This document shows, piece by piece, positions 1-64,000 of a DNA stretch of 64,000 nucleotides. Numbering within the stretch: position 1 is the stretch's first letter; every line of letters begins with the position of its first letter. The notes beneath the pieces are model-generated. The model worked only from the letters and a program-made list of their open reading frames with translations. It was not told the origin of the DNA and ran no database searches. Source of the DNA: Trichinella spiralis (taxonomy: Eukaryota); NCBI RefSeq assembly GCF_000181795.1, contig NW_003526941.1, positions 439,453 to 503,452 of the forward strand, in the 5' to 3' direction. The translations under genes were made by a program, and so were the position numbers.

Positions 1-12
1 CTTAAATTTTAC

Positions 13-87
13 CCATTGATGATGTTGAAGTGATTCACCACATGATTCCATGACCACAGACCGAGTAACTGGACGGGAATGGAACAT
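13..87 (-). CDS. Possible first coding exon of a gene continuing off the left edge (MFHSRPVTRSVVMESCGESLQHHQW...)
   Basis: ttttcag acceptor at 89, ATG at 87 and GT donor at 12 (phase 0). A possible upstream non-coding exon lies at about 965-1166 (ttctag...cag|gtatac). No recognisable homology. Confidence 0.3.
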
Positions 88-2092
88 TCTGAAAATTTCA
101 GAGATGCATTATGCAAATGAAAATTCCTATTGGAAAAATAGCCTAATTAATCATTGTAATGATGTTGAAAATATGCATAGCTTATTACTGACATAAATAA
201 AGGCCAATCAATTTCTTGCGAAACGCTCGCTAAAAACTGTACTTCACTTGAGCATCACTAGTGCAAATCAGCAACTTCTCTTGATATTAACAAAAAGCAT
301 GTAATATATATTAACTGTTAGTCCTATGCTGATTTCAATCATATGACATTCCGTCGATAGATTTCATCCTGTACTGAAGAATGTTATTTTTTATTTAGAA
401 AGTTTTATATTTAGAAATTTAGAAACTTCATGTGCTGTATGATTGAGCAAAGTTTGTTTCATTTGCAAACTGCATGTTGACAAAAAAAGAGTATGCTTGT
501 GAATCTATTGAGGAAAACAGAGTAAAATAAATGAAATGGATATCTGATAGCTGATGCCATCGTACGACAGCTTAAAAGAGTATATGATGATTATACTATT
601 TGTAAAATCTGAACAACAACCACAACTGTTATCAAAATCAAAAAACTGACTTCGAAATTAAGTTAAAAACTGCTTAATTAATAATGCGCAAATTAGTAAC
701 CAAAAAAATCGACCACTGCACATTTTGATTAAATGTTTTCTTGTCATTTAATTGAATTCATTAAAATTAACATGCTTTTTTGGAAATAAAAAAATACTAT
801 TATTATTATTATAAAGAACATTCTCAACTAGTAAATGCTCACTTTGTTTACAAATATTATCTTATAAGAAAGAAGTTCAGTATGAATTAATTGTCCAAAA
901 TTCAAGAAGTTAAAAATGGCCATGTTTAGCATCGTTTTACAATAAAGGATGCAGATTTGTATACCTGATAGTAGCGTACAGATAGATATTCGTCGTCGAC
1001 GCTGTGCAGCACAGATTTTTAAATGTTGACAAATGAATAAGAATTGTTGAACTGTTGAAGCATCAAATGAGTTTGCAGAAGACCAACAATCCTAACGCAG
1101 CAGTTCAGCTAGCAAACGTGTAGCGTTCATTATTCACGGACTCTGATGGAACAATGGCCTGATCACTAGAAAGAAAAATATTCAAAAGAAATTCATACTG
1201 AAACTGAACGCTATAAATACTAAGTAATGAACTGCTTTCGGCAATGTTTAATTGCCATGACATAACCCTGAACGTAGTTAAATAACCTAAAAATACATTA
1301 TGGCCTGCGGATATGTGATCATTTATTTCACTACATCTGTGCTACGAAACCAAATTTCAAGATACGTGTCATCTATGCCAATAGTGAATATGATTTTAAT
1401 GAGAACGAGTGAATTTTCACTGGCACTGAAGCTGGTCGCGTAAAGAAATAAATTCAAAAATGGAAATCACTAATTTGATGAAGACAATATGCATCGCTTT
1501 GAAGAATGTGAAATGCATTTGTTGCATTCACGACTGAATTTGAGAATAACAGCACAATTTGTTGGCAGTAAAAGGGTTGTCAGAATGGCAAAGATGAAGC
1601 AAAAGTGTGAAAAAATTTTCCATTCCAGTGTGAAACCGTTTGGTCTGTGCAAAGGGTTCTTGACTTTTCAACGCTGTAGTGGAAGATGTTCACATGGCTC
1701 GTGGTTATTTAACAAAGATATCATACTGTATAGAAGGGGGAAATGTACTTGCTTCGCTAGAATAGCATATTATATTATTAATTACAATGTCAATATGAAT
1801 CAAAGTTTCTGACAATCTGAAAAAAGTAAAATTGCGCAAACGTGAAATGAATTTCAAAATTGCTTCTTTATTACATTAAAAAAACTGTTTTAAATAGGTT
1901 TGCATATTTATGCAATGAAACGTGAAGCAGAGATTTCGCTTCCAACTAATGTGAATTTTTAATAAAAATGTGTAATGCATCAATTTATACGCTTTTTACT
2001 GGCAACGTGAATATGATCACTTACTGTGCATATCTGCATCAGTTTGCAGAATGACTAGCAGTGGACTGAAAAATTGAGTTGTACATTGCGTG

Positions 2093-4552
2093 TCAGAACA
2101 GCTTCATGTATGATGATAAAAGTAACATTATGAACAATGAATGCATTTTAAAATAGCGAAATCCAAAACCGGAAGCGTTGTCCACATTGCAGAAGTCATA
2201 ATCACAGCAGCTGACGCAGCTCATGAATCGATTTTCAACATCGTCCAACGGTGTACAGCCCGGTATACAATTATTTGTGCAAGACCTGTAGAAGTAGTAG
2301 TTCTTTTTATCTTCATTTTCTGAGAAAAATCTCCACACCTATTATTAAAAGAAATAATTTGAATACAGCAAGTACATAAATTAATCGATAAATTGCATTG
2401 ACGAGTTCAGCGTGCGTCAGGATAACTTAATTAAGTAAATTTATATTCCTAGAATTAGAATTTATCCGCTTTGTGAACTGATAAGTTGTGTTTACTGTTT
2501 GAAGTTCAATTTATATGAAAAACATTCCAATTCTGCTAATCAAATTGGGCTATTTCCATTAGGCCCAAAACGTATTATGGATTTTTTATTTCGAAATGTA
2601 GAAACGGTAATGTCCAATCGTCTCATTTTCACATTGAATTTAGAAAAATAAATGAAATGGATATCTGATAAAATTATTTAGAATTTCATTATTATTTTTA
2701 CATTATTCAAAGAAATATGAATATGCATTTCTTTTCAAATATATGAAACTTCTAAGCAATCACTTATTCCACATATATTGCTTTTCTCAAAAATAGAATA
2801 CACAATAAACATAGATAAATAAATAAAGCACATACGTTAAAGCAGTTTTCCTGATGAAAGTGACGTGAGTAAACAAATTTTAATAAATATAAATTTCGTT
2901 TTTTTTATAATAAATAATTAAATCTAATTCATTGCATTACATTGTAATTTTTATTGCGTAACGCCAAATGAAGCAAAGTTTTAAATGTCTATTTTGATGA
3001 TTCCATTAAAAGTATTATCTTTTACTTATCATCTTTAAATGGATAAATGATCATTATGGCAAACTATCATTATATACAATTCAGATGAAAAAGTACACAT
3101 AATCATATTTTTAGTTCAAAACTATTTTATGTTGTTTTCCCTGAATATTCACCATCAGAAGTGTATGCTGGTTTCAGTAGAAAAGGGAAAAAAATTTAGA
3201 GTTTTTCCATTTAAAGAGAATTGTTTAATGTTGTTGAAGAATACAGCAGTGCTCGGTTTTTGCTAAAATGTCCAATGCTTCCAAACTGCACGCAATTTTG
3301 CCTTAAATATAAAGCTGAGTACGAAGTAATTTCATATTGTTCAACAATTTTGACTATAACATCTGTGTTACCCATTAAAGTCTGATTCTTCACAAACTGA
3401 AATACTGCATCAGCAGGAGTCAATCGATGAAAGTTAATTCCATTTGTAGTTTTGCATTGGCGTTGATTGGAAATTCACTAAAGATTAAATCATCTGCTTA
3501 TTGTTGAATGAACTAATCAGAAAATCTAAAAGAGCGGCTAACCGACAAAAAACCTCTTCCACTTAATTACTTTACTAATGAATGACAACGGCGACAGTAA
3601 AAAATAGCCACAACAAAACCGTTGTGCATAAGCAAAACCGTACGGATTATTTATTGTACATTTTACCAAGCAAAAGGTATTAATATTTGTTGGTTAAAAA
3701 AGTGCACGTTACTAGTTACAGTGCATTGAAAAAGCATTATTTTTATTATTATTATGCTGAAAAAATGCTGAAGTTATTACTTAGCATAATTAAAACTAAA
3801 CAGACTTTTCTCGATAGTGCAATTGCTGAACGGTGGGTGAAATTGAAAAAATATCCAGAATATGTGTTAATGAACTCTGATATTATATTATTGATGTAAA
3901 CATTTGCATGATCAATGCATCCATTTAGATTTCTCAGTTATGACGTAGAATCAGAAGTACACTCAAATTTCACTGTTAAAAGAAAAATAGAACTCACCTG
4001 CATTAAACCGATATGCTTAAGGGAAGGTAAGTTTTTACATTACCACGATAATTTAAAAAAAAATTTTTTAAATACTTTTTGAAGCGCATTGTAATTTATA
4101 CTAATAGCATTTATTGTTCAGTGAACTTGCAAAGTAGCAAACGCATCTTTCATGAAGGATGTTTTTCAAAAAATGTACCATTTCATAATGTTGCCACCGG
4201 ATAGTTTGCAATGTACAAAACAATGAAAATCGAAAGATTAAAAATATTCTACCAAATTAGCTTACTTTACATTTCCAGCTCTTGCTACAAATTTCAGTTG
4301 GAATCGTACCATTCATTGTTATGCACATGTCTCCTTCGTGTTCATAATCGCATTTATAACAGTAAAGATTCCCAGATGTATCGTAATGGTCGTGCTGACA
4401 TTCTGCCGAACTAGCATCTTCTTTCATGGCAAAGCCTAGTCAGATCAGTGTAAAGCTATGCATCTGAATTTAAAAATATTTTAAAAAAATGAAATGAACT
4501 CACTTGTAAATTGAATCAAAATCAAAAGTTTCAACAAAATAGTAACAACCAT
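2093..4552 (-). CDS. Ly6/uPAR three-finger, probably GPI-anchored protein (154 aa; exons 4552-4504, 4435-4266, 2338-2093)
   Basis: In-frame GT-AG splicing gives signal peptide MVVTILLKLLILIQFTSFA, LYCYKC at the domain start, CCDYDFCN at the domain end and a hydrophobic C-terminal tail. Confidence 0.85.
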
Positions 4553-5686
4553 GGGAAGCTATGATCATCTGAATGAGTGAGTGTGGCTGTTCTTGTTCCT
4601 TTACAATTACGAATGCAGCATATTCGTTTGAATCGATCGAAGAAGTGACTGCAGAGTGCTGTTGTGAATACTGAGCAGTTTATTAAGCTGAAATGTGAGG
4701 AAGCAGCATTTTGCCCCTGATCGACACATTAAATTCCATTCTCTGTTGCCTATGACAGTCTACTCTTTTGAAAAATGGCTTATACAATTGGTTGGCTCAT
4801 CGCATTTCTCAGAGTGATTAATCATTTTGCTAGTGGTAAAAAATGTTCTACTCGAACAGTATACATGCAATAATGCATTTTGATATTATTTGTATACAGT
4901 CGAAAATTAAATTGACGCAAAATGTTGAAAAAAGTCAATCTAAAATAAAATTATATCAAATTGATAGATAAAATTGAGACATATAAATTCAAATCGCGCC
5001 TAATTAGATGTCCCTCATCTGTTCTGCTATCAATTAAACAAAATCAGTTGCGTTCGTCAAAAACAATCACAATAATTTAGAAAAATCAATTCCACGTCAA
5101 ACATATCATGTCAGTAGCAGCACTACAACGTGGTCAGTAATTTTTTTCATAAAGTATACATAACACAAAACGTCTTCACTAATAACGAATACCCATTTAT
5201 TGTTATTTATAACAAATAACGAAGACTTGTTATTTGTTTATCATCCGTATTCGAATTATACGAAAGTTTATCAGAAAGAACTGAACGTTTAATGATAATA
5301 TGAAATTTTTGATAAATTTAATATCTATTAAATGGAATATGAATAAGCAAATATAATTAGAATAAGCACAGACCATTTAGAAGCAGACAATGAAATTAAT
5401 TTTCACAGCTTTTAAATAAATCATTGTGAAGAAAAAACAATACAGACAATTTTTAAAATATTATTCATACTTTTTTCTAATTAGATAAAACCAGCTGAAA
5501 TTTTTTTGCAATTAAAAATGTTACAGGAATATCCGTAAAACTGATAAATAACTAGAGAAATGAGAAATAAAAATGTTCGAACATTAGGTACAGTACTATG
5601 CGCATTGCACGTGCGATTAGATCATATACGTGTATATTTTGACAGGATTTAACAACAGAAAATAGGAATGCATTTTCAATCAATGT

Positions 5687-6862
5687 TTAATTTAATAGTT
5701 GATGAATGAAACCATCTAAACAAACCCCAGGTTTACTATACCAAGCTGACACATTTGCAGCAGATGGGGTTGGCTGCACTAAGTAATGCGGATTTTCACT
5801 GAGCAAAGATTGGCACAAAGTACAAAAGGCACGGTACATACCGTACGGAAAGCCGATACTTTCATATTCCTTCTTCCAATCAAAATATTTTAAATAATCA
5901 TCCAAATTTTTGCTCAAGAAGTGCAAATAATCTGCTAAAGCTTGAGGATTTGGAAAATCGTCAGCTGCAATGAAAGAGTTTGGTGGGGCCAAATTTTCAT
6001 ACATTTTTCTACTAGGAACTATTGGTACAACTGCGTCGTTGAGACGATCAAAAAATTTCTCACTTACATAATCCAAACATATACTGTTTTCAAAAGAGAA
6101 ATAAAATCTGTAATCCCGTCGCAAATCTTCTGCACATTTTTTTGTCATACTTCTAGGACAAGTTAGGTTGCCGCAGTTTCCATAAATATCCACTTGTATG
6201 TATTGTCCCAGTTTTGCTACGTATTCTTCTCTTTTGCTAGGAGTTCTGCAATTGCTCGCCCACCAAGCGATCATTTTCGTTTTTCCTTTGGCAAGCTGAT
6301 ACCAACTATCCGAATCAAATGGCCGTGGTGATTTCCTTTTCTGAACGTAGCCGAATGGAATTTGAATATCAGAATCTCGGCGATATGTCATTGTTTTTGT
6401 GTAAAAGTTTGTACTCAAATGAGGATAAGCTGCCACCGAAGTATGATATGGAGATTCCATAAGAAAGAATACAAAATGCTGGTTATACTTTCGTACCGTA
6501 GGCAGATCTTTTAAAATTACATTTCTGTCGTGAAATACAACAGCTCGGCTATTATGAAAATCCTTCCGATCGTTGACAATTGAGCATTTAAGTTCAGGAC
6601 ATGTTGACAAATACGTTTGAGATATGGTTTCAGTAAAAAATGGAGTCCACATAAGAATTTTTACATCCTCAGACATTCTGATGCTTTCAATAATCTTTGC
6701 CAAACGGAAATAACTTAAATAATGTATCGTCGCAAACACGCATAATATAAATAGCATCCCAGAAAACAATAAATGCACGTTGGATACTGCACGCATTTTT
6801 GCTTTCGTTCTACTGCAATTGAAAATTCCAATATGCGCAACCACGTTTTCAGTATTTTTCAT
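5687..6862 (-). CDS. Alpha-1,3-fucosyltransferase (GT10), single coding exon; alternative start at 6796
   Basis: Type II TM anchor, TMTYRRDSDI, IAWWASNC and the GT10 motif YRFYFSFENSICLDYVSEKF. Confidence 0.93.
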   Translation of the reverse strand: MKNTENVVAHIGIFNCSRTKAKMRAVSNVHLLFSGMLFILCVFATIHYLSYFRLAKIIESIRMSEDVKILMWTPFFTETISQTYLSTCPELKCSIVNDRKDFHNSRAVVFHDRNVILKDLPTVRKYNQHFVFFLMESPYHTSVAAYPHLSTNFYTKTMTYRRDSDIQIPFGYVQKRKSPRPFDSDSWYQLAKGKTKMIAWWASNCRTPSKREEYVAKLGQYIQVDIYGNCGNLTCPRSMTKKCAEDLRRDYRFYFSFENSICLDYVSEKFFDRLNDAVVPIVPSRKMYENLAPPNSFIAADDFPNPQALADYLHFLSKNLDDYLKYFDWKKEYESIGFPYGMYRAFCTLCQSLLSENPHYLVQPTPSAANVSAWYSKPGVCLDGFIHQLLN

Positions 6863-9800
6863 TATAATAAAGAATTTGATTTTTTAATGCCAAATTTGTG
6901 AAGTATGACAGTGATGACAGTCTAAAATTGATACCTTATTAAGAAAAACCATTGAAGTTATAGTTATAATTTTAAAGTGTAATTTAAAAAATGTTCAATT
7001 AGAAAGATTCTATAACAAATGAATAAAGTAAAGCACCACCACATAAGTGAGTCTTGTCGCTGAAAAATTACATTAATGAAAACACTGCTATACTATTTTA
7101 ATATATTCATTAGTGAATACGCTCTGTTTAACTTTTAATGCTTTTCCTGTCACTATTTATTCTTAGGAAGTGTTTAAAATTATCCAAGCAAGCATTGCTC
7201 CATTGACAAACAATGAAATCCCTTTTTTGTTCGTACTTTTTTTATTTTATAAAAAACTGAAACTGAGTGGGGCAAATAAGAAATGTGGGCGAAAAGAATT
7301 TTGTGTTAATGACTGAACAAGTACTGAGGACGATTCATATTTCTTTTTTATTTCAAATATCTCTAGTGAAAGGAAGCTGGCTATACATTTTTTACACACT
7401 GCTAAAATATACTGCCAGTTAGTTAACCGACAATGCAAATAGAAAAACAGCACTGCACAGCTGATTTCTATGCGAGAAAAAGCAAAATTGAAGATCCTAT
7501 GTAAAATGTTCGTAAAACTTCAGCTTTAAATTTTGTTTCGAATATTTTCGAAACAATAATCGTGATAATCTCTATTCATTTACAGTTTTAATGATAATAG
7601 AACAAAGTCTACGGTGAAGTTAATATAATTTCAGGATAGTCTTTTGGATAGCATTTATTTCTACATATGCTGCTACACATGTTTTTTCATTTCCATTGGA
7701 CATAAAGACAAAAAATAAGCTAATCAGTAAACCTAAATGACATGTCACGAATTGTTTGTCATAAGCTTGTTACAGTATATTAGGAAACGTTATTCATAAA
7801 ATAATTAATGCAAATGTGCTGAACTAATACTATGCTGTGAAAAGCACTGAAAGTGTGACGATCTAAGTCTAAACGATCGAATGAAATTTAGAAATAGTAG
7901 GAATTTTGTGTGAAAGTATATTGTTAAATTGATCACATGCCATGCACTTCCTACCATGCCAGTAAATATGCGATGAAATAGGCGATAATAAAATAAAGTA
8001 AAATGAATAAATAGCAAGAAGAATGAAAAAAAAATCTACGACCAGAAAGCAACACCATAACTTAAACTTACTCAGAATAATATAAACAATCTTAAATCAA
8101 ATATATATGCAATGTAGTGAAATAATGCAAACATAGATGACAACTGTTAATTATGTTCTAATAAATAGGCAAACTGCACTGACTGAAATGGAAATTTTTA
8201 GATTCTGTTGTTTCACCTGTAACACAGGACACGCTTAATTCAAAATAACGGAATACCTTTCTATATTTAATTTCAAGTCGCACTACCAGATATTGAATTT
8301 ATTAAATATAAGTTGACCAATAATAAATGCCAACTTCCTTCATTGCACTGGTCTAATTATGAAATATCAAAGTAGCCATTTAAAGTTAGAATAATTCCTT
8401 TTCCAAAGCATACACTATACCATAAAGGTGAAGTATTAAATTTGAGCAAACAAAATATCATTGCTTGAGATTGCAAACAAATGAGGAAAATGACGTCACA
8501 TGTTGACTAACGTAGGCCAATGTGAGCTAGTAGAATTTATTACATTGAAGCATTTGTAACGTCAGTGATATGTCGACGATGAATTAAGAGTAATAAAATG
8601 GCTATTCCATTTCTACAACTTCAAATGAAGTTAAAATGCAAAAATAAAATTAAAAAAAGCAGCAATACAATGAATGAAAAAATGCGATGCATCCCATTAA
8701 ACTTTTTGCTGTTAACCTAATGACAAATAAACGTCGTTATCAGTGCATAAAAGCGAGATAAATATTTGCTTTAGTGATTCACTTTTCTTAACTGTTTTGC
8801 AGTGATTTAAGTAAATCTTAAGTAAAAATAGTACAAATTTAACATGCATATCAATGCATAAAATCAAAAGAAAATGTTAAATGCTTCAAAGCAGTGCTTG
8901 TGGAAATATATTACAATTTTGTAAAACAACCTGATATACTTTTTAAAAAATCAAGTGCTTCTTTTATGTTTTAGTTTTTTGAGGAAAATGCAGTCAGTTA
9001 ATTGTCATTTATTTTTTAATAAAAAAACAGTTCAGCACATAGATTTGAAGAAAAAGTGAAATATTTTTTATCTGTTAATCTCGAAATTGACAACAGATGC
9101 AACGATCGAGAGGCATGTCGACGGCATTAACACGATTCGATTAATTTTGATTTAACGCATACTCCGCGATTAAATGTTGTTCCCGAATGGATGACTTCTA
9201 GTCAGATCATGCAGCCAATGAGCCGTAGCTGCTGCTGGTCACTGGTTAAAGGCAAATTGAAAATTGGGGTCAAACATCTGCCCGCAAACATTATGCATTA
9301 TGATCGAAATTTGTCCATTTTCAGTTCTACAAAGTGCATTTCCTTCATTTATTCATTGTTGAATAAATTCCTTTCATTCAAAAGTTTTGTAAATGCTCTA
9401 CTAATTCTATTTCTACACAAAGCACAGATCTGTACCAAATTTTTAGTTTTTTGATATTTAAATACTCACGACGGCAATAACTTCATTTGAAAACACAGAT
9501 AAAACTCAGAAATCAAGCATCGCTTGAAAAAGTTTTCCACATCTATTAGGTCAATGATACAGTGACTTATTATAACAATTGTATGGTGAAACAAAAAGAG
9601 GAGCTGTTTAAATAAAGCATAATATTAAAATGGCAATGGTAATACTGTCAAAGTTTTGCACATATTGATTAAGCATTGGATACAAGCATCCACACAGAGA
9701 TATATATATATATGTATATGTATATTAAGTGCACCATTGTGCAAACACTAGTGACGTTTATGAATGAAAGAAAATGATTGAGGACATTATGATAAACGAC

Positions 9801-12352
9801 GTGCTAAGCTGACCTGATATTGTTTTTAAGTCGGCATTGGTGAAGAATATTTGTCGATGATCACAAAAGAAACACTGTCATCTAGCGCGTGGCGGTCTCT
9901 CTTCTTGCCGTATGGCGCTTTCAAGAAAACGGCAATAGTTCTCAACTGACTAACTGATGGACCGGCTATTAATGCGCCACAATAGAGGGTGAAAAACAGC
10001 TTCGTTTCCAAAATTTATATTATTTGTTCATCGAAGCATTCAGAAAATAAACCCATCAGCATTGCAGTGAAAATCTGATTTACAATCAAATACTGTTAGA
10101 CTGTCTTGAAAATAATTATCTTTTTTTCTCTTTTTATGATCAGCTCCATTTGATTTTTATATACCATAAGGCGCCAGTCAGTCTCGACACTGATAATTAA
10201 TCTATAGTTATTATTTATGGAATAGTCATAGTTTCATGAAAAAAATCTGCTGAAAATAACTTCAACTGCTCAAATTGAAAATGCATTCATTCTTTTGCTG
10301 ATCTATGAATATCACACACCACTATTTATAATGTGTCATATCATATGATAATTTTAAAAGATTCTGTGAAAAATATTCATAAAAAACTTAAACAAGAATA
10401 CATATACATCGTTAACAATAACATATGATGCTTGAATCTCCTTGCATCATGCGATATAATATAATAGAATAGAATATAGTATAATTTGTAAAAATATATA
10501 AGTATCTCTCTGATTGTTAAATTTTAGCTAAAACAGTGGGAAGATTCTTTTAAAAATTGAAAAAATATATATGTAGTCAATCCTTTTGTTCAGCCGACAA
10601 TTAGCCGCTTGAATTGTTCAAGCTACAGATCCTGTCAACTTGATGAGGCACCACGGAAAGATCATATGTAATAATCAAAAGCTGCTGCTTCGCATTCGGC
10701 TTTCGGAAAGTATGTAAAGGAAAGTCGAATAAGCAACATCAAAAAATTGCAAACGAGTTCAATTATCACAGGTTCACATTTGTATCATATTTTTTTAATT
10801 AAAAAACAGTAATTTGATTTACTGTGAATTGAACAGTTTATTTGAAAGAATTTATCAATTCAGCCGCTGCTCGCTCGCAGTTATTGCCATCAGACAGAGA
10901 TGTGTGAAAGCAAAAGCTACTAATCATCAGCTGCAGTAAGCATTCACAATTCACATTAGTCTAACAGTTCAGAAAATTAATAATTCCAGATATTGTTCAG
11001 TTGATAAAATACAAGCACTACCATCATAAAGCATATCAAAATAAAAAAATGTCAGACAATAAGTAATGAGAAAATAAAAAGGTTAGCTGATATCAGCATG
11101 TGAAGTGGAATAAAAATGCTAATAACTCATTGTTTTCTTGAAAACTTCAAACTGAATCGTCATTTGGAATGCAAAACACCAAAATCTTAGCTGAGCTTAA
11201 AGATCAGATCAGATCAGATCAAATAAATAAGATCATAACTGATTGATTACATATTTCCAACAAAACAACTTTCACAAATCACAATACTAATTCTTACAGC
11301 TATTAGTGCATGCAAGAAATATCTATTCATTTACCATGCATACTCTTACACATTTTTGCAACAAAAATTGTCTGTTTGTGCTTCTACTGATTTACTATGA
11401 TGCTTGGTGCGTGGTTAGGTAACATTGTTTATTGATCAACTTGACAAATATCATGCTTTTTTAAATATTAAAATCAAGAAAAAACTGAAAACACTGTTTC
11501 CTATTCATGTTTGCTGCTTATGCTGACATGAAGTGTTTACCATATCAGTTTTCACTGCTGTACATGTTAGGGCAAAGTTTAATTAAAATCAGCAGAACAA
11601 CACTTTCAGTAAGTATACTGCTGCTCCAAAAACTAAAAAAAAACAGACACAGAAGAAGCAAGTAAATTGTATTGTAAAATTGTATGTGTTGCAAAAAGGT
11701 GTTCAATGGAAAGAATAAAACTGATGATATGAAACAAAGGTGCATTTAGAAATTGGTTTGGAAAAAAACTATTTTATTGGTGGTGCTTGGTAATTGTTGA
11801 AATAGGAGAGTATTTCACCTTTGAAACGCAACATTGGAAATCAGCAAATGAAAAACGCAAACGTTGCGCCACAGTTACGTGAGAAAGCAGAACACTTGTG
11901 TGTGTGGCTGCTTAATTGGAAAGGCGCCGGCCAAAGATGAGCTTATTGACCGCTGGTCAGAAGTAACGCGATCGACGCGTCGTCGATACGGATTAGCTTC
12001 GCCTCTTATACAACAACAAGAGAGTCTTTGTGGACCACAATGGTCGTTCGAACTGGCGCGACCGTTGGACAATTACAAGCGACGATTACGTGACCAGGGG
12101 GTAACATAAAGTTTTGTTTCCGCACCGGACATCACCATTATCCAACAGTACAATCAAAACGGCGATTTGGCTGAAAGCCGTTAATTATCTCTAACCGACG
12201 GTGGTTTGTCCGATTGCGTAACAGAAAATGCGCGCATCGCTGATTGGCCATCGACGCCAACGCTCCTCCCGCTCCCGACACTGTCGGGGTACAAATTGGC
12301 CGCGTTGACGTTCATTTGCCCATTTCTGTTCACCGGACACTGTCCAGTCTGG

Positions 12353-13078
12353 ATGGCAATTACCAATCAGCCATCGGCAGGCAACTACGCATCTTGTTTG
12401 AATACAGAAACAATGCACTACTTTGCCAAACCGTCAACAGTGTCCACAACACTGGCAGCAACAGAATCGACACCAGTTCGTCCAAAAAGAAAGTACAAAC
12501 CCCGAGCAAGAGCGAAAAGTCCGCAAAGTTTGGCTCTGCAGCGAAGGATACGTCGAACAAAAGCGAATAACCGAGAGCGAAGTCGGATGCATCATTTGAA
12601 TGACGCGTTGGATCGACTTCGCAATGTATTGCCAGTGCTACCTGACGACAGCAAACTGACTAAAATTGAAACGCTCCGCATGGCTCACAATTACATCATG
12701 ACTTTAACTCATGTACTCAACCTGTCCCAACCAGTTGAAGAAGAGGATGAAGATGAAGAAGTTGAACAGCAGCCGGTGGTCAGTGGACAAGCAGTCGCGC
12801 AACAGTACAACTTTTCAACTTCACCCTACCCGATGCAGACGACGGACACCTGCTACAGCTTGCCGTCACAGTTGGACATCGTCCATCCTTCGATGCCAAC
12901 AGCTTTGCCCCACGCTCAACCTCCATCACACAGTATCAACTATTACAACAACTACTACTACAATGGACAACGTCCAGATACGGATCACTTTTACAACGCA
13001 TGGTCAGTTGAACAGTTTCCACCAGCATCCACTACTTCAGTCAGTTCTGCCATGTACAATTGTTCAAGTTATTCCTGA
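12353..13078 (+). CDS. ngn-1: Neurogenin-family bHLH transcription factor, intronless
   Basis: b[52 protein letters not shown]. The first ATG of the open frame is at 12353 (the ORF track starts at a TTG at 12206). Confidence 0.9.
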
Positions 13079-15314
13079 ATTTCACGATTCAGTTTTACAA
13101 ACCACCACCAGTGCCACCTCTGTGTTTATTCCATTCAGTACTTTTGTATTTTCTTTTCAAATTCCTTTCTTCACTATTTCTAATTGAATGATACAATTTA
13201 ATAAAAAAATATCCGCATTTGAAGGCATTTTCTTAAATAAAGCAAACAGCTTTCAAATCAACCGCACATCCTGCTGGGCAGAGTACAATGGCCAAGAAGT
13301 ATCTGTTTCAACTTTAGCCTTTCAACACAGGCCCTGAAGCGAAGAGCGGCACGCGGTCAACAGCGGCTCAACTTTAGCATAGCCATCCGGAAGTGGACCG
13401 CTCAAGACGATTAAGCCAACACTGGTTTCCCTAAACGCCCACTCTGCAGCCGTTAATCCACTGAACACCTGTGCTGTTCAAACGTCATTCGGTGCCGATA
13501 GCTTTCAACTTTTCCCAGGGTAAACTACTTTCAAAAGGTGCACGCACCTCAAGTTCAGCTTATTCATCTGGAATAAGCGATTACTACGATTATTAGCTAT
13601 ATAATGCTGCGTCTACAGTCTGGTCAAAAAGAAATCTACTCTAAATTTCATACTGTTTATCAGCAGGTGGTCAATACGATCATCCGTAATTTTACCATTC
13701 ACTTCTACCAATATTAAATTCAAGTACAATAATTCAATATTTCCATTGGTGTATTATGAATAGCAAAATAAAGTTTCCCTGTCACTATTTCATTGGAAAT
13801 TGTTTGACAAAAAGTTTAACACTTTACAGCTAACAATCGTTTTTTACACTATTCTTTCCAAAAGTTAATCTTCATCAAACCAGTAAAATTATAACAAACT
13901 TTTACAAGAAAACAATCATTCACCAGCAAAATATATACATTTACACTTCAATTATTATCAGTAGACTATCACCGTGAAAATATTAATATAAAAAATATAC
14001 TGAATGTTGAAATTTCAGTGAACTACGCTATGTCTATATATATGTATATATATAGTCATTTTGAAAATAGTTAACCTCATTCGACCCTTGAGAAAGAAAT
14101 TAATCTAGAACCAATTCAACAGAGTTGAAACAATATAAATGGAAGAGTGAAAGATGTTTGATTTGCATAGAATTGTAGGTGTGAAATGACCGCCTGTGGA
14201 TCTGTAACAAAGTTCACTACTTGAACAAACGTTGACTGAACACAAGTGTGAATAGGTGACATGGTGATGAGTTGCCTTCTCAGTTTTCAACTTTTCATTG
14301 TTTTCCTTTGCTAGATCTTCTTATTCTCAAGGTTCAAAGCTGTTGGCTTCGTCAAAGTTAGCAACTTAATTAGAACCACAGCTTGATTAAAATCACAACG
14401 ACGATTGGTGTCAAAATCAATGGACAAGCTATACAACTGCTTCACTAGCACCCCGCCGGCGACCTGACTGGTCAGTTTTTACGACTGACCGTGTCGTTTT
14501 ACCGTCGACCATTTATCATTTTGTTAACGACAAATGTTTCTGACCTTATCGGTTCATTTCATGGCCCAGTGGATGGTCGAATTCAGATGTCCAGTTGGTC
14601 ACTTTTCAACGGTCCAACAACGGAAACAACAATGCTCAAATTGGACAATTCTCGTCCTTGACTATTCTTGTGCAAGAATTCGTGGTTCAACGAAAAAGCA
14701 TCTTGCATCGCCCGTTAAACTAAACGCGACAAATAACAAGAAGACCAGTTGAAGCGGAAACATTTGGTCTGAAAACGATACCCCCTAAGGTGTGACCGCC
14801 GTTACGTTTCTTGACCATAGCTGAGTCATAACCAATAATCGGATAAGAGGGTGCCAAATGTCCGTCATCGGTCAAGGTGTCCGTTGGGGAGGAGTAAGAA
14901 GTTACGTGAATGGCCGAGGCGGCGAAGCGCACACAATCACTCTTAGCAGGGGTCAATTAGCCTTTTTGCATAACGGGAAATTATGCCAGTCTAACTCGCG
15001 CCATAAGCGTTAATCTGATTACAAACGGAAACGTTCCGCTGCTATCCACTGACCACTTGACTTTGCAAAGCTAAACACCGACGACAAACTCAATAACAAT
15101 GATTCATTTCTTTGATTCACGCAACCTAATCAACCTTGTTCCAGATGGGCTACTCGATCATTTATGCAATCTATTTTCAGTAATCTTTACTACGGGATAT
15201 CGTCTCAAGAGTTTCATAGATGAAAAAGAAAAAAAAATAAAAAAGTAAAATAACATCTATCACGGAGCTATTTCTGATCTGTTATAAATAAAAAACAATT
15301 CCATCTATTAATTA

Positions 15315-15334
15315 CACACACACACACACACACA
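15315..15334. repeat. (CA)n microsatellite
   Basis: Direct inspection. Confidence 0.9.
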
Positions 15335-15681
15335 TATGTATATATACAGTTTCTTTTCCTTTAAATTAAAAGGTAATAAAACGCATATATTGATCAATAG
15401 AAAATTTACATACTTGTACATGGATGCAAATGCTTGAAAAATTAAAACAAATCAACTGAAGTGACGAATGGATTTTTCATTGAAAAAGTGCACGCTTGAA
15501 AAGCAGAAAAGCGTTAAAAACGCTATTAGAATTTTTTTTTCAATAATTCAATAACTCAAATAATTTTTCACCCAAATTTCACAAATAAATAACAAAAACA
15601 GCAATGACAAAAAAAACAAAGCTTCGATGAGGTACAGTAAGAAAGAACAAATAAATGCTTTTATTCTTACCAGTAATAAAA

Positions 15682-17087
15682 TTAAATCATATAATTGCGA
15701 AACTTGAAATACAGCGACGACTGTTCACTACGCCAATCTCTTGCATTTGAAGCTGAAACAACTGAAATTACAAATGCATTACTAGATAAAAATTATCACC
15801 ACTAGAAAATTTATTTGCATATTGCGAACTGCTTCCTATCGACAATTTAGGACTTTCGTGAAACCAATGAACAGACTGAAATTTCAAATCATTACATAAA
15901 TACACAAATCATTGCAACAACAGCACTAAATATTGTTAAGATAAAAAAGAAAAGAAATAAAACAGTAAATAATACAATATAAATAGGTTCATAATAACAA
16001 AAGTGAAAAATTTTTTAACTGTGAACAATTATGCATGCGATTTGCTTTTCGCTGTCGCCAAAAATCTATTTGCTTGCACGGAAAGCTAAAACGAAAAATT
16101 TGCATATCATACTGATCTCAAAGCATTCGCTTTCCGCAGCCAATCGTCAAATGGAATGTTCAACCCAGCATTTCGCCACAAATCGTAACTCTTCCTTAGA
16201 TGCGGATCCGTGAGAATTTCTTTTGCTCTACTGAGACGTGCAAAATCCTCATCTAAGAAAAAATAAATAATAATTACGTCCCGTAAATGTACATTTATTT
16301 GTAAAGCTTGCAAATTTAAACAAACTTGCGCTTGCGCTTTTTGAATTTTTATCAGGATGGAGCTTTTTGGCTCGAACGCGAAATTCAGCCACAATCTGTT
16401 CCATCTTGGAGCGGAAAAAAATAATTTTTTCAATACAATAGAAACATCAAAATATATAAAGTAAGCTTTCAAAATGTGATATAAGCAAAAGTTGCACAAA
16501 TTATCGACTATTTTTCATTGCCGGTTAAGAGCAATTAAAGCGAGTAAAAACTGGTCAAAGCAGACGTGTGCATTCTTCGCGTTACTACGTTAACTTAACT
16601 GTCTGTATCAATTCTTTTTTTAAAGCATAATTGTTGTTTGTAGGAAAATTTATTCCAAATATTTAACCAGTTTTATTGTTCGATTATACCAATTATAAGT
16701 GCAAATTAAATTCTTGAGTGACATGTTCACAATCAAATTTCAGTCGATGTGCTTCAAATCAATATATTTTACTTATAAACAGAAGTAAGCATTCATTTTT
16801 ATAGATTAATGTTTACAAATTGGAAAAAATAATCAAACTTAATGCTAACGCTTTATAGACAAAATATATATAATTTCAATTCATTAAAATATTTCACATA
16901 TTCTACAATGAAATCCAACTGTGAAATTTTTTCTGCATTTTTCTTTAAAAAACCCAACTAATAATAATAATAATCTATTTCGCAAATGAAAACATTTTCT
17001 TACTGTTGAAGAAGCATCACAACCAAGAATGTTGTAGTAGTCATCATTAGCACGATTGTACAATATTTTCTGGTTATTATGGAACAT
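15682..17087 (-). CDS. DNAJC12: J-domain protein DNAJC12/JDP1-like (about 5 exons; start uncertain)
   Basis: Spliced: DDYYNILGCDASST|MEQIVAEFRVRAKKLHPDKN...AKEILTDPHLRKSYDLWRNAGLNIPFDDW...SVHW...FKFRNYMI*. It has the HPD motif and a DNAJC12-type FRNYxI C-terminus. Confidence 0.85.
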
Positions 17088-17671
17088 GGAAATAAATTGT
17101 GCACTGCTTTCTTTCTTCGTCTTCAACGTCAATCAGTGATCAATTTCTCTTCTCAATTCAAACTTGTTTACAATTTACAGTAATATGAAGGTTAAGTAAT
17201 AAATAAATACAAATTCAAAATATAATTAAATTAATGAACCAAATCACTTAACCAAAATCAAAGCTTCTTGCATTATCTATTTAGCACTTTAAAAGATTGT
17301 GAAGTGAATTAAAAATTATTATAACAGAAACAATACTGTTGTTGTTGTTGTTGACTTTGAAATAGTCTGCAGAGCAAAATGAAGCAGTCAACAAATTGAA
17401 AAGATGAATAAATCCACGCCATTGCACATACATCGTGTTTTCCCACTGCCTCCACAAAAGCAAAACTAAGATTAAATAAATTGACAAAATTTTACTAAAA
17501 TATTCCATCATAGAACTAACATAATGTAATGTACTTGAGAAAGTCACATTACACATACATGCAGGAAAAGAAACTGGCAATGCGGGGCAGTTGGTACAAA
17601 CAAAGTACAAGAACCATTGAAATTACCCAAAAGAATTTTTACATTACAGGACGAAAGAATCCAAGTGTCCG

Positions 17672-19421
17672 TTATGACCAGAACCATTTTTGACTGTCTA
17701 CTAGTTGGCAAGTGTTAAGAAAAAGTCTGCCAGTGTTATCCGTATCCAAACATAAGTTGGATGCGGTCATTTGCAAGTGCATTGTCGTATTACGGCTGTA
17801 TGTCCAATTTTGATTTCCACCGCCTCCGTGACACGCGAACAAATGAACAGTCTCTCCCGGACCGTGGTTCATCGAATCGAGACAATTCTCTCCGAGTCGT
17901 TGAAAAATCTCTGAACGCCAAGTGAGCACAAATTCTTGACGCTTCAAGTAGTCCTTGCACTGCGAGGTTGTTAGCTCAGTTTGCAACCCCGCATTTTTCA
18001 CATCCATACAACGACCAGTACGCTTATTCTTGATGCGACCCGACATCACATCCGGTGGTTCTACCAGTGGATAATGCTTCGGCTGGTCGAACATAACGTT
18101 CTTCATGAACCAATCGAATCCGTTACATTTAAGACGTTGTCTGACCTCACGTTGTTTAGTCAAATCACCAGGATCAACGTTACGCAAACGCGGCATACGC
18201 AAATACAAGTACTCTTTGTATTCGTCCATCCAAGTCTAAATTTAGAAAAAAACATTCAAGCGTCAATATAAAACAAACCCACCACAACAGTGAAAAAATG
18301 AATAGCAACGAAATTCCACACCTCAGCTACCCGTTTGTAATTTCTTTCCAAAAAATTACCAATGCCGGGGTCTTCGAATGGTGCATATCTGTGAACAGTC
18401 GAAAACAATGCAGCAAAACCAAATCTGCAATTTACGGTGCACCTTACTTGCAACGATATATATGAGCAATACGCGAACAAGGAATGTCAATCATTCTGCC
18501 GTGACACTGCCACAACTTGAAAGATAATTCGTACTGCTCTGCACCCCAAATCATCAGCTGGTCATCATAGCGGCCTAGCTCGTCAAACCAACGTTTGCTG
18601 ATCGCAAAATAGCCGCCGGCCATTACCGGACTTTCGAAAGGTTCAGCGCCGGTTTTGTTCAACAGAGGTAAGCGCTTATAATGGAATTTCCAATCGAACG
18701 AACCACGGGCACCTTCGTCTTGGGCTCTGAATGCAAACGTGTCGCAGTCAATTACGTCAATAAATGGACACGTCACTGTACGATAGTGCAGTTTGATCGG
18801 TTCCAACAATGGCGGAAGCCAATTGTAACCGACTTCACTGTGAGCATCCATGAACATTAAAACTTGACCGGAAGCTTTTGCCGCCCCTAAAACTTTGCTT
18901 TATTCAACTCTCTCCCTCTCTCTGCTATATTGATCAACAAACAACAACACATGCAAGCAACGTTCTTGCCTCTAAGTCTGGCTCGAATCAAACCTTCTCG
19001 ACGACCGTCAGAGCCTGCTCGAATCACATGCACCAAATTTGGAAATTTTCTTTGGACATGCCGTTCCAGTATATCATTCAACTCGGGCTTTGTGCTCGCG
19101 TCGTTCACCAAAATCACTTCCAACAACAGCTCAGGTGGTGTTCGATAAACAATGGTATAAACAGTGCGCAAGAGAACCGACAAATGCTCGTTGTGAAATG
19201 GCAAAATGACGGATGTCGACGGCAGCAGGCGCAAATAGCTCTTTCGTTTGCAATCCACATGCCGAAGGTCCTTTATAGCTCTGTACAAGGAAATTTTATC
19301 GCTCGTCCATCCACTATAACCATTTGCCTTGTACAATCGGTCAAATTCAGCTTTCTCGGCCACACTGCTCGGCAATTCCACAGGATTACCATGTTCACCG
19401 ACACCTGGATAAAATGAAATT

Positions 19422-19465
<44 letters not shown>

Positions 19466-19708
19466 ACATTTATTTAAAAGTAAACTGCATCTGAAAGTGA
19501 AATAAACTACTTTACCACGACGAGCGCGATCGAGCATCATCTGCGTATAATTATGCCAGTCTTTAGAATAACTCACAGGAGCATTTCTGAGACTCAAAAA
19601 TAGCAATGAGTTCCTGAGATCTAAGTTGAAAACAATATAACAAATGAGCAAAATAACCAAAAAATATACAGTTGCCCATTTCACACATCTATTACATCGG
19701 TATACCAT
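17672..19708 (-). CDS. Polypeptide N-acetylgalactosaminyltransferase (GT27, GALNT10/gly-10-like) with ricin-B lectin domain; 5 exons
   Basis: TM anchor, [25 protein letters not shown] (DxH), [19 protein letters not shown] and C-terminal QxW repeats. Confidence 0.93.
19427..19461. repeat. (TA)n microsatellite in GALNT intron 1
   Basis: Direct inspection. Confidence 0.9.
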
Positions 19709-19918
19709 TGAATTCTAAAAATAAAATGTGCCAAAACTGAAAACAAAAAAAATAAATAAATACTTCTGGTATAAGCACGTGAAATTCCACTCATTGTCAG
19801 TAATAAAAAGTAAAATTAAAATATTTTTACTGTATATGCTACAAAGCCAATAGAAATAAACGAATAAATAAATACATGCGCCGGTAAAAAAGAAGTCATG
19901 CATAAAAATTCACTTCAG

Positions 19919-22900
19919 TTATGCAACAATCATTTCTTCATTCAAAATGGTTTCTGAATAATTTGTCAAGTCTAAAGTTAGCAGGCCGCTGGATGCTATT
20001 GAAGAACCAGTCTAAAAACAAAAGTACAAAATAAAACATTGTCAAAGTTACCATATAAACGCATACCACTGAATAAATTCCAATCAACGCATCCGCTTGG
20101 TTGTAGAATTCTTCCTTCAAAGAAATCACAATCAGCTGCATATTGTTTGCCGCTTGTTCACGAATAAATGCAGCTACCTGAAATAAAAAATGTTCATAAC
20201 ACACAGACACACATAAATATATACGAATGAAAATGCAAAATGTATGTAAAACGAACTTTTCCAATATTGGTATTGTCCAGTGCTGCGTCGATTTCATCCA
20301 GTACAAAAAATGGCGCGCGATTGTAGGAATGTATTGCAAAAAGCAACGTCAGTGCGGCTAAAGTCTTCTCACCTCCACTCAAACTATCCATCGGGCGAAA
20401 TCGCTTGCCCGGCGCAACAACACTGAACGAAACACCATCCAAATATGGTTCTTCAGGATTGTCCGCTGTGAGATAAGCTTGAGAGCTGAAATTACGAGAC
20501 AGAGCCTGCAAATAAATACCAAACTTCATAACTACGGATTCTTCATTTTTCCATTTCCAAGTTTACCTTGTAAATTTCATCTATTTTCCCACTGACTTGA
20601 TCAAAACATCTATTGAATCGAGAACATCGCTCTTTTTGTATTATTTCAAATGCCATTTTTGCATTCTTTGCCTTCTTTCGAGCCTGTTCAAATTCCCCTG
20701 AAGTTTCGGCAAAACGTTCACGAACCCCCTCTAATCTACAATACAACGAACAAATTAAAATATTCACATGTATTTTTGAGCCGGAAAAAAGACACACTTT
20801 GCTGACGCTTTAAGATTCGGTGCCGTGATAGTTTGCAAGAAAGCCTGAGTTTCACCGATTTCTTTAAGCAATTTTTCCGCTGCTAACCGCAATTCCGTAT
20901 CGTCAGAGAGCTATAACCAGGATTGAAAAGGAAATTAATAAAACAGTGATGAAATATATCAAATGCTTACTTCCCAATCGTCTGGATTCAATGAACTGAA
21001 ATCGAAGGTAATTTCTGCTTCAAGTTGGTAAAGTTGCCGATTTCCCATAAAGCTAGTTGATGATAATGTCGTTGCACCGTCTTCACTAACGACGCTGCTT
21101 GTTGTGTCAGAGGATTGTGACGAAGCAGTTGTACTGAGAATATCCAAAGAACCACGAATTATTGGCAATGTGATGTTTTCCAATTTGCAAGTTTGCAACA
21201 AAGAATGTCGCTCTGAACGTTTCTGCTCTAGTAAAGTTTCCATTGCCGACGTCTGCTTTTGCACTGAAAGCAATTCCTTCTGTATAGTAGCCAGCTCTTT
21301 TTTCACCTCGTTCAATTCAGCTTCCTTATTTTCCAATTCTACTTTTTTCGTTTGACGCATAGCTTTCAGATCTTTCAACTGTGATTCCAAATCGGCAAGA
21401 AGCTTAAAATAACAACAACACAACAAAATAAAATATATCAATTTTTTTCAAAAAAAAAACAAACTAACTCGAATATGTTCTTGTTCTTCTTTTTTCGCTT
21501 TGATCAATTCTCTCTCTTCTTTATTGCAACTCGCCTCTATTTTCTCTAGCTGTGCTGAAAAAATAAATTAGCATAAATTATTTTTCTACCCAATTCTGCA
21601 ATGCCGGCAGAAATGACAGTACCGCTTTTGTCGTCAGACTTTTGATATTCAAGTTCGTTCTTCAACTTTTCAATCTGATTATCAAATTCCATCATTTTCT
21701 GTTTTTTGTCTTGTTGAAAACGAATTTCCCTCTCTTCGTACTGACTGCAAATCAAACTTATTGAAATCAATATTACAAACAAAATGGAATTCGTGCATAC
21801 CGGATGTTCAGCACACCGATACTTTTACAAAAGTCAGCAAAAACATGATCAGCCACCTGATTCATGCGAGACTGATTTTGCAAAATGTTACTTCGCCTGG
21901 AAGCCATGCGATTTTCAATTTCTTGAATACGAGGACCATATTTATCAGTCTCAGCTTTCAGTTGCATCAGATCAGATTCAAGATTTTTTAACAACCTCGT
22001 TTCCTGAAAAATCATCATAACTTTCTCACTGCTTCGAATTTCTTTGCATAAAATAGTACATACAGTATTTTCTTTATCCGTTAACATGTACTTCATGCGG
22101 GTTTCGAGCTGTTTAACACTGTTCTGCATCAAGCTAATATCCGGTTCTTTTCGCCGTATACGGTGCAATTCTTTTTGTTCTTCAATCAAAGCGGATTTAC
22201 GACTTCGCAAATGAGCCACCGCCTTCTCATCCCATCTTTTCGCTTTGGCTTTTAAATCGCTACACAAAATTCAAAACTTCAAGATTAAAATTTACAAATC
22301 AACTCCGTTACCCTGCGCCTCCGCTAATGATACCAGATTTTTCAAAAACAGTACCATCCAAAGCAACCGCCTAATAATAAAAGCAAAGCGACTGTATTGA
22401 AATAAACAAAACTTACATGGGTGCAGCAACAATACACAGAACAATAATTGGAACAGCAACATCATCATTTTGGAATGAAATGAAAAAAAATAATAGCATT
22501 TTGCTTGTTCAAAACTCACTCTGTGCCTTTCAGCTCCGCTAAATGCCAAATTTCGAGCATCTTCAACAGATTCGCAGACGAGAGAGTTGCCGCATGCAAA
22601 TTGGACAACTCTCCTTATTTGCGGTGGTTCAAATTGAATTACATCAAAAATAAGTTTCACATTGCGCGGTTCACGAAGTTCTCTACAAAATCATGCACAC
22701 ATTGAATATACACATATTTATAAAATGAAATACCCTGATGACTGACCGAAGCTTTTCGTTCAAAGGTTTCACATCTATGTAATCAACTGGTAAAAATGTT
22801 TCCGACTCGATTCTTTGCTCTTTCATATATTGGATGCATTCTTTGGCGGTTTTTTCAGTATCCACAACAATCGCATTCATATATTTACCCAATATCTTGG

Positions 22901-25646
22901 TCACAGCCAACTGATAACGTTTATGAGCTGGCTGACAAAGATCAACAACTCTTCCATACTAAAATTAATAAAATAAAATTACAACTCTATTCTTACTTCG
23001 CATATTTATTTATTGTTGTTCATTGCATTTTTTTCTCAAGAAATAATAAATTAAATTACCACCGTTCCAGTAGAGATGCGTTTCAAATTTTCCACAAGTT
23101 CTTGCTTTTTCACAATTCGTGAATTTTCAGAACTATCAACATTAGCATCATTCAGTTGACGATTTACATCTTCCACTTCGACGATCACTTGTTCTAGACG
23201 CGTTTTCGCCGTCCGCACTTCATCTTCAGTAGAACGTAAACTTGATCGTTGCTCTTCAATTTCATTTTCCGTATTTCTGGAAAAAGAAAAAAAGAAAACA
23301 ATATATGCTCAAAAAATTCAATTCAGCATACTTGATAGTATCGACCAATTTTTCCAAACGCTTTTTCAACGCTTCTAATTCGGATTCTTTTTGCTTAATT
23401 TTTTGACAAAATTCACCATTGCATCTTTTATCGTTGTCCAACAATTCTTGATCCATCTGTTGTTCACGCGCGAGAACATCCAACTCTTGTTGAATAGAAG
23501 CACACTGACGAACCACCTCACCTTTCAAAGAGTTGTACTGAGCAAGCTAAATGGTCACCAAGCAAATGCATAAAAAAATTACACATCACGTCAAAATACA
23601 GAATAAAGTAGAATGGAAATGTTACTTGTTCACTGTCCAGCTGCAGACCTTGACTTTCAGATTCTTGCGTTAGCTGAGCTTCAAAAGCATCTCGTTGTTC
23701 ATTGGCTTCTTTCAATTGTACTTCAAATTGGCGTATAACTTCTTGTTGACGTTCGGCATTTTTCCTAGCAGCTTCGAAAGCTTTGTGAAATGCTTCCAAT
23801 TTTCTCTCCGAATGCCGTACATTTTCCTTCACTTTGATGAAGCTCGGCTTTTCGCGTGTAATTTCAGACTCCTAAACACGCTTTTTCAAACAAACTTCAA
23901 ACATTTTTTCCAATGGGCAATAAAAATTGCACCATTTCGTAAATTTGTTGTTCCAATTTATTGACTTCACGAGTAACTTTGCTGTACACTTTTCGCCTCT
24001 CTTTCAGAACTTCCTCAACTTCACTGCACTTGGTTGCAATTCGACTTTGCTCGCCATGCTTGCCATTCATCTCTCCAAAAATTCTTTTCGATTCTCGATC
24101 ATTGCTGAACAGTTTCATCAAATAATAACGACTCTGCTTTTCCGCCTTCAATTTTCCAAAATAATACTAATATACTAGTCATAATTTCAACAAAATCTTA
24201 CCACAGAATCTTTGAGTTTTTGATATTTTTCCGCTTCTTCTTTTTCCATCTTCGCTGCACGCCTTTTCGCGGCAATATCACGCTTTCTGTGATAATTCAA
24301 CTGAGTATCCTGCTCTGCTCGCATCATTTCTGCTTTCAGTGTTTCATATTCAGCTTTCAATTCCCCAGATCTAAAATATTATAAATTTTCTACTCTGACC
24401 ACTAATGCCATTCAACTGTGTCTGTAATTTATTTCCTCGCTACCGAAAGTAAAATTTCAACTGTACATTGCCTTCAATATGAACTTTTTCAAACATATTT
24501 CATACCTTGATATTTCTTCAAATAACAAAGTACATTCTTTGGGATTCTTCATAGCAATATTTTCTACAGCACCTTGAAATACGAGAAAATTTTTTGCACG
24601 GATAAATATGTTGATGCTTTCTAACGCTTCAGTATATTGCAAATGGCTAACAGTCTACAATTCACCATAACAAATAATTGAATAAAAATGCAACAATTAA
24701 TTAATTCTTACAGCTCCGTCAATACGATATTCTGCGCTGGCACCAGCTACAAGACGCATAAATTTCAAGATACGGCCATCATCATCTTCATAAGTCATCG
24801 CTACGTAACACCTTGTACTGATTGGCTTTCCAACGGGTGCACCATAAATTAAATCCTGGAATGCGAAGCAACCATTATTAAACCTTTCAATTTATCGTGC
24901 TCTGTAATTTATTTAATTTATGTTAACAATATATACAATCAATTTGTAAAATTAATTCTTCAAAATCATCTCAACTATATCACAATACAACAAGAATCCT
25001 GAATTATCAAAAAATAATTACAACAGTCTTCGCATTTAAAAAAATGTAATACTACAATCATAAAAAAGTTTCTAATACAGTTTTATTTTACATTAATTAA
25101 TTGTCTAAAGTTGCATTACACTGAATAACAAATAATTTAATTTACACAGTTTATTTGCTAAGGGAAAAGAGTAAAGTGCAAGTTCACAACCCAGTTTCAA
25201 TTAATACTACATTTCAATTCTTTCCATTCATTGTCTTAGTGTTAAGAAAAATGTAAATCACTCAACATATTAAATAGTTAACTTTAAAGTATTTGAATAA
25301 TTTCGTTTGTCAAATATAATACTAAAAACAGCTGGCACAACAGTTTTATTTATCATTTTTCAATAACATATTCAATCCATTTACTAAAAACTGTGAAGTT
25401 ATATTTCACTTACGCTGATCTTTCTGACACGTAAGCTCGAAGTTTTTTCACCCAGAACAAAGCAAATTGCATCCATAAGATTGGACTTTCCTAAAATGTG
25501 TTCAATAAAACGTGCTGATATGCAAATAATGTCTCACCTGATCCATTTGGGCCGATGATTGCAGTGAATTTTTTGAACGGCCCAATTCTTTGGTAACCTT
25601 TGTAAGATTTAAAGTTTTCAAGTTCTATTTCACGCAAAAAACCCAT
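19919..25646 (-). CDS. SMC1: Cohesin subunit SMC1 (about 22 exons)
   Basis: [17 protein letters not shown]...[16 protein letters not shown] (Walker A), hinge region, LSGGEK signature and [12 protein letters not shown] (Walker B). All introns I traced are GT-AG and in frame. Confidence 0.96.
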
Positions 25647-26748
25647 ATTTTAAGTATATGAAATGCAAAATTCTAAATTACATACAATTTTACTTGTCAT
25701 ACAAGTATAAATAGAAATGCAAAATATTAGTAGCATTAAAATATGTAAAACAACTTCGCTGGACAGCAATACAGCTGTATTATCAATTCAACAAATCGGA
25801 AATGAAATGAAATAAAATAAAATAATATTTAATATAATATAAAATGAAATATAAAGCGATGCTTTTATTTCGGCATGCATAAGAAAGTGACCAAGATCAA
25901 GAACAAAGTAGCTAATAAATGCAAAGCAATAATAAATAGCAAACATGCATAGGACTGTTATATACCAAGTTGTTTTAAAAATGTGGACTTTATGATCACT
26001 CAAAAGTCGATTAACAATTTTTGAAATAAGTTCTTACCCGCTTTCAGCTTAATGATCAGGTTAGTTGTCCTTTTCTTAGTAGTATACAGAAATATAAGAA
26101 ATACACATTGACTCACGTTAAAGAAAAAGTATTTCAAATCTTACTGTAGAATAATTGTATGTCCAGGTTATCATAAAATAATAATCAAGGTTTATTAATT
26201 TAAGCTACTGGAGAATTTTAACTAAAAGCATTAATTTAAATTATATAAATTGAAATAAAAGTATTTTGAATTTTAGATATAGGATAAATTTTTTAACTCA
26301 GTAAAAAAATAAGTAATAATATAATAAAATTTTATTTTTAAAATATATGCATGAATGCGGCTACATTTTTTTCAAATAAAGTAATTATTTCCATATTGAT
26401 CGATACTTTTCTCACTGGCAGTACCAAAATATAAAATTAAATCATTCAAAATGGAAAAATTAATTCGAACGCAGATAGATACCATTTTCAAAAATGCTTA
26501 TAACGCATATAGTACTGCCAAAGCATTAATGAAAGTGTAAAAAAATTTTCTGAATCACAGTTTTATAATTTTTAATATAGGCAAACTATACATTCCAAAA
26601 ATGAAACAATTCATTAATACAATTTTAAATCAAATAGCATTTTTAAATTGCGTGCTCATGAGTAACATTTCAAAAAGCCACACAGAATGCTTTTCAATAT
26701 AAAACTGCATCAGTCAATTATTTCATAACTTTATTGTTTTCTTTAGAT

Positions 26749-27998
26749 TCAATCATACGATTCTAAAAGTCCAGTTTTAGATAAATGTTCATTCTGTAAA
26801 ACTACAGGCTTCTTCCTTGGCTTTCTTTTAGGAATGTGAGCTTTGCCAGGGCCATCTCGATGTTTCAAGCCAAGCAAGGTGTCCAAGCCCTGCTTTCTTA
26901 CGTACTCTTCTAACTTCTCGTCATCATACTGACTAACTGATATATTTCGCCACATCATCTTTAAATCTATAAATGAAAATAAAAGTTAATACTGAAATAA
27001 ATTTCTGTATATTATTTTTACCTTCATCTACAGCCAAATGAAACGGTTCTGACTCATTGTAAAACAAAGCCACATCCTTACGCTTATTTAAACTGACATT
27101 CAAAGCAAGAACTTGATTGCCCAGAGCCTGACAAAAAACTTTTTTGTATATTTATTTCATACTGTATTTTTAAAGATGCGGCATAGCACCCGCAAAAAAA
27201 ATACCTGAACAAGTTTATCTGGATGAAGAACACAATCATAAAGTTCAGAAAGTAGCAACGCACCAGCACCATCAATTTCACGACGTTTCAATAACGCCAA
27301 CAAAGAATTTTTTCCTTTCACCTTGTATGGAGGTTTGTAAGTGAACTTACCATCTTCATCGACATTCATGCGAGGATGACCCGGTAGAATCTAAATGACC
27401 ACATAACTTTAAAGTGCCTTGAGTAATAATAGTAATAACAATATCAATTTCAAGAAATTTACTTCTTTGAGCCACATCGAAATTTTACCCGAAACTCCAA
27501 ACATTTGGAGCTCTTCAAAAATTTCTTCTAGAGACAAACTCCAATTCAAGTTTTCCAAAAAGCGTTTCTTTATACAATAAATTATACAGTTTAAAGTATA
27601 ATTCTTTCATTAATGAATATTTTACTTTCATATGTTCCAAAACTTTAGCCAGTATACCAAAATTCGTTGCCATACACGCTTTGGCGTTTTTGTAATCGAC
27701 CACTAAAATTCAAAAAGTGAACCAACTGTTTTTTTAATGTAAATATAAAACAAACAAGGAATATTTAAAACAAATAATAATAACAAAAGCATTCAAATAA
27801 GTTGCAGAACCTACCAGATTTAGCCATTTTGGGTCTCTTAACAGCTGAAAGGACAGCAGCATTTTTGACAGACGTATTATTATGCCTTTCAGATGTGTTG
27901 GTTGCACTACTATAACGGTCTTGACGATTAAAAACCGAAGGTACAGCACTTGCTCGCTTCAAGAAAGCTTCTCTTTGTTTAAGCAAAGATGAATCCAT
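26749..27998 (-). CDS. GTF2E2: General transcription factor IIE subunit beta (6 exons)
   Basis: MDSSLLKQREAFLKRA, NFGILAKVLEHMK, GKFTYKPPY, VDEDLKMMWRNISV and QNEHL. Confidence 0.9.
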
Positions 27999-29173
27999 AT
28001 CACCCTGGTAGCGATCAACTTAAAAAATCAAAAAATTCTCCATTCCGACATTACAGTTAACAAATGAAAAGCAAGTACAAATGTTCAATTAACAAGGAAA
28101 ACCTTACAAAATTCTGTTATTTATTATGAACTCAAAGAGTTTAAGAAACAAATTTATAAAAAAATAATGCAATTCGACTTCACGTTTCATTTTACACATG
28201 ATTTCTACAAACATCTACCAATAAACGCGGCCATTTACGGATTTAAGCGTTTTGAAAAGTATTAAAATTGTGATATGCTTTAGAAATATTTTTCAGCAAC
28301 TGCAGTGGGCTTCTTACTATTTTTAACCATGAATGCGCTAAGAAGACGTTACAAAATAATCATAAGCTGCCTACATCGAACATCATAATATTCTTAAAGC
28401 AGCAGTTCACAGAAGTTGAATGCAATCTTATAAAAAATATGAACTCTCCATAGTCAATAATAATATGATATTTAAACACGATGTTTATAAAGTTTACTTA
28501 ATTAATGTACTTTAAAGGGTGGTGTGCAACATATTCTAATTTTTGACGGAGTTTTCGATTCTTCGAATTCCGACAAGCGCCCCACGCAAGCTAACATCTT
28601 ACTTCCCAGTTCTAAAGGTCGTCGTCAAATAATTCAGATGGTTGAAGTACTCTTCAAGTAAATACGTTTTATTCAAAAATGCACGATTAACAACAATAAA
28701 CACTCGACGAGGAAATATCGGAAGGGAAAGTGCAATAAAAATGAGCACACCATATTTTACTGCTGCTAACCTCCGACTTAACACAGTATTACATTTTTGA
28801 GAGTAAAGTACATATAAAATTTGTTTAGCATTAATATTATTAACTAACAGAAGTTTATTAACTTTTATTTGCTTCTGCGTTAAATTATAAATTGAAAAAT
28901 CTAATTTTAAAATAAAATTAAATGACTTTTATTTCTCTTTAAAGAATTGTTAAAAATGCATTTGATTTTAAAATTTTGCCGTTTTTAAGTTTAAATTAAA
29001 CAAAATTGTATGTATTAATATGTTTATATTTGTTTTAAAGTTTTCTATCTCATATTCGTTGATTTGAATTAAGTAGGTCATTTTGGCCTACTTTAAAATG
29101 ATGATCAAGCTCAATCTTTTAAACCGTAATCTAGTGAATTCAGTTGAATTCGATTTGATTTTGAAGCACTGCG

Positions 29174-31797
29174 ATGGCTGAACGACAAAAGAAAGAAGAA
29201 CAAAAGGAATTGCCTGATATTATTGTGAATCCAAAACATGGCACTAGATATTGTAAAGGAAAATTTCTGGGAAAGGTGAATGAATGAATGAATAAATTGT
29301 CGCTGCTTCTTTGATAATTTGAATTTTCAGGGTGGTTTCGCTCGCTGCTATGAGCTCACGGAATCGTCCACTAATCGCACTTATGCTGGAAAAGTTGTTT
29401 CGAAAACATTACTTGTCAAAAAACATCAAAAAGATAAAGTAAGAAACTTCTTCAAGATTACCCTTTTCCATAGAAATTTGAATATGGTTTTTCTTTTCAA
29501 GATGGCTCAAGAAATTCAAATTCATTCTCAACTTTCGCACAAGCATGTCGTTCAGTTTCACAGCTTTTTTGAAGACGATCAAAATGTTTACATTTTATTG
29601 GAACTGTGTCGCCGAAGGGTAAATTTGGATTAAAAAAATTGTAGACTCACTCTTATTGTCGTGGTTATTATTATAGTCGCTGATGGAATTGCACAAGCGA
29701 CGCCGAACAATTACAGAACCGGAAGCACGTTACTTCCTTCATCAAATTGTTGACGCAACAATTTATTTGCACGAAAATCGCATCATTCATCGCGATTTGA
29801 AATTGGGAAATTTGTTCATCAATGATGATATGATGGTCAAATTAGGTGACTTTGGTTTGGCTACGAAACTTGATTATGATGGTGAAAGGAAAAAGTACGT
29901 TTATTTCGTGTTTTAATCTTCATTTTGGAAAAATTCGTATCTTTTTCTAGAACCCTCTGCGGCACTCCAAATTACATCGCACCTGAGATGCTTTCCAAGA
30001 AAGGTCACAGCTATGAAGTGGATTTATGGGCAATTGGGTGCATTTTATACACTCTGCTTGTTGGAAATCCACCGTTTGAGACATCGTCACTGAAAGATAC
30101 GTATTCACGTATTCAGCGCAACGATTACCACCTGCCGAGTCGTTTGAGCCCAGCTGCTCGTCAGATGATTCTTCGGTTGTTACAGTCTGATCCGAAAAAT
30201 AGACCAACTATCAAAGAAACCTTGAACTTCGATTTCATGACTTCCGGTATAATTATTTATGATTTTGTTTGAATTAATATGAAATTGACAATGTAGAAAA
30301 TATGAGAAAGATTTTCAAAAAAATATATATACCTGAAAATGTATCTTTGAAGGTTTCTGTCCGCTTCGTCTACCAACATCTTGTCTCACCATGGCTCCAA
30401 AATTTCCTGTCGAAGCTCTTCGTGCACCGTTACAACTTGACCGGAAACCACTAGCAGCATTTAACTCCGGTTAGCTTTTCTTGGGCAAATCCACATTTTC
30501 TTTTTCCGTCAAATATTTAATTTGAAAATAATCTATAGATGCGGCAGGCAAAGGCCAAATCGACGGACCGCCTCGTGCACTAACTTCTGTTCCTGAAGGA
30601 AAAGAGATGCTTGCTGAAAAGCAGCAGCCACGCTTTGAAACATCTATCTGTGGTATTTATAAATTGAATATTTTTCTGTGGTTTTCTTTCTTTTTTTTGA
30701 TTCACCTTCATCATGTAGTTAAACAAGAGATTGCTGTTGACACGCACTTGGGTACGTTGTTTCGACTGTTGACTGAGATTACGCGTAATCCAACTAGAAA
30801 TACACCACCTTGTATGGGTATGTAACATTTATTCACATTGCGCTGTCATATCTACACCAATTTCATTTTAAACTTGATCTTTGAAATAATATTTCTGAAA
30901 ATTTCAGATGAAGCCGAAGATCCTGCGTTAGCTCCTGTATTCTGGATTAGCAAGTGGGTCGATTATTCAGACAAGTACGGTATTGGCTATCAGTTGAGCG
31001 ACAACAGCGTTGGAGTGATGTTCAATGACAAAACAAAGTTGGTTCTGCATGCTGATGAGAGGTTGATGTTTTATTTTAAATTTGAATAGATTTTTGTCTC
31101 AAAAATTTATTTCTATTGTGCAATTTCAGTCAGTTGCAGTTCATTCAGTTCAACGATGAGGAAGTATACTGCACCACCGAAAATTTTCCGGAGTTTTTGA
31201 AAAAGAAAGTAACACTGATGAAGTACTTCAAGAGCTACATGCACGAACATTTGTTGAAGGTAAATAGTAGCGTCTAGGTGCCCAACAAATTCCATACTTT
31301 ATCAGGGAACTCTCTAGGCTGGAGCTCACAAGGCTCCATCGGCAGGGGATGAATTGGCACGTCTTCCGTCACTGCGAGATTGGTTTCGTACTCGTTCTTG
31401 TATTGTTTTTCTGTTGAACAACGGCACAGTACAAGTGAACTTCTTTCATGATCATACCAAGTTGGTTTTGTGCCCACTGATGGAAGCAGTGACTTACATG
31501 GACGAAAAGCGTAATTTTAACACCTATCTAATATCGGCGCTGGTTAAAAGTGGATGCAGTGAGGATTTGTTGTAAGCATTTGAAGGGAAAATGAGAAGAG
31601 AAGGATGTTTAAAAAGTCCAAATTTCAGGTCACGTTTGAAGTATGCCCGCAGCATGGTCGAGCGACTCATATTACACCAGGCGAGTGGCAGTAGCAGAAA
31701 GACGGGCTCGTCAACAGGTCCGCAGAGTGCAGGTTTGAATCCCGCAACAGAACAAGAACAAGATATGCAAGAGGTGGCGAAAACAGGCAAAATTTAA
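29174..31797 (+). CDS. PLK1: Polo-like kinase 1 (12 exons)
   Basis: [37 protein letters not shown]-box-like RKPLAAFN, and polo boxes [13 protein letters not shown] and [11 protein letters not shown]. Confidence 0.96.
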
Positions 31798-32182
31798 TAT
31801 CAAAAATGAGGTAGTTTTAGTCGTTGTGCCCTCGGTTTGCAGTTGACTGATTCAAATTTTATAAAGTAGTTTCCGCATCCGCTCTATACATTATAATTAT
31901 TCTAAAAATTAAAGCACCATTTCTGATTAATGCAGTAACGTTGGAATTAATCGTTCCGACGTGTTTAATCTTAAATTTTACCATTGCACATGTCTGTCGC
32001 CTTTGTATAATATATATATACATTTATTTATTTATATTTATATTTTTAATATAAATCACACTTTATGTGGTTAAGTTCGATTACAGAGCAACAATGTTTA
32101 TCCTGTCATTCCCAGGGAAAAGTTGGTGAAAATTAAAAAAAAAGCAGCTTGCCAAATCTCTTTCCCTCCTCTCCATCTCTTG

Positions 32183-33164
32183 TTAGCGCGGCCGATTTTT
32201 CATAAACACTCTATCGGCGATTGGTGTCTGCGTGCTTTTGCTATGACTGTTGTTCTGATCCATCATTGTCAGCAGGTGAGCAGTTTCGTTGGTGCCAGCC
32301 AAATTAGCTCCTGTGCGAACATTGAGCGGTACTAAAACTGTCTGAAATTTGAAATATACTACAACAAGTGAATTTTTTGTACACAAGTGTGATAAAACAT
32401 CTTAAACCGTACTTGATGCCCAAAAGCACTTCGAGACACGTAATAGCCTTTGTGCAATTCTTCTTCTGGAGTGACAACGTTATAATAGCAGAGTATCAAT
32501 GAAACGATGGCACAAACACCTGAAAATATTTTTTACTATTATGAACTGTTTCTGAAAGAGAGAGAGAAAATTTACCATGGGCTGGTGTAAATACCATATG
32601 CAAAGTGTACATGGCAATGATGGTATTTTCTACCATTCGATTGAGCTCGAAAAGTGGTTGCGAATGACGCCAACCATCCTGACGAATTGTTCTTTCCTGT
32701 TTGTCCAACAGCCAGGCGGTGATGGCAAACAGAATCACACTAAGAACGATCGAACTCAGTGTACTTCCAGTGTAAACTAAAAGTAACATCCGTTTGGGAT
32801 GCAATTTTACAAAAACAATTCCCAATATGGCACTGGCGCAGAATATGGTCGACATCCACAGGCTGCTTTTGTACGGACATCCGTCGTAAAAGTGGCAAAT
32901 GATGGCAAATATCAGTATTTGTATAGCTAAGCAGAGTTGAATGGCGGCACAAATGATAATGGACCGTGGGTGACGAACGACAATTGTATCGGTCAAAACT
33001 GAGTGCTGTTGTAACGGTAGGGTGGGATTGTCATTGTCGCCAAGGTACACCTCTTCTTCGGGATGCAAACTGTCCGACTCGAACGAGTCTTGATCGTATG
33101 ACTGTACTTCGCGTACTGTATCTTGATTGTACTCTGAAGTTTCCGTATTCACGCTACTTTCCAT
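32183..33164 (-). CDS. Uncharacterised four-TM (MS4A/CD20-like topology) membrane protein, 3 coding exons
   Basis: Acidic N-tail and four hydrophobic segments. In-frame splicing gives PAH|GVCAIVSLILCYY...GHQ|TVLVPL...PR*. The family assignment rests on topology only. Confidence 0.75.
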
Positions 33165-34871
33165 TTGTTTTTGTTTGTCTGGTTCTTATTCAACAACTGC
33201 TGTATCTTTAAAACGAGAATTAACAATATTCGATCAATAGAACACAATATATGTGCATTGAAAAATAACATGGTATGACTATTTTAAATTGAGTTTTTGA
33301 CTTGACGCGAATGAAAAATGCTGAATTGAAAATAAAAACAGATAACTGTTATACATAAGCGACACAGTGCTTGCTTGCTTTTACTCCAAGATGCAAATTG
33401 AAAATGATCAACAACAGAGTTACCTTTTTGAAACATTCCAGTGATATTATTGTAGGTGATGAATGAAATCATATATATCTGAAGATGTGATAAAGTGATA
33501 TTGGAAAAAAAATAGAAAGAATTGAGCTATTTTTGTCCGTTTAATTTGATTAAAACGTGAAAATTCCACCAACTGTGAACTTCGAGTGGGCGAATTTCGA
33601 GAAAGATGTAAAATTTCGAAAATGAATAAAGAAGAAGTTCTATGCAGATAGATATTCACGAACAGACGCACGCACGCGCGCGCACACGAACACAAACTCA
33701 CTCAAAAGTAGACATAAACATATACACAATGACATTTATACACGTATATTACTTATTTTTCAATCAGGATGAGAAGAAGATGGATGAAATGGCTTTAAAT
33801 TTTAACAGCTGCAAGCAGGCACTGATACCACTTGGACAATTCACGCTTAACTAGTCGTTTGGACGTTGGATAGCTCCGAAAGTTCGAACACTGACTGACT
33901 GACAAGTTGATGAATAATAATAATAATAAAGCAAGTTGAATTTAAAGTTTTAAGTGTGCCTTGGTTGCTAGTTCGTTGAAAAAATTGGAGAAAAGGTCGG
34001 TCGGCGCAATGGCCAACTGGCGTCTCAAGTGACAAATCTACGCAGCCGACTTGGCAACGTTAAAGCTGCTATCATAATGATGCGCTAAGTGTACAAGAAG
34101 ATGGCGACTTCCTCAACACAATGCCTAATGCACCACGTACTCGGCGTCAAAAGGAAAAAAACCGCCGAAATGTGCGCTTATAAATCATCGGGTAGAAAAA
34201 AGCCCAAATTCCACGCTTGGGCAAACTTATTTCCTTGAAACATTACAACGAAACAAACAAATATGCCCATGATGCCGAAAAAAAATTTCCTAGTCTTCTT
34301 TAAAATTTATATTGCTAAATTTTGCGGAAAACAGCTGCATAAAAATACACTTCATTACATGACGAACAATTGTACGTGAGAACACCGTTTAAATTTACAG
34401 TATACCTACTTTTTCTTCACATAATCGTTTTAATCAATTGTCGAAAGATAAAAATTCATTCACGAATTAAATAACGAAAAAATAAACCATGCTTTTAATT
34501 TTTATTAATTTAGTATTGAAAAATCAACAGCAAAAAATATAATTCTTACCTGTTTTGTGTTGTACATTTTGAACGATGCACTAAGTGGTGTGTTGACGTT
34601 GACCGATTAGCCAAAGAAATGTTAAATAGACTGTCTGTCGACTACAGATGCAATATAATAGCCGATGAACTGAAACGAAGCCAAATGATGCATCTAGCGA
34701 CATGAACTGAAAGAACAACAATACAATACAATACAATAACTGAAGTCTAAAATGGAAAACATTAATATATAGCATTAATCAAACGAATGATCAGTTGTTT
34801 CAAAATGTTCATTTTATTTCAAAGTTGAAGAAGTACAGATTAAAAAATTGTTGCATTTAAAAATTAAGAAA

Positions 34872-34872
<1 letters not shown>

Positions 34873-34905
<33 letters not shown>
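34873..34905. repeat. (AAT)n microsatellite
   Basis: Direct inspection. Confidence 0.9.
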
Positions 34906-34908
<3 letters not shown>

Positions 34909-34943
34909 GCTGTGCTTTGGACGGCTTAGTCAATCAGTCCATT

Positions 34944-36692
34944 TCACTTTTGAGTAAGACGAGCCAACAGAGCACAGAAAAATGATGGCTTTATCTAAAA
35001 TGAAAAAAACATAAAACACAAAATTGTGAATAAAAAATTTCCTTATTGATGAATTATGATAAATTGCGCGTTGAATTTTGTTACATTTTTCGAAGAGTAT
35101 CTATGTAAATGATGAATTTGTGAAATTGCTTACAAGAAAAAGACTGGCAAGAATTCCAAGTGTTCCTTCGATGGATGAAATTTGAAAAAGATGTTTTTCA
35201 AAACGACGATAACATCCCTAAAATTGAAATCTTTTCAATGGAAATTATAATGAATGAATGAATGTTGATATGTATAACCTCAGTGTAAATTGCAGTTGTG
35301 TTTACTTTCGAATCAGGATCGAACATTTGACAAGCATTTATATCAACGTACTGACCGTTCAGTTTAACGCAGCATGACGCCGGAACCAATTTTTTCAACT
35401 TTTCAGGCTGATCCATGTGCCATTTTGAAGTTCGCCAGATGATAAAATTCGACTTTTGCGTTTCATCAATTCCACAACAGTGAAACTGCTCTTGCATCTT
35501 GTCCCAAGCGTCAGTCACGGCATCGTCTGCAGGCTGACCATAAAATGTTTTCAGCGATGTAAGCATTTGTAAATCCAATGCATTTACAACAAGCTAAAAT
35601 TTCGGTTCAACTGAAATGAAAAATCGAATAATTTTGATTAGAAGCGAAAAACCTTACTTGTTTTTGAAAAATGAATGCCATTACACCAGCCATCAATAAC
35701 ATCAAAAACAGAACTAAGCAGGTAACGGAAAACTGCAATACAAAAACGATGAAATTTTCGGCCTTCAAACAGACTCAATTCCATACTCACAGCGTACATG
35801 AAACAACGCAATTCACGGCTGGTAACGTAAAATCCAATAACGTTCATGCACATGCTTATCGCTCCGATAAACAGCAGCAGAAAACCCACGTCGACGAAAA
35901 GCTTCGGCTCGAAAAGGGCAGCAAATTGCTTTTTGCATAATAACACCCAGAAACCGCAACCAATAGCAGCAATATTTAAAAGCTAATGCAAAAAATATTT
36001 GCATAATAGATAAAAGTATTCCTTTGAAAAGAAGCATACATTGTTGGAATTTTTTTCAAAGTTGAAAATGAATAAAAAACGTGAATGAAATGGGCAAAAA
36101 GCAAAGAACCGTTAAGTTAACCGTTTCTTCCATACATATCAGTGTGAATATGTACACAATGATTTCAAGTTTTATACGATGAAAACTTCTTCAGTGCTGC
36201 ATTCTGCCCATTACTGAATGTCTTGTTATTTTGAAAAATAATCATTCGTTTGAAAGTGTAAAATTTTTAACACACATTAATGTAAAAAAATATATGCTCT
36301 TGAAAATCAAATAACTGTAGTCATGATAAAGCAATGTATTAATGGAAATTTATCTTCACTTTGTACATTTTAGTTGGAGAAAGCAAAATAATCAACAATA
36401 TAACGAAAAAACATCCAGCAGTGAGCTGTGATCTTTTCTAATAGCATAATTTTGCAAAAAAAGCAACATTATTCGAAGAATCGTGAATTATTAACGCGAG
36501 TACTGTGCATTTTGTTGGTTGGTGTCTAGCACGAGTTCATACGAAGAAATAAATCACAAATTAACGAAATTAACAAAATAAATCAAAAGTAAATCTTACC
36601 ATGGATAATAAATTTGTACAATAGAATGAATATCTTGTGAACTGTCCCAGTTTTCCATAAGCAGTGCAGTTGAATATTTGGTCCAATTTCAT
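34944..36692 (-). CDS. Tetraspanin, CD151/TSPAN11-like (6 exons)
   Basis: Four TMs. The large loop has AVTDAWDKMQEQFHCCG, WRTSKW, VPASCC and IYTEGC, and the protein ends FFCALLARLTQK*. Confidence 0.9.
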
Positions 36693-37663
36693 TGTCGTTC
36701 AACGTCGGATGTTTCGTAGACGTCGTCTTCACGTTACGAAGCTTAAGACTAAGCAACAACAAGTTCTAGAAATAAGTCCACCGTCTGTCTGCAATGTTGT
36801 CCCACTTTTCTGTCCAATTGCTGGTCTGTCGACACTTCCATTTTCACACAGCTTCACATATCATACAGAGTGTATGCAATTCGATCAATTTGTATAGCTG
36901 TGATTCTTTTTTCTAGGTACAAATTATTTGTGTGACCGAATTATTTCATTTCTGACGTAATTAAAAAAGTGTACAAGTGGAAATGCTTGTATTTTTTGTT
37001 AATTCTCTTCCTTTATCTTTCTTACATTTAAATGAAATTGTCGACATGAATTTACCTTCTTGTTTTTGTCGAACTAACTGTTAATCGACTTGCTGACCAC
37101 AACATACTGGCCAAATTTCATTCATTTTGAATCCATTTTCAAAAATATTGCAATCGATAAAATAAATAAGAATAATAACGTTTTTTTCTGTTCTTACTTG
37201 AAAATCAAAAAAACACGCTATACTGTAGGTGAGGAAAAAATATTTTTTGCACCAGACGAGAACGTCAAATAGTAACCAATTTTCACAATGCGTCAATGAA
37301 GCAAAGCAGTAAGCATATGGTGATTTTAATAAAATGTAAAAGACAAAATGTCAATAAAAACGAGACAACAAAAAAAATGGCAGTATCAGTTTCATCTTGG
37401 CAGAGATAGAAGAAACACGGGATTTTCGAACGGGAAGGGAAAGTAGAAATTAAACGCCAGATTAAGATGATCGACAGGTAAAAGGAGCAAAAATTAAAAT
37501 TACAAGGTTGTTCAAAAAATAGTTTAACTATATTTGAATGGAAAGAGGATAAAAGAAAAAAAAACAACAGCGCAAATAATGTTTTTGTCGTATGTTGTTT
37601 CACAGCAACAACCTGGTCCGGTTGGCAAGTGAGTGAAGGGAAGTAGTAATTTTATGAGAAGGT

Positions 37664-37800
37664 TCAATCGCAATGTTCATAAAATTTGGTTCGTTCTTCA
37701 ATATGGGCTGTGCAATGCTCCAGGCGACTGTTCAGCTGTTGCAGCGTTTTGCTAAAAGCAGCTAGTCGCAGCTCGTTGGCGTCGAGCGCCTTGCGCTCTT
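37664..37800 (-). CDS. Laminin beta alternative terminal exon B ([10 protein letters not shown]...TKFYEHCD*)
   Basis: tttttcag acceptor in phase 1, matching the donor at 39132. It encodes 45 aa ending Y-E-H-C-D*, like known beta-chain C-termini. Confidence 0.85.
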
Positions 37801-37939
37801 CTGAAAAAGCAAATTAAGAAAACAACAACAAAGCAAACAAACAAATTAAAAAAAGAATAAGCATCATCAGTGGGGTCGTGGGTTGGTAACTGAGAAAGAG
37901 AGTATGAGTATGAAGAAATGTGTTATCGTTAATCAATCT

Positions 37940-37981
<42 letters not shown>

Positions 37982-40900
37982 GCAGAAGAGAAAAAAGTAG
38001 AAGCAAAAAGAAAAGAAATAGAAACAGAAATATAAAAATGGAACATCTGGTCACTTTTATGCTTATGAGTGTACAGAAAGTAAAAACAGAATAAGTGGTA
38101 AGGTAGGAAAGTGAACAGAAAAAGCACAGCTATATCATCTGTACAGCAAGAAAAAAAAACAAAAAGATGAAATGAAACATATAAATACGCACACGCATAC
38201 ACACGCACAGAACAAGAACGTGTCATAATCTGTTGCTTGCAAATGGCATGCATGGATAAGAGTGGAAATTGCATTTTCACAAAAAAACAGAGTCATTCTT
38301 AATTTTGTTTTGATTGTCGTTGTTATTTTCATCTTGCTTACTTGCACAACAGTATTATTCACTAAAAAATTTCGAAAAACAGAACAAACAGTGTAATAGG
38401 ATTTACAGAATGTGTGTGTGTGTGTGTGTAAATAATAGCTCTACAGTGTTGGTGGTGGTGGTGGTGGTGGTGGTGCAGTGGAATAATTGTGATTAGCATT
38501 CAAAATGTGCCAGTATTGGGAATTTTCAGTGAGCAAGATGGACGTTCCAAATCAACAACAGAATCTTCAGACGACGGACATGAGCAATGGTCGTAAGCTT
38601 TCAAGTAGTACTGAATGGAATCGGTAGCAGCGTCGACCGTGCTCAGCAAGCCGGCTAGTCGGTTTTCCACATCCGACATGGTCACCTCATTGACGCTGAC
38701 AATTTTCCTCAACTCTACAATGAACAATCGAATGTGTTGTGCACTGTTGTGTGTTGTTGTTTTTCTGTGCGGTTGGTCTGTGTGATGAAGCAAACATGCA
38801 AACAAGCAAACAAGCAAATTATATACAACAACGACAGCAAATTGTGAGGCAACTACACAACAACTACAACTACAACTACAAAACTACAACAACTGCAACT
38901 GCAAGACTCTAAGAGAACATACGCATTGTTGTAATAATAATTATTACATTTCAAGTGGAAAAAAATGAACAGAAAAAATAAAACAGTTCTTGATTTGGTA
39001 GATATTAAGTTTTTTGGGGGAAGAAAAAACTGAAATCATGCTGCGCAAAGAAAGAATTGATCAAAAAAAAAACCGAATCGCGCGCGAGCGCGTGGGATTA
39101 CCACCAAACCAATTGGCCCCGCATATTATTACCTTCTATATCGCTGAGATGTTTTTCGGTTTTTTCCAACAATTTCGTGGCAGTTTGTCGAAGTTGTTCA
39201 GCTCGTTGTCGGGCCGCTTCGTTGTCACCGATTTTTTCGTTCAGCAAATTTTCCGCCTCTTTATACTGCTGTTCCAGAGTCTTGCGTTTCACTTCGACCT
39301 GCTCGGTTTTTTGCCTGGCGCTTTCGGATACAACCAACGCCCGTTCGACATCTTTGCCAATTTGCAAATATTCCACTTCGACTTTTTTCAAATCTTCCCT
39401 CAAACTGGCCAACAGCTCCACCGACGCGTTGACAATTTGTTCAGCGGTTTCGGTCGTTTCAGCAATCTATTTATTTATATTGAAAAATTAATTAATTTAT
39501 TAATTAATTGAAAATAATTTCATTCAATTTTACCGCTTTCAAATCTTGGTTGGTTTGATCGAAATTTTCATTCGCCGACAAAATCGCCTGCTTGGCAATG
39601 GTTTGGAAATGTTTCGAATCGTTCAACGCTTTCATCACATCTTGGGCAGTTTTTTCGACAGTTTCGATTCGAACTCTAGAAAAGAGGAAAAAAAAATATA
39701 TATATCAAATCTCTTTTCAATATGGGCATCAATATGGATGTAAATCACACTTCGATTGGTCGGCACGATTTTTCAACAGCTGCGCTTCGGTCGAATGGTG
39801 GCGAGTGTCGTGCAAAATCGCCTGTATGTTGGTCAACTTTTTCAAATTGTCTCCAATCTGGTCGGCCAACGTTTCGATTCGTCGTTTGTCCAGCGAAATG
39901 GTCATATTCAGCACCTGTTCGGCCAGCAGGCGGATCTGGTCGGGCGTGGCCGCGGTCGCCTGGGCGTCGCGGTTCAACAAGCCCGCAGCGCGGTCCAACA
40001 GGGCGCCCAACACAGCCCGGGTGTCGTTGGCGACTTGGGCTACTCGGACGGCGGTCTCGAACGCCTGGCCGGCGTCGATCAGCGCCATATCGCTGTCCGC
40101 TTGCGCGTGGCGCAATTTCAGCGTCAGTTCGTTGGCTTGGCGCTGTTTGTGTTCGAGCTTGTCGGTCGCCTCGCGACTGTACTGCCACGCCCGTTCGGCT
40201 TTGGTCGCGGAACCGTCGCGGCACGACGCCCCGCCGCAACGGGAGCAGCCGGCGCCGCCGCACAGGTCGTCGCACGGTTCGCCGCCGTCGGTTCGGGCGC
40301 CGCAGATTTGGCGGTTCAAATCGGGCAGTCGAGCTTCCAAGTGGACGAGCCGGCGGTCGAGCTCGTCCAAGGCGTTCTGGTTCTGCTTGAACTGGTGGTC
40401 GAAGTCGCGGGCGTTGGCGTCGAGCAGATCCCTGGTCCGTCGACGTTCGGCTTCGGATTCGGCGACCACGCGTTCAGTCGCGTCGGCCAGTTGACGAGCC
40501 CGCAGTGACAGCTGAGCCGCTTCTCTGGTGACGTTGTACGCCCCGCGAGGGTCGCGCTGGCGAAGGTCCGTGACGTTGCGCTCCAAATCCAGCACCGACT
40601 GTTCCAAGTCGGCCGCCTGCTGCTGCAGCGAGCGCAGATGCTCGTGGCCAGTGTCCACGCCGGCCGTCAAGCCGGTCGAACGACTGTCCACTGCGTTCAG
40701 CTGGGCCAGCAGTTGGTCGACGCGTGCTTGCAGACGACCGACCTGCGAGTGGAGTTGGTCGAGCAGGTCGGACGAGATGTTCGCCTGGGACAGTTGGTTT
40801 TCGATCGATCGAAGTTTGGTTTGGATACCGTTGAACTGATCGTCGTAGACAAACGAAACTCCGGTGTCGGCCAGCTGGGTGGCGTTGTGGGCCAGATCGT

Positions 40901-43900
40901 CGGTCTGCCGTCGGAGCTGTTGGAGAATGGAATCCCAATTTTGGAAACACTCGCCGCACGGCTCGCACTGGGGCCAAGTTCCCGTGTGACCGCGGGCACA
41001 CTGGTCGCAGTTGGGACCGCCCGAGCCGGGCAAGCAGACGCACGACCCGTTGGCGCGGTGGCACTGCAACGTTTCGGAGCCGATCGAATTGCACTGGCAA
41101 CGCACGCAGCCGGTGCTCGGGTCGCCCCAGTAGTAGTTTTCGCACTCGCCGCACGTCCGACCACCCCGACCCGGCTTGCACGGGCACTGGCCGTCGAATT
41201 CGTTGCATTGGAGCAACGGCCGCTGGTCGTTGTCCACTTCGACACCCTGTTCGTCGCAGTCGCAACTTTCGCATCCTCGACCGCTGGCAATTTTCCAATG
41301 ACCACTGGCACAAGCGTCGCATTCTCGACCGACCACGTTCGGCAAGCAGGGACACTGGCCGGTGATTCGGTCGCACGGTCCGGCCGTGATGTCAGTACCG
41401 AGGATGTTGCAGACGCACTTGGCGCAAGACTGGGTCTGGGCGTCGCCGAAAAATCCCGCCATGCAGTGCTCGCACTGGTAGCCGTCGGTGTTCGACGTGC
41501 ACTTCAAACAACGTCCGGTCTTTTGGTCGCACGAACCGGGCACGTCGAAATCGATGTTGCCGTTGCAGTCGCAGCGCTCGCAACTGCCGCCCAACTCGTT
41601 CGGATTGCCCCAATAGTTGGTGATGCATCGGTCGCAGCGTTCCCCTTCGTAACCGTGCCGACAATTGCAGACCACGCTTTCGGAAACCGCGTCCAAATAG
41701 CAACTGTCCGCGTGCTGGAACCCACTACCCGGACCGCCGGGACAAGGGCACGGCCGACAGGGGATGCTGACGCCCAGACGTGGGTCGCCGTAATAGCCAA
41801 GCTGACACTGCTCGCAGTGGTGACCGGCGGTCAAGTCGCGACAGTCCACACAGGCGCCGGTTCTCTGGTCGCAGACGTTCGCGTGACCGTTGCACTGGCA
41901 CGGTCTGCAGTCGGGAAAACCCCAATAGCCGGGCTGGCATTGGTCACACTGACGACCGTGCACCGCTTCGCGGCATTTGCACTGGCCGGAGTTGGAGTCG
42001 CAGAAATTGTCCAACGCCCCGATGCTGTTGCAGTCGCACGACCGGCAACCTTGGGGTCCGAAACCGAACGTCCCGGCCGCGCAGACGTCGCAACGGCGCC
42101 CCAGCACGTTCTGCTTGCACTGACACTGGCCGCCCAACTGGTCGCACATACCGCTCACCGAACCCGTGGGATTGCAGTCGCACGCCACGCCCCGGTCCAA
42201 TATCGACGCCGCGACTGGACAAAACTGTCGTCGACACGGTTCGGGCAGTTGATCGACCGGCGTCAACTGCATCGCCAGCCGACGGCAGTTGAAGTGGTCA
42301 AATTCTCGCCTGCGCTCGTCCGACAATGCCGGACCGTCCATGAACATCCCAATTGCCGCCGAACTCGGCATCAGAACCAACGAGTCGATCAGTAGTGCGG
42401 CCGTTCGATCCGGACGGCCCGTCTGCTGGTATTCGCCGAAAGTCACGCGTATGTGGTATTGGACGTTCGGTTCCAAGCATACCGTCTGAACACTGTCGTA
42501 AATACGTTCGCCAGCTTTCAGAGATACTTGTTGCATGAAGTCGTCTTTCGGCAGACTGTTGGCACAAGGTCCAGTTGAATCTGGTGGAGACGGTCGAATC
42601 ACGTCGACACGCACGTTTTGCCAAGTCGACGGCATTGGCGACTCGTAACGCAACACCACGTTGTAGTCCATCGCGACGTGGATGTTGTGGACGGCGAAGT
42701 TGAGCACCGACGATTCGCGTACACGGACGAAACCACTGCCGGTCCACTGCTTCGGTTCGGTAGCGTCCCAGTAGGGTTCGCGCAGTTCCACTTCGGCAGG
42801 GCCTTCGAAAACAGCTTCTTCGGCTTCGTAAGTGAAAAAATCCAAACCGGCGCAATAATAGCCAGATTCGGGTATATCGCAACGACGACCGCTGAAATGG
42901 GCCCTGCATCGACACTGGCCGTTCATCACGTCGCACGAATTATCATAAGCGCCGCCGATGTCGCAGTCGCAAGGCTTGCAGCCGTCCAACTGTTCACTCA
43001 GACCGTAATGTTCCAACAGACAACGATCACAGTTGTCTCCGGTTACCAGACGTTTGCACGTGCACTCGCCGGTTCTCTTGTCGCAGCCTTCGTTGTTCAC
43101 CGTTCCGAGCAGATTGCACGTACAAGCAGTGCAACCTTCCGGATTATCCTGGTCCAAGTTCCAGTAGCCGTTTTTGCAAGCGTCGCAGTGGTCGCCGACC
43201 ACGTGGACTTTGCAATGACAACGACCAGAGATTAGATTTCGCTCCGAATCTGTTTCACTTTCGCAGATGCCCTGATTCAAAGAGCCTCTCAAGTCGCACT
43301 CGCAAGCTCGACAAACATAAGGATCCGACAACGCTCGATCCGGATCTCGATAAAAATACGGTTTGCACATTTCACAATTTTTGCCCATCGTGTTGTGCTG
43401 ACAGTCGTCGCAAACCCCACCGCTCACAAAGCCCGATGCTTCGTACACTGCGTGGTCGAAATGGCATCGATTTGCATGCTCGTTACAATTACATCCTAAA
43501 CATTTGAACATAATGTTGTTGTTGTTGAAAAGAAAAAGTAATAACACTAGCAGTAGTAAGTAAGTAAGTAAGTAATTTACTTTTACAAGCGTTCGTTTCA
43601 CGATCAATTGCCGGCTTCCAAGGAAGATCGTTGTAAAAATCTTCACATTCTTCACAGTTCAAACCTTTCGTGTGATGCGTGCATTCGCATCGACCGTGTA
43701 CCATATCCGGTCTAGTGGAACCAAATAATACGACACCATCGTCGTCGATCGGCTTACAACGACTCGCGTGGCCATAGCAGGAACAAGAACCACGAACAAC
43801 CATCTCATAAACGGCGTAGTAATATTTTTCCGTAATTTCTGGTCTATTGTCGAGCAAATTGTCGCCCAACGTGTGCAATTTTGTGAAATTGATTCTCAAA

Positions 43901-46900
43901 TTTGTCACTCTCAACAAATCTTGAATTTCTTCTGAATACGGATCTTCAAGCGCAATGTGAGGCGAAAGAACTTTGAAAACTACCTGAAATGAAAAGTGAG
44001 TGCAATGCAATTTGAATAAAACAAACAGAACAAACAATTTTGTTTCACCATTACCTCTCCCCCAGTCGACGGTGCAACGAAACTGTACCTCGAATCACAA
44101 ATTACATCCGTGTGACGTCTCGGTATGCCTTCCGGTACACCAGGAAAGGATTCGGCACAATCGTAGGCAAAGTAGCGATAAATTTTCCACGTTTTGCCAA
44201 AATCTGACGAACGTTCGATGATCATCGCCGCCGGACGAAACGACTTGAACGTCATGATCAAGTGGGTGAAATGGAACTCGGCTTCCAGATCCAAGCGTAC
44301 TGTGACATTTTGCAAACCATTTTCAGACTGCCACCATTTTTTCGCGCGCATTTCGAACCGATCACTAACGACATTTTCAATCCGATGACTGCGCTCGTTG
44401 ACATACCTGGCCCAGGGTTGGCGACTGTTGCACGTGAAACACTTCTTCCTATCTTCCAAATGACTGACAATACAATAACGTTCCGGATGCAACAAGCCGC
44501 ATGTCGAACTAGCTGTCAACCGATTTTCACGACCAATGAGCAAATTTCCAGTAGCCGGATAACAGCTACGATCGTTGCATATGTCCACCAAAGAAGAAGA
44601 AGAAGAAGAAGAAGAAGAATCTACGAATGCCAATGCATCATCTGAAATAATAAAAAAAAAACAGAACTTATTCTTCAATTATTCCACAACTCACGATCTA
44701 CTCTGTAACATTTTCATTTTATTCAAATAAGCTTTCCTTTACACACACACACACACACACTTGTCTTAAATCAAATACGCTCTTTCAAAATGCAAACATT
44801 CCCATTACGCGTTAAAGGTTACTTAGTGAATTGAAAAGAAAAAAAATAATATTTATATAAAAGAGGAAAACGTAAAAAATATTGGTGCAACATTTTGCAA
44901 AATTATGCCCAGACAACTACTCAAACTATGATGGTATTCAATATGCAAAAGCAATTGGTGCTGATTCATTATTGACCAAAAGTTTCAAAATGATAAAAAA
45001 TGTATAAAAAAATAAAATCACGTCAATAGTTGCTCGCCGCTTACTTCCGTAGATAAAAATAGACAGAAAAAACCCCTCATCTTTGATAAATCAAACGAGC
45101 CAAAAGTAATACATTTATTTCTAGAAACGGACGTCTGCTACTTCTTGATCATCTATCTATTACACGTAGATGAGGAGAAAGAAACGAATAAAACAATTTC
45201 AAAATGAACAACTAACTACTGCTAACAAACAGAGAAACACTGATTTGTATTTGCATATTGCTCTGTTGATATTAGACAGATGCAAGTGCTAATGAATGAA
45301 GCGCACGACCGACCTTCCCAAAGGTCAGAGAGCTAGCAGTTAGTAGTGACCAGTGGGTCAGTTGGAATCGACCGTTGGCTACAGACCGAAAAATGATGAC
45401 GGTAATGTGAAAACCATCTTCTTCAAACAGAATACTGTTTGTTTGGTAAAGTTCAACGAGAAAAGAAAAGCTGCTAACAAGATGTTTGCCATGGAACTTC
45501 AAAATTGAAGAAAACCTTCTCCCACTGCTGTCGAGCGATGATTTTGAAACCGCCTTGCACAATTGAACACAATTAGCATTGGCTGACCAGCGTTGCGTGA
45601 AAAGAAATAGCTTCCTTGACCCAACGGAAAGCTGACAGAGAAGCCGAACAAAAAACAATTCGCAATCATTATCACCAAAGCGTAAAGCCCATAATTAGCA
45701 GGCAGCCCAAAGAGAAGAAAAGTACAATTGCAGAATGCCAATGCCATCTTGTTCCAGTAACATGAAAAACAATAAATCACTCGTTGCAAATACAGTCCAA
45801 TTAAGCCGCCGATGAAGCTCATGATTTGTGATTGCCATCACGATACAATTAAACACGTTGACAAGATGGGATAATTCCAATAATTTTCTACAAACCTACA
45901 CACTTATAAATCAACTGCTAATGGAAAACGATGATCATCAAAAAATGGTCACACAGCTGAATAAATGGAAGTAAAATGAGAAAAGAAAAATACCTAGAGT
46001 CGATCAAATAACACATCTATCCATTCGATTCGAAACTTATGCTGGTATGATGCTATTAAACTACAAGAAAGTGAACATTGCTTTTGGTTCAAAATGATGA
46101 ATCGGTTGCTATTTTTAAAAATGAATCAATATTTTTTCCATAAAACTAACATTGATTTAACGTCGAAAATTTGTTTCATATCTGCTTCGAAATCTAGCAC
46201 AACTGTCATGAGAGAAATTGAAAATTTAATAAAACAATCGCATTCTTTGATTTTTAGTGATTATTTTTAAACAGTTCAAAGAAGCTGAACTTTTGTCGTA
46301 TTGATCGATGATTCAGACGTGTACATTTTTTTCTGGACGATATTAAACTTTTCTTTTCATTACAATTACTGTTATAATTGGATGGAACCGTCACAATTTG
46401 AGCAACGCATCAACCGACCTGTTTGGTTGATTCATGTCGACTACTACTACCTACTACTTACTACGCATACATCTCGTCGGTTTGTCCAGTCATCGTCGAT
46501 GTTGCCTCTGCTGAAAGTAGTTTCAATCTAATCGTATTAAAAATCTCAATTTCAAAACTGCTACTTCACCCAAGGGCTAAAAACTGCATTCAGCTATCTC
46601 AACTTTGCAACTTGGTACAAAAAAAAGTATATATAATTTTTTAACCGAATTGAAATGTAAGCAAAAAAAGCAGTAGAGAGAGAAAAAGAAATAATTCATC
46701 CAGATTTTTGCAACACTTCACACTTCACATTTGATTTTTCAAATTCTAGACAAAAAACCAACAACGTAAGTTAACAAATATGCCATAGCTCTATAGTATA
46801 ATAGCACTCACACACACACACACACACACACGTACTGCACCAATTGCATATTATATACATTATATTATATTATATAGTGAAAACTCGTCATGCTTTTTAC

Positions 46901-48306
46901 ATTCAGAGCAATCACTGCGTGCGGGCAGAGAAGTCACTTTCCACATTCCATTCGATAACAACGCTGTCCAGTTGAAAGGCATAATAAAAATAGCGCACCT
47001 TTCTCCCTACCCCCAAAACAAACACAAACAGACAACGCAAATATTCACTCTGCTCTTATCTAAAGCAAACTGCGAAACCAAATTGAAAAGAGGTTGAAAA
47101 TAATACAAATTTAAAAAAAAATTTAAATTCAATCTCCAAACTTTCCCTTTTCTCCTTCTTTTGATAAACGCTCACAATAAAACCCACATCCGGCGGGAAT
47201 TATTTCACAATTTTCAACAATCAAACAAACAAAAACTTCAACATCAATGCTTAACTGTGTCAGCTTTACATGCGAAAAATAATATCCTGTCGAAAATTTG
47301 AAAAATATTTAAAGAAAAAACACCTCTCAACGTACATGCCCCATTTCCAACTAGAGTCAATGATACATGCAAGTGATTTTTCAAATACAAGTGAACAGAT
47401 AATTTCTCATCGAATCAATACAAATGCTTCTCAAAATTAAGCTTTAATTATTACATTCACCTATAGATTGAAGCATGGTTCAAGGCCATAAAACAAACTA
47501 TTAAGTGGTTGATGCATAAATTTCCATCTTCTCACCACATCCAACTTACATGCATGTTCAACTGCAACGTCAAAATTAGTCATTGCTTTAAATTTTGAAA
47601 CTAAACTCAGGGATATATATTTATTTATTTAAATTTCATGCCGTTTGAAGGTGACATTCAACATTTGCATCCGAAATGTTAAACGTGAAAGGAACAAACG
47701 AGAAGAAAAAACTATACTATACGATACCACAATTTCATTTAAAATTATTAATTGGAGAAGAAAAAAAACCCACAACACTGCATAAATAAATAAATAAATA
47801 TATATATAAATCATACATTTCGATAAGGTCGACCGACCTTCTTTATAAGAAACAAATCAATCAGTTCAACCAGCATTTGATTAATGAAACACGATCACAA
47901 ACTTATCTAAACAGCAGATAAGTGAACACTTTACAACACTTGTTCATTAATTTATATTTAGTACAATCAATTTGTAGTTCAGATTTGATATATAAAAGCT
48001 AACATATCAGTGATTTTGATCAACCTAACAAAAAGTCAATCTTTCATGTTTCATGCCCAAATGATCAGGTTTAAATTCAATAGAGAAAAATTAGTAAAAA
48101 TGATCAATAAATAAAAAGTAAAACATTAACAACTACAACAAAATAATTCAACTAATCAAACTGTACAATTAATGAATTCTTTAGTAAATATTTTTAGAAA
48201 AAAAATTTACTTTACCGACTAGCAAGAGTAAAAAGCCGATGAAAACTGTAACGATGGTGCTACCAGGCAGACGATGCTGTCCATCATGCAAGCGTTTCTC
48301 TTTCAT
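37664..48306 (-). CDS. lam-1: Laminin beta chain; exons 48306-48216, 44641-~44055, ~43984-~43580, 43495-39751, ~39676-~39533, ~39466-39133, then alternative last exon 38714-38500 or 37800-37664
   Basis: Signal peptide, LN domain ([36 protein letters not shown]), LE repeats, domain IV, and a coiled coil with the beta-knob (ICGA...[18 protein letters not shown]). Confidence 0.96.
37942..37977. repeat. (TA)n microsatellite
   Basis: Direct inspection. Confidence 0.9.
38449..38475. repeat. (GGT)n microsatellite just downstream of the laminin exon A stop
   Basis: Direct inspection. Confidence 0.9.
38500..38714 (-). CDS. Laminin beta alternative terminal exon A ([10 protein letters not shown]...LKAYDHC + 27 aa)
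   Basis: attgtag acceptor in phase 1, GC-rich coding-like sequence, and gap-free alignment with exon B. Confidence 0.8.
44740..44760. repeat. (CA)n microsatellite in laminin intron 1 (another at about 46808-46831)
   Basis: Direct inspection. Confidence 0.85.
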
Positions 48307-50472
48307 GGCAGTGAGTTGAAAATAAATCCTTAACAATACAACATGAAAAGCACTGTGCGAAATAAATTTAAATAAACATAATAATAGAAATTCTATTATT
48401 ACTTACTAATTTTTTAACGCTTCGAAGTTTGTTATGCAGACGATGGCCGATGACTGATGTGTTATGCTTTTTCAAAAGACGACGACAACGAATGGAACAA
48501 GCAAAAGCTAATAACAACAACAACAAATGGCCAACTGTTTCTTTGCCAACTGACAACCGAAAATGCTTTCTGATTAATCAACCGATTGTCGACGCCATTG
48601 GCGAACTGTCACTTCTGTCGCACTTCTACAACAAGAAGAATAAAGCCGGCGATTAGAAACACAGATATACAAACAACAGGCATATATATATAGATACAAT
48701 GAGACACGCTTGAAAATTTCGAAAGCTTGAGCGGTTGATGGGAAAAGCAGCAGCAACAACAAACAAGCAAGCAGAACGCGAAATGAATCACACCGCCGCG
48801 CTGGCATCCAGCTCGAAGTGCCGCATCAAGTTGAGAAAAGATGATAATAACATGATGAAGCAATGGAAAAAAGCACGTGCGCAAATGGTCGAACGGATTG
48901 GCTAGCACGTACGTACGTGCTGCACCAATCAACGAACAGCTTCCGCCAAGTCGATGCGAAGAAGCCCAGCAATATAATGCAAGCGGTGAAGGTAGAAAAA
49001 AAAATAATTCGAAAACAAAAAAATCGACCAACGCACCAACTGACACCGGACAACGGGAAAAACATACGGCCAGTCAATCAAGAAAAGCGAACAAAGTGAC
49101 CACTGGTCAGCGGAGTTGAAGCGAAACGCACCGTGGCAAGGTAAAGGCAAGCAATCAAAGTCAAATTACGAACGACATGGCCAAGCCGACGGACACCAGC
49201 GCCAACTATAGCAAATCACGCACCGTACGACCGGGTCAAGGCGTCTGACAAGTGCTACAAATCAAAAATACCGGCCCACTGTTCAATCAACGCTTTATCT
49301 TCAAAGACGACCAGGCTAACTGGGTGCAACACAACAGTGACACAACATCACTTTCACCGCATTCAATTCATAAATTAGCTGCTGAATCAAACAAAAATCT
49401 ATCTCCAATTTGAAACTATTAAACAAACAAACGAAAATACAAAATTTCAAACGCAACTTTCATTTTGTTGCAGCAAATGTTGCCGAAAAAGTAAAGATTA
49501 AAAACTGACAAAGTGTTTGTTGAACCGATCGATACTGTTGAACAATGAATGTAATTTCCAATATTTGCGCTATGAGTAAAACTTTTGAAATGTAACAAAA
49601 AATAATCATAAAAAAACTTCATCTATCCCAAGTTGAAAATTTTCAATGTACAAATAATTTTACGAATGTCGAAAAATTTGGCTGATCATCGACGGCAACA
49701 CAGGCACACCGATAGATTGATTTCCCGGCAGACTTTGACGTGCCACTTACCGTACGTTAGAGACGCAAGAGTTTTCCATTGAAGAATTTGTAAATTTTGT
49801 ATTTCAATATTAATTCTTACTTTGCAAATACAATTATTTCAAAATAAACTTAAAATTAACCCAACCCTTTGAAAATATCGTCTACAAAGACAATTAAATT
49901 ATACAACTCAGAACACGCAACCAATTTACAGTAAACATTAAAAAAACAACAATGCAAGTACAATTTTGCAAGGTTGCAAATATGGCGGGAAATAAATTTG
50001 AAACTCAACTAACATATTGAAAAATATTTCCCGCACATTGGTCTAATTTTATCACTTCGATGATTAAAAAAGATATTTTTAAATACAGAAACTGTAAATT
50101 ATTTAATATAATTATTTCTTTATTATCTGAAAACCATCATTATCAGTTTTTGAAATACATATTAATTCGTACAATTTAATCAATTCAAAATCAATAAGTA
50201 AAATTTTTAAAATTCATCTTCCTAAATTATGAATTATTTGAGATAAACAATAGAATATGACAATTTAACAAATGATGCACATTTCATTTTCAACAGTTCA
50301 CAATGCATTTAAAAGAAATAAAATTTGGCAAAATTTTCACATATATTATCATAATAAAAAATTAAAAAAAATCACATGCAATCACAGAATTTATGCAATC
50401 GAAAGGAAACAATCAATTGTTCATATTCGAACTAGAAAAATCGTCTATGAATGAATGCATTACTCAACAGAA

Positions 50473-52389
50473 TCATCGACTAGACAATGGTTTCCATTTA
50501 TATGTTCCAGTAAATAGAAAGCCGTTTTGACGCATCAGTTCATCCGCTTCCGCTGGACCGCGACTACCGAATTTGTATAGCACAGGCTTCCGACGATTTT
50601 TTTCAATATCATGAAGACACGGTGTAAAAATTCTCCAAGCTTGTTCTAATTCGTCGGATCGAACAAAATTGATCTGCGAACCGCAAAATACTTCCAAAAG
50701 TAGCCTTTCATATGCATCTGGCAAGTGAATATCCTGAAAAATTTTACAGTATACCAAAAATAGAATAAAAGTACACTAACCTTGTAACGTTCGTGATAAG
50801 TAAGATCGAGTTCAGTTTCAGTAATGTCGAAACCCATTCCTGGTTGTTTGGTGATCAATTTTGCATACACTGCTTCGTTCGGTTGTACTCGAATGACTAA
50901 TTCATTGCGTTTCACTTGTCCAGCCGGAAAAATGTCACATGGCACGTCGCGGTATTGGATGCGCACTTCAGCTTTTCGTTCATTCAATGCTTTGCCGCAA
51001 CGAAGAAAAAAAGGTACACCGTCCCAACGTTCGTTATTGATCCTGCAAACAGCCAATGCGTATGTTGGCGTGACCGAATCTTTGGCAACTTTTGGATCGT
51101 CCACATAACTGATGCGCTGTTCTTCAATGCCGCTGTCTGAATTACCAACGTACTGGCCAAGCACCATCTCATCGGCAGAAATTGGTGCAATGCATTTCAG
51201 CACACGAACCTTCTCGTCTCTTATGTCCTCAGCTTGCAAGGAGATCGGCTTTTCCATTGCCACAAGGCACAGCATCTGCAGTACGTGATTCTGCATCACA
51301 TCTCTGTGTTGGTGAAACAGTAATCACAAGTGTATATTGAGTTAGTTAAATTCGAAATCATCGCTGTTTACCGAACAATTCCGTATTCATCAAAATAGCC
51401 ACCACGTCCATAAGTACCAATCGGCTCTTTGAACGAAATGGTCACCGATGAGATATGCTCTCGGTTCCAAGAAGGAGCAAAAATGCGATTGGCAAATCGT
51501 AAAACCATCAAATTTTGTACCATCTCTTTTCCAAGATAATGATCAATTCGATACAGTTGGTCTTCGTTGAATAATCCGGACAAATGTTTAGCTAGTTCAT
51601 ATGATGACTGCGTATCTTTACCAAATGGTTTTTCAAGAATTACTCTCGTCCAAGCATTACTGAAAGAAAATATTTAACGTTTTCAATCCAATTTCAAATT
51701 TGACGGACGAACAATTTCACAGAGCATGGTCTTTTCTTTACATATCCAATAACAAAATTTTCCTTACGCGCTTTTGCACGTGCAAATTTTTTGAATATTT
51801 GTCGTCACGGTACAATAAACGCTGGGCGGTAATGCCAGATAAAATATACGGTTTGGACAAGCACCAAGTCGACTGCCGACAGTTTCAATTTCAACTTTTA
51901 GCCGAATAAAGCCATCTTCTTTGTCATAGCTACCGCAAATGTAAGAATTCCGTTTTATAAAACTTTCAAACAGGTCCTCTTCGTCCTTTTGAACCTGAAA
52001 ATACATATTATTACTGCCATACAGTTTATGGTCGTAATAAGCAAAAAATTGACATGGCAAAATGGAAGAAAGTTTTCTTTCAACTGTTCAACAGTTAATG
52101 CTGTACGTGCGTAGCCGATAAAATACGTGCCAGGCGGCAGAAGACGATCTCGGAAAAGCCACCAAAGCGTTGGATACGTTTTCCTTTTTGCTAAATCACC
52201 CTTAAAATAATAATCTTTCAATTAAAAGATAAAAAAGATCCATCCAAAGATTCCTTTTACCGACGCGCCAAAGATAACAAATACGTGTGGAATTAATTCT
52301 TCTTCATTTGGTAATGTCTCTTTTATAACACGAATCGTTTCTGGAGTTAATTGACAACAAAAAGGTTCAGACATCTGACGTTTATACAT
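50473..52389 (-). CDS. G6PD: Glucose-6-phosphate 1-dehydrogenase (6 exons)
   Basis: [41 protein letters not shown] and PDAYERL. Confidence 0.97.
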
Positions 52390-54482
52390 GTCTAAAATTT
52401 GACAATAATATTCCAAAATTTATTTCATTTCATTCAATTGCTGCAATAACAAAAATATATATGTATAAATTTTCTACGAAATCAAACAGTGTAGCATATT
52501 TCATTTGAAGTTTAACATTCTTATCACCTAAATACTATCGTACAAGGGCAAGGAAAACTACAACATCAAAACTATTTTACAGTAAAATTACATTGACACA
52601 GAATAATTGTTACCTGCATTACAGTTACTGCATGTAGAGTAATTAAAGAAATATTTTCTATGTGAAATTTTATTATTAGTTTACACGCAATTTTTTCATT
52701 AAAATTTCTCATAATGTTATATATTTTTGAAGAATAGAGACGCTTCAATGGATGCTCTGTTCATACACTTACTTGAAATACTACATATTTCTAAGAAATA
52801 CTTATGCTGCTTTTCATACGTAGCATGACATTCATTTATTGTACTTTGAAATGTAATAATCATATATTAAACTACACATAACGATGTTACCTAGAAACTA
52901 CTTAGTTAAGAATAACCAAACAAATTTGAAATTCTACAAAACTGATAATCAGATCCCAAAAACTCATTAATAGTAATTTATAATTCATAGATATCATATA
53001 TAAAGGATCATCATTATACCAGTTTGTAGGTAAGAATTATCCCTTACTGGATGACAGTTGAATCTATTACTTCGTTTACATCTCACATGTTGAATTGTGA
53101 TAATGCAATTGGGTTTTTAAAAAATGCTTAGAAGCGTAGTGGAATTAAAAAAACGTATCAGGAAAGTTAACTATTATTAACAAAAAGTCTTTGAATGAAA
53201 AGAAATCCCCATTTTTATGAACAAATAATAAGAACGAAATTGAAGCACATATCTAAAATTTTGTTGTCTTACAAATGCTTTCTTAACTAATAAAAAGCAA
53301 TGTTAATAGTGAAATTTTAAATAATAATTCATTGTACTTCTTCTATATACTTGGTAATAGTAATAAGACAGACGTCGATAATACTAATGCTATCCAATTT
53401 TTTTCATTAGTCAAAGAGCTATAAAAATACCTTAAAAGCTTAATGTGCCCATGTTTGAAATTGTTAATAAGCTTGTTGTAAATTCGAAGCACTGTCAACT
53501 AGATATAATTGTTGAATTCTCTTTTCATAATGCTGGTACTCACTTTCAGTCGATTTTCAAAGTTTCATACATTTGAAAAAATGAAGTTAAAATAAATGAA
53601 CGTTTACGATTTGTTATGTCAATAGTGCGTTAATTTTAAACGTATATTTATTTATTTATATGTATATTCATATTCATATTAAATTTTACATTTTTAAAAA
53701 CTTGTACATATCTAGCATGTGCACAAAATTCAATCAATATATCTACGTTGATAAATTTGTAAGTAAAAATAATTAAGTTAGAGTCTTACTGTAAAAGTTT
53801 ATAGAAGCCCATAGCTTTGTTTGGCAACGAATCTGCACGCGTGCAGTAAGTTTATTATTTCTTAAAATGTTTTACTTTTAATATTATAAGTTTATAGTGA
53901 AAAGTATTTATTGCCAAGCTGTGCTTTTATAAGAGGTGAACTTCTCAATCATAAGTAGAAAGTGCACAAGCTGGCATTTGTAGTTTTTGCTTTTACAGTT
54001 TAAAGCTATATTTTTTTTCATTAACTTATGATTCAGTATTTCTATCATTCTTTTGCAGCATTTTTATTTGCAATATCTCCTTCAAGTGAAACTTTGTAAT
54101 CAGCTGTTTTGCACAGTGCATTTGCAGTTGCAATTTGAGCTTGCTTGCTGTTACTGCTTGTTCTTTAATTTTCATTCAGAATTGTTTACTTTTACCATTT
54201 AAGATCAGGTTTTCTTTGCTGCTTCCTAAATTTAATCAGGGTCACCTTGATATTTGTTCTCTTTATCATCATAATCACTGGCTGTATCTGTCATAAATGC
54301 GTGATTATTATATTTCATCATTATGAGTAGTTTTTCCCAATGAAGATTGTTCTCTCGACCGGTCTTTGTTGGCCTATATCATGTGGTTATGGAGAATCGA
54401 AATTGAAAATTTTTAAAATCAAACACAGTTCAACTATGATATATACATTTTATACGCATGATTTTTTAGTATTTCATTGTCA

Positions 54483-56471
54483 ATGGAAATTGAAAATAAT
54501 CCGCCTGTTGGGCAAGCAGAAGATAATGGAAACGAAAGTGCAGATGATTTTGAAGTTCTACATGAGTATGGTATTGATGAACAATACGTGATCGATGACA
54601 TTCCAACTATTCTTATGGAAAGTCAACATCCTTTCGATAGTGATAGTAGCCTGAGTCCTACAGATACTTTTTTATGGATCCACGGTAAGCTCGGCTGTGT
54701 AATTCAGTGCTGTAATTTATTTGCGATGCATGTTTATTGAAAATCAGAGTTTGAAAAGAAAAAATGTTGTCATCTTTCTCCAGCTGACTCAAATGCAATC
54801 TTTTCATAGACATGTGTATTTGTTTAGCCGGATAGTAATAATTTATAGTTGCTTTGCTACAGGCGTGCAGTTGAGCAACGTTTGCTAGAACGTTGTTTAC
54901 AATCATCTATCTGAATGTTGATGTTATAACGTTATGCGCTAGGTGATGCAAAAAATATTATAGCTGCAAAGAAAGAAGAGCCAGTTGTTAATGCTAATGA
55001 TGAACAGTCAAATGTTGCTGAAATTGCACAAGCAGAAGAGCAAAACGTAAGAGTATAAACATTCATATTATTAATAGTAAGTATATAATGTGCATATCGT
55101 TGGCTATTTTTAGAATGAATTTTTCATCGATAATTGCTTGTCACCGGTTGCTGAACGCAATGCAATGAAAGAAGAAGACACGAACAACATGCACATCGAT
55201 ATTATTCACCAAGCTGACGATAGGTGAGGCAAAAAAATGCAATAATAATATTACTCATTGGAAAAAGGAAAGAATTACTAATGGTAAAATAGATTTCAAT
55301 TTAGAAATAATGAAAATAAAGAAGAGAATTCAAATGTGGAAGATGAGGAGGAAGAGGAGGGGGTGGAGGCAAGAGATTTGCGCACTGCTTTGGCCAATTT
55401 GGAGAACAAGTCGAAAATGTTGGAAGAAGAAAATAACGCTCTGCGAGGTCTTCTGGAAGTTACCAGTGCGGAAATGTACGATATGAGAGCAGCGTTGAGC
55501 GCTTCAAATTTGTCAGTCTGTGATTTGCAAGAGCGATTGCAAGCCGTGCAGGCACAGTTGACGGTTAAGCAAAGGGAAATCGAAGCACTTCAACATGTCA
55601 TCTTCGCTCTTCAAGCACAAGTTTGATTTTTCTTCGATCATTCACACTCCCTTTTTGCTTTCGTTTTTTGACATGGCACATTATTTATTATTCAAGGTAG
55701 ATGCAGATGAAATTGACATCATCGCGTTGAAAGATAGATTGAAACTCGAATTGGAAAGCAAAACTGACGTCGTAAATAATGTTACCGATGATTCAAGTCA
55801 GCAAGATACTACTGTACCTGTATGTATTTTTCATTTGATTGTTCGTTTGCTTTTACTTCTTTCTCAGAGATGGTAGATTTCAGTAATGAAGTGTTCCAAT
55901 TATTTTAAAAATTTAAATTTCTACCAATATCGTTCATTATTATTTTATAACATTTAACAGTCTAACGAAATGTGTATAATGTAGTGTTGCACATCGCCAG
56001 CGGTTCTTCTTGAAGCAATCCTTCCTTGAAAGTAAGTTTCTAGCATATGCTGTTTTTCGTCGACATTATCAGAAGAGATGCATTAAGTAATTCTCAGAGT
56101 CATAACAGTCACACTTTTTGGCTGTTAAACTTCTCCACCTAACTAATATTAAATGATCTTTTCTTTTTTTTACAACTTAAATAAGCATTGCTAATGCAGA
56201 ATGATGTTAACATAAACCACTGTTACTTTCCACTTGTTACATTGCACACACACTTATTCATACGTGTCGGGATGCTTGTTTTGCTTTTCATCAATTTCAC
56301 ATTTTTGCAGTGATATTTTAAATTAATAATTTATTTTGACTGTTTTCTTTTTTGTAGTCCGTCTCATCAACTATACAGCAACCGTTTTTCCAATGCGAAG
56401 GATGTCAACGGCGTGTAGCAAGCGAGTCGAAGTTTTTGAACCATTTGCAATGTTGCCCGAATTTATATTGA
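54483..56471 (+). CDS. Uncharacterised 322-aa protein: acidic N-terminus with LIR-like motif, coiled coil, C-terminal CCHC zinc finger (exons 54483-54684, 54943-55046, 55114-55223, 55305-55620, 55697-55819, 56358-56471)
   Basis: All five introns are GT-AG and phase-compatible (969 nt total). Heptad-rich segment in exon 4. The last exon encodes C-x2-C-x12-H-x3-C. Confidence 0.8.
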
Positions 56472-56809
56472 TGCAAAAAAATATTTTAAAACCTCTCTCT
56501 GATCAGGCATTGTGCTGTGATTATCCACCAAATAGCTTTTTCTTTTCTTTTTAGTTTTTCTATGCGCGTCCAACATTTATGGCTTTTGTCAATTTCATTA
56601 ATAATAATTATAATCAGTAATAAATGTGTCATCACAGCGACGTTGGTTGTGAATTGTAAACGTGTAAGAAGAATGAATGTTTTTTGTAGATTAGCATGAA
56701 CAAATGAATGAATAAATCAATCAACCAATCAATAATCCCTCTACTTTTTCACATGATCATAGTTCATTCATATAATGAGACTTTTTTTTCTTTTATACTG
56801 GTTTATTTT

Positions 56810-59446
56810 TTAAAGCTTCTCCACTGTCATCATCGGCAACTGATGGCAGTGCGACGAAGAAGCTGTCACTTTGGAAGACAAAGAATTCGAAGAGGATGAG
56901 GTGGAGGGGGAGGAGGGAAATGGCGATTCTTTTTCCACTTGATCACGAATAGGCTTCGACCAAGCTTGTTCATCAGCAGTGCCGTGAAGGCTGAAAAACG
57001 TGATCGGCAACAGCGCAATGCCGGCGCATATTTGCCACACGGTCTGCCATTCACGGGACGAAGATTGGACAACGATTGCTTTGACAACCAGCGGAATTAG
57101 CATGGACGTGCAGCTGATCAGAACGTAGGCCATCGATGAAATGGCACTGCTGTGAGCCGGTGCCAGCGAAAGCAGGGTTCCAATACAGCCGGGTGTGTGA
57201 AAGCCGGCGAAGCCAACCCCACAGCAGAGCAGAATCACTGCCAAACCCCTGTTCCGACAATTCAACACTGAAACACCCAACAGAAACGAGCCCATGCCCA
57301 ACGAGGCGACCAAATTGAACCATTTGGCCGTTTTGGTCGCATCCGGCTTGCAAGCCGACTTGATCGCGTGATCAAGTTGAGTTGCCAAAATTTTTGTCAC
57401 CATGAAACTAATTATCGGCAGTGTGCTGAGTACCCCGTTGGTTTTCAAGCAAAAGTGCAATGCATCGCGCATATACATCGGCAAGAACATCATTGCTGTG
57501 TTCAGTGGAATCTCGTGACACAAAATTGCCATCATGTTGCACCAAAAACGACTGCTTCGCAACACTTTTTTCCAACATATTCGCTGTGTATTTTCGTCCA
57601 TCCGGCTGATCATACTTTTTATCGACGAAAGGGAGCTCACTGATGAGCTTAAAAATATGAAACTTAAAATCTTTTAATCTTCAAAATTATACCAACATAC
57701 ATCCAACACCAACAACTATGGGGGAATGTGCCAATGAAGAATTTATTATTATTATTATTAGAATAAAATGCTTTTTTAAATTCATTTACAACGGCACGCC
57801 CCGGCCGAGAAAATTTATTGCCTGGAAAAATTTGTGTTTCAGGTACAAGAACGTCACGCTTTAGCGCACGTTTCTTTTCCATAAAACAGTGTTCTTGTAC
57901 AGCCTGACCAGCTGATAACAGAACTAGGTAAGCCTGTCAATTTGGTAAAAACTGGATAAAGAAGAGTTGGTTGGTTCACTTTGCAACAGCAGCAAAGTAT
58001 CATGAATGTGTGAATTTTTGAAAAGCTGCTGCAAATAGAAATGCAAATTCTATTTCTATTCTGCTTCACACTTTTTCGTGCATTCCTTTTGTTTCCATGC
58101 ATACATGATAAACTCATGAAAAAGTAACGGAAAGTGCATCAACGTTGAACTGATGACCTAACTTTCTGATTCACCTTAACATCAACATAGCCAACAGCTA
58201 ATATAAAATGCCACAAAATTTCAAACTAACAGCACATTTGTAAAGAGTTCATAGTTATATGTGTATGTATATATTCATAATAAACTGATGAACTGAAAAT
58301 CATTCAGCCTTAACTCATTTAAATATGCTACCTAAATGACAAGCAAATAATTGTTTGGAAGAAAATTTCACCCTGATAACATAATACATACAGACACGCA
58401 CATAATGAATAAAATATACAATGCAGAAGAAGTAAAACTGCTTACTACCTATCTATTATTATAGCCACACTACTCCCACGCTATCAAAGCATGAAGAATA
58501 ATATTATTTACGCAATTTGTTCAAAGTAATTACATCAATGTACCTCAACCAATTCAAAAAAAGAAAGAAAGAAATGCCTTGGCCATTGATGAACAACGAC
58601 GACAATGAGGGTTCTGTTTTTGCAAATAAAAAAAATACATGCATATATTTGAAAAAAAGTAATATAATAAAATAAAATAAAAAGCACTTACATCGATTCA
58701 CGTTTTCTGTTCAAATTTCGTCGATGCATGAGCAGAAAGAAAACCCACAGCAATACCCAGACACCGCAAATTGCCGAACTGATGTAAAAGACAAAAGGCC
58801 AGCCTTCTTTAGTGCCGCTGTAGTCGGACACAATGGACGCGATCGGATAAACCGCAAGAACGCCAAACTGACGTCCGGCCGACGTCCAGCCGTATGCGTT
58901 GTTTCTCGTTTTGGATGAAAAATGATTAGCCAACAAGTGATTGATCGCGGGCTGAGCAACCGCGTCGGCCACACCCAACAAGAAGCGCAATAAAACGATC
59001 ATCACGTATCCGGCCGACACAGACACCGGTATGAAACTCGACGCCAACGCCGATACAATGAGACTGGCCGGAAGCCACAAGCTGACGTCGGATCGAGCGA
59101 CAATGGAACTCACCAGTGGCGACAGGAGACGACCCCAGCTTATTGCCGACAACACCAGACCCTGGGTTTCTGGACTCCAATTGACGCTACCTTCGCTGTG
59201 CACGTAGTCACCAATGCCAGCAATGTGGTCGGCTCGATCACAACCGCTGGATGTTGAATTGTGCGCGATGAATACACAAGCGCTGAGTGTTGTGTTGACC
59301 ATGGATAAAATTGCCACGCTCATGGTCAAATTTGCAAACATCAAGCAGAACATACATCCGAACAGGAGAAGACAAATTTGAAAACGAATCGACCGCAAGA
59401 AGTAGAGAAATTTGCACCGTTTACAGCTGTACAATTCACTTTCCAT
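56810..59446 (-). CDS. SLC17/anion:cation symporter-type MFS transporter (exons 59446-58702 and 57639-56810; 5' end uncertain)
   Basis: MSVAILSMVN, VNWSPETQGLVLSA, GWPFVFYISS, LPMYMRDALHF, LAPAHS and TADEQAW. The phase-1 intron joins the two long ORFs in frame. Confidence 0.88.
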
Positions 59447-62400
59447 GCTGTTCAATTCGACCGGATGTATGTGGAAAAAATCATTCAACTTTGCCAGTGA
59501 TCATCAACAACCTTCTGACAGTGGCTGTTTCCTTCTCCAGCGTTCTTGAAATGACGTATATATATTCGTACTTGGACATGTTTTCACCGGAACAACATCT
59601 GAAACACGTGACAACTGACGAGTGTAGCGCCAACTATGGGCGCGCCCTCGGCTGCAAACAGCACTTCGGTAAAGAAATGCGCACACACATGCACCATGTG
59701 AAGTAACAAGACAGAAAAACACTACAGCAGACTGCCCGGCGTCAACAATGCTACACTATGTATGTAGTTCAGCAATCGTGCAGCTGCTGAACAGTTGCTT
59801 TTTCTTGAACAACCAGTTGGTAAATGCCATACATACAAGCAAGCATATCTCACATGTGTACATACATGTCTACACACGATATGCACCCCCGCACGCATGT
59901 ATTATTATTATTATTGTATGTCAAAAAAATTATGATGACGTTATTAGCAAAATGACTCGTCAACTCAATTATTAAAAATTCAAACATACTTTTCAAGCTA
60001 AGTGCTTCAATTCGAGACATAATTTCATCAGCTTTCTCTCAAGGGCACTTTCGACAATATTAACGACCAACGAACACATAAATTACTGACCCGGTCAATA
60101 ACGCCTGCTTCCTCTCCATATAAACACAATTTTCCATTTCTCCAAACCACGTCTTACCTGTGTCGTATACGCATATGAATTTATTAAAACTTAAGCAAAT
60201 CAATTAATGAATTACGTATATTACTGTAAGAAAAACAATTTAAAAAAATTTATTCTTCACGTATGCTATTTGTAATTGCAAAAGGTGCATCATGCAAAAA
60301 TTGTTGCCATTTTAAAAACTTTTTCAAAATTTTGCCATTTCGCTTTACTTGAATGTTCATGCTAATTTAATGAGTAAACATGAAATAAACAAGCTAATTT
60401 CCTTAACTTTGTCACACACAACAGAGATACAACAGATGCGCAAAGTTTTTATTATTTGTTTTTCATCTGAAACATCCCCATTACATCCTAATTCAGTGCC
60501 AACTTTATTACATTGATTTCTAAAATTACCATTCTGCTATTTTTTCAGTAGAATAAAAGGTGAAATTAAAATACAATTTCTTCGCACCATTTGGCAGAGA
60601 ACAGCAATAAAGAAACCCTTTCGTAATGCAGCAATTACTTTTAGAGTAATTCTTTTCAGTTAGTGTAAAATGCAAAAGCTAATAATAATTTAGCAATGAA
60701 AAGAAAACTGTATGATAATGATATTAATTTCACATCGTCCATCACAAAAGAATGACAAAGAATAATAGCAAATGCTATTCGAATAATTTAAGAAGAGGGG
60801 AAAAAACAAGAAGACGAATATCATAAACAAAATACTTTTACAGTAAAACATTCTCAAAATCAAAAAAACAAAATTCATGAAACTGATAGTTGAACCCTTC
60901 GTTAACATCACATTAAACAATCTTATATTTATAACACATTATAATACAATTAAACATAACTTATCTATTTGTCATTAGCATACACTTATTTAGCGCTAAA
61001 AAAAGTAAATTTATTTTCTAAACATTTATTAAAAATCATAATTACAAAACCCAGCCACCCACCCCCCACACACATATATATATATATATGTGTACAGAAT
61101 TAATAAACAATATTCCTTTCAAGTTTTAGTGATTTTTCAGAACGCACGGTTTGAAATGAAATACATAAATCATTTTCAATAACTTCTTATATATTCATAG
61201 GCAGCTTTCAAACATAATCGTAATAATAAAAACAGATTATATTACTAAATAAAAGTCATATGAGCGTCATAAAGTCATGGATACGTATTTATATAGCTAA
61301 TAAAAAATGATAAAACTATGAAAGTATATTAAACAATTTCAAAATAAGATAAAAAGTTTTACATTCAAAATAAGATAATTAATACTGCTGAAAGTAAAAA
61401 TTAAAATATTTCGCCCATCATTCAACCATTAGAAAGACAAACACTCAATTAAATTAAAAAAAATAGAAGAAAAAACTTAAGAATGAAGAACATCACAAAA
61501 CACACACCCATACATACATCCGTTGTTGTCTTCCGCAACTGCTTACAATTTTTCCCTATTCATCTTTGCCAATTTCAATAAAAAAAATCAATTAATCAGG
61601 GAAATTATTTCTAACGTAATGTTGCGCAATGAAAAAAACGTCAACATCAAACACGACAACAGCTTTTAATGCGCAACTGTGTTGACGCAGTTAAAAGCAT
61701 ATTAAAATAAATGAAATGGAATGAACCTATTTTAATAATTATTTTTTAAGTAAAAATCAATTAAATAGCTTTTTAAATTAATCGAATGCTCATTTTTCAC
61801 AGCAATTCTGAATTTGTGTACCGTTAAGCAAAATATTGCAAAATACAAGGTAGATTATATAAAACGGATTGAAAGTTGTTGCAAAATAACTACATAATAG
61901 CAATGAGTACATAAGTATTTACATATGCATAATGCTTATTTGTTTGTTCTTTTTGAATAACAAGTAAATAATTCATATTTTCATGCTCAAGTGTTTCAAC
62001 TGAGCATCGTAAACTTCACCATTTAAATGCTACAAAATTTAGGGGAAATTTGGTGGAATGCTGTTGGCTACAAATTTCAAATTAATTTAGCAGAACTTAT
62101 ACAAAACTGACTATCTCCAGCATCATAAATCTAATTAAATCTATTTTTAATATGAACGGAGAACAAAGCAATTTCTGAAATTTCAAATGTCAAACATAAA
62201 CGAAAACTTCACTTTGCACCACTTTTACCCGTAGTACAATTCGTTTCAAGATTTTTCAACTACATAGCCATTCAAATGGAACATTCCCCTCTGGGGTCTT
62301 TCCCATTCAGCTGATAAAAAGTAACGTGTCTACACCCCTTCCAAAAATGAAGCAAATAAGACAAGATTCGCATGTCAAATTTCTGCTAATTTGCACGTCC

Positions 62401-63427
62401 TATTTGCATTGAAAATGAAGATATATCTTCAGATAAGAATAACACAATAAAATATAAAGTATATATCTTTTACAGTTAAAAATTAATGTATGATATCACA
62501 ATCTGTTTTATATCTGAATTATACCGAAGTGTACAATAATTCACAGAATTTGAATTTGAAAAAAAGGAAAATGCCAACAGATGTAAGAAATAATTTGAAA
62601 TCTGTATTATTCTCAGAATTAACGTGTAACGATTAATGCCTATTGCCTATCACAGTTTCTTTACCAAAGCCTGCTTGGCGCATGAATCTACCGCAAAAAG
62701 TCTGGAATCTTAGGATCATGCAACATACGCATTATCATTACAAAAAAACGCAAAACAAAAGCATCAGAACAAGAGCCTCTTAAATAAACACTCTCAATTT
62801 GTTAAAAAAACACACCTGCTCCTATCATGCTTAGGGTGCAAAATTATATGCAACATCATCGCCTTATAAAAATAATATAATAAATATTTACCTTCATTTT
62901 GTCTCTATTTATGTATCTTCAAGTAATTACTGCATGTAGCGCAGCACTGCTGCTCAATGGATTTTGTATGCAAATTGCAATGCTCCAAGTAAATTGACAT
63001 CTCAACTGAAAACAAACAAATAAATACATAAATATCGCAGATTTTAAATTATCATTTATTCAATCTGCATACCAATCATTTCCTTTGCCAAAAAAAGGTG
63101 CACCGCCACTTGAATTTAACAAATGCTTCATCAGTAAGCTGCTTACTGCAAATGCAATTTTCAATAAATATTGCCTTCTCCTCACATCTTGAAATCATAA
63201 AATCACAATAGCAAAATATACCATCTGGAGAACAAAACATGCGATATACATTTGGTAATGCAAGAAGTTCTCCTCCCAACGATGATGAACATATTTCTTG
63301 AAATAGATATCTCAAAAATCATAACAACACACACAAAAAACAAATCAAATATGCAACTGAAAAAATACAAATGACATTAATCTGAAACAAAAAGTTCATC
63401 AACGTTTAAAACATTTTACTTGAATAA

Positions 63428-64000
63428 TTAAATACGTTCAACAATAATGATATCATTTTCTTCGACGGAATAATAACTTAAGGAATAAAGATCATGATCC
63501 AATGATACCACTATGTCAGGCTAAATTCAAAGGCTTTTAACAATATAAATACAAAAAAGAACCATTGATATATATATATATATATATTAATCAAGCTAAT
63601 AAACTTACATTCCTGGAACTTTTGTAAGATAGCTTAACCAGTTGAGGTTTCAAATGAAATAATTCGCCAACTAAGATCTTCAATTTTTGAACTGTCAAAA
63701 AATCTAAAACAGTTACAATAAATACATTTTAAAAGAATAAAAAACAGCTAATATTACTTGGAACCCTCTTCTCGATTGCAGGTTTATCAGAATAGGTAAA
63801 CTTCAGCACTAAATAAAACGTAGAATTTATCAAACAAGTAATAAAAATAAATAAAAATTCATAAAAATTAGTAAACACTTTGCATACACTGTGTCATATT
63901 CTTTAGAGGATTTTTCACTGTTTCAAAATGATCTGGTTCTCCATACACTAAAACAAATAAATATATAAAGAAATATGTACGTATGATTAATAATTAATGC
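63428..64000 (-). CDS. TBCE: 3' end of tubulin-specific chaperone E (ubiquitin-like domain); gene continues beyond the window
   Basis: Four short exons splice to YGEPDHFETVKNPLKNMTQLLKFTYSDKPAIEKRVPNFLTVQKLKILVGELFHLKPQLVKLSYKSSRNPDIVVSLDHDLYSLSYYSVEENDIIIVERI*, resembling the TBCE C-terminus as I recall it. Missed by the ORF track. Confidence 0.82.

What the first reader, a model, noticed from the sequence alone, without database searches (positions are those of the whole stretch)
37664..39133. Laminin beta has two duplicated, apparently mutually exclusive terminal exons
Seen: one phase-1 donor (39132) is followed by two phase-1 acceptors (38715 and 37801). Exon A encodes [44 protein letters not shown] plus 27 aa. 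Exon B encodes [45 protein letters not shown]. They align without gaps, with 12 of 44 identities (E1, R3, K4, N9, E10, L20, L23, I34, K39, Y41, H43, C44), and each has its own stop. Known: this end of the coiled coil nucleates alpha/beta/gamma assembly, carries the beta-gamma disulfide Cys and modulates integrin binding. Invertebrates usually have one beta gene, whereas vertebrates diversify by gene duplication. Inference: an old exon duplication yields two beta isoforms from one gene, possibly specific to stage, tissue or alpha partner. I am not aware of this being described.
Basis: partly seen in the sequence, partly recalled or inferred. Interest (0 to 1): 0.88.

Follow-up and report, generated by a model that had tools for sequence, protein, structure and literature searches.

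The report
One laminin gene, two ancient tails
Trichinella worms splice their laminin beta gene to either of two anciently duplicated last coding exons, both also found in whipworms and a third related worm, which likely gives them two versions of the cell-gripping end of this basement-membrane protein.

Summary
Confirmed. The window is Trichinella DNA. Donor 39132 is followed by acceptors 38715 (exon A) and 37801 (exon B); the exons share 14 of 44 residues, not 12. Of 8 runs laid, 6 show the join to A, 6 the join to B, 5 both, and 0 an A-to-B join. Both exons occur in Trichuris and Soboliphyme records, so the duplication is at least about 200-280 million years old. B is the ordinary laminin beta end. 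A is the derived copy: it keeps the heptad core and terminal Cys and adds a tail with two more Cys. One refinement: contigs suggest that A transcripts run on through B to a shared 3' end, so the choice is probably between competing acceptors, not separate poly(A) sites. The tandem A+B model in 10 of 23 database records has no RNA support here. Function, stage and tissue are untested. Duplicated last exons are a known kind; ten literature searches found no such case for a laminin chain.

The parts
48215..48306 (-). Likely first coding (signal-peptide) exon of the laminin beta gene; boundaries approximate
   Evidence: tblastn of P0005 residues 1-30 at 48306-48217, 100%; database models disagree on the 5' exon
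39751..44641 (-). Shared gene body: LN, LE and LF domains and most of the coiled coil, including one 3.7-kb exon (about 43494-39751)
   Evidence: tblastn of Trichinella records; ORF list; 99% to P0003 over residues 880-1248 of the long exon
39534..39675 (-). Shared coiled-coil exon
   Evidence: both flanking introns are spliced in 8 of 8 runs laid
39133..39466 (-). Shared penultimate exon: 111 codons plus 1 base
39131..39132 (-). Single phase-1 donor (GT) used for both forms
   Evidence: joints 39133>38714 and 39133>37800
38715..39132 (-). 418-nt intron of the A form; it ends in a non-consensus acceptor without TTTTCAG, preceded by a CA-rich stretch
   Evidence: joint in 6 of 8 runs
38583..38714 (-). 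Exon A core: derived copy of the last 44 coiled-coil residues, ending at the conserved Cys
   Evidence: 43-44 of 44 identical in 13 Trichinella records, 29 of 44 in Trichuris suis
38500..38582 (-). Exon A extension: 27 residues with two further Cys, then the stop
   Evidence: both Cys kept in Trichuris; the first kept in Soboliphyme
38542..38543 (-). Weak in-frame GT inside exon A, which database models use to join A to B
   Evidence: the joint is listed in 0 of 8 runs
37801..38499 (-). 3' UTR of the A form and intron of the B form; it ends in a consensus TTTTCAG acceptor (37807-37801)
   Evidence: covered by contigs in X1, X10 and X11, and partly by stranded reads in X19
37664..37800 (-). Exon B coding part: canonical laminin beta end (44 residues to the Cys, then Asp and the stop)
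   Evidence: joint in 6 of 8 runs, including a 5676-nt contig in X8
37310..37663 (-). Common 3' UTR; cover ends near 37310-37320 in X1, X8, X10 and X19, just behind an ATTAAA at 37330
   Evidence: X4 and X11 run further downstream

Best explanation
The Trichinella laminin beta gene ends in two duplicated coding exons, A and B, each spliced to the same upstream donor, which likely yields two beta chains that differ only at the receptor-facing end of the coiled coil. SHOWN: one donor, two acceptors, both junctions in RNA-derived data, both exons conserved in Trichinella, Trichuris and Soboliphyme, B canonical and A derived. INFERRED (about 0.7): the choice is made between a weak proximal acceptor (A) and a consensus distal acceptor (B). 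A transcripts run on through B as 3' UTR to a shared end near 37310-37320; the stop in A makes the two forms exclusive at the protein level. INFERRED (about 0.7): the A chain still assembles with gamma and alpha and forms the beta-gamma disulfide, because its heptad core and terminal Cys are intact. INFERRED (about 0.5): swapping the last 44 residues and adding a Cys-bearing tail beside the gamma tail changes receptor (integrin) affinity or alpha-chain preference, as the beta1/beta2 difference does in mammals, and the switch is regulated by stage or tissue.
For: Junctions: A in X19 (2 raw stranded reads, 71 letters on the short side), X1, X9, X4, X7 and X11; B in X19 (2 reads), X8 (5676-nt contig), X9, X4, X7 and X11. 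That is 4 studies for A and 3 for B. Records: of 23 Trichinellida records read, 4 end in A alone and 7 in B alone, and Trichuris suis has one of each. A Soboliphyme baturini model holds an A-type and a B-type unit. Tree: the A copies of three genera form one group (100/98); a duplication within Trichinella is rejected (p-AU 0.001). Constraint: X10, a diverged Trichinella, has 0 changes in 352 coding bases of A+B against 25 in 1251 flanking non-coding bases (Fisher p 0.002; A alone 0.018, B alone 0.07). X11's listed changes are one Asp-to-Glu in A and one silent change in B. Shared end: one contig runs from above A to 37318 in X10; X1 has the A joint, no listed B joint and cover to 37310; there is no AATAAA in the A UTR. 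Heptad positions a are all hydrophobic in A. The exchanged segment holds the beta-gamma disulfide next to the gamma tail. The last 20 residues of beta1/beta2 set integrin selectivity (Taniguchi 2009, as cited in PMC4749547; the original was not held).
Against: Only 1 of the 8 runs (X19) is on record as RNA, and it gave 2 reads per junction from about 18% of the run. The other 7 are assembled contigs guessed to be RNA (X7 is flagged 'probably DNA'), though all 7 show the two upstream introns spliced out. Most junction contigs have only 28-29 letters on the short side. X10 lists neither junction. The shared 3' end is not shown by any single molecule: X19 depth falls to near zero at 37856-38069 beside a skipped TA repeat, X4 and X9 have no cover at 37974-38396, and a CATAAA lies at 38061. 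There is no protein-level evidence for either tail. A departs from the outgroup consensus at positions 24, 26, 37 and 40 and scores weakly against the outgroup HMM. 10 of 23 records and the Soboliphyme model join A to B instead.
Confidence: 0.7

Rival explanations
1. True alternative last exons: A transcripts are cleaved at their own poly(A) site upstream of B, so polyadenylation rather than acceptor competition makes the choice. The two proteins would be the same as in the best explanation.
For: CATAAA at 38061. X19 depth is 1.7-5.5 over 38070-38390 and 0.07-0.23 over 37856-38069. X4 and X9 lack cover at 37974-38396. This is the usual reading of duplicated 3' exons (PMC3228551 passages).
Against: Contigs in X10 and X11 cross from the A UTR towards or into B, and X1 covers B to 37310 with no B joint listed. 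The X19 dip lies beside a repeat that the tool skipped; a dip there is no finding.
Confidence: 0.25
2. A is an internal cassette: it is spliced from the GT at 38543 on to B, so that a chain carries both units in tandem, as many database models say, at least as a minor third form.
For: 10 of 23 Trichinellida records, and the Soboliphyme model, have A joined to B in frame. The GT is phase-compatible.
Against: The joint is listed in 0 of 8 runs, and exon A contigs are unbroken across 38544 in X1, X4, X7, X9, X10 and X11. The donor context is far from the nematode consensus given in PMC4165533. The reading frame beyond it, with its last Cys, is conserved in Trichuris. The join lies 13 residues past the Cys in Trichinella but 11 in Soboliphyme. 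Contigs drop rare variants, so a minor form is not excluded.
Confidence: 0.1
3. A encodes a chain that is made but does not close the heterotrimer end normally (a non-adhesive or regulatory beta chain), so the switch turns laminin-receptor binding down rather than retuning it.
For: A has a long stem branch (1.7-2.25 changes per site). It lacks the aromatic residue at position 40 and the basic residue at 37, which most of 106 outgroup tails have. It extends 22-27 residues past the Cys, where the gamma tail packs against the beta C-terminus in the mouse structure.
Against: The heptad core, Asn9, Tyr41 and Cys44 are fixed in all three A copies. Vertebrate beta1 also lacks an aromatic residue at position 40. 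Other invertebrate beta chains carry short extensions past the Cys.
Confidence: 0.2
4. A is a decayed duplicate, and its junction is splicing noise.
For: Weak HMM score against outgroup tails (E 0.045); non-consensus acceptor.
Against: A is 29 of 44 identical between Trichinella and Trichuris (B: 25-27 of 44). It is 44 of 44 identical between T. spiralis and non-encapsulated species records, where the preceding 300 residues are about 90% identical. Its junction is in 6 of 8 runs.
Confidence: 0.02

Closest known systems
Tandem duplicated exon substitution at the C-terminus (e.g. tropomyosin TPM1/Tm1/lev-11, CAPZB); PMC9741552, PMC3228551
   Same: Homologous duplicated last coding exons swap one C-terminal region for another. 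77 of 236 human events are C-terminal, and they are enriched in coiled coils.
   Different: No laminin gene is named in the main text of PMC9741552 or in its one held supplement file of 15,271 characters, which may not be the full event table. Here the two forms probably share one 3' end, and one copy has gained a Cys-bearing extension.
Mammalian laminin beta1/beta2 paralogues and the second Lepidopteran beta gene BmLanB1-w (PMC4515764)
   Same: Two beta chains for one alpha/gamma set. The last 20 residues of beta1/beta2 set integrin selectivity (secondary citation); BmLanB1-w is tissue-specific (abstract).
   Different: Those are whole-gene duplicates. Here only the last exon was duplicated, so about 1,750 residues are shared and only the receptor-facing end changes.
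Known laminin splice variants (alpha3A/alpha3B, LaNt alpha31); PMC11260871
   Same: One laminin gene gives more than one chain by alternative transcripts.
   Different: The variants in the passages read alter or isolate the N-terminal short arm. None swaps homologous coiled-coil ends of a beta chain.
C. elegans let-2 (collagen IV alpha2) exons 9/10 and egl-15 exons 5B/5A; PMC4165533
   Same: A nematode basement-membrane gene with a developmentally regulated choice between homologous exons; in egl-15 the upstream exon is repressed through its upstream intron.
   Different: Those are internal exons with their own donors. lam-1 is not named in that survey, and the C. elegans lam-1 record ends in one B-like tail.

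Membership tests
Laminin beta chain (LAMB1/LanB1/lam-1 family) | LN, LE repeats, LF domain and a C-terminal coiled coil in one chain | tested here: met
   99% to a record named laminin subunit beta-1, which carries precomputed PF00055, PF00053, PF21199 and PF24973; exon map by tblastn
Laminin beta chain (LAMB1/LanB1/lam-1 family) | Heptad repeat running to a terminal Cys for the beta-gamma disulfide | tested here: met
   a/d positions and Cys44 are present in both A and B; the tails were anchored on this Cys
Laminin beta chain (LAMB1/LanB1/lam-1 family) | Assembly into an alpha-beta-gamma heterotrimer | not testable with these tools
Tandem duplicated exon substitution (C-terminal) | Two neighbouring exons that are homologous, in the same phase | tested here: met
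   14 of 44 identical without gaps, both phase 1, profile scores above 10,000 shuffles
Tandem duplicated exon substitution (C-terminal) | Each exon is spliced to the same upstream exon in transcripts | tested here: met
   Each junction in 6 of 8 runs, both in 5 of 8
Tandem duplicated exon substitution (C-terminal) | The two regions are not translated together | tested here: met
   A has its own stop; the A-to-B joint is listed in 0 of 8 runs. A rare tandem form is not excluded
Tandem duplicated exon substitution (C-terminal) | Both protein isoforms are made | not testable with these tools
   No proteomics search is available
Alternative last exons with separate poly(A) sites | Each terminal exon has its own 3' end | tested here: inconclusive
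   Contigs in X1, X10 and X11 point to a shared end; X19, X4 and X9 have gaps near 37.9-38.4 kb
Classical internal mutually exclusive exons (MXE) | Cluster flanked by constitutive exons on both sides, each exon with its own donor | tested here: not met
   Both exons carry the stop, and no used donor follows either coding part; criterion from PMC3228551

The most novel reading that the evidence does not exclude
Dorylaimian (clade I) nematodes have a second laminin class made by splicing alone. [quoted passage not shown] It would be a laminin beta chain whose long-arm end is re-specified by a splice switch, something that mammals do by gene duplication.
Probability: 0.2. Interest if true: 0.8.

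Novelty: new variant of a known kind. Interest (0 to 1): 0.55.

Why it matters
Reviews state that invertebrates have only two laminins, differing in the alpha chain (PMC6744579; PMC12381658). A conserved second beta end would double that repertoire in Trichinella, whipworms and Soboliphyme, if they have two alpha chains as C. elegans does (not checked). The exchanged piece is the part of beta that holds the beta-gamma disulfide and that tunes integrin binding in mammals. It is therefore a natural one-variable experiment on what the beta C-terminus does: two chains identical over about 1,750 residues and different over the last 45-71. It also flags a likely annotation error, the tandem A+B model in 10 of 23 records. 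The mechanism itself, a duplicated last exon, is common, both tails already stand separately in automated annotations, and no function is shown. This keeps the score moderate.

Tried and rejected
No whole genome is held for this window, so a second beta gene elsewhere in the genome and the alpha and gamma genes were not checked. The run search listed no holder on record as RNA; 8 of the 24 listed runs were laid. Life stage and tissue of the runs are unknown, so 'A only in X1, B only in X8' is a hint, not a switch; contig depths were not used to rank isoforms. Two scans of metagenome contigs found no relative, and a broader alignment was too divergent to scan. Exon B as a query for longer proteins returned only two Trichinella clusters. 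The ESM Atlas gave no usable hit for exon A. PDB sequence searches with the penultimate exon and with exon B gave only unrelated coiled coils. Single-sequence AlphaFold models of a Trichuris A-form fragment (mean pLDDT 52.9) and a Trichinella B-form fragment (40.9) are too weak to use: both ends are helical to near the Cys, and the A model has a break at the start of the exon and a disordered extension. No complex was predicted, for lack of alpha and gamma chains. An RBFOX-type TGCATG at 38800-38795 upstream of acceptor A is not significant (294 of 1000 dinucleotide shuffles of the intron contain it). The third hit type of the A-profile search, P0233, is a repetitive protein matched by a short motif and was dropped as chance. 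dN/dS against Trichuris was not computed, because no DNA was available. The tree does not resolve where A branches among nematode tails: A+B had 80/76 support and was unresolved. An origin older than clade I, with loss elsewhere, is therefore neither shown nor excluded. No mermithid, enoplean or free-living dorylaimid record was recovered. Three look-ups of earlier scan findings returned nothing.

Full report
Observation. On the minus strand the penultimate exon of a laminin beta gene runs 39466-39133 and ends one base into a codon, followed by GT. Two acceptors follow, ending at 38715 and 37801. Exon A encodes 71 residues counting the split codon and stops at 38502-38500; exon B encodes 45 and stops at 37666-37664. 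An HMM built from 106 distinct non-Trichinellida beta tails (cut from 157 records, anchored on the terminal Cys) ranks B first (E 2.7e-12) and A second (E 0.045) among 1523 six-frame segments of the window. In an ungapped profile score 0 of 10,000 shuffles reach either. B is the ordinary laminin beta end and A a diverged copy.

Organism. Part of the long exon is 99% identical to a Trichinella murrelli laminin beta-1 record and 59% to Trichuris suis. The serine run near the N-terminus and Asp at A position 28 match the T. spiralis records, so T. spiralis is likely. No whole genome was held.

RNA. 8 of 24 listed runs were laid. Only X19 is on record as RNA; its first mates all lie on the + strand, which fits a minus-strand transcript. 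The other 7 are assembled contigs, all with the two upstream introns spliced out. The join to A is listed in 6 of 8 (X19 with 2 reads, X1, X9, X4, X7, X11; 4 studies). The join to B is listed in 6 of 8 (X19 with 2 reads, X8, X9, X4, X7, X11; 3 studies). Both are in 5 of 8 and neither in X10. X8 holds a 5676-nt contig spliced to B with no cover of A; X1 lists only the A join. Most junction contigs have 28-29 letters on the short side, so the strongest single records are the X19 read (71 letters, A) and the X8 contig (B). X11 differs from the window in non-coding DNA and carries the Asp-to-Glu variant seen in the T. murrelli, T. nativa, T. britovi and T9 records, so both joins occur in a second species. 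An A-to-B join is listed in 0 of 8 runs, and exon A contigs are unbroken across 38544 in six runs. Contigs drop rare forms, so this shows that the tandem form is not common, not that it is absent.

How the choice is probably made. Cover does not stop after the A stop codon. In X10 one contig runs from 38881 to 37318. In X11 a contig covers the A UTR at 38045-38401, and cover continues over 37833-37973. In X1, which lists no B join, contigs cover 38716 to 37310 and meet at a TA repeat. Cover ends near 37310-37320 in X1, X8, X10 and X19, just behind an ATTAAA at 37330, and the A UTR has no AATAAA. This suggests one 3' end and two competing acceptors: A is non-consensus, B is a perfect TTTTCAG, the nematode consensus given in PMC4165533. 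Against this, X19 depth falls beside the skipped repeat, X4 and X9 lack cover at 37974-38396, a CATAAA lies at 38061, and X4 and X11 run past 37310. No single molecule spans the region. I put acceptor competition at about 0.7 and a separate A poly(A) site at about 0.25.

Conservation. Of 23 Trichinellida records read (6 members of the main cluster were not listed), 4 end in A alone, 7 in B alone, 10 in A joined to B, and 2 lack the end. Trichuris suis has one record with A and one with B. A-to-A identity between the genera is 29 of 44, B-to-B 25-27, and A-to-B 9-15. The A core is 43-44 of 44 identical in 13 Trichinella records, including non-encapsulated species whose preceding 300 residues are about 90% identical to T. 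spiralis. In X10 there are 0 changes in 352 coding bases of A+B against 25 in 1251 non-coding bases (p 0.002). A profile of the two A copies against 1.84 billion representatives gave 4 hits: Trichuris A, T. pseudospiralis A, a 93-residue Soboliphyme baturini model and one chance match. The Soboliphyme model holds an A-type unit (14 of 37 to Trichinella A, with the following Cys-x-Cys motif) and a B-type unit (28 of 44 to B). The A copies of the three genera form one group (100/98). Grouping Trichinella A with Trichinella B is rejected (p-AU 0.001), and grouping the two Soboliphyme units is weakly rejected (0.034). These trees have only 44 columns, and their outgroup rows were picked by hand from the 106 tails (28 and 20 rows). 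Trichinella and Trichuris split about 281 million years ago (384-204; PMC4740406) or 202 (PMC13334664). That Soboliphyme lies outside this split is recalled taxonomy. Among 185 records of 1500 residues or more, only 12, all Trichinellida, have the A motif or two terminal units. These are annotated proteins, so this is weak evidence of absence elsewhere.

What was duplicated. In mouse Lamb1 a stop at residue 1730 lies 36 bases before the final exon junction (PMC4749547), which puts the junction near codon 1742. In a 1786-residue mammalian record (P0136) residue 1742 is position 1 of the 44-residue unit. The last exon thus seems to be an ancient unit, and it is this unit that was copied (inference).

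What the swap may do. The last 50 or so residues are enough for a stable trimer; the beta helix runs to the beta-gamma disulfide, and the integrin-binding gamma tail packs against the beta C-terminus (PMC5343747). [quoted passage not shown] Beta1 Tyr1747 interrupts the alpha5 helix (PMC6744579); by my alignment this is position 6, which is Leu or Phe in B and Val in A. A keeps hydrophobic a positions, Asn9, Tyr41 and Cys44. It fixes Val16, Leu24, Val27 and Ala30 in all three genera, loses the basic residue at 37 and the aromatic one at 40, and adds 22-27 residues with two more Cys. A long stem with short tips fits a burst of change followed by constraint. I therefore favour two assembling beta chains with different receptor-facing ends. 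None of this functional step is tested, and the AlphaFold models were too weak to add to it.

Comparison with what is known. Duplicated C-terminal exons are a common kind: 77 of 236 human events, and tropomyosins in three phyla (PMC9741552). Second beta chains arise by gene duplication in mammals and Lepidoptera, and the laminin splice variants in the review passages read affect the N-terminal arm. Ten full-text searches of the open library listed no paper on alternative laminin beta ends in nematodes. 'Laminin' does not occur in the main text of the two Trichinella genome papers, the C. elegans MXE survey or the tandem-exon surveys. I saw passages found by term search in PMC5343747, PMC6744579, PMC4749547, PMC3228551, PMC8241838 (nothing useful), PMC9741552 (plus section 17 and one supplement file), PMC4740406, PMC13334664, PMC4165533, PMC12381658, PMC11260871 and PMC9013439, and the abstract and opening text of PMC4515764. 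Other supplements and subscription journals were not seen and could mention the isoforms.

Verdict. A real, ancient and expressed alternative C-terminus of laminin beta in Trichinella and relatives: a new variant of a known kind, apparently undescribed, function inferred. Interest 0.55.

Noticed in passing
window 43494-39751 (-): One 3,744-nt exon holds most of the laminin beta chain, where the genus mean is about 200 nt. It is 60% GC, and GC at third codon positions rises from 0.58 to 0.78 along it, against about 0.5 in the gene's other exons and about 36% GC in the window. Unexplained.
   Followed up: partly
window 48306-44641 (-): Database models disagree on the first exon of the gene: 48306-48217 (signal-peptide-like), about 45760-45480, about 44969-44898 and others. 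These may be alternative 5' ends or prediction errors.
   Followed up: no
window 36600-37310 (-): A downstream minus-strand gene (tetraspanin-like by eye, ORFs at 35198-35982) seems to begin within about 600 nt of the laminin 3' end. In X4 one contig links 37802 to 36600 with a GT-AG gap at 36912-37056, and X11 cover extends to 37026; two AATGAA lie at 37126 and 37122. It may be a longer UTR, read-through or an operon-like pair.
   Followed up: no
window 38715-39132 (-): The intron before exon A is covered by contigs in X1, X4, X10 and X11 (retained or slowly spliced). It holds TTGTAG repeats at 38889-38869 that resemble the A acceptor, TGCTT repeats and a TGCATG at 38800 that alone is not significant.
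   Followed up: partly
P0049/P0056 and P0045/P0062/P0063: Thelazia callipaeda and Strongyloides each have more than one divergent laminin beta record, which suggests whole-gene duplicates in other parasitic nematodes.
   Followed up: no
P0072, P0076, P0078, P0079, P0081, P0094, P0100, P0104, P0114: Decapod and stomatopod laminin beta records have isoforms of 2,000-2,380 residues beside ones of about 1,820 with the same C-terminus, which points to large internal alternative inserts.
   Followed up: no
window 5687-59500: Neighbouring ORFs look by eye (no family scan run) like a fucosyltransferase (5687-6883), a neurogenin-type bHLH (12185-13078), a GalNAc-transferase (17672-19714), SMC1 (20194-23871), a Polo kinase (29292-30272), G6PD (50473-52087) and an MFS anion transporter (56810-59500).
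   Followed up: no

Follow-up and report, generated by a model that had tools for sequence, protein, structure and literature searches.

A spliced Trichinella spiralis gene encodes a candidate selective-autophagy adaptor with a conserved N-terminal LIR/FIR-type motif and an exon that removes its zinc finger

Kenny, the Drosophila homolog of IKK-gamma/NEMO, is an autophagy receptor that carries an N-terminal LIR, a coiled coil, and a terminal finger (PMC5668318). In ALLO-1, the overlapping FIR/LIR D11-E12-F13-x-x-I16 binds both Atg8/LGG-1 and the claw of FIP200/EPG-7, and the splice forms ALLO-1a and ALLO-1b have different C-termini and different preferred cargo (PMC10874384). The same paper reports that conservation of optineurin and NDP52 does not extend to C. 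elegans, where ALLO-1 may take on both roles. Here we describe a T. spiralis gene located in a window of 64,000 nucleotides, by which we mean the whole stretch of DNA that was analysed. A sequence-only reading of this stretch had proposed that the gene encodes a divergent receptor of the optineurin/NDP52/ALLO-1 kind. On balance, we read the product as a selective-autophagy adaptor of clade I nematodes that would dock through a short motif, dimerise through a coiled coil, and switch its cargo end by splicing. In our best reading, it works like Kenny, optineurin, and ALLO-1, and we do not assign it to those families.

The DNA of the window is eukaryotic and AT-rich, with introns that are short and a GC content of approximately 0.35, compared with 0.51-0.64 in the 1309-codon open frame of the gene that we take, from its motifs, to be laminin-beta-like (Table 1). 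We saw no functional link between the gene under study and its glucose-6-phosphate dehydrogenase and MFS transporter neighbours. When the coiled-coil exon was used as a query, five protein clusters were retrieved, all of them Trichinella hypothetical proteins, with one from T. spiralis being 100% identical. The expectation that the product would be annotated as hypothetical was thus borne out by the cluster members. Recent annotations of P0007, P0020, and P0026 carry the names "H3 lysine-79 methyltransferase" or "microtubule binding protein 2C". Pfam scans of near-identical proteins gave no match to domains of either kind, and the two names therefore look like transfer errors. None of six accession numbers of these proteins occurred in the openly accessible main texts searched. 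Literature listings that join Trichinella with receptor terms contained no paper on such a protein, which supplementary proteome tables could still list, and the available text of PMC12005284 and PMC13669348 contributed no domain information.

Table 1. Features of the gene and of its surroundings (window positions; read counts from run X19).
Feature	Position	Strand	Evidence or remark
Fucosyltransferase	5687-6883	-	Pfam
bHLH factor	12185-13078	+	Pfam
Glycosyltransferase family 2	17672-19714	-	Pfam
SMC subunit	20194-23871	-	Pfam
Protein kinase	29292-30272	+	Pfam
Weak CD20-like protein	32496-33185	-	Pfam
Tetraspanin	35198-35982	-	Pfam
Laminin-beta-like gene (presumed)	39729-44678	-	Motifs
Glucose-6-phosphate dehydrogenase neighbour	50646-52419	-	Upstream, divergent
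Upstream exon, 3' end (leader or poorly conserved N-terminal extension)	53824..53845	+	Spliced to 54470; loose end of 11 reads
Exon 1 with ATG at 54483; acidic, predicted-disordered N-terminus holding the motifs	54470..54684	+	Joint 54684>54964 (38 reads)
LIR/FIR-type motif 1, DDFEVL (residues 21-26)	54543..54560	+	Kept in Trichinella and Trichuris muris
FIR-type motif DDIPTI (residues 38-43), weak candidate	54594..54611	+	Acid-acid-Ile-x-x-Ile
LIR-like motif 2, DTFLWI (residues 61-66)	54663..54680	+	Resembles phospho-regulated optineurin LIR
Exon 2	54964..55046	+	RNA-supported acceptor
Exon 3, acidic linker	55114..55223	+	Joints 55046>55114 (40 reads) and 55223>55305 (32 reads)
Exon 4, acidic run followed by the bulk of the coiled coil (residues 154-237)	55305..55620	+	RNA joints; 55620>55697 (40 reads)
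Exon 5, conserved coiled-coil end (residues 238-262, with IALKDR) and linker start	55697..55819	+	Conservation
47-nt cassette exon, 14 residues, then TGA (56027-56029)	55985-56031	+	Joints 55819>55985 (38 reads) and 56031>56358 (51 reads)
Last exon, coding part	56358..56471	+	RNA joints; 3' UTR to ~56695 in contigs
CCHC finger C291-x2-C294-x12-H307-x3-C311	56394-56456	+	23/24 identical within Trichinella
MFS transporter neighbour	56810-57673, 58688-59500	-	Downstream, convergent; 3' end close to the gene's 3' UTR

The exon structure was derived from raw stranded RNA reads of run X19, of which approximately 18 in 100 were used and 544 reads aligned. These reads revealed seven GT..AG joints, and the gene is spliced and expressed. 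The joint 55819>56358, on which the earlier model depended for its last exon, is real, with 22 reads from 18 start places, and this exon is indeed joined to the gene. The proposed start ATG at 54483 was confirmed as well. The earlier chain of exons does translate to 322 aa, but its exon-2 acceptor at 54943 is not among the RNA joints. We rejected the 322-aa model as the main form on this ground, although the annotated P0001 and P0004 use that acceptor. The acceptor at 54964 is supported by 38 reads in X19 and, additionally, by contigs of X1, X3, X7, X12, X10, and X6; the finger form therefore comprises 315 aa. Further upstream, the joint to 54470 has a GT donor at 53846 and an AG in front of 54470. 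Several annotated models add approximately 32 N-terminal residues from upstream exons in 53700-53845, and these additions differ between species; the joint to 54470 is the only one in this segment with RNA support.

The sequence-only reading had overlooked the 47-nt cassette exon, whose inclusion truncates the protein to 292 aa, with loss of the finger. In X19, the sole read set counted, the finger-less form outnumbers the finger form, with 38 and 51 reads across the two inclusion joints against 22 skipping reads. Inclusion amounts to 0.67 (rough 95% interval 0.55-0.77, from this single run). Since the cassette carries a stop codon, about two thirds of the counted transcripts give the 292-aa protein. 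Inclusion joints also occur in contigs of X1, X3, X7, X10, X11, and X6, that is, in six of seven contig sets, X12 having no coverage there; the skipping joint was seen in the raw X19 reads only. Contigs drop variants, and no inclusion ratio can therefore be taken from them. The six cassette-showing sets are only guessed to be RNA, and X6 is flagged as probably DNA, yet it contains spliced joints. The transcript of the 292-aa form is likely stable, given its abundance and a stop codon two bases upstream of the last junction. We rejected an assembly error as the source of the 47-nt exon: no indel is listed in seven covering runs, and models of three other taxa (P0002, P0016, P0018) shift frame in agreement with the window. 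In three of five T. pseudospiralis members (P0005, P0023, P0024), the cassette is read in frame as 16 residues before an intact finger, which would imply one more base there.

According to our proposed mechanism, translation would stop before the finger whenever the 47-nt exon is included, and the resulting 292-aa form would keep the docking end and the coiled coil while its cargo end is altered. By analogy with ALLO-1a and ALLO-1b, this form may be a receptor for other cargo, or it may act as a damper of the finger form. The finger-removing exon thereby offers a natural on/off test of the finger's role, in parallel to the ALLO-1a/b switch.

To place the protein among its relatives, a profile was searched against 1.84 billion representatives. 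At E values up to 0.001, it matched two proteins, P0001 itself and P0027 from Trichuris muris (E 4e-9), the latter over its residues 154-290 only and with 30% identity over 182 columns. Word-seeded protein searches found nothing beyond the five Trichinella clusters; since the Trichuris protein escaped them, little can be concluded from their negative results. None of 447 pattern matches was confirmed as a metagenome locus. Within Trichinella, exon 1, the coiled-coil end, and the finger are the most strongly conserved parts. We conclude that the gene structure and the two mRNA forms are established, as is, in the aligned sequences, the conservation out to Trichuris of three blocks (motif, coiled-coil end, and finger), which beyond Trichinella is represented by one protein.

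DDFEVL and DTFLWI, the cores of the two LIR candidates that had been noticed from the sequence, are both present, and the 315-aa form has no other [WFY]-x-x-[LIV] core. Residues 1-145 contain 38 acidic and 6 basic residues, and residues 1-149 have AlphaFold pLDDT values <50 and are predicted to be disordered. Exon 1 is identical at 65 of 67 residues between T. spiralis and T. pseudospiralis. Where residues are this acidic, a single LIR-like motif would not stand out (shuffles of residues 1-145 give P 0.12). For a pair of acidic-aromatic motifs, a pattern that was picked after the motifs had been seen, the shuffles give P 0.006, and for the three FIR-type motifs of exon 1, P 0.008. DTFLWI is invariant in Trichinella, and DDFEVL occurs in all 26 Trichinella proteins listed, out of 29 cluster members. 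DDFEVL also fits the published FIR core, acid-acid-hydrophobic-x-x-aliphatic (PMC7946963), and the ALLO-1 design D11-E12-F13-x-x-I16 (PMC10874384).

The first motif recurs in Trichuris muris. P0027 has DDFDVL at residues 12-17, following three serines and reading DDDFDVL, as its sole xLIR-like motif; five of six residues are identical to those of motif 1 within an otherwise poorly alignable N-terminus. By shuffling, an acid-acid-aromatic-x-x-aliphatic motif within the first 30 residues of the Trichuris protein has P 0.013-0.028, and DDF[DE]VL arose in 0 of 50,000 shuffles. The match that identified P0027 excluded its N-terminus, yet DDFDVL is found there; the first LIR therefore passes a conservation test for which it had not been selected. 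We take this result, drawn from one protein, as the strongest evidence for the receptor idea. The second candidate, SPTDTFLWI, is not kept in Trichuris, and DDIPTI is only loosely aligned. A [WFY]-x-x-[LIV] motif with acidic flanks in a disordered stretch, which is a feature of selective-autophagy receptors, is thus kept in 26/26 Trichinella proteins and in 1/1 distant ortholog. This agreement bears on the reading that we deal with an unrelated coiled-coil and zinc-finger protein of the centrosome, midbody, or nucleus, whose acidic-Phe motif serves another partner. Chance alone yields one such motif in 12 of 100 shuffles, the top Pfam, PDB, and fold matches are generic coiled coils and C2H2/Sgf11 fingers, and CEP55 clusters appear in the atlas structure lists, although below the naming bar. 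With five of six motif residues identical in Trichuris, we consider such a protein highly improbable.

When residues 8-67 were modelled in complex with an LGG-1-like Atg8 (locus L104, whose best PDB match is C. elegans LGG-1), the score was 0.02 against a mark of 0.34; the procedure used no alignments and is uncalibrated for peptides and disordered chains, and we count this outcome neither for nor against binding. In our preferred reading, the N-terminal DDF[DE]VL would dock on Atg8/LGG-1 and on the FIP200/EPG-7 claw, and we regard binding of Atg8 and FIP200 by the motif as likely. The Ser/Thr residues adjoining the motif may tune docking by phosphorylation.

A coiled coil of about 85 aa had been proposed. 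The predicted helix agrees with its presence, and its length comes to approximately 110 residues instead. In the AlphaFold model of P0003, the helix spans residues 149-263 at pLDDT 83-95, and hydrophobic residues occupy 24 of 34 heptad a/d positions. This model, which rests on an alignment of seven near-identical sequences and has a pTM of 0.24, shows a disordered N-terminus, a helix of ~115 residues, a linker, and a small finger, in this order. We therefore speak of a predicted oligomerising coiled coil, which would dimerise the adaptor. Between T. spiralis and T. pseudospiralis, residues 154-237 are identical at 58 of 84 positions; at the coiled-coil end (residues 238-262), 24 of 25 are identical within Trichinella, and this end, with IALKDR, is also the best-conserved coiled-coil block relative to Trichuris. 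The corresponding stretch 55697-55771 is kept out to Trichuris and matched no known family. The coiled-coil end is likely a binding site for some partner.

In the NEMO/optineurin family, the UBAN sits just before the linker and the finger, and its core motif is D-F-x-x-E-R; SKICH is the N-terminal domain of the NDP52/TAX1BP1/CALCOCO1 family. Pfam was queried with four Trichinella proteins, the last exon, the coiled-coil end, and P0027. No match to PF16516 (UBAN), PF11577 (NEMO), or PF18414 (NEMO-type finger) was obtained at E values up to 5-10, PF11577 being missing from the matches at E up to 5, and the only families matched were weak coiled-coil and generic finger families. SKICH had no Pfam match either, and residues 1-149 were modelled at pLDDT <50. 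PDB sequence searches at E values up to 10, with whole proteins, the profile, the finger exon, the coiled-coil end, and the end of exon 4 as queries, found no NEMO, optineurin, ABIN, NDP52, or TAX1BP1 chain. Neither the whole proteins nor the 50-residue coiled-coil end matched a UBAN in Pfam or PDB, and D-F-x-x-E-R is missing from the 315-aa form and from the aligned place in Trichuris. A degenerate UBAN at the coiled-coil end was not supported by the same searches or by the Trichuris alignment, which lacks the motif. The proposed membership of the optineurin or NDP52 families was consequently not supported: no UBAN, NEMO, or SKICH match was found. No ALLO-1-like protein appeared in the word-seeded searches or among the matches of the profile, which is shallow.

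In the ESM Atlas, optineurin clusters ranked 1-3 for the whole protein, at a borderline 0.91 with 162-170 shared features, a number at or below the typical level of true members and next to a value of 0.9 that shuffled proteins reach in 4-10 of 100 cases. For residues 200-317, optineurin clusters again ranked first, with 0.88-0.89. The ranking of optineurin is a lead that likely reflects common architecture. It could also be taken to mean that the protein truly belongs to the NEMO/optineurin/Kenny family but is eroded, having lost its UBAN signature, and serves mainly as a scaffold for an IKK/TBK1-type kinase, its LIR sending the complex to autophagy as in Kenny. Both atlas searches, which count as one source of evidence, are led by optineurin and arthropod NEMO clusters, the finger spacing is the same, and a conserved coiled-coil block lies just before linker and finger. 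We nevertheless judge an eroded member improbable, as no HMM or PDB sequence match to any family domain was obtained, the D-F-x-x-E-R motif is missing from the 315-aa form and at the aligned Trichuris place, and no NEMO-like protein surfaced at E up to 0.001 among 1.84 billion proteins. Equally improbable is a joint scenario in which a one-base change in encapsulating Trichinella would have made an in-frame linker exon a terminator exon, so that splicing switches between a finger form and a dominant finger-less form with different cargo, and in which a Kenny/optineurin-derived receptor of clade I nematodes, without UBAN but with the LIR and the finger retained, would be the missing link between the NEMO/optineurin family and ALLO-1.

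The last exon encodes the C-x2-C-x12-H-x3-C pattern that had been read from it, and this is the single match in the six frames of the window (1 in 127,996 codons). All four putative zinc ligands are kept in the distant ortholog from Trichuris, together with F-L-x-H-L-x-C-C and both terminal cysteines. The finger was modelled as a classical small finger, with a pLDDT of 57 when folded alone. Its fold aligned with the optineurin finger 5AAZ (PMC5010046) at Z 3.5 and rmsd 2.2 over 31 residues, tied with C2H2 and MOZ fingers; a Foldseek search yielded nothing at E values up to 0.001, and the top rows of VIA-align were long helices. PF18414 matched neither the last exon alone nor the whole proteins, and spacing and terminal position agree with those of the NEMO-type finger. 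Two side observations concern the 3' end of the coding region. At position 56455, 82 of 113 X19 reads (40 start places) carry G>T, which changes the last finger cysteine, C311, to Phe; the variant is not listed in six contig sets covering the position and is probably an isolate allele, but it weighs against a straightforward optineurin or UBZ assignment. At 56457-56471, runs X10 and X11 have 9 bases that are missing from the window, and the stretch behind the finger is accordingly three residues shorter here than in the other taxa.

For a comparison of putative contact residues, the finger was aligned to NEMO positions with Cys397/His413 of NEMO as the presumed anchors. Of the sets given in the available text of PMC4370504, the Pro-Val loop of the WRNIP1/RAD18 group is missing, with Glu-Gly in both genera at the positions mapped to NEMO 398-399. 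The Asp, Leu, Ala, and Leu of the FAAP20/Pol-eta helix (NEMO 411, 414, 415, and 418; PMC4370504) are missing too; these positions hold Leu, Leu, Gln, and Pro in the window and Leu, Leu, His, and Ser in Trichuris. An NDP52-type Asp right before the first His is replaced by Asn in Trichinella and by Ile in Trichuris. The same text describes NEMO itself as devoid of the WRNIP1 and FAAP20-type sets and UBZ sequences as highly divergent (PMC4370504), so their absence here is compatible with ubiquitin binding. The claim that the finger binds ubiquitin is nonetheless unsupported, as only the ligand spacing is shared, PF18414 is unmatched, and the published contact residues are missing. We regard ubiquitin as a doubtful ligand of the finger, and this as the weakest step of our reading.

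A conserved motif without a conserved ubiquitin-binding signature, a finger omitted from most counted transcripts, and a coiled-coil end that is an unexplained candidate binding site would suit an adaptor that has a LIR without serving as a cargo receptor. Such an adaptor would connect motors, Rabs, or a kinase with Atg8-positive membranes, or would itself be an autophagy substrate, and its finger would bind a protein other than ubiquitin. We consider this unlikely, since Kenny and optineurin share the order of motif, coiled coil, and terminal CCHC finger, UBZ fingers diverge from one another, and NEMO's own finger is without the FAAP20-type residues (PMC4370504). In the reading that we prefer, that of a selective-autophagy adaptor, the C-terminal zinc finger would likely grip the cargo, or the conserved coiled-coil end may do so. 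We regard motif conservation and the exon that removes the finger as solid and the function as a well-founded prediction. A protein with LIR, coiled coil, and finger common to Trichinella and Trichuris would be a candidate receptor for clade I nematodes and would open the origin of ALLO-1-type adaptors to testing.

The comparison with described systems, as far as the available texts go, yields likeness in design combined with differences in parts. Optineurin has a LIR after acidic and phosphorylatable residues, coiled coils, and a terminal CCHC finger, as here (PMC5962687, PMC7946963, PMC5010046). Its LIR is internal, however, and follows the TBK1-binding coiled coil, whereas the Trichinella motif is N-terminal, and its NEMO and UBAN domains have no match in the Trichinella protein. 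NDP52 and TAX1BP1 likewise have a coiled coil and, after it, a terminal finger with this small fold, but the NDP52 finger is of the C2H2 type with an essential Asp439 before His440 (PMC5010046), in contrast to the CCHC finger with Asn or Ile at that place. Kenny and the Trichinella protein display the same order of N-terminal LIR, coiled coil, and terminal finger (PMC5668318); Kenny has a UBAN, which is not detectable in the Trichinella protein, and the profile search of 1.84 billion representatives found no sequence similarity between the two. ALLO-1 is longer, with 388/402 aa compared to 315/292 aa for the Trichinella forms, and its LIR is the sole recognised domain, the word "zinc" being missing from the main text (PMC10874384), whereas the Trichinella protein has a finger. 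The proposed likeness in architecture thus stands, as the order of parts matches Kenny and ALLO-1 as described in print (PMC5668318, PMC10874384). DDFDVL at residues 12-17 of P0027 sits close to the position of the ALLO-1 FIR/LIR, and the ALLO-1 design, an N-terminal FIR/LIR combined with alternative C-termini, is, as a design only, common to the Trichinella protein (PMC10874384).
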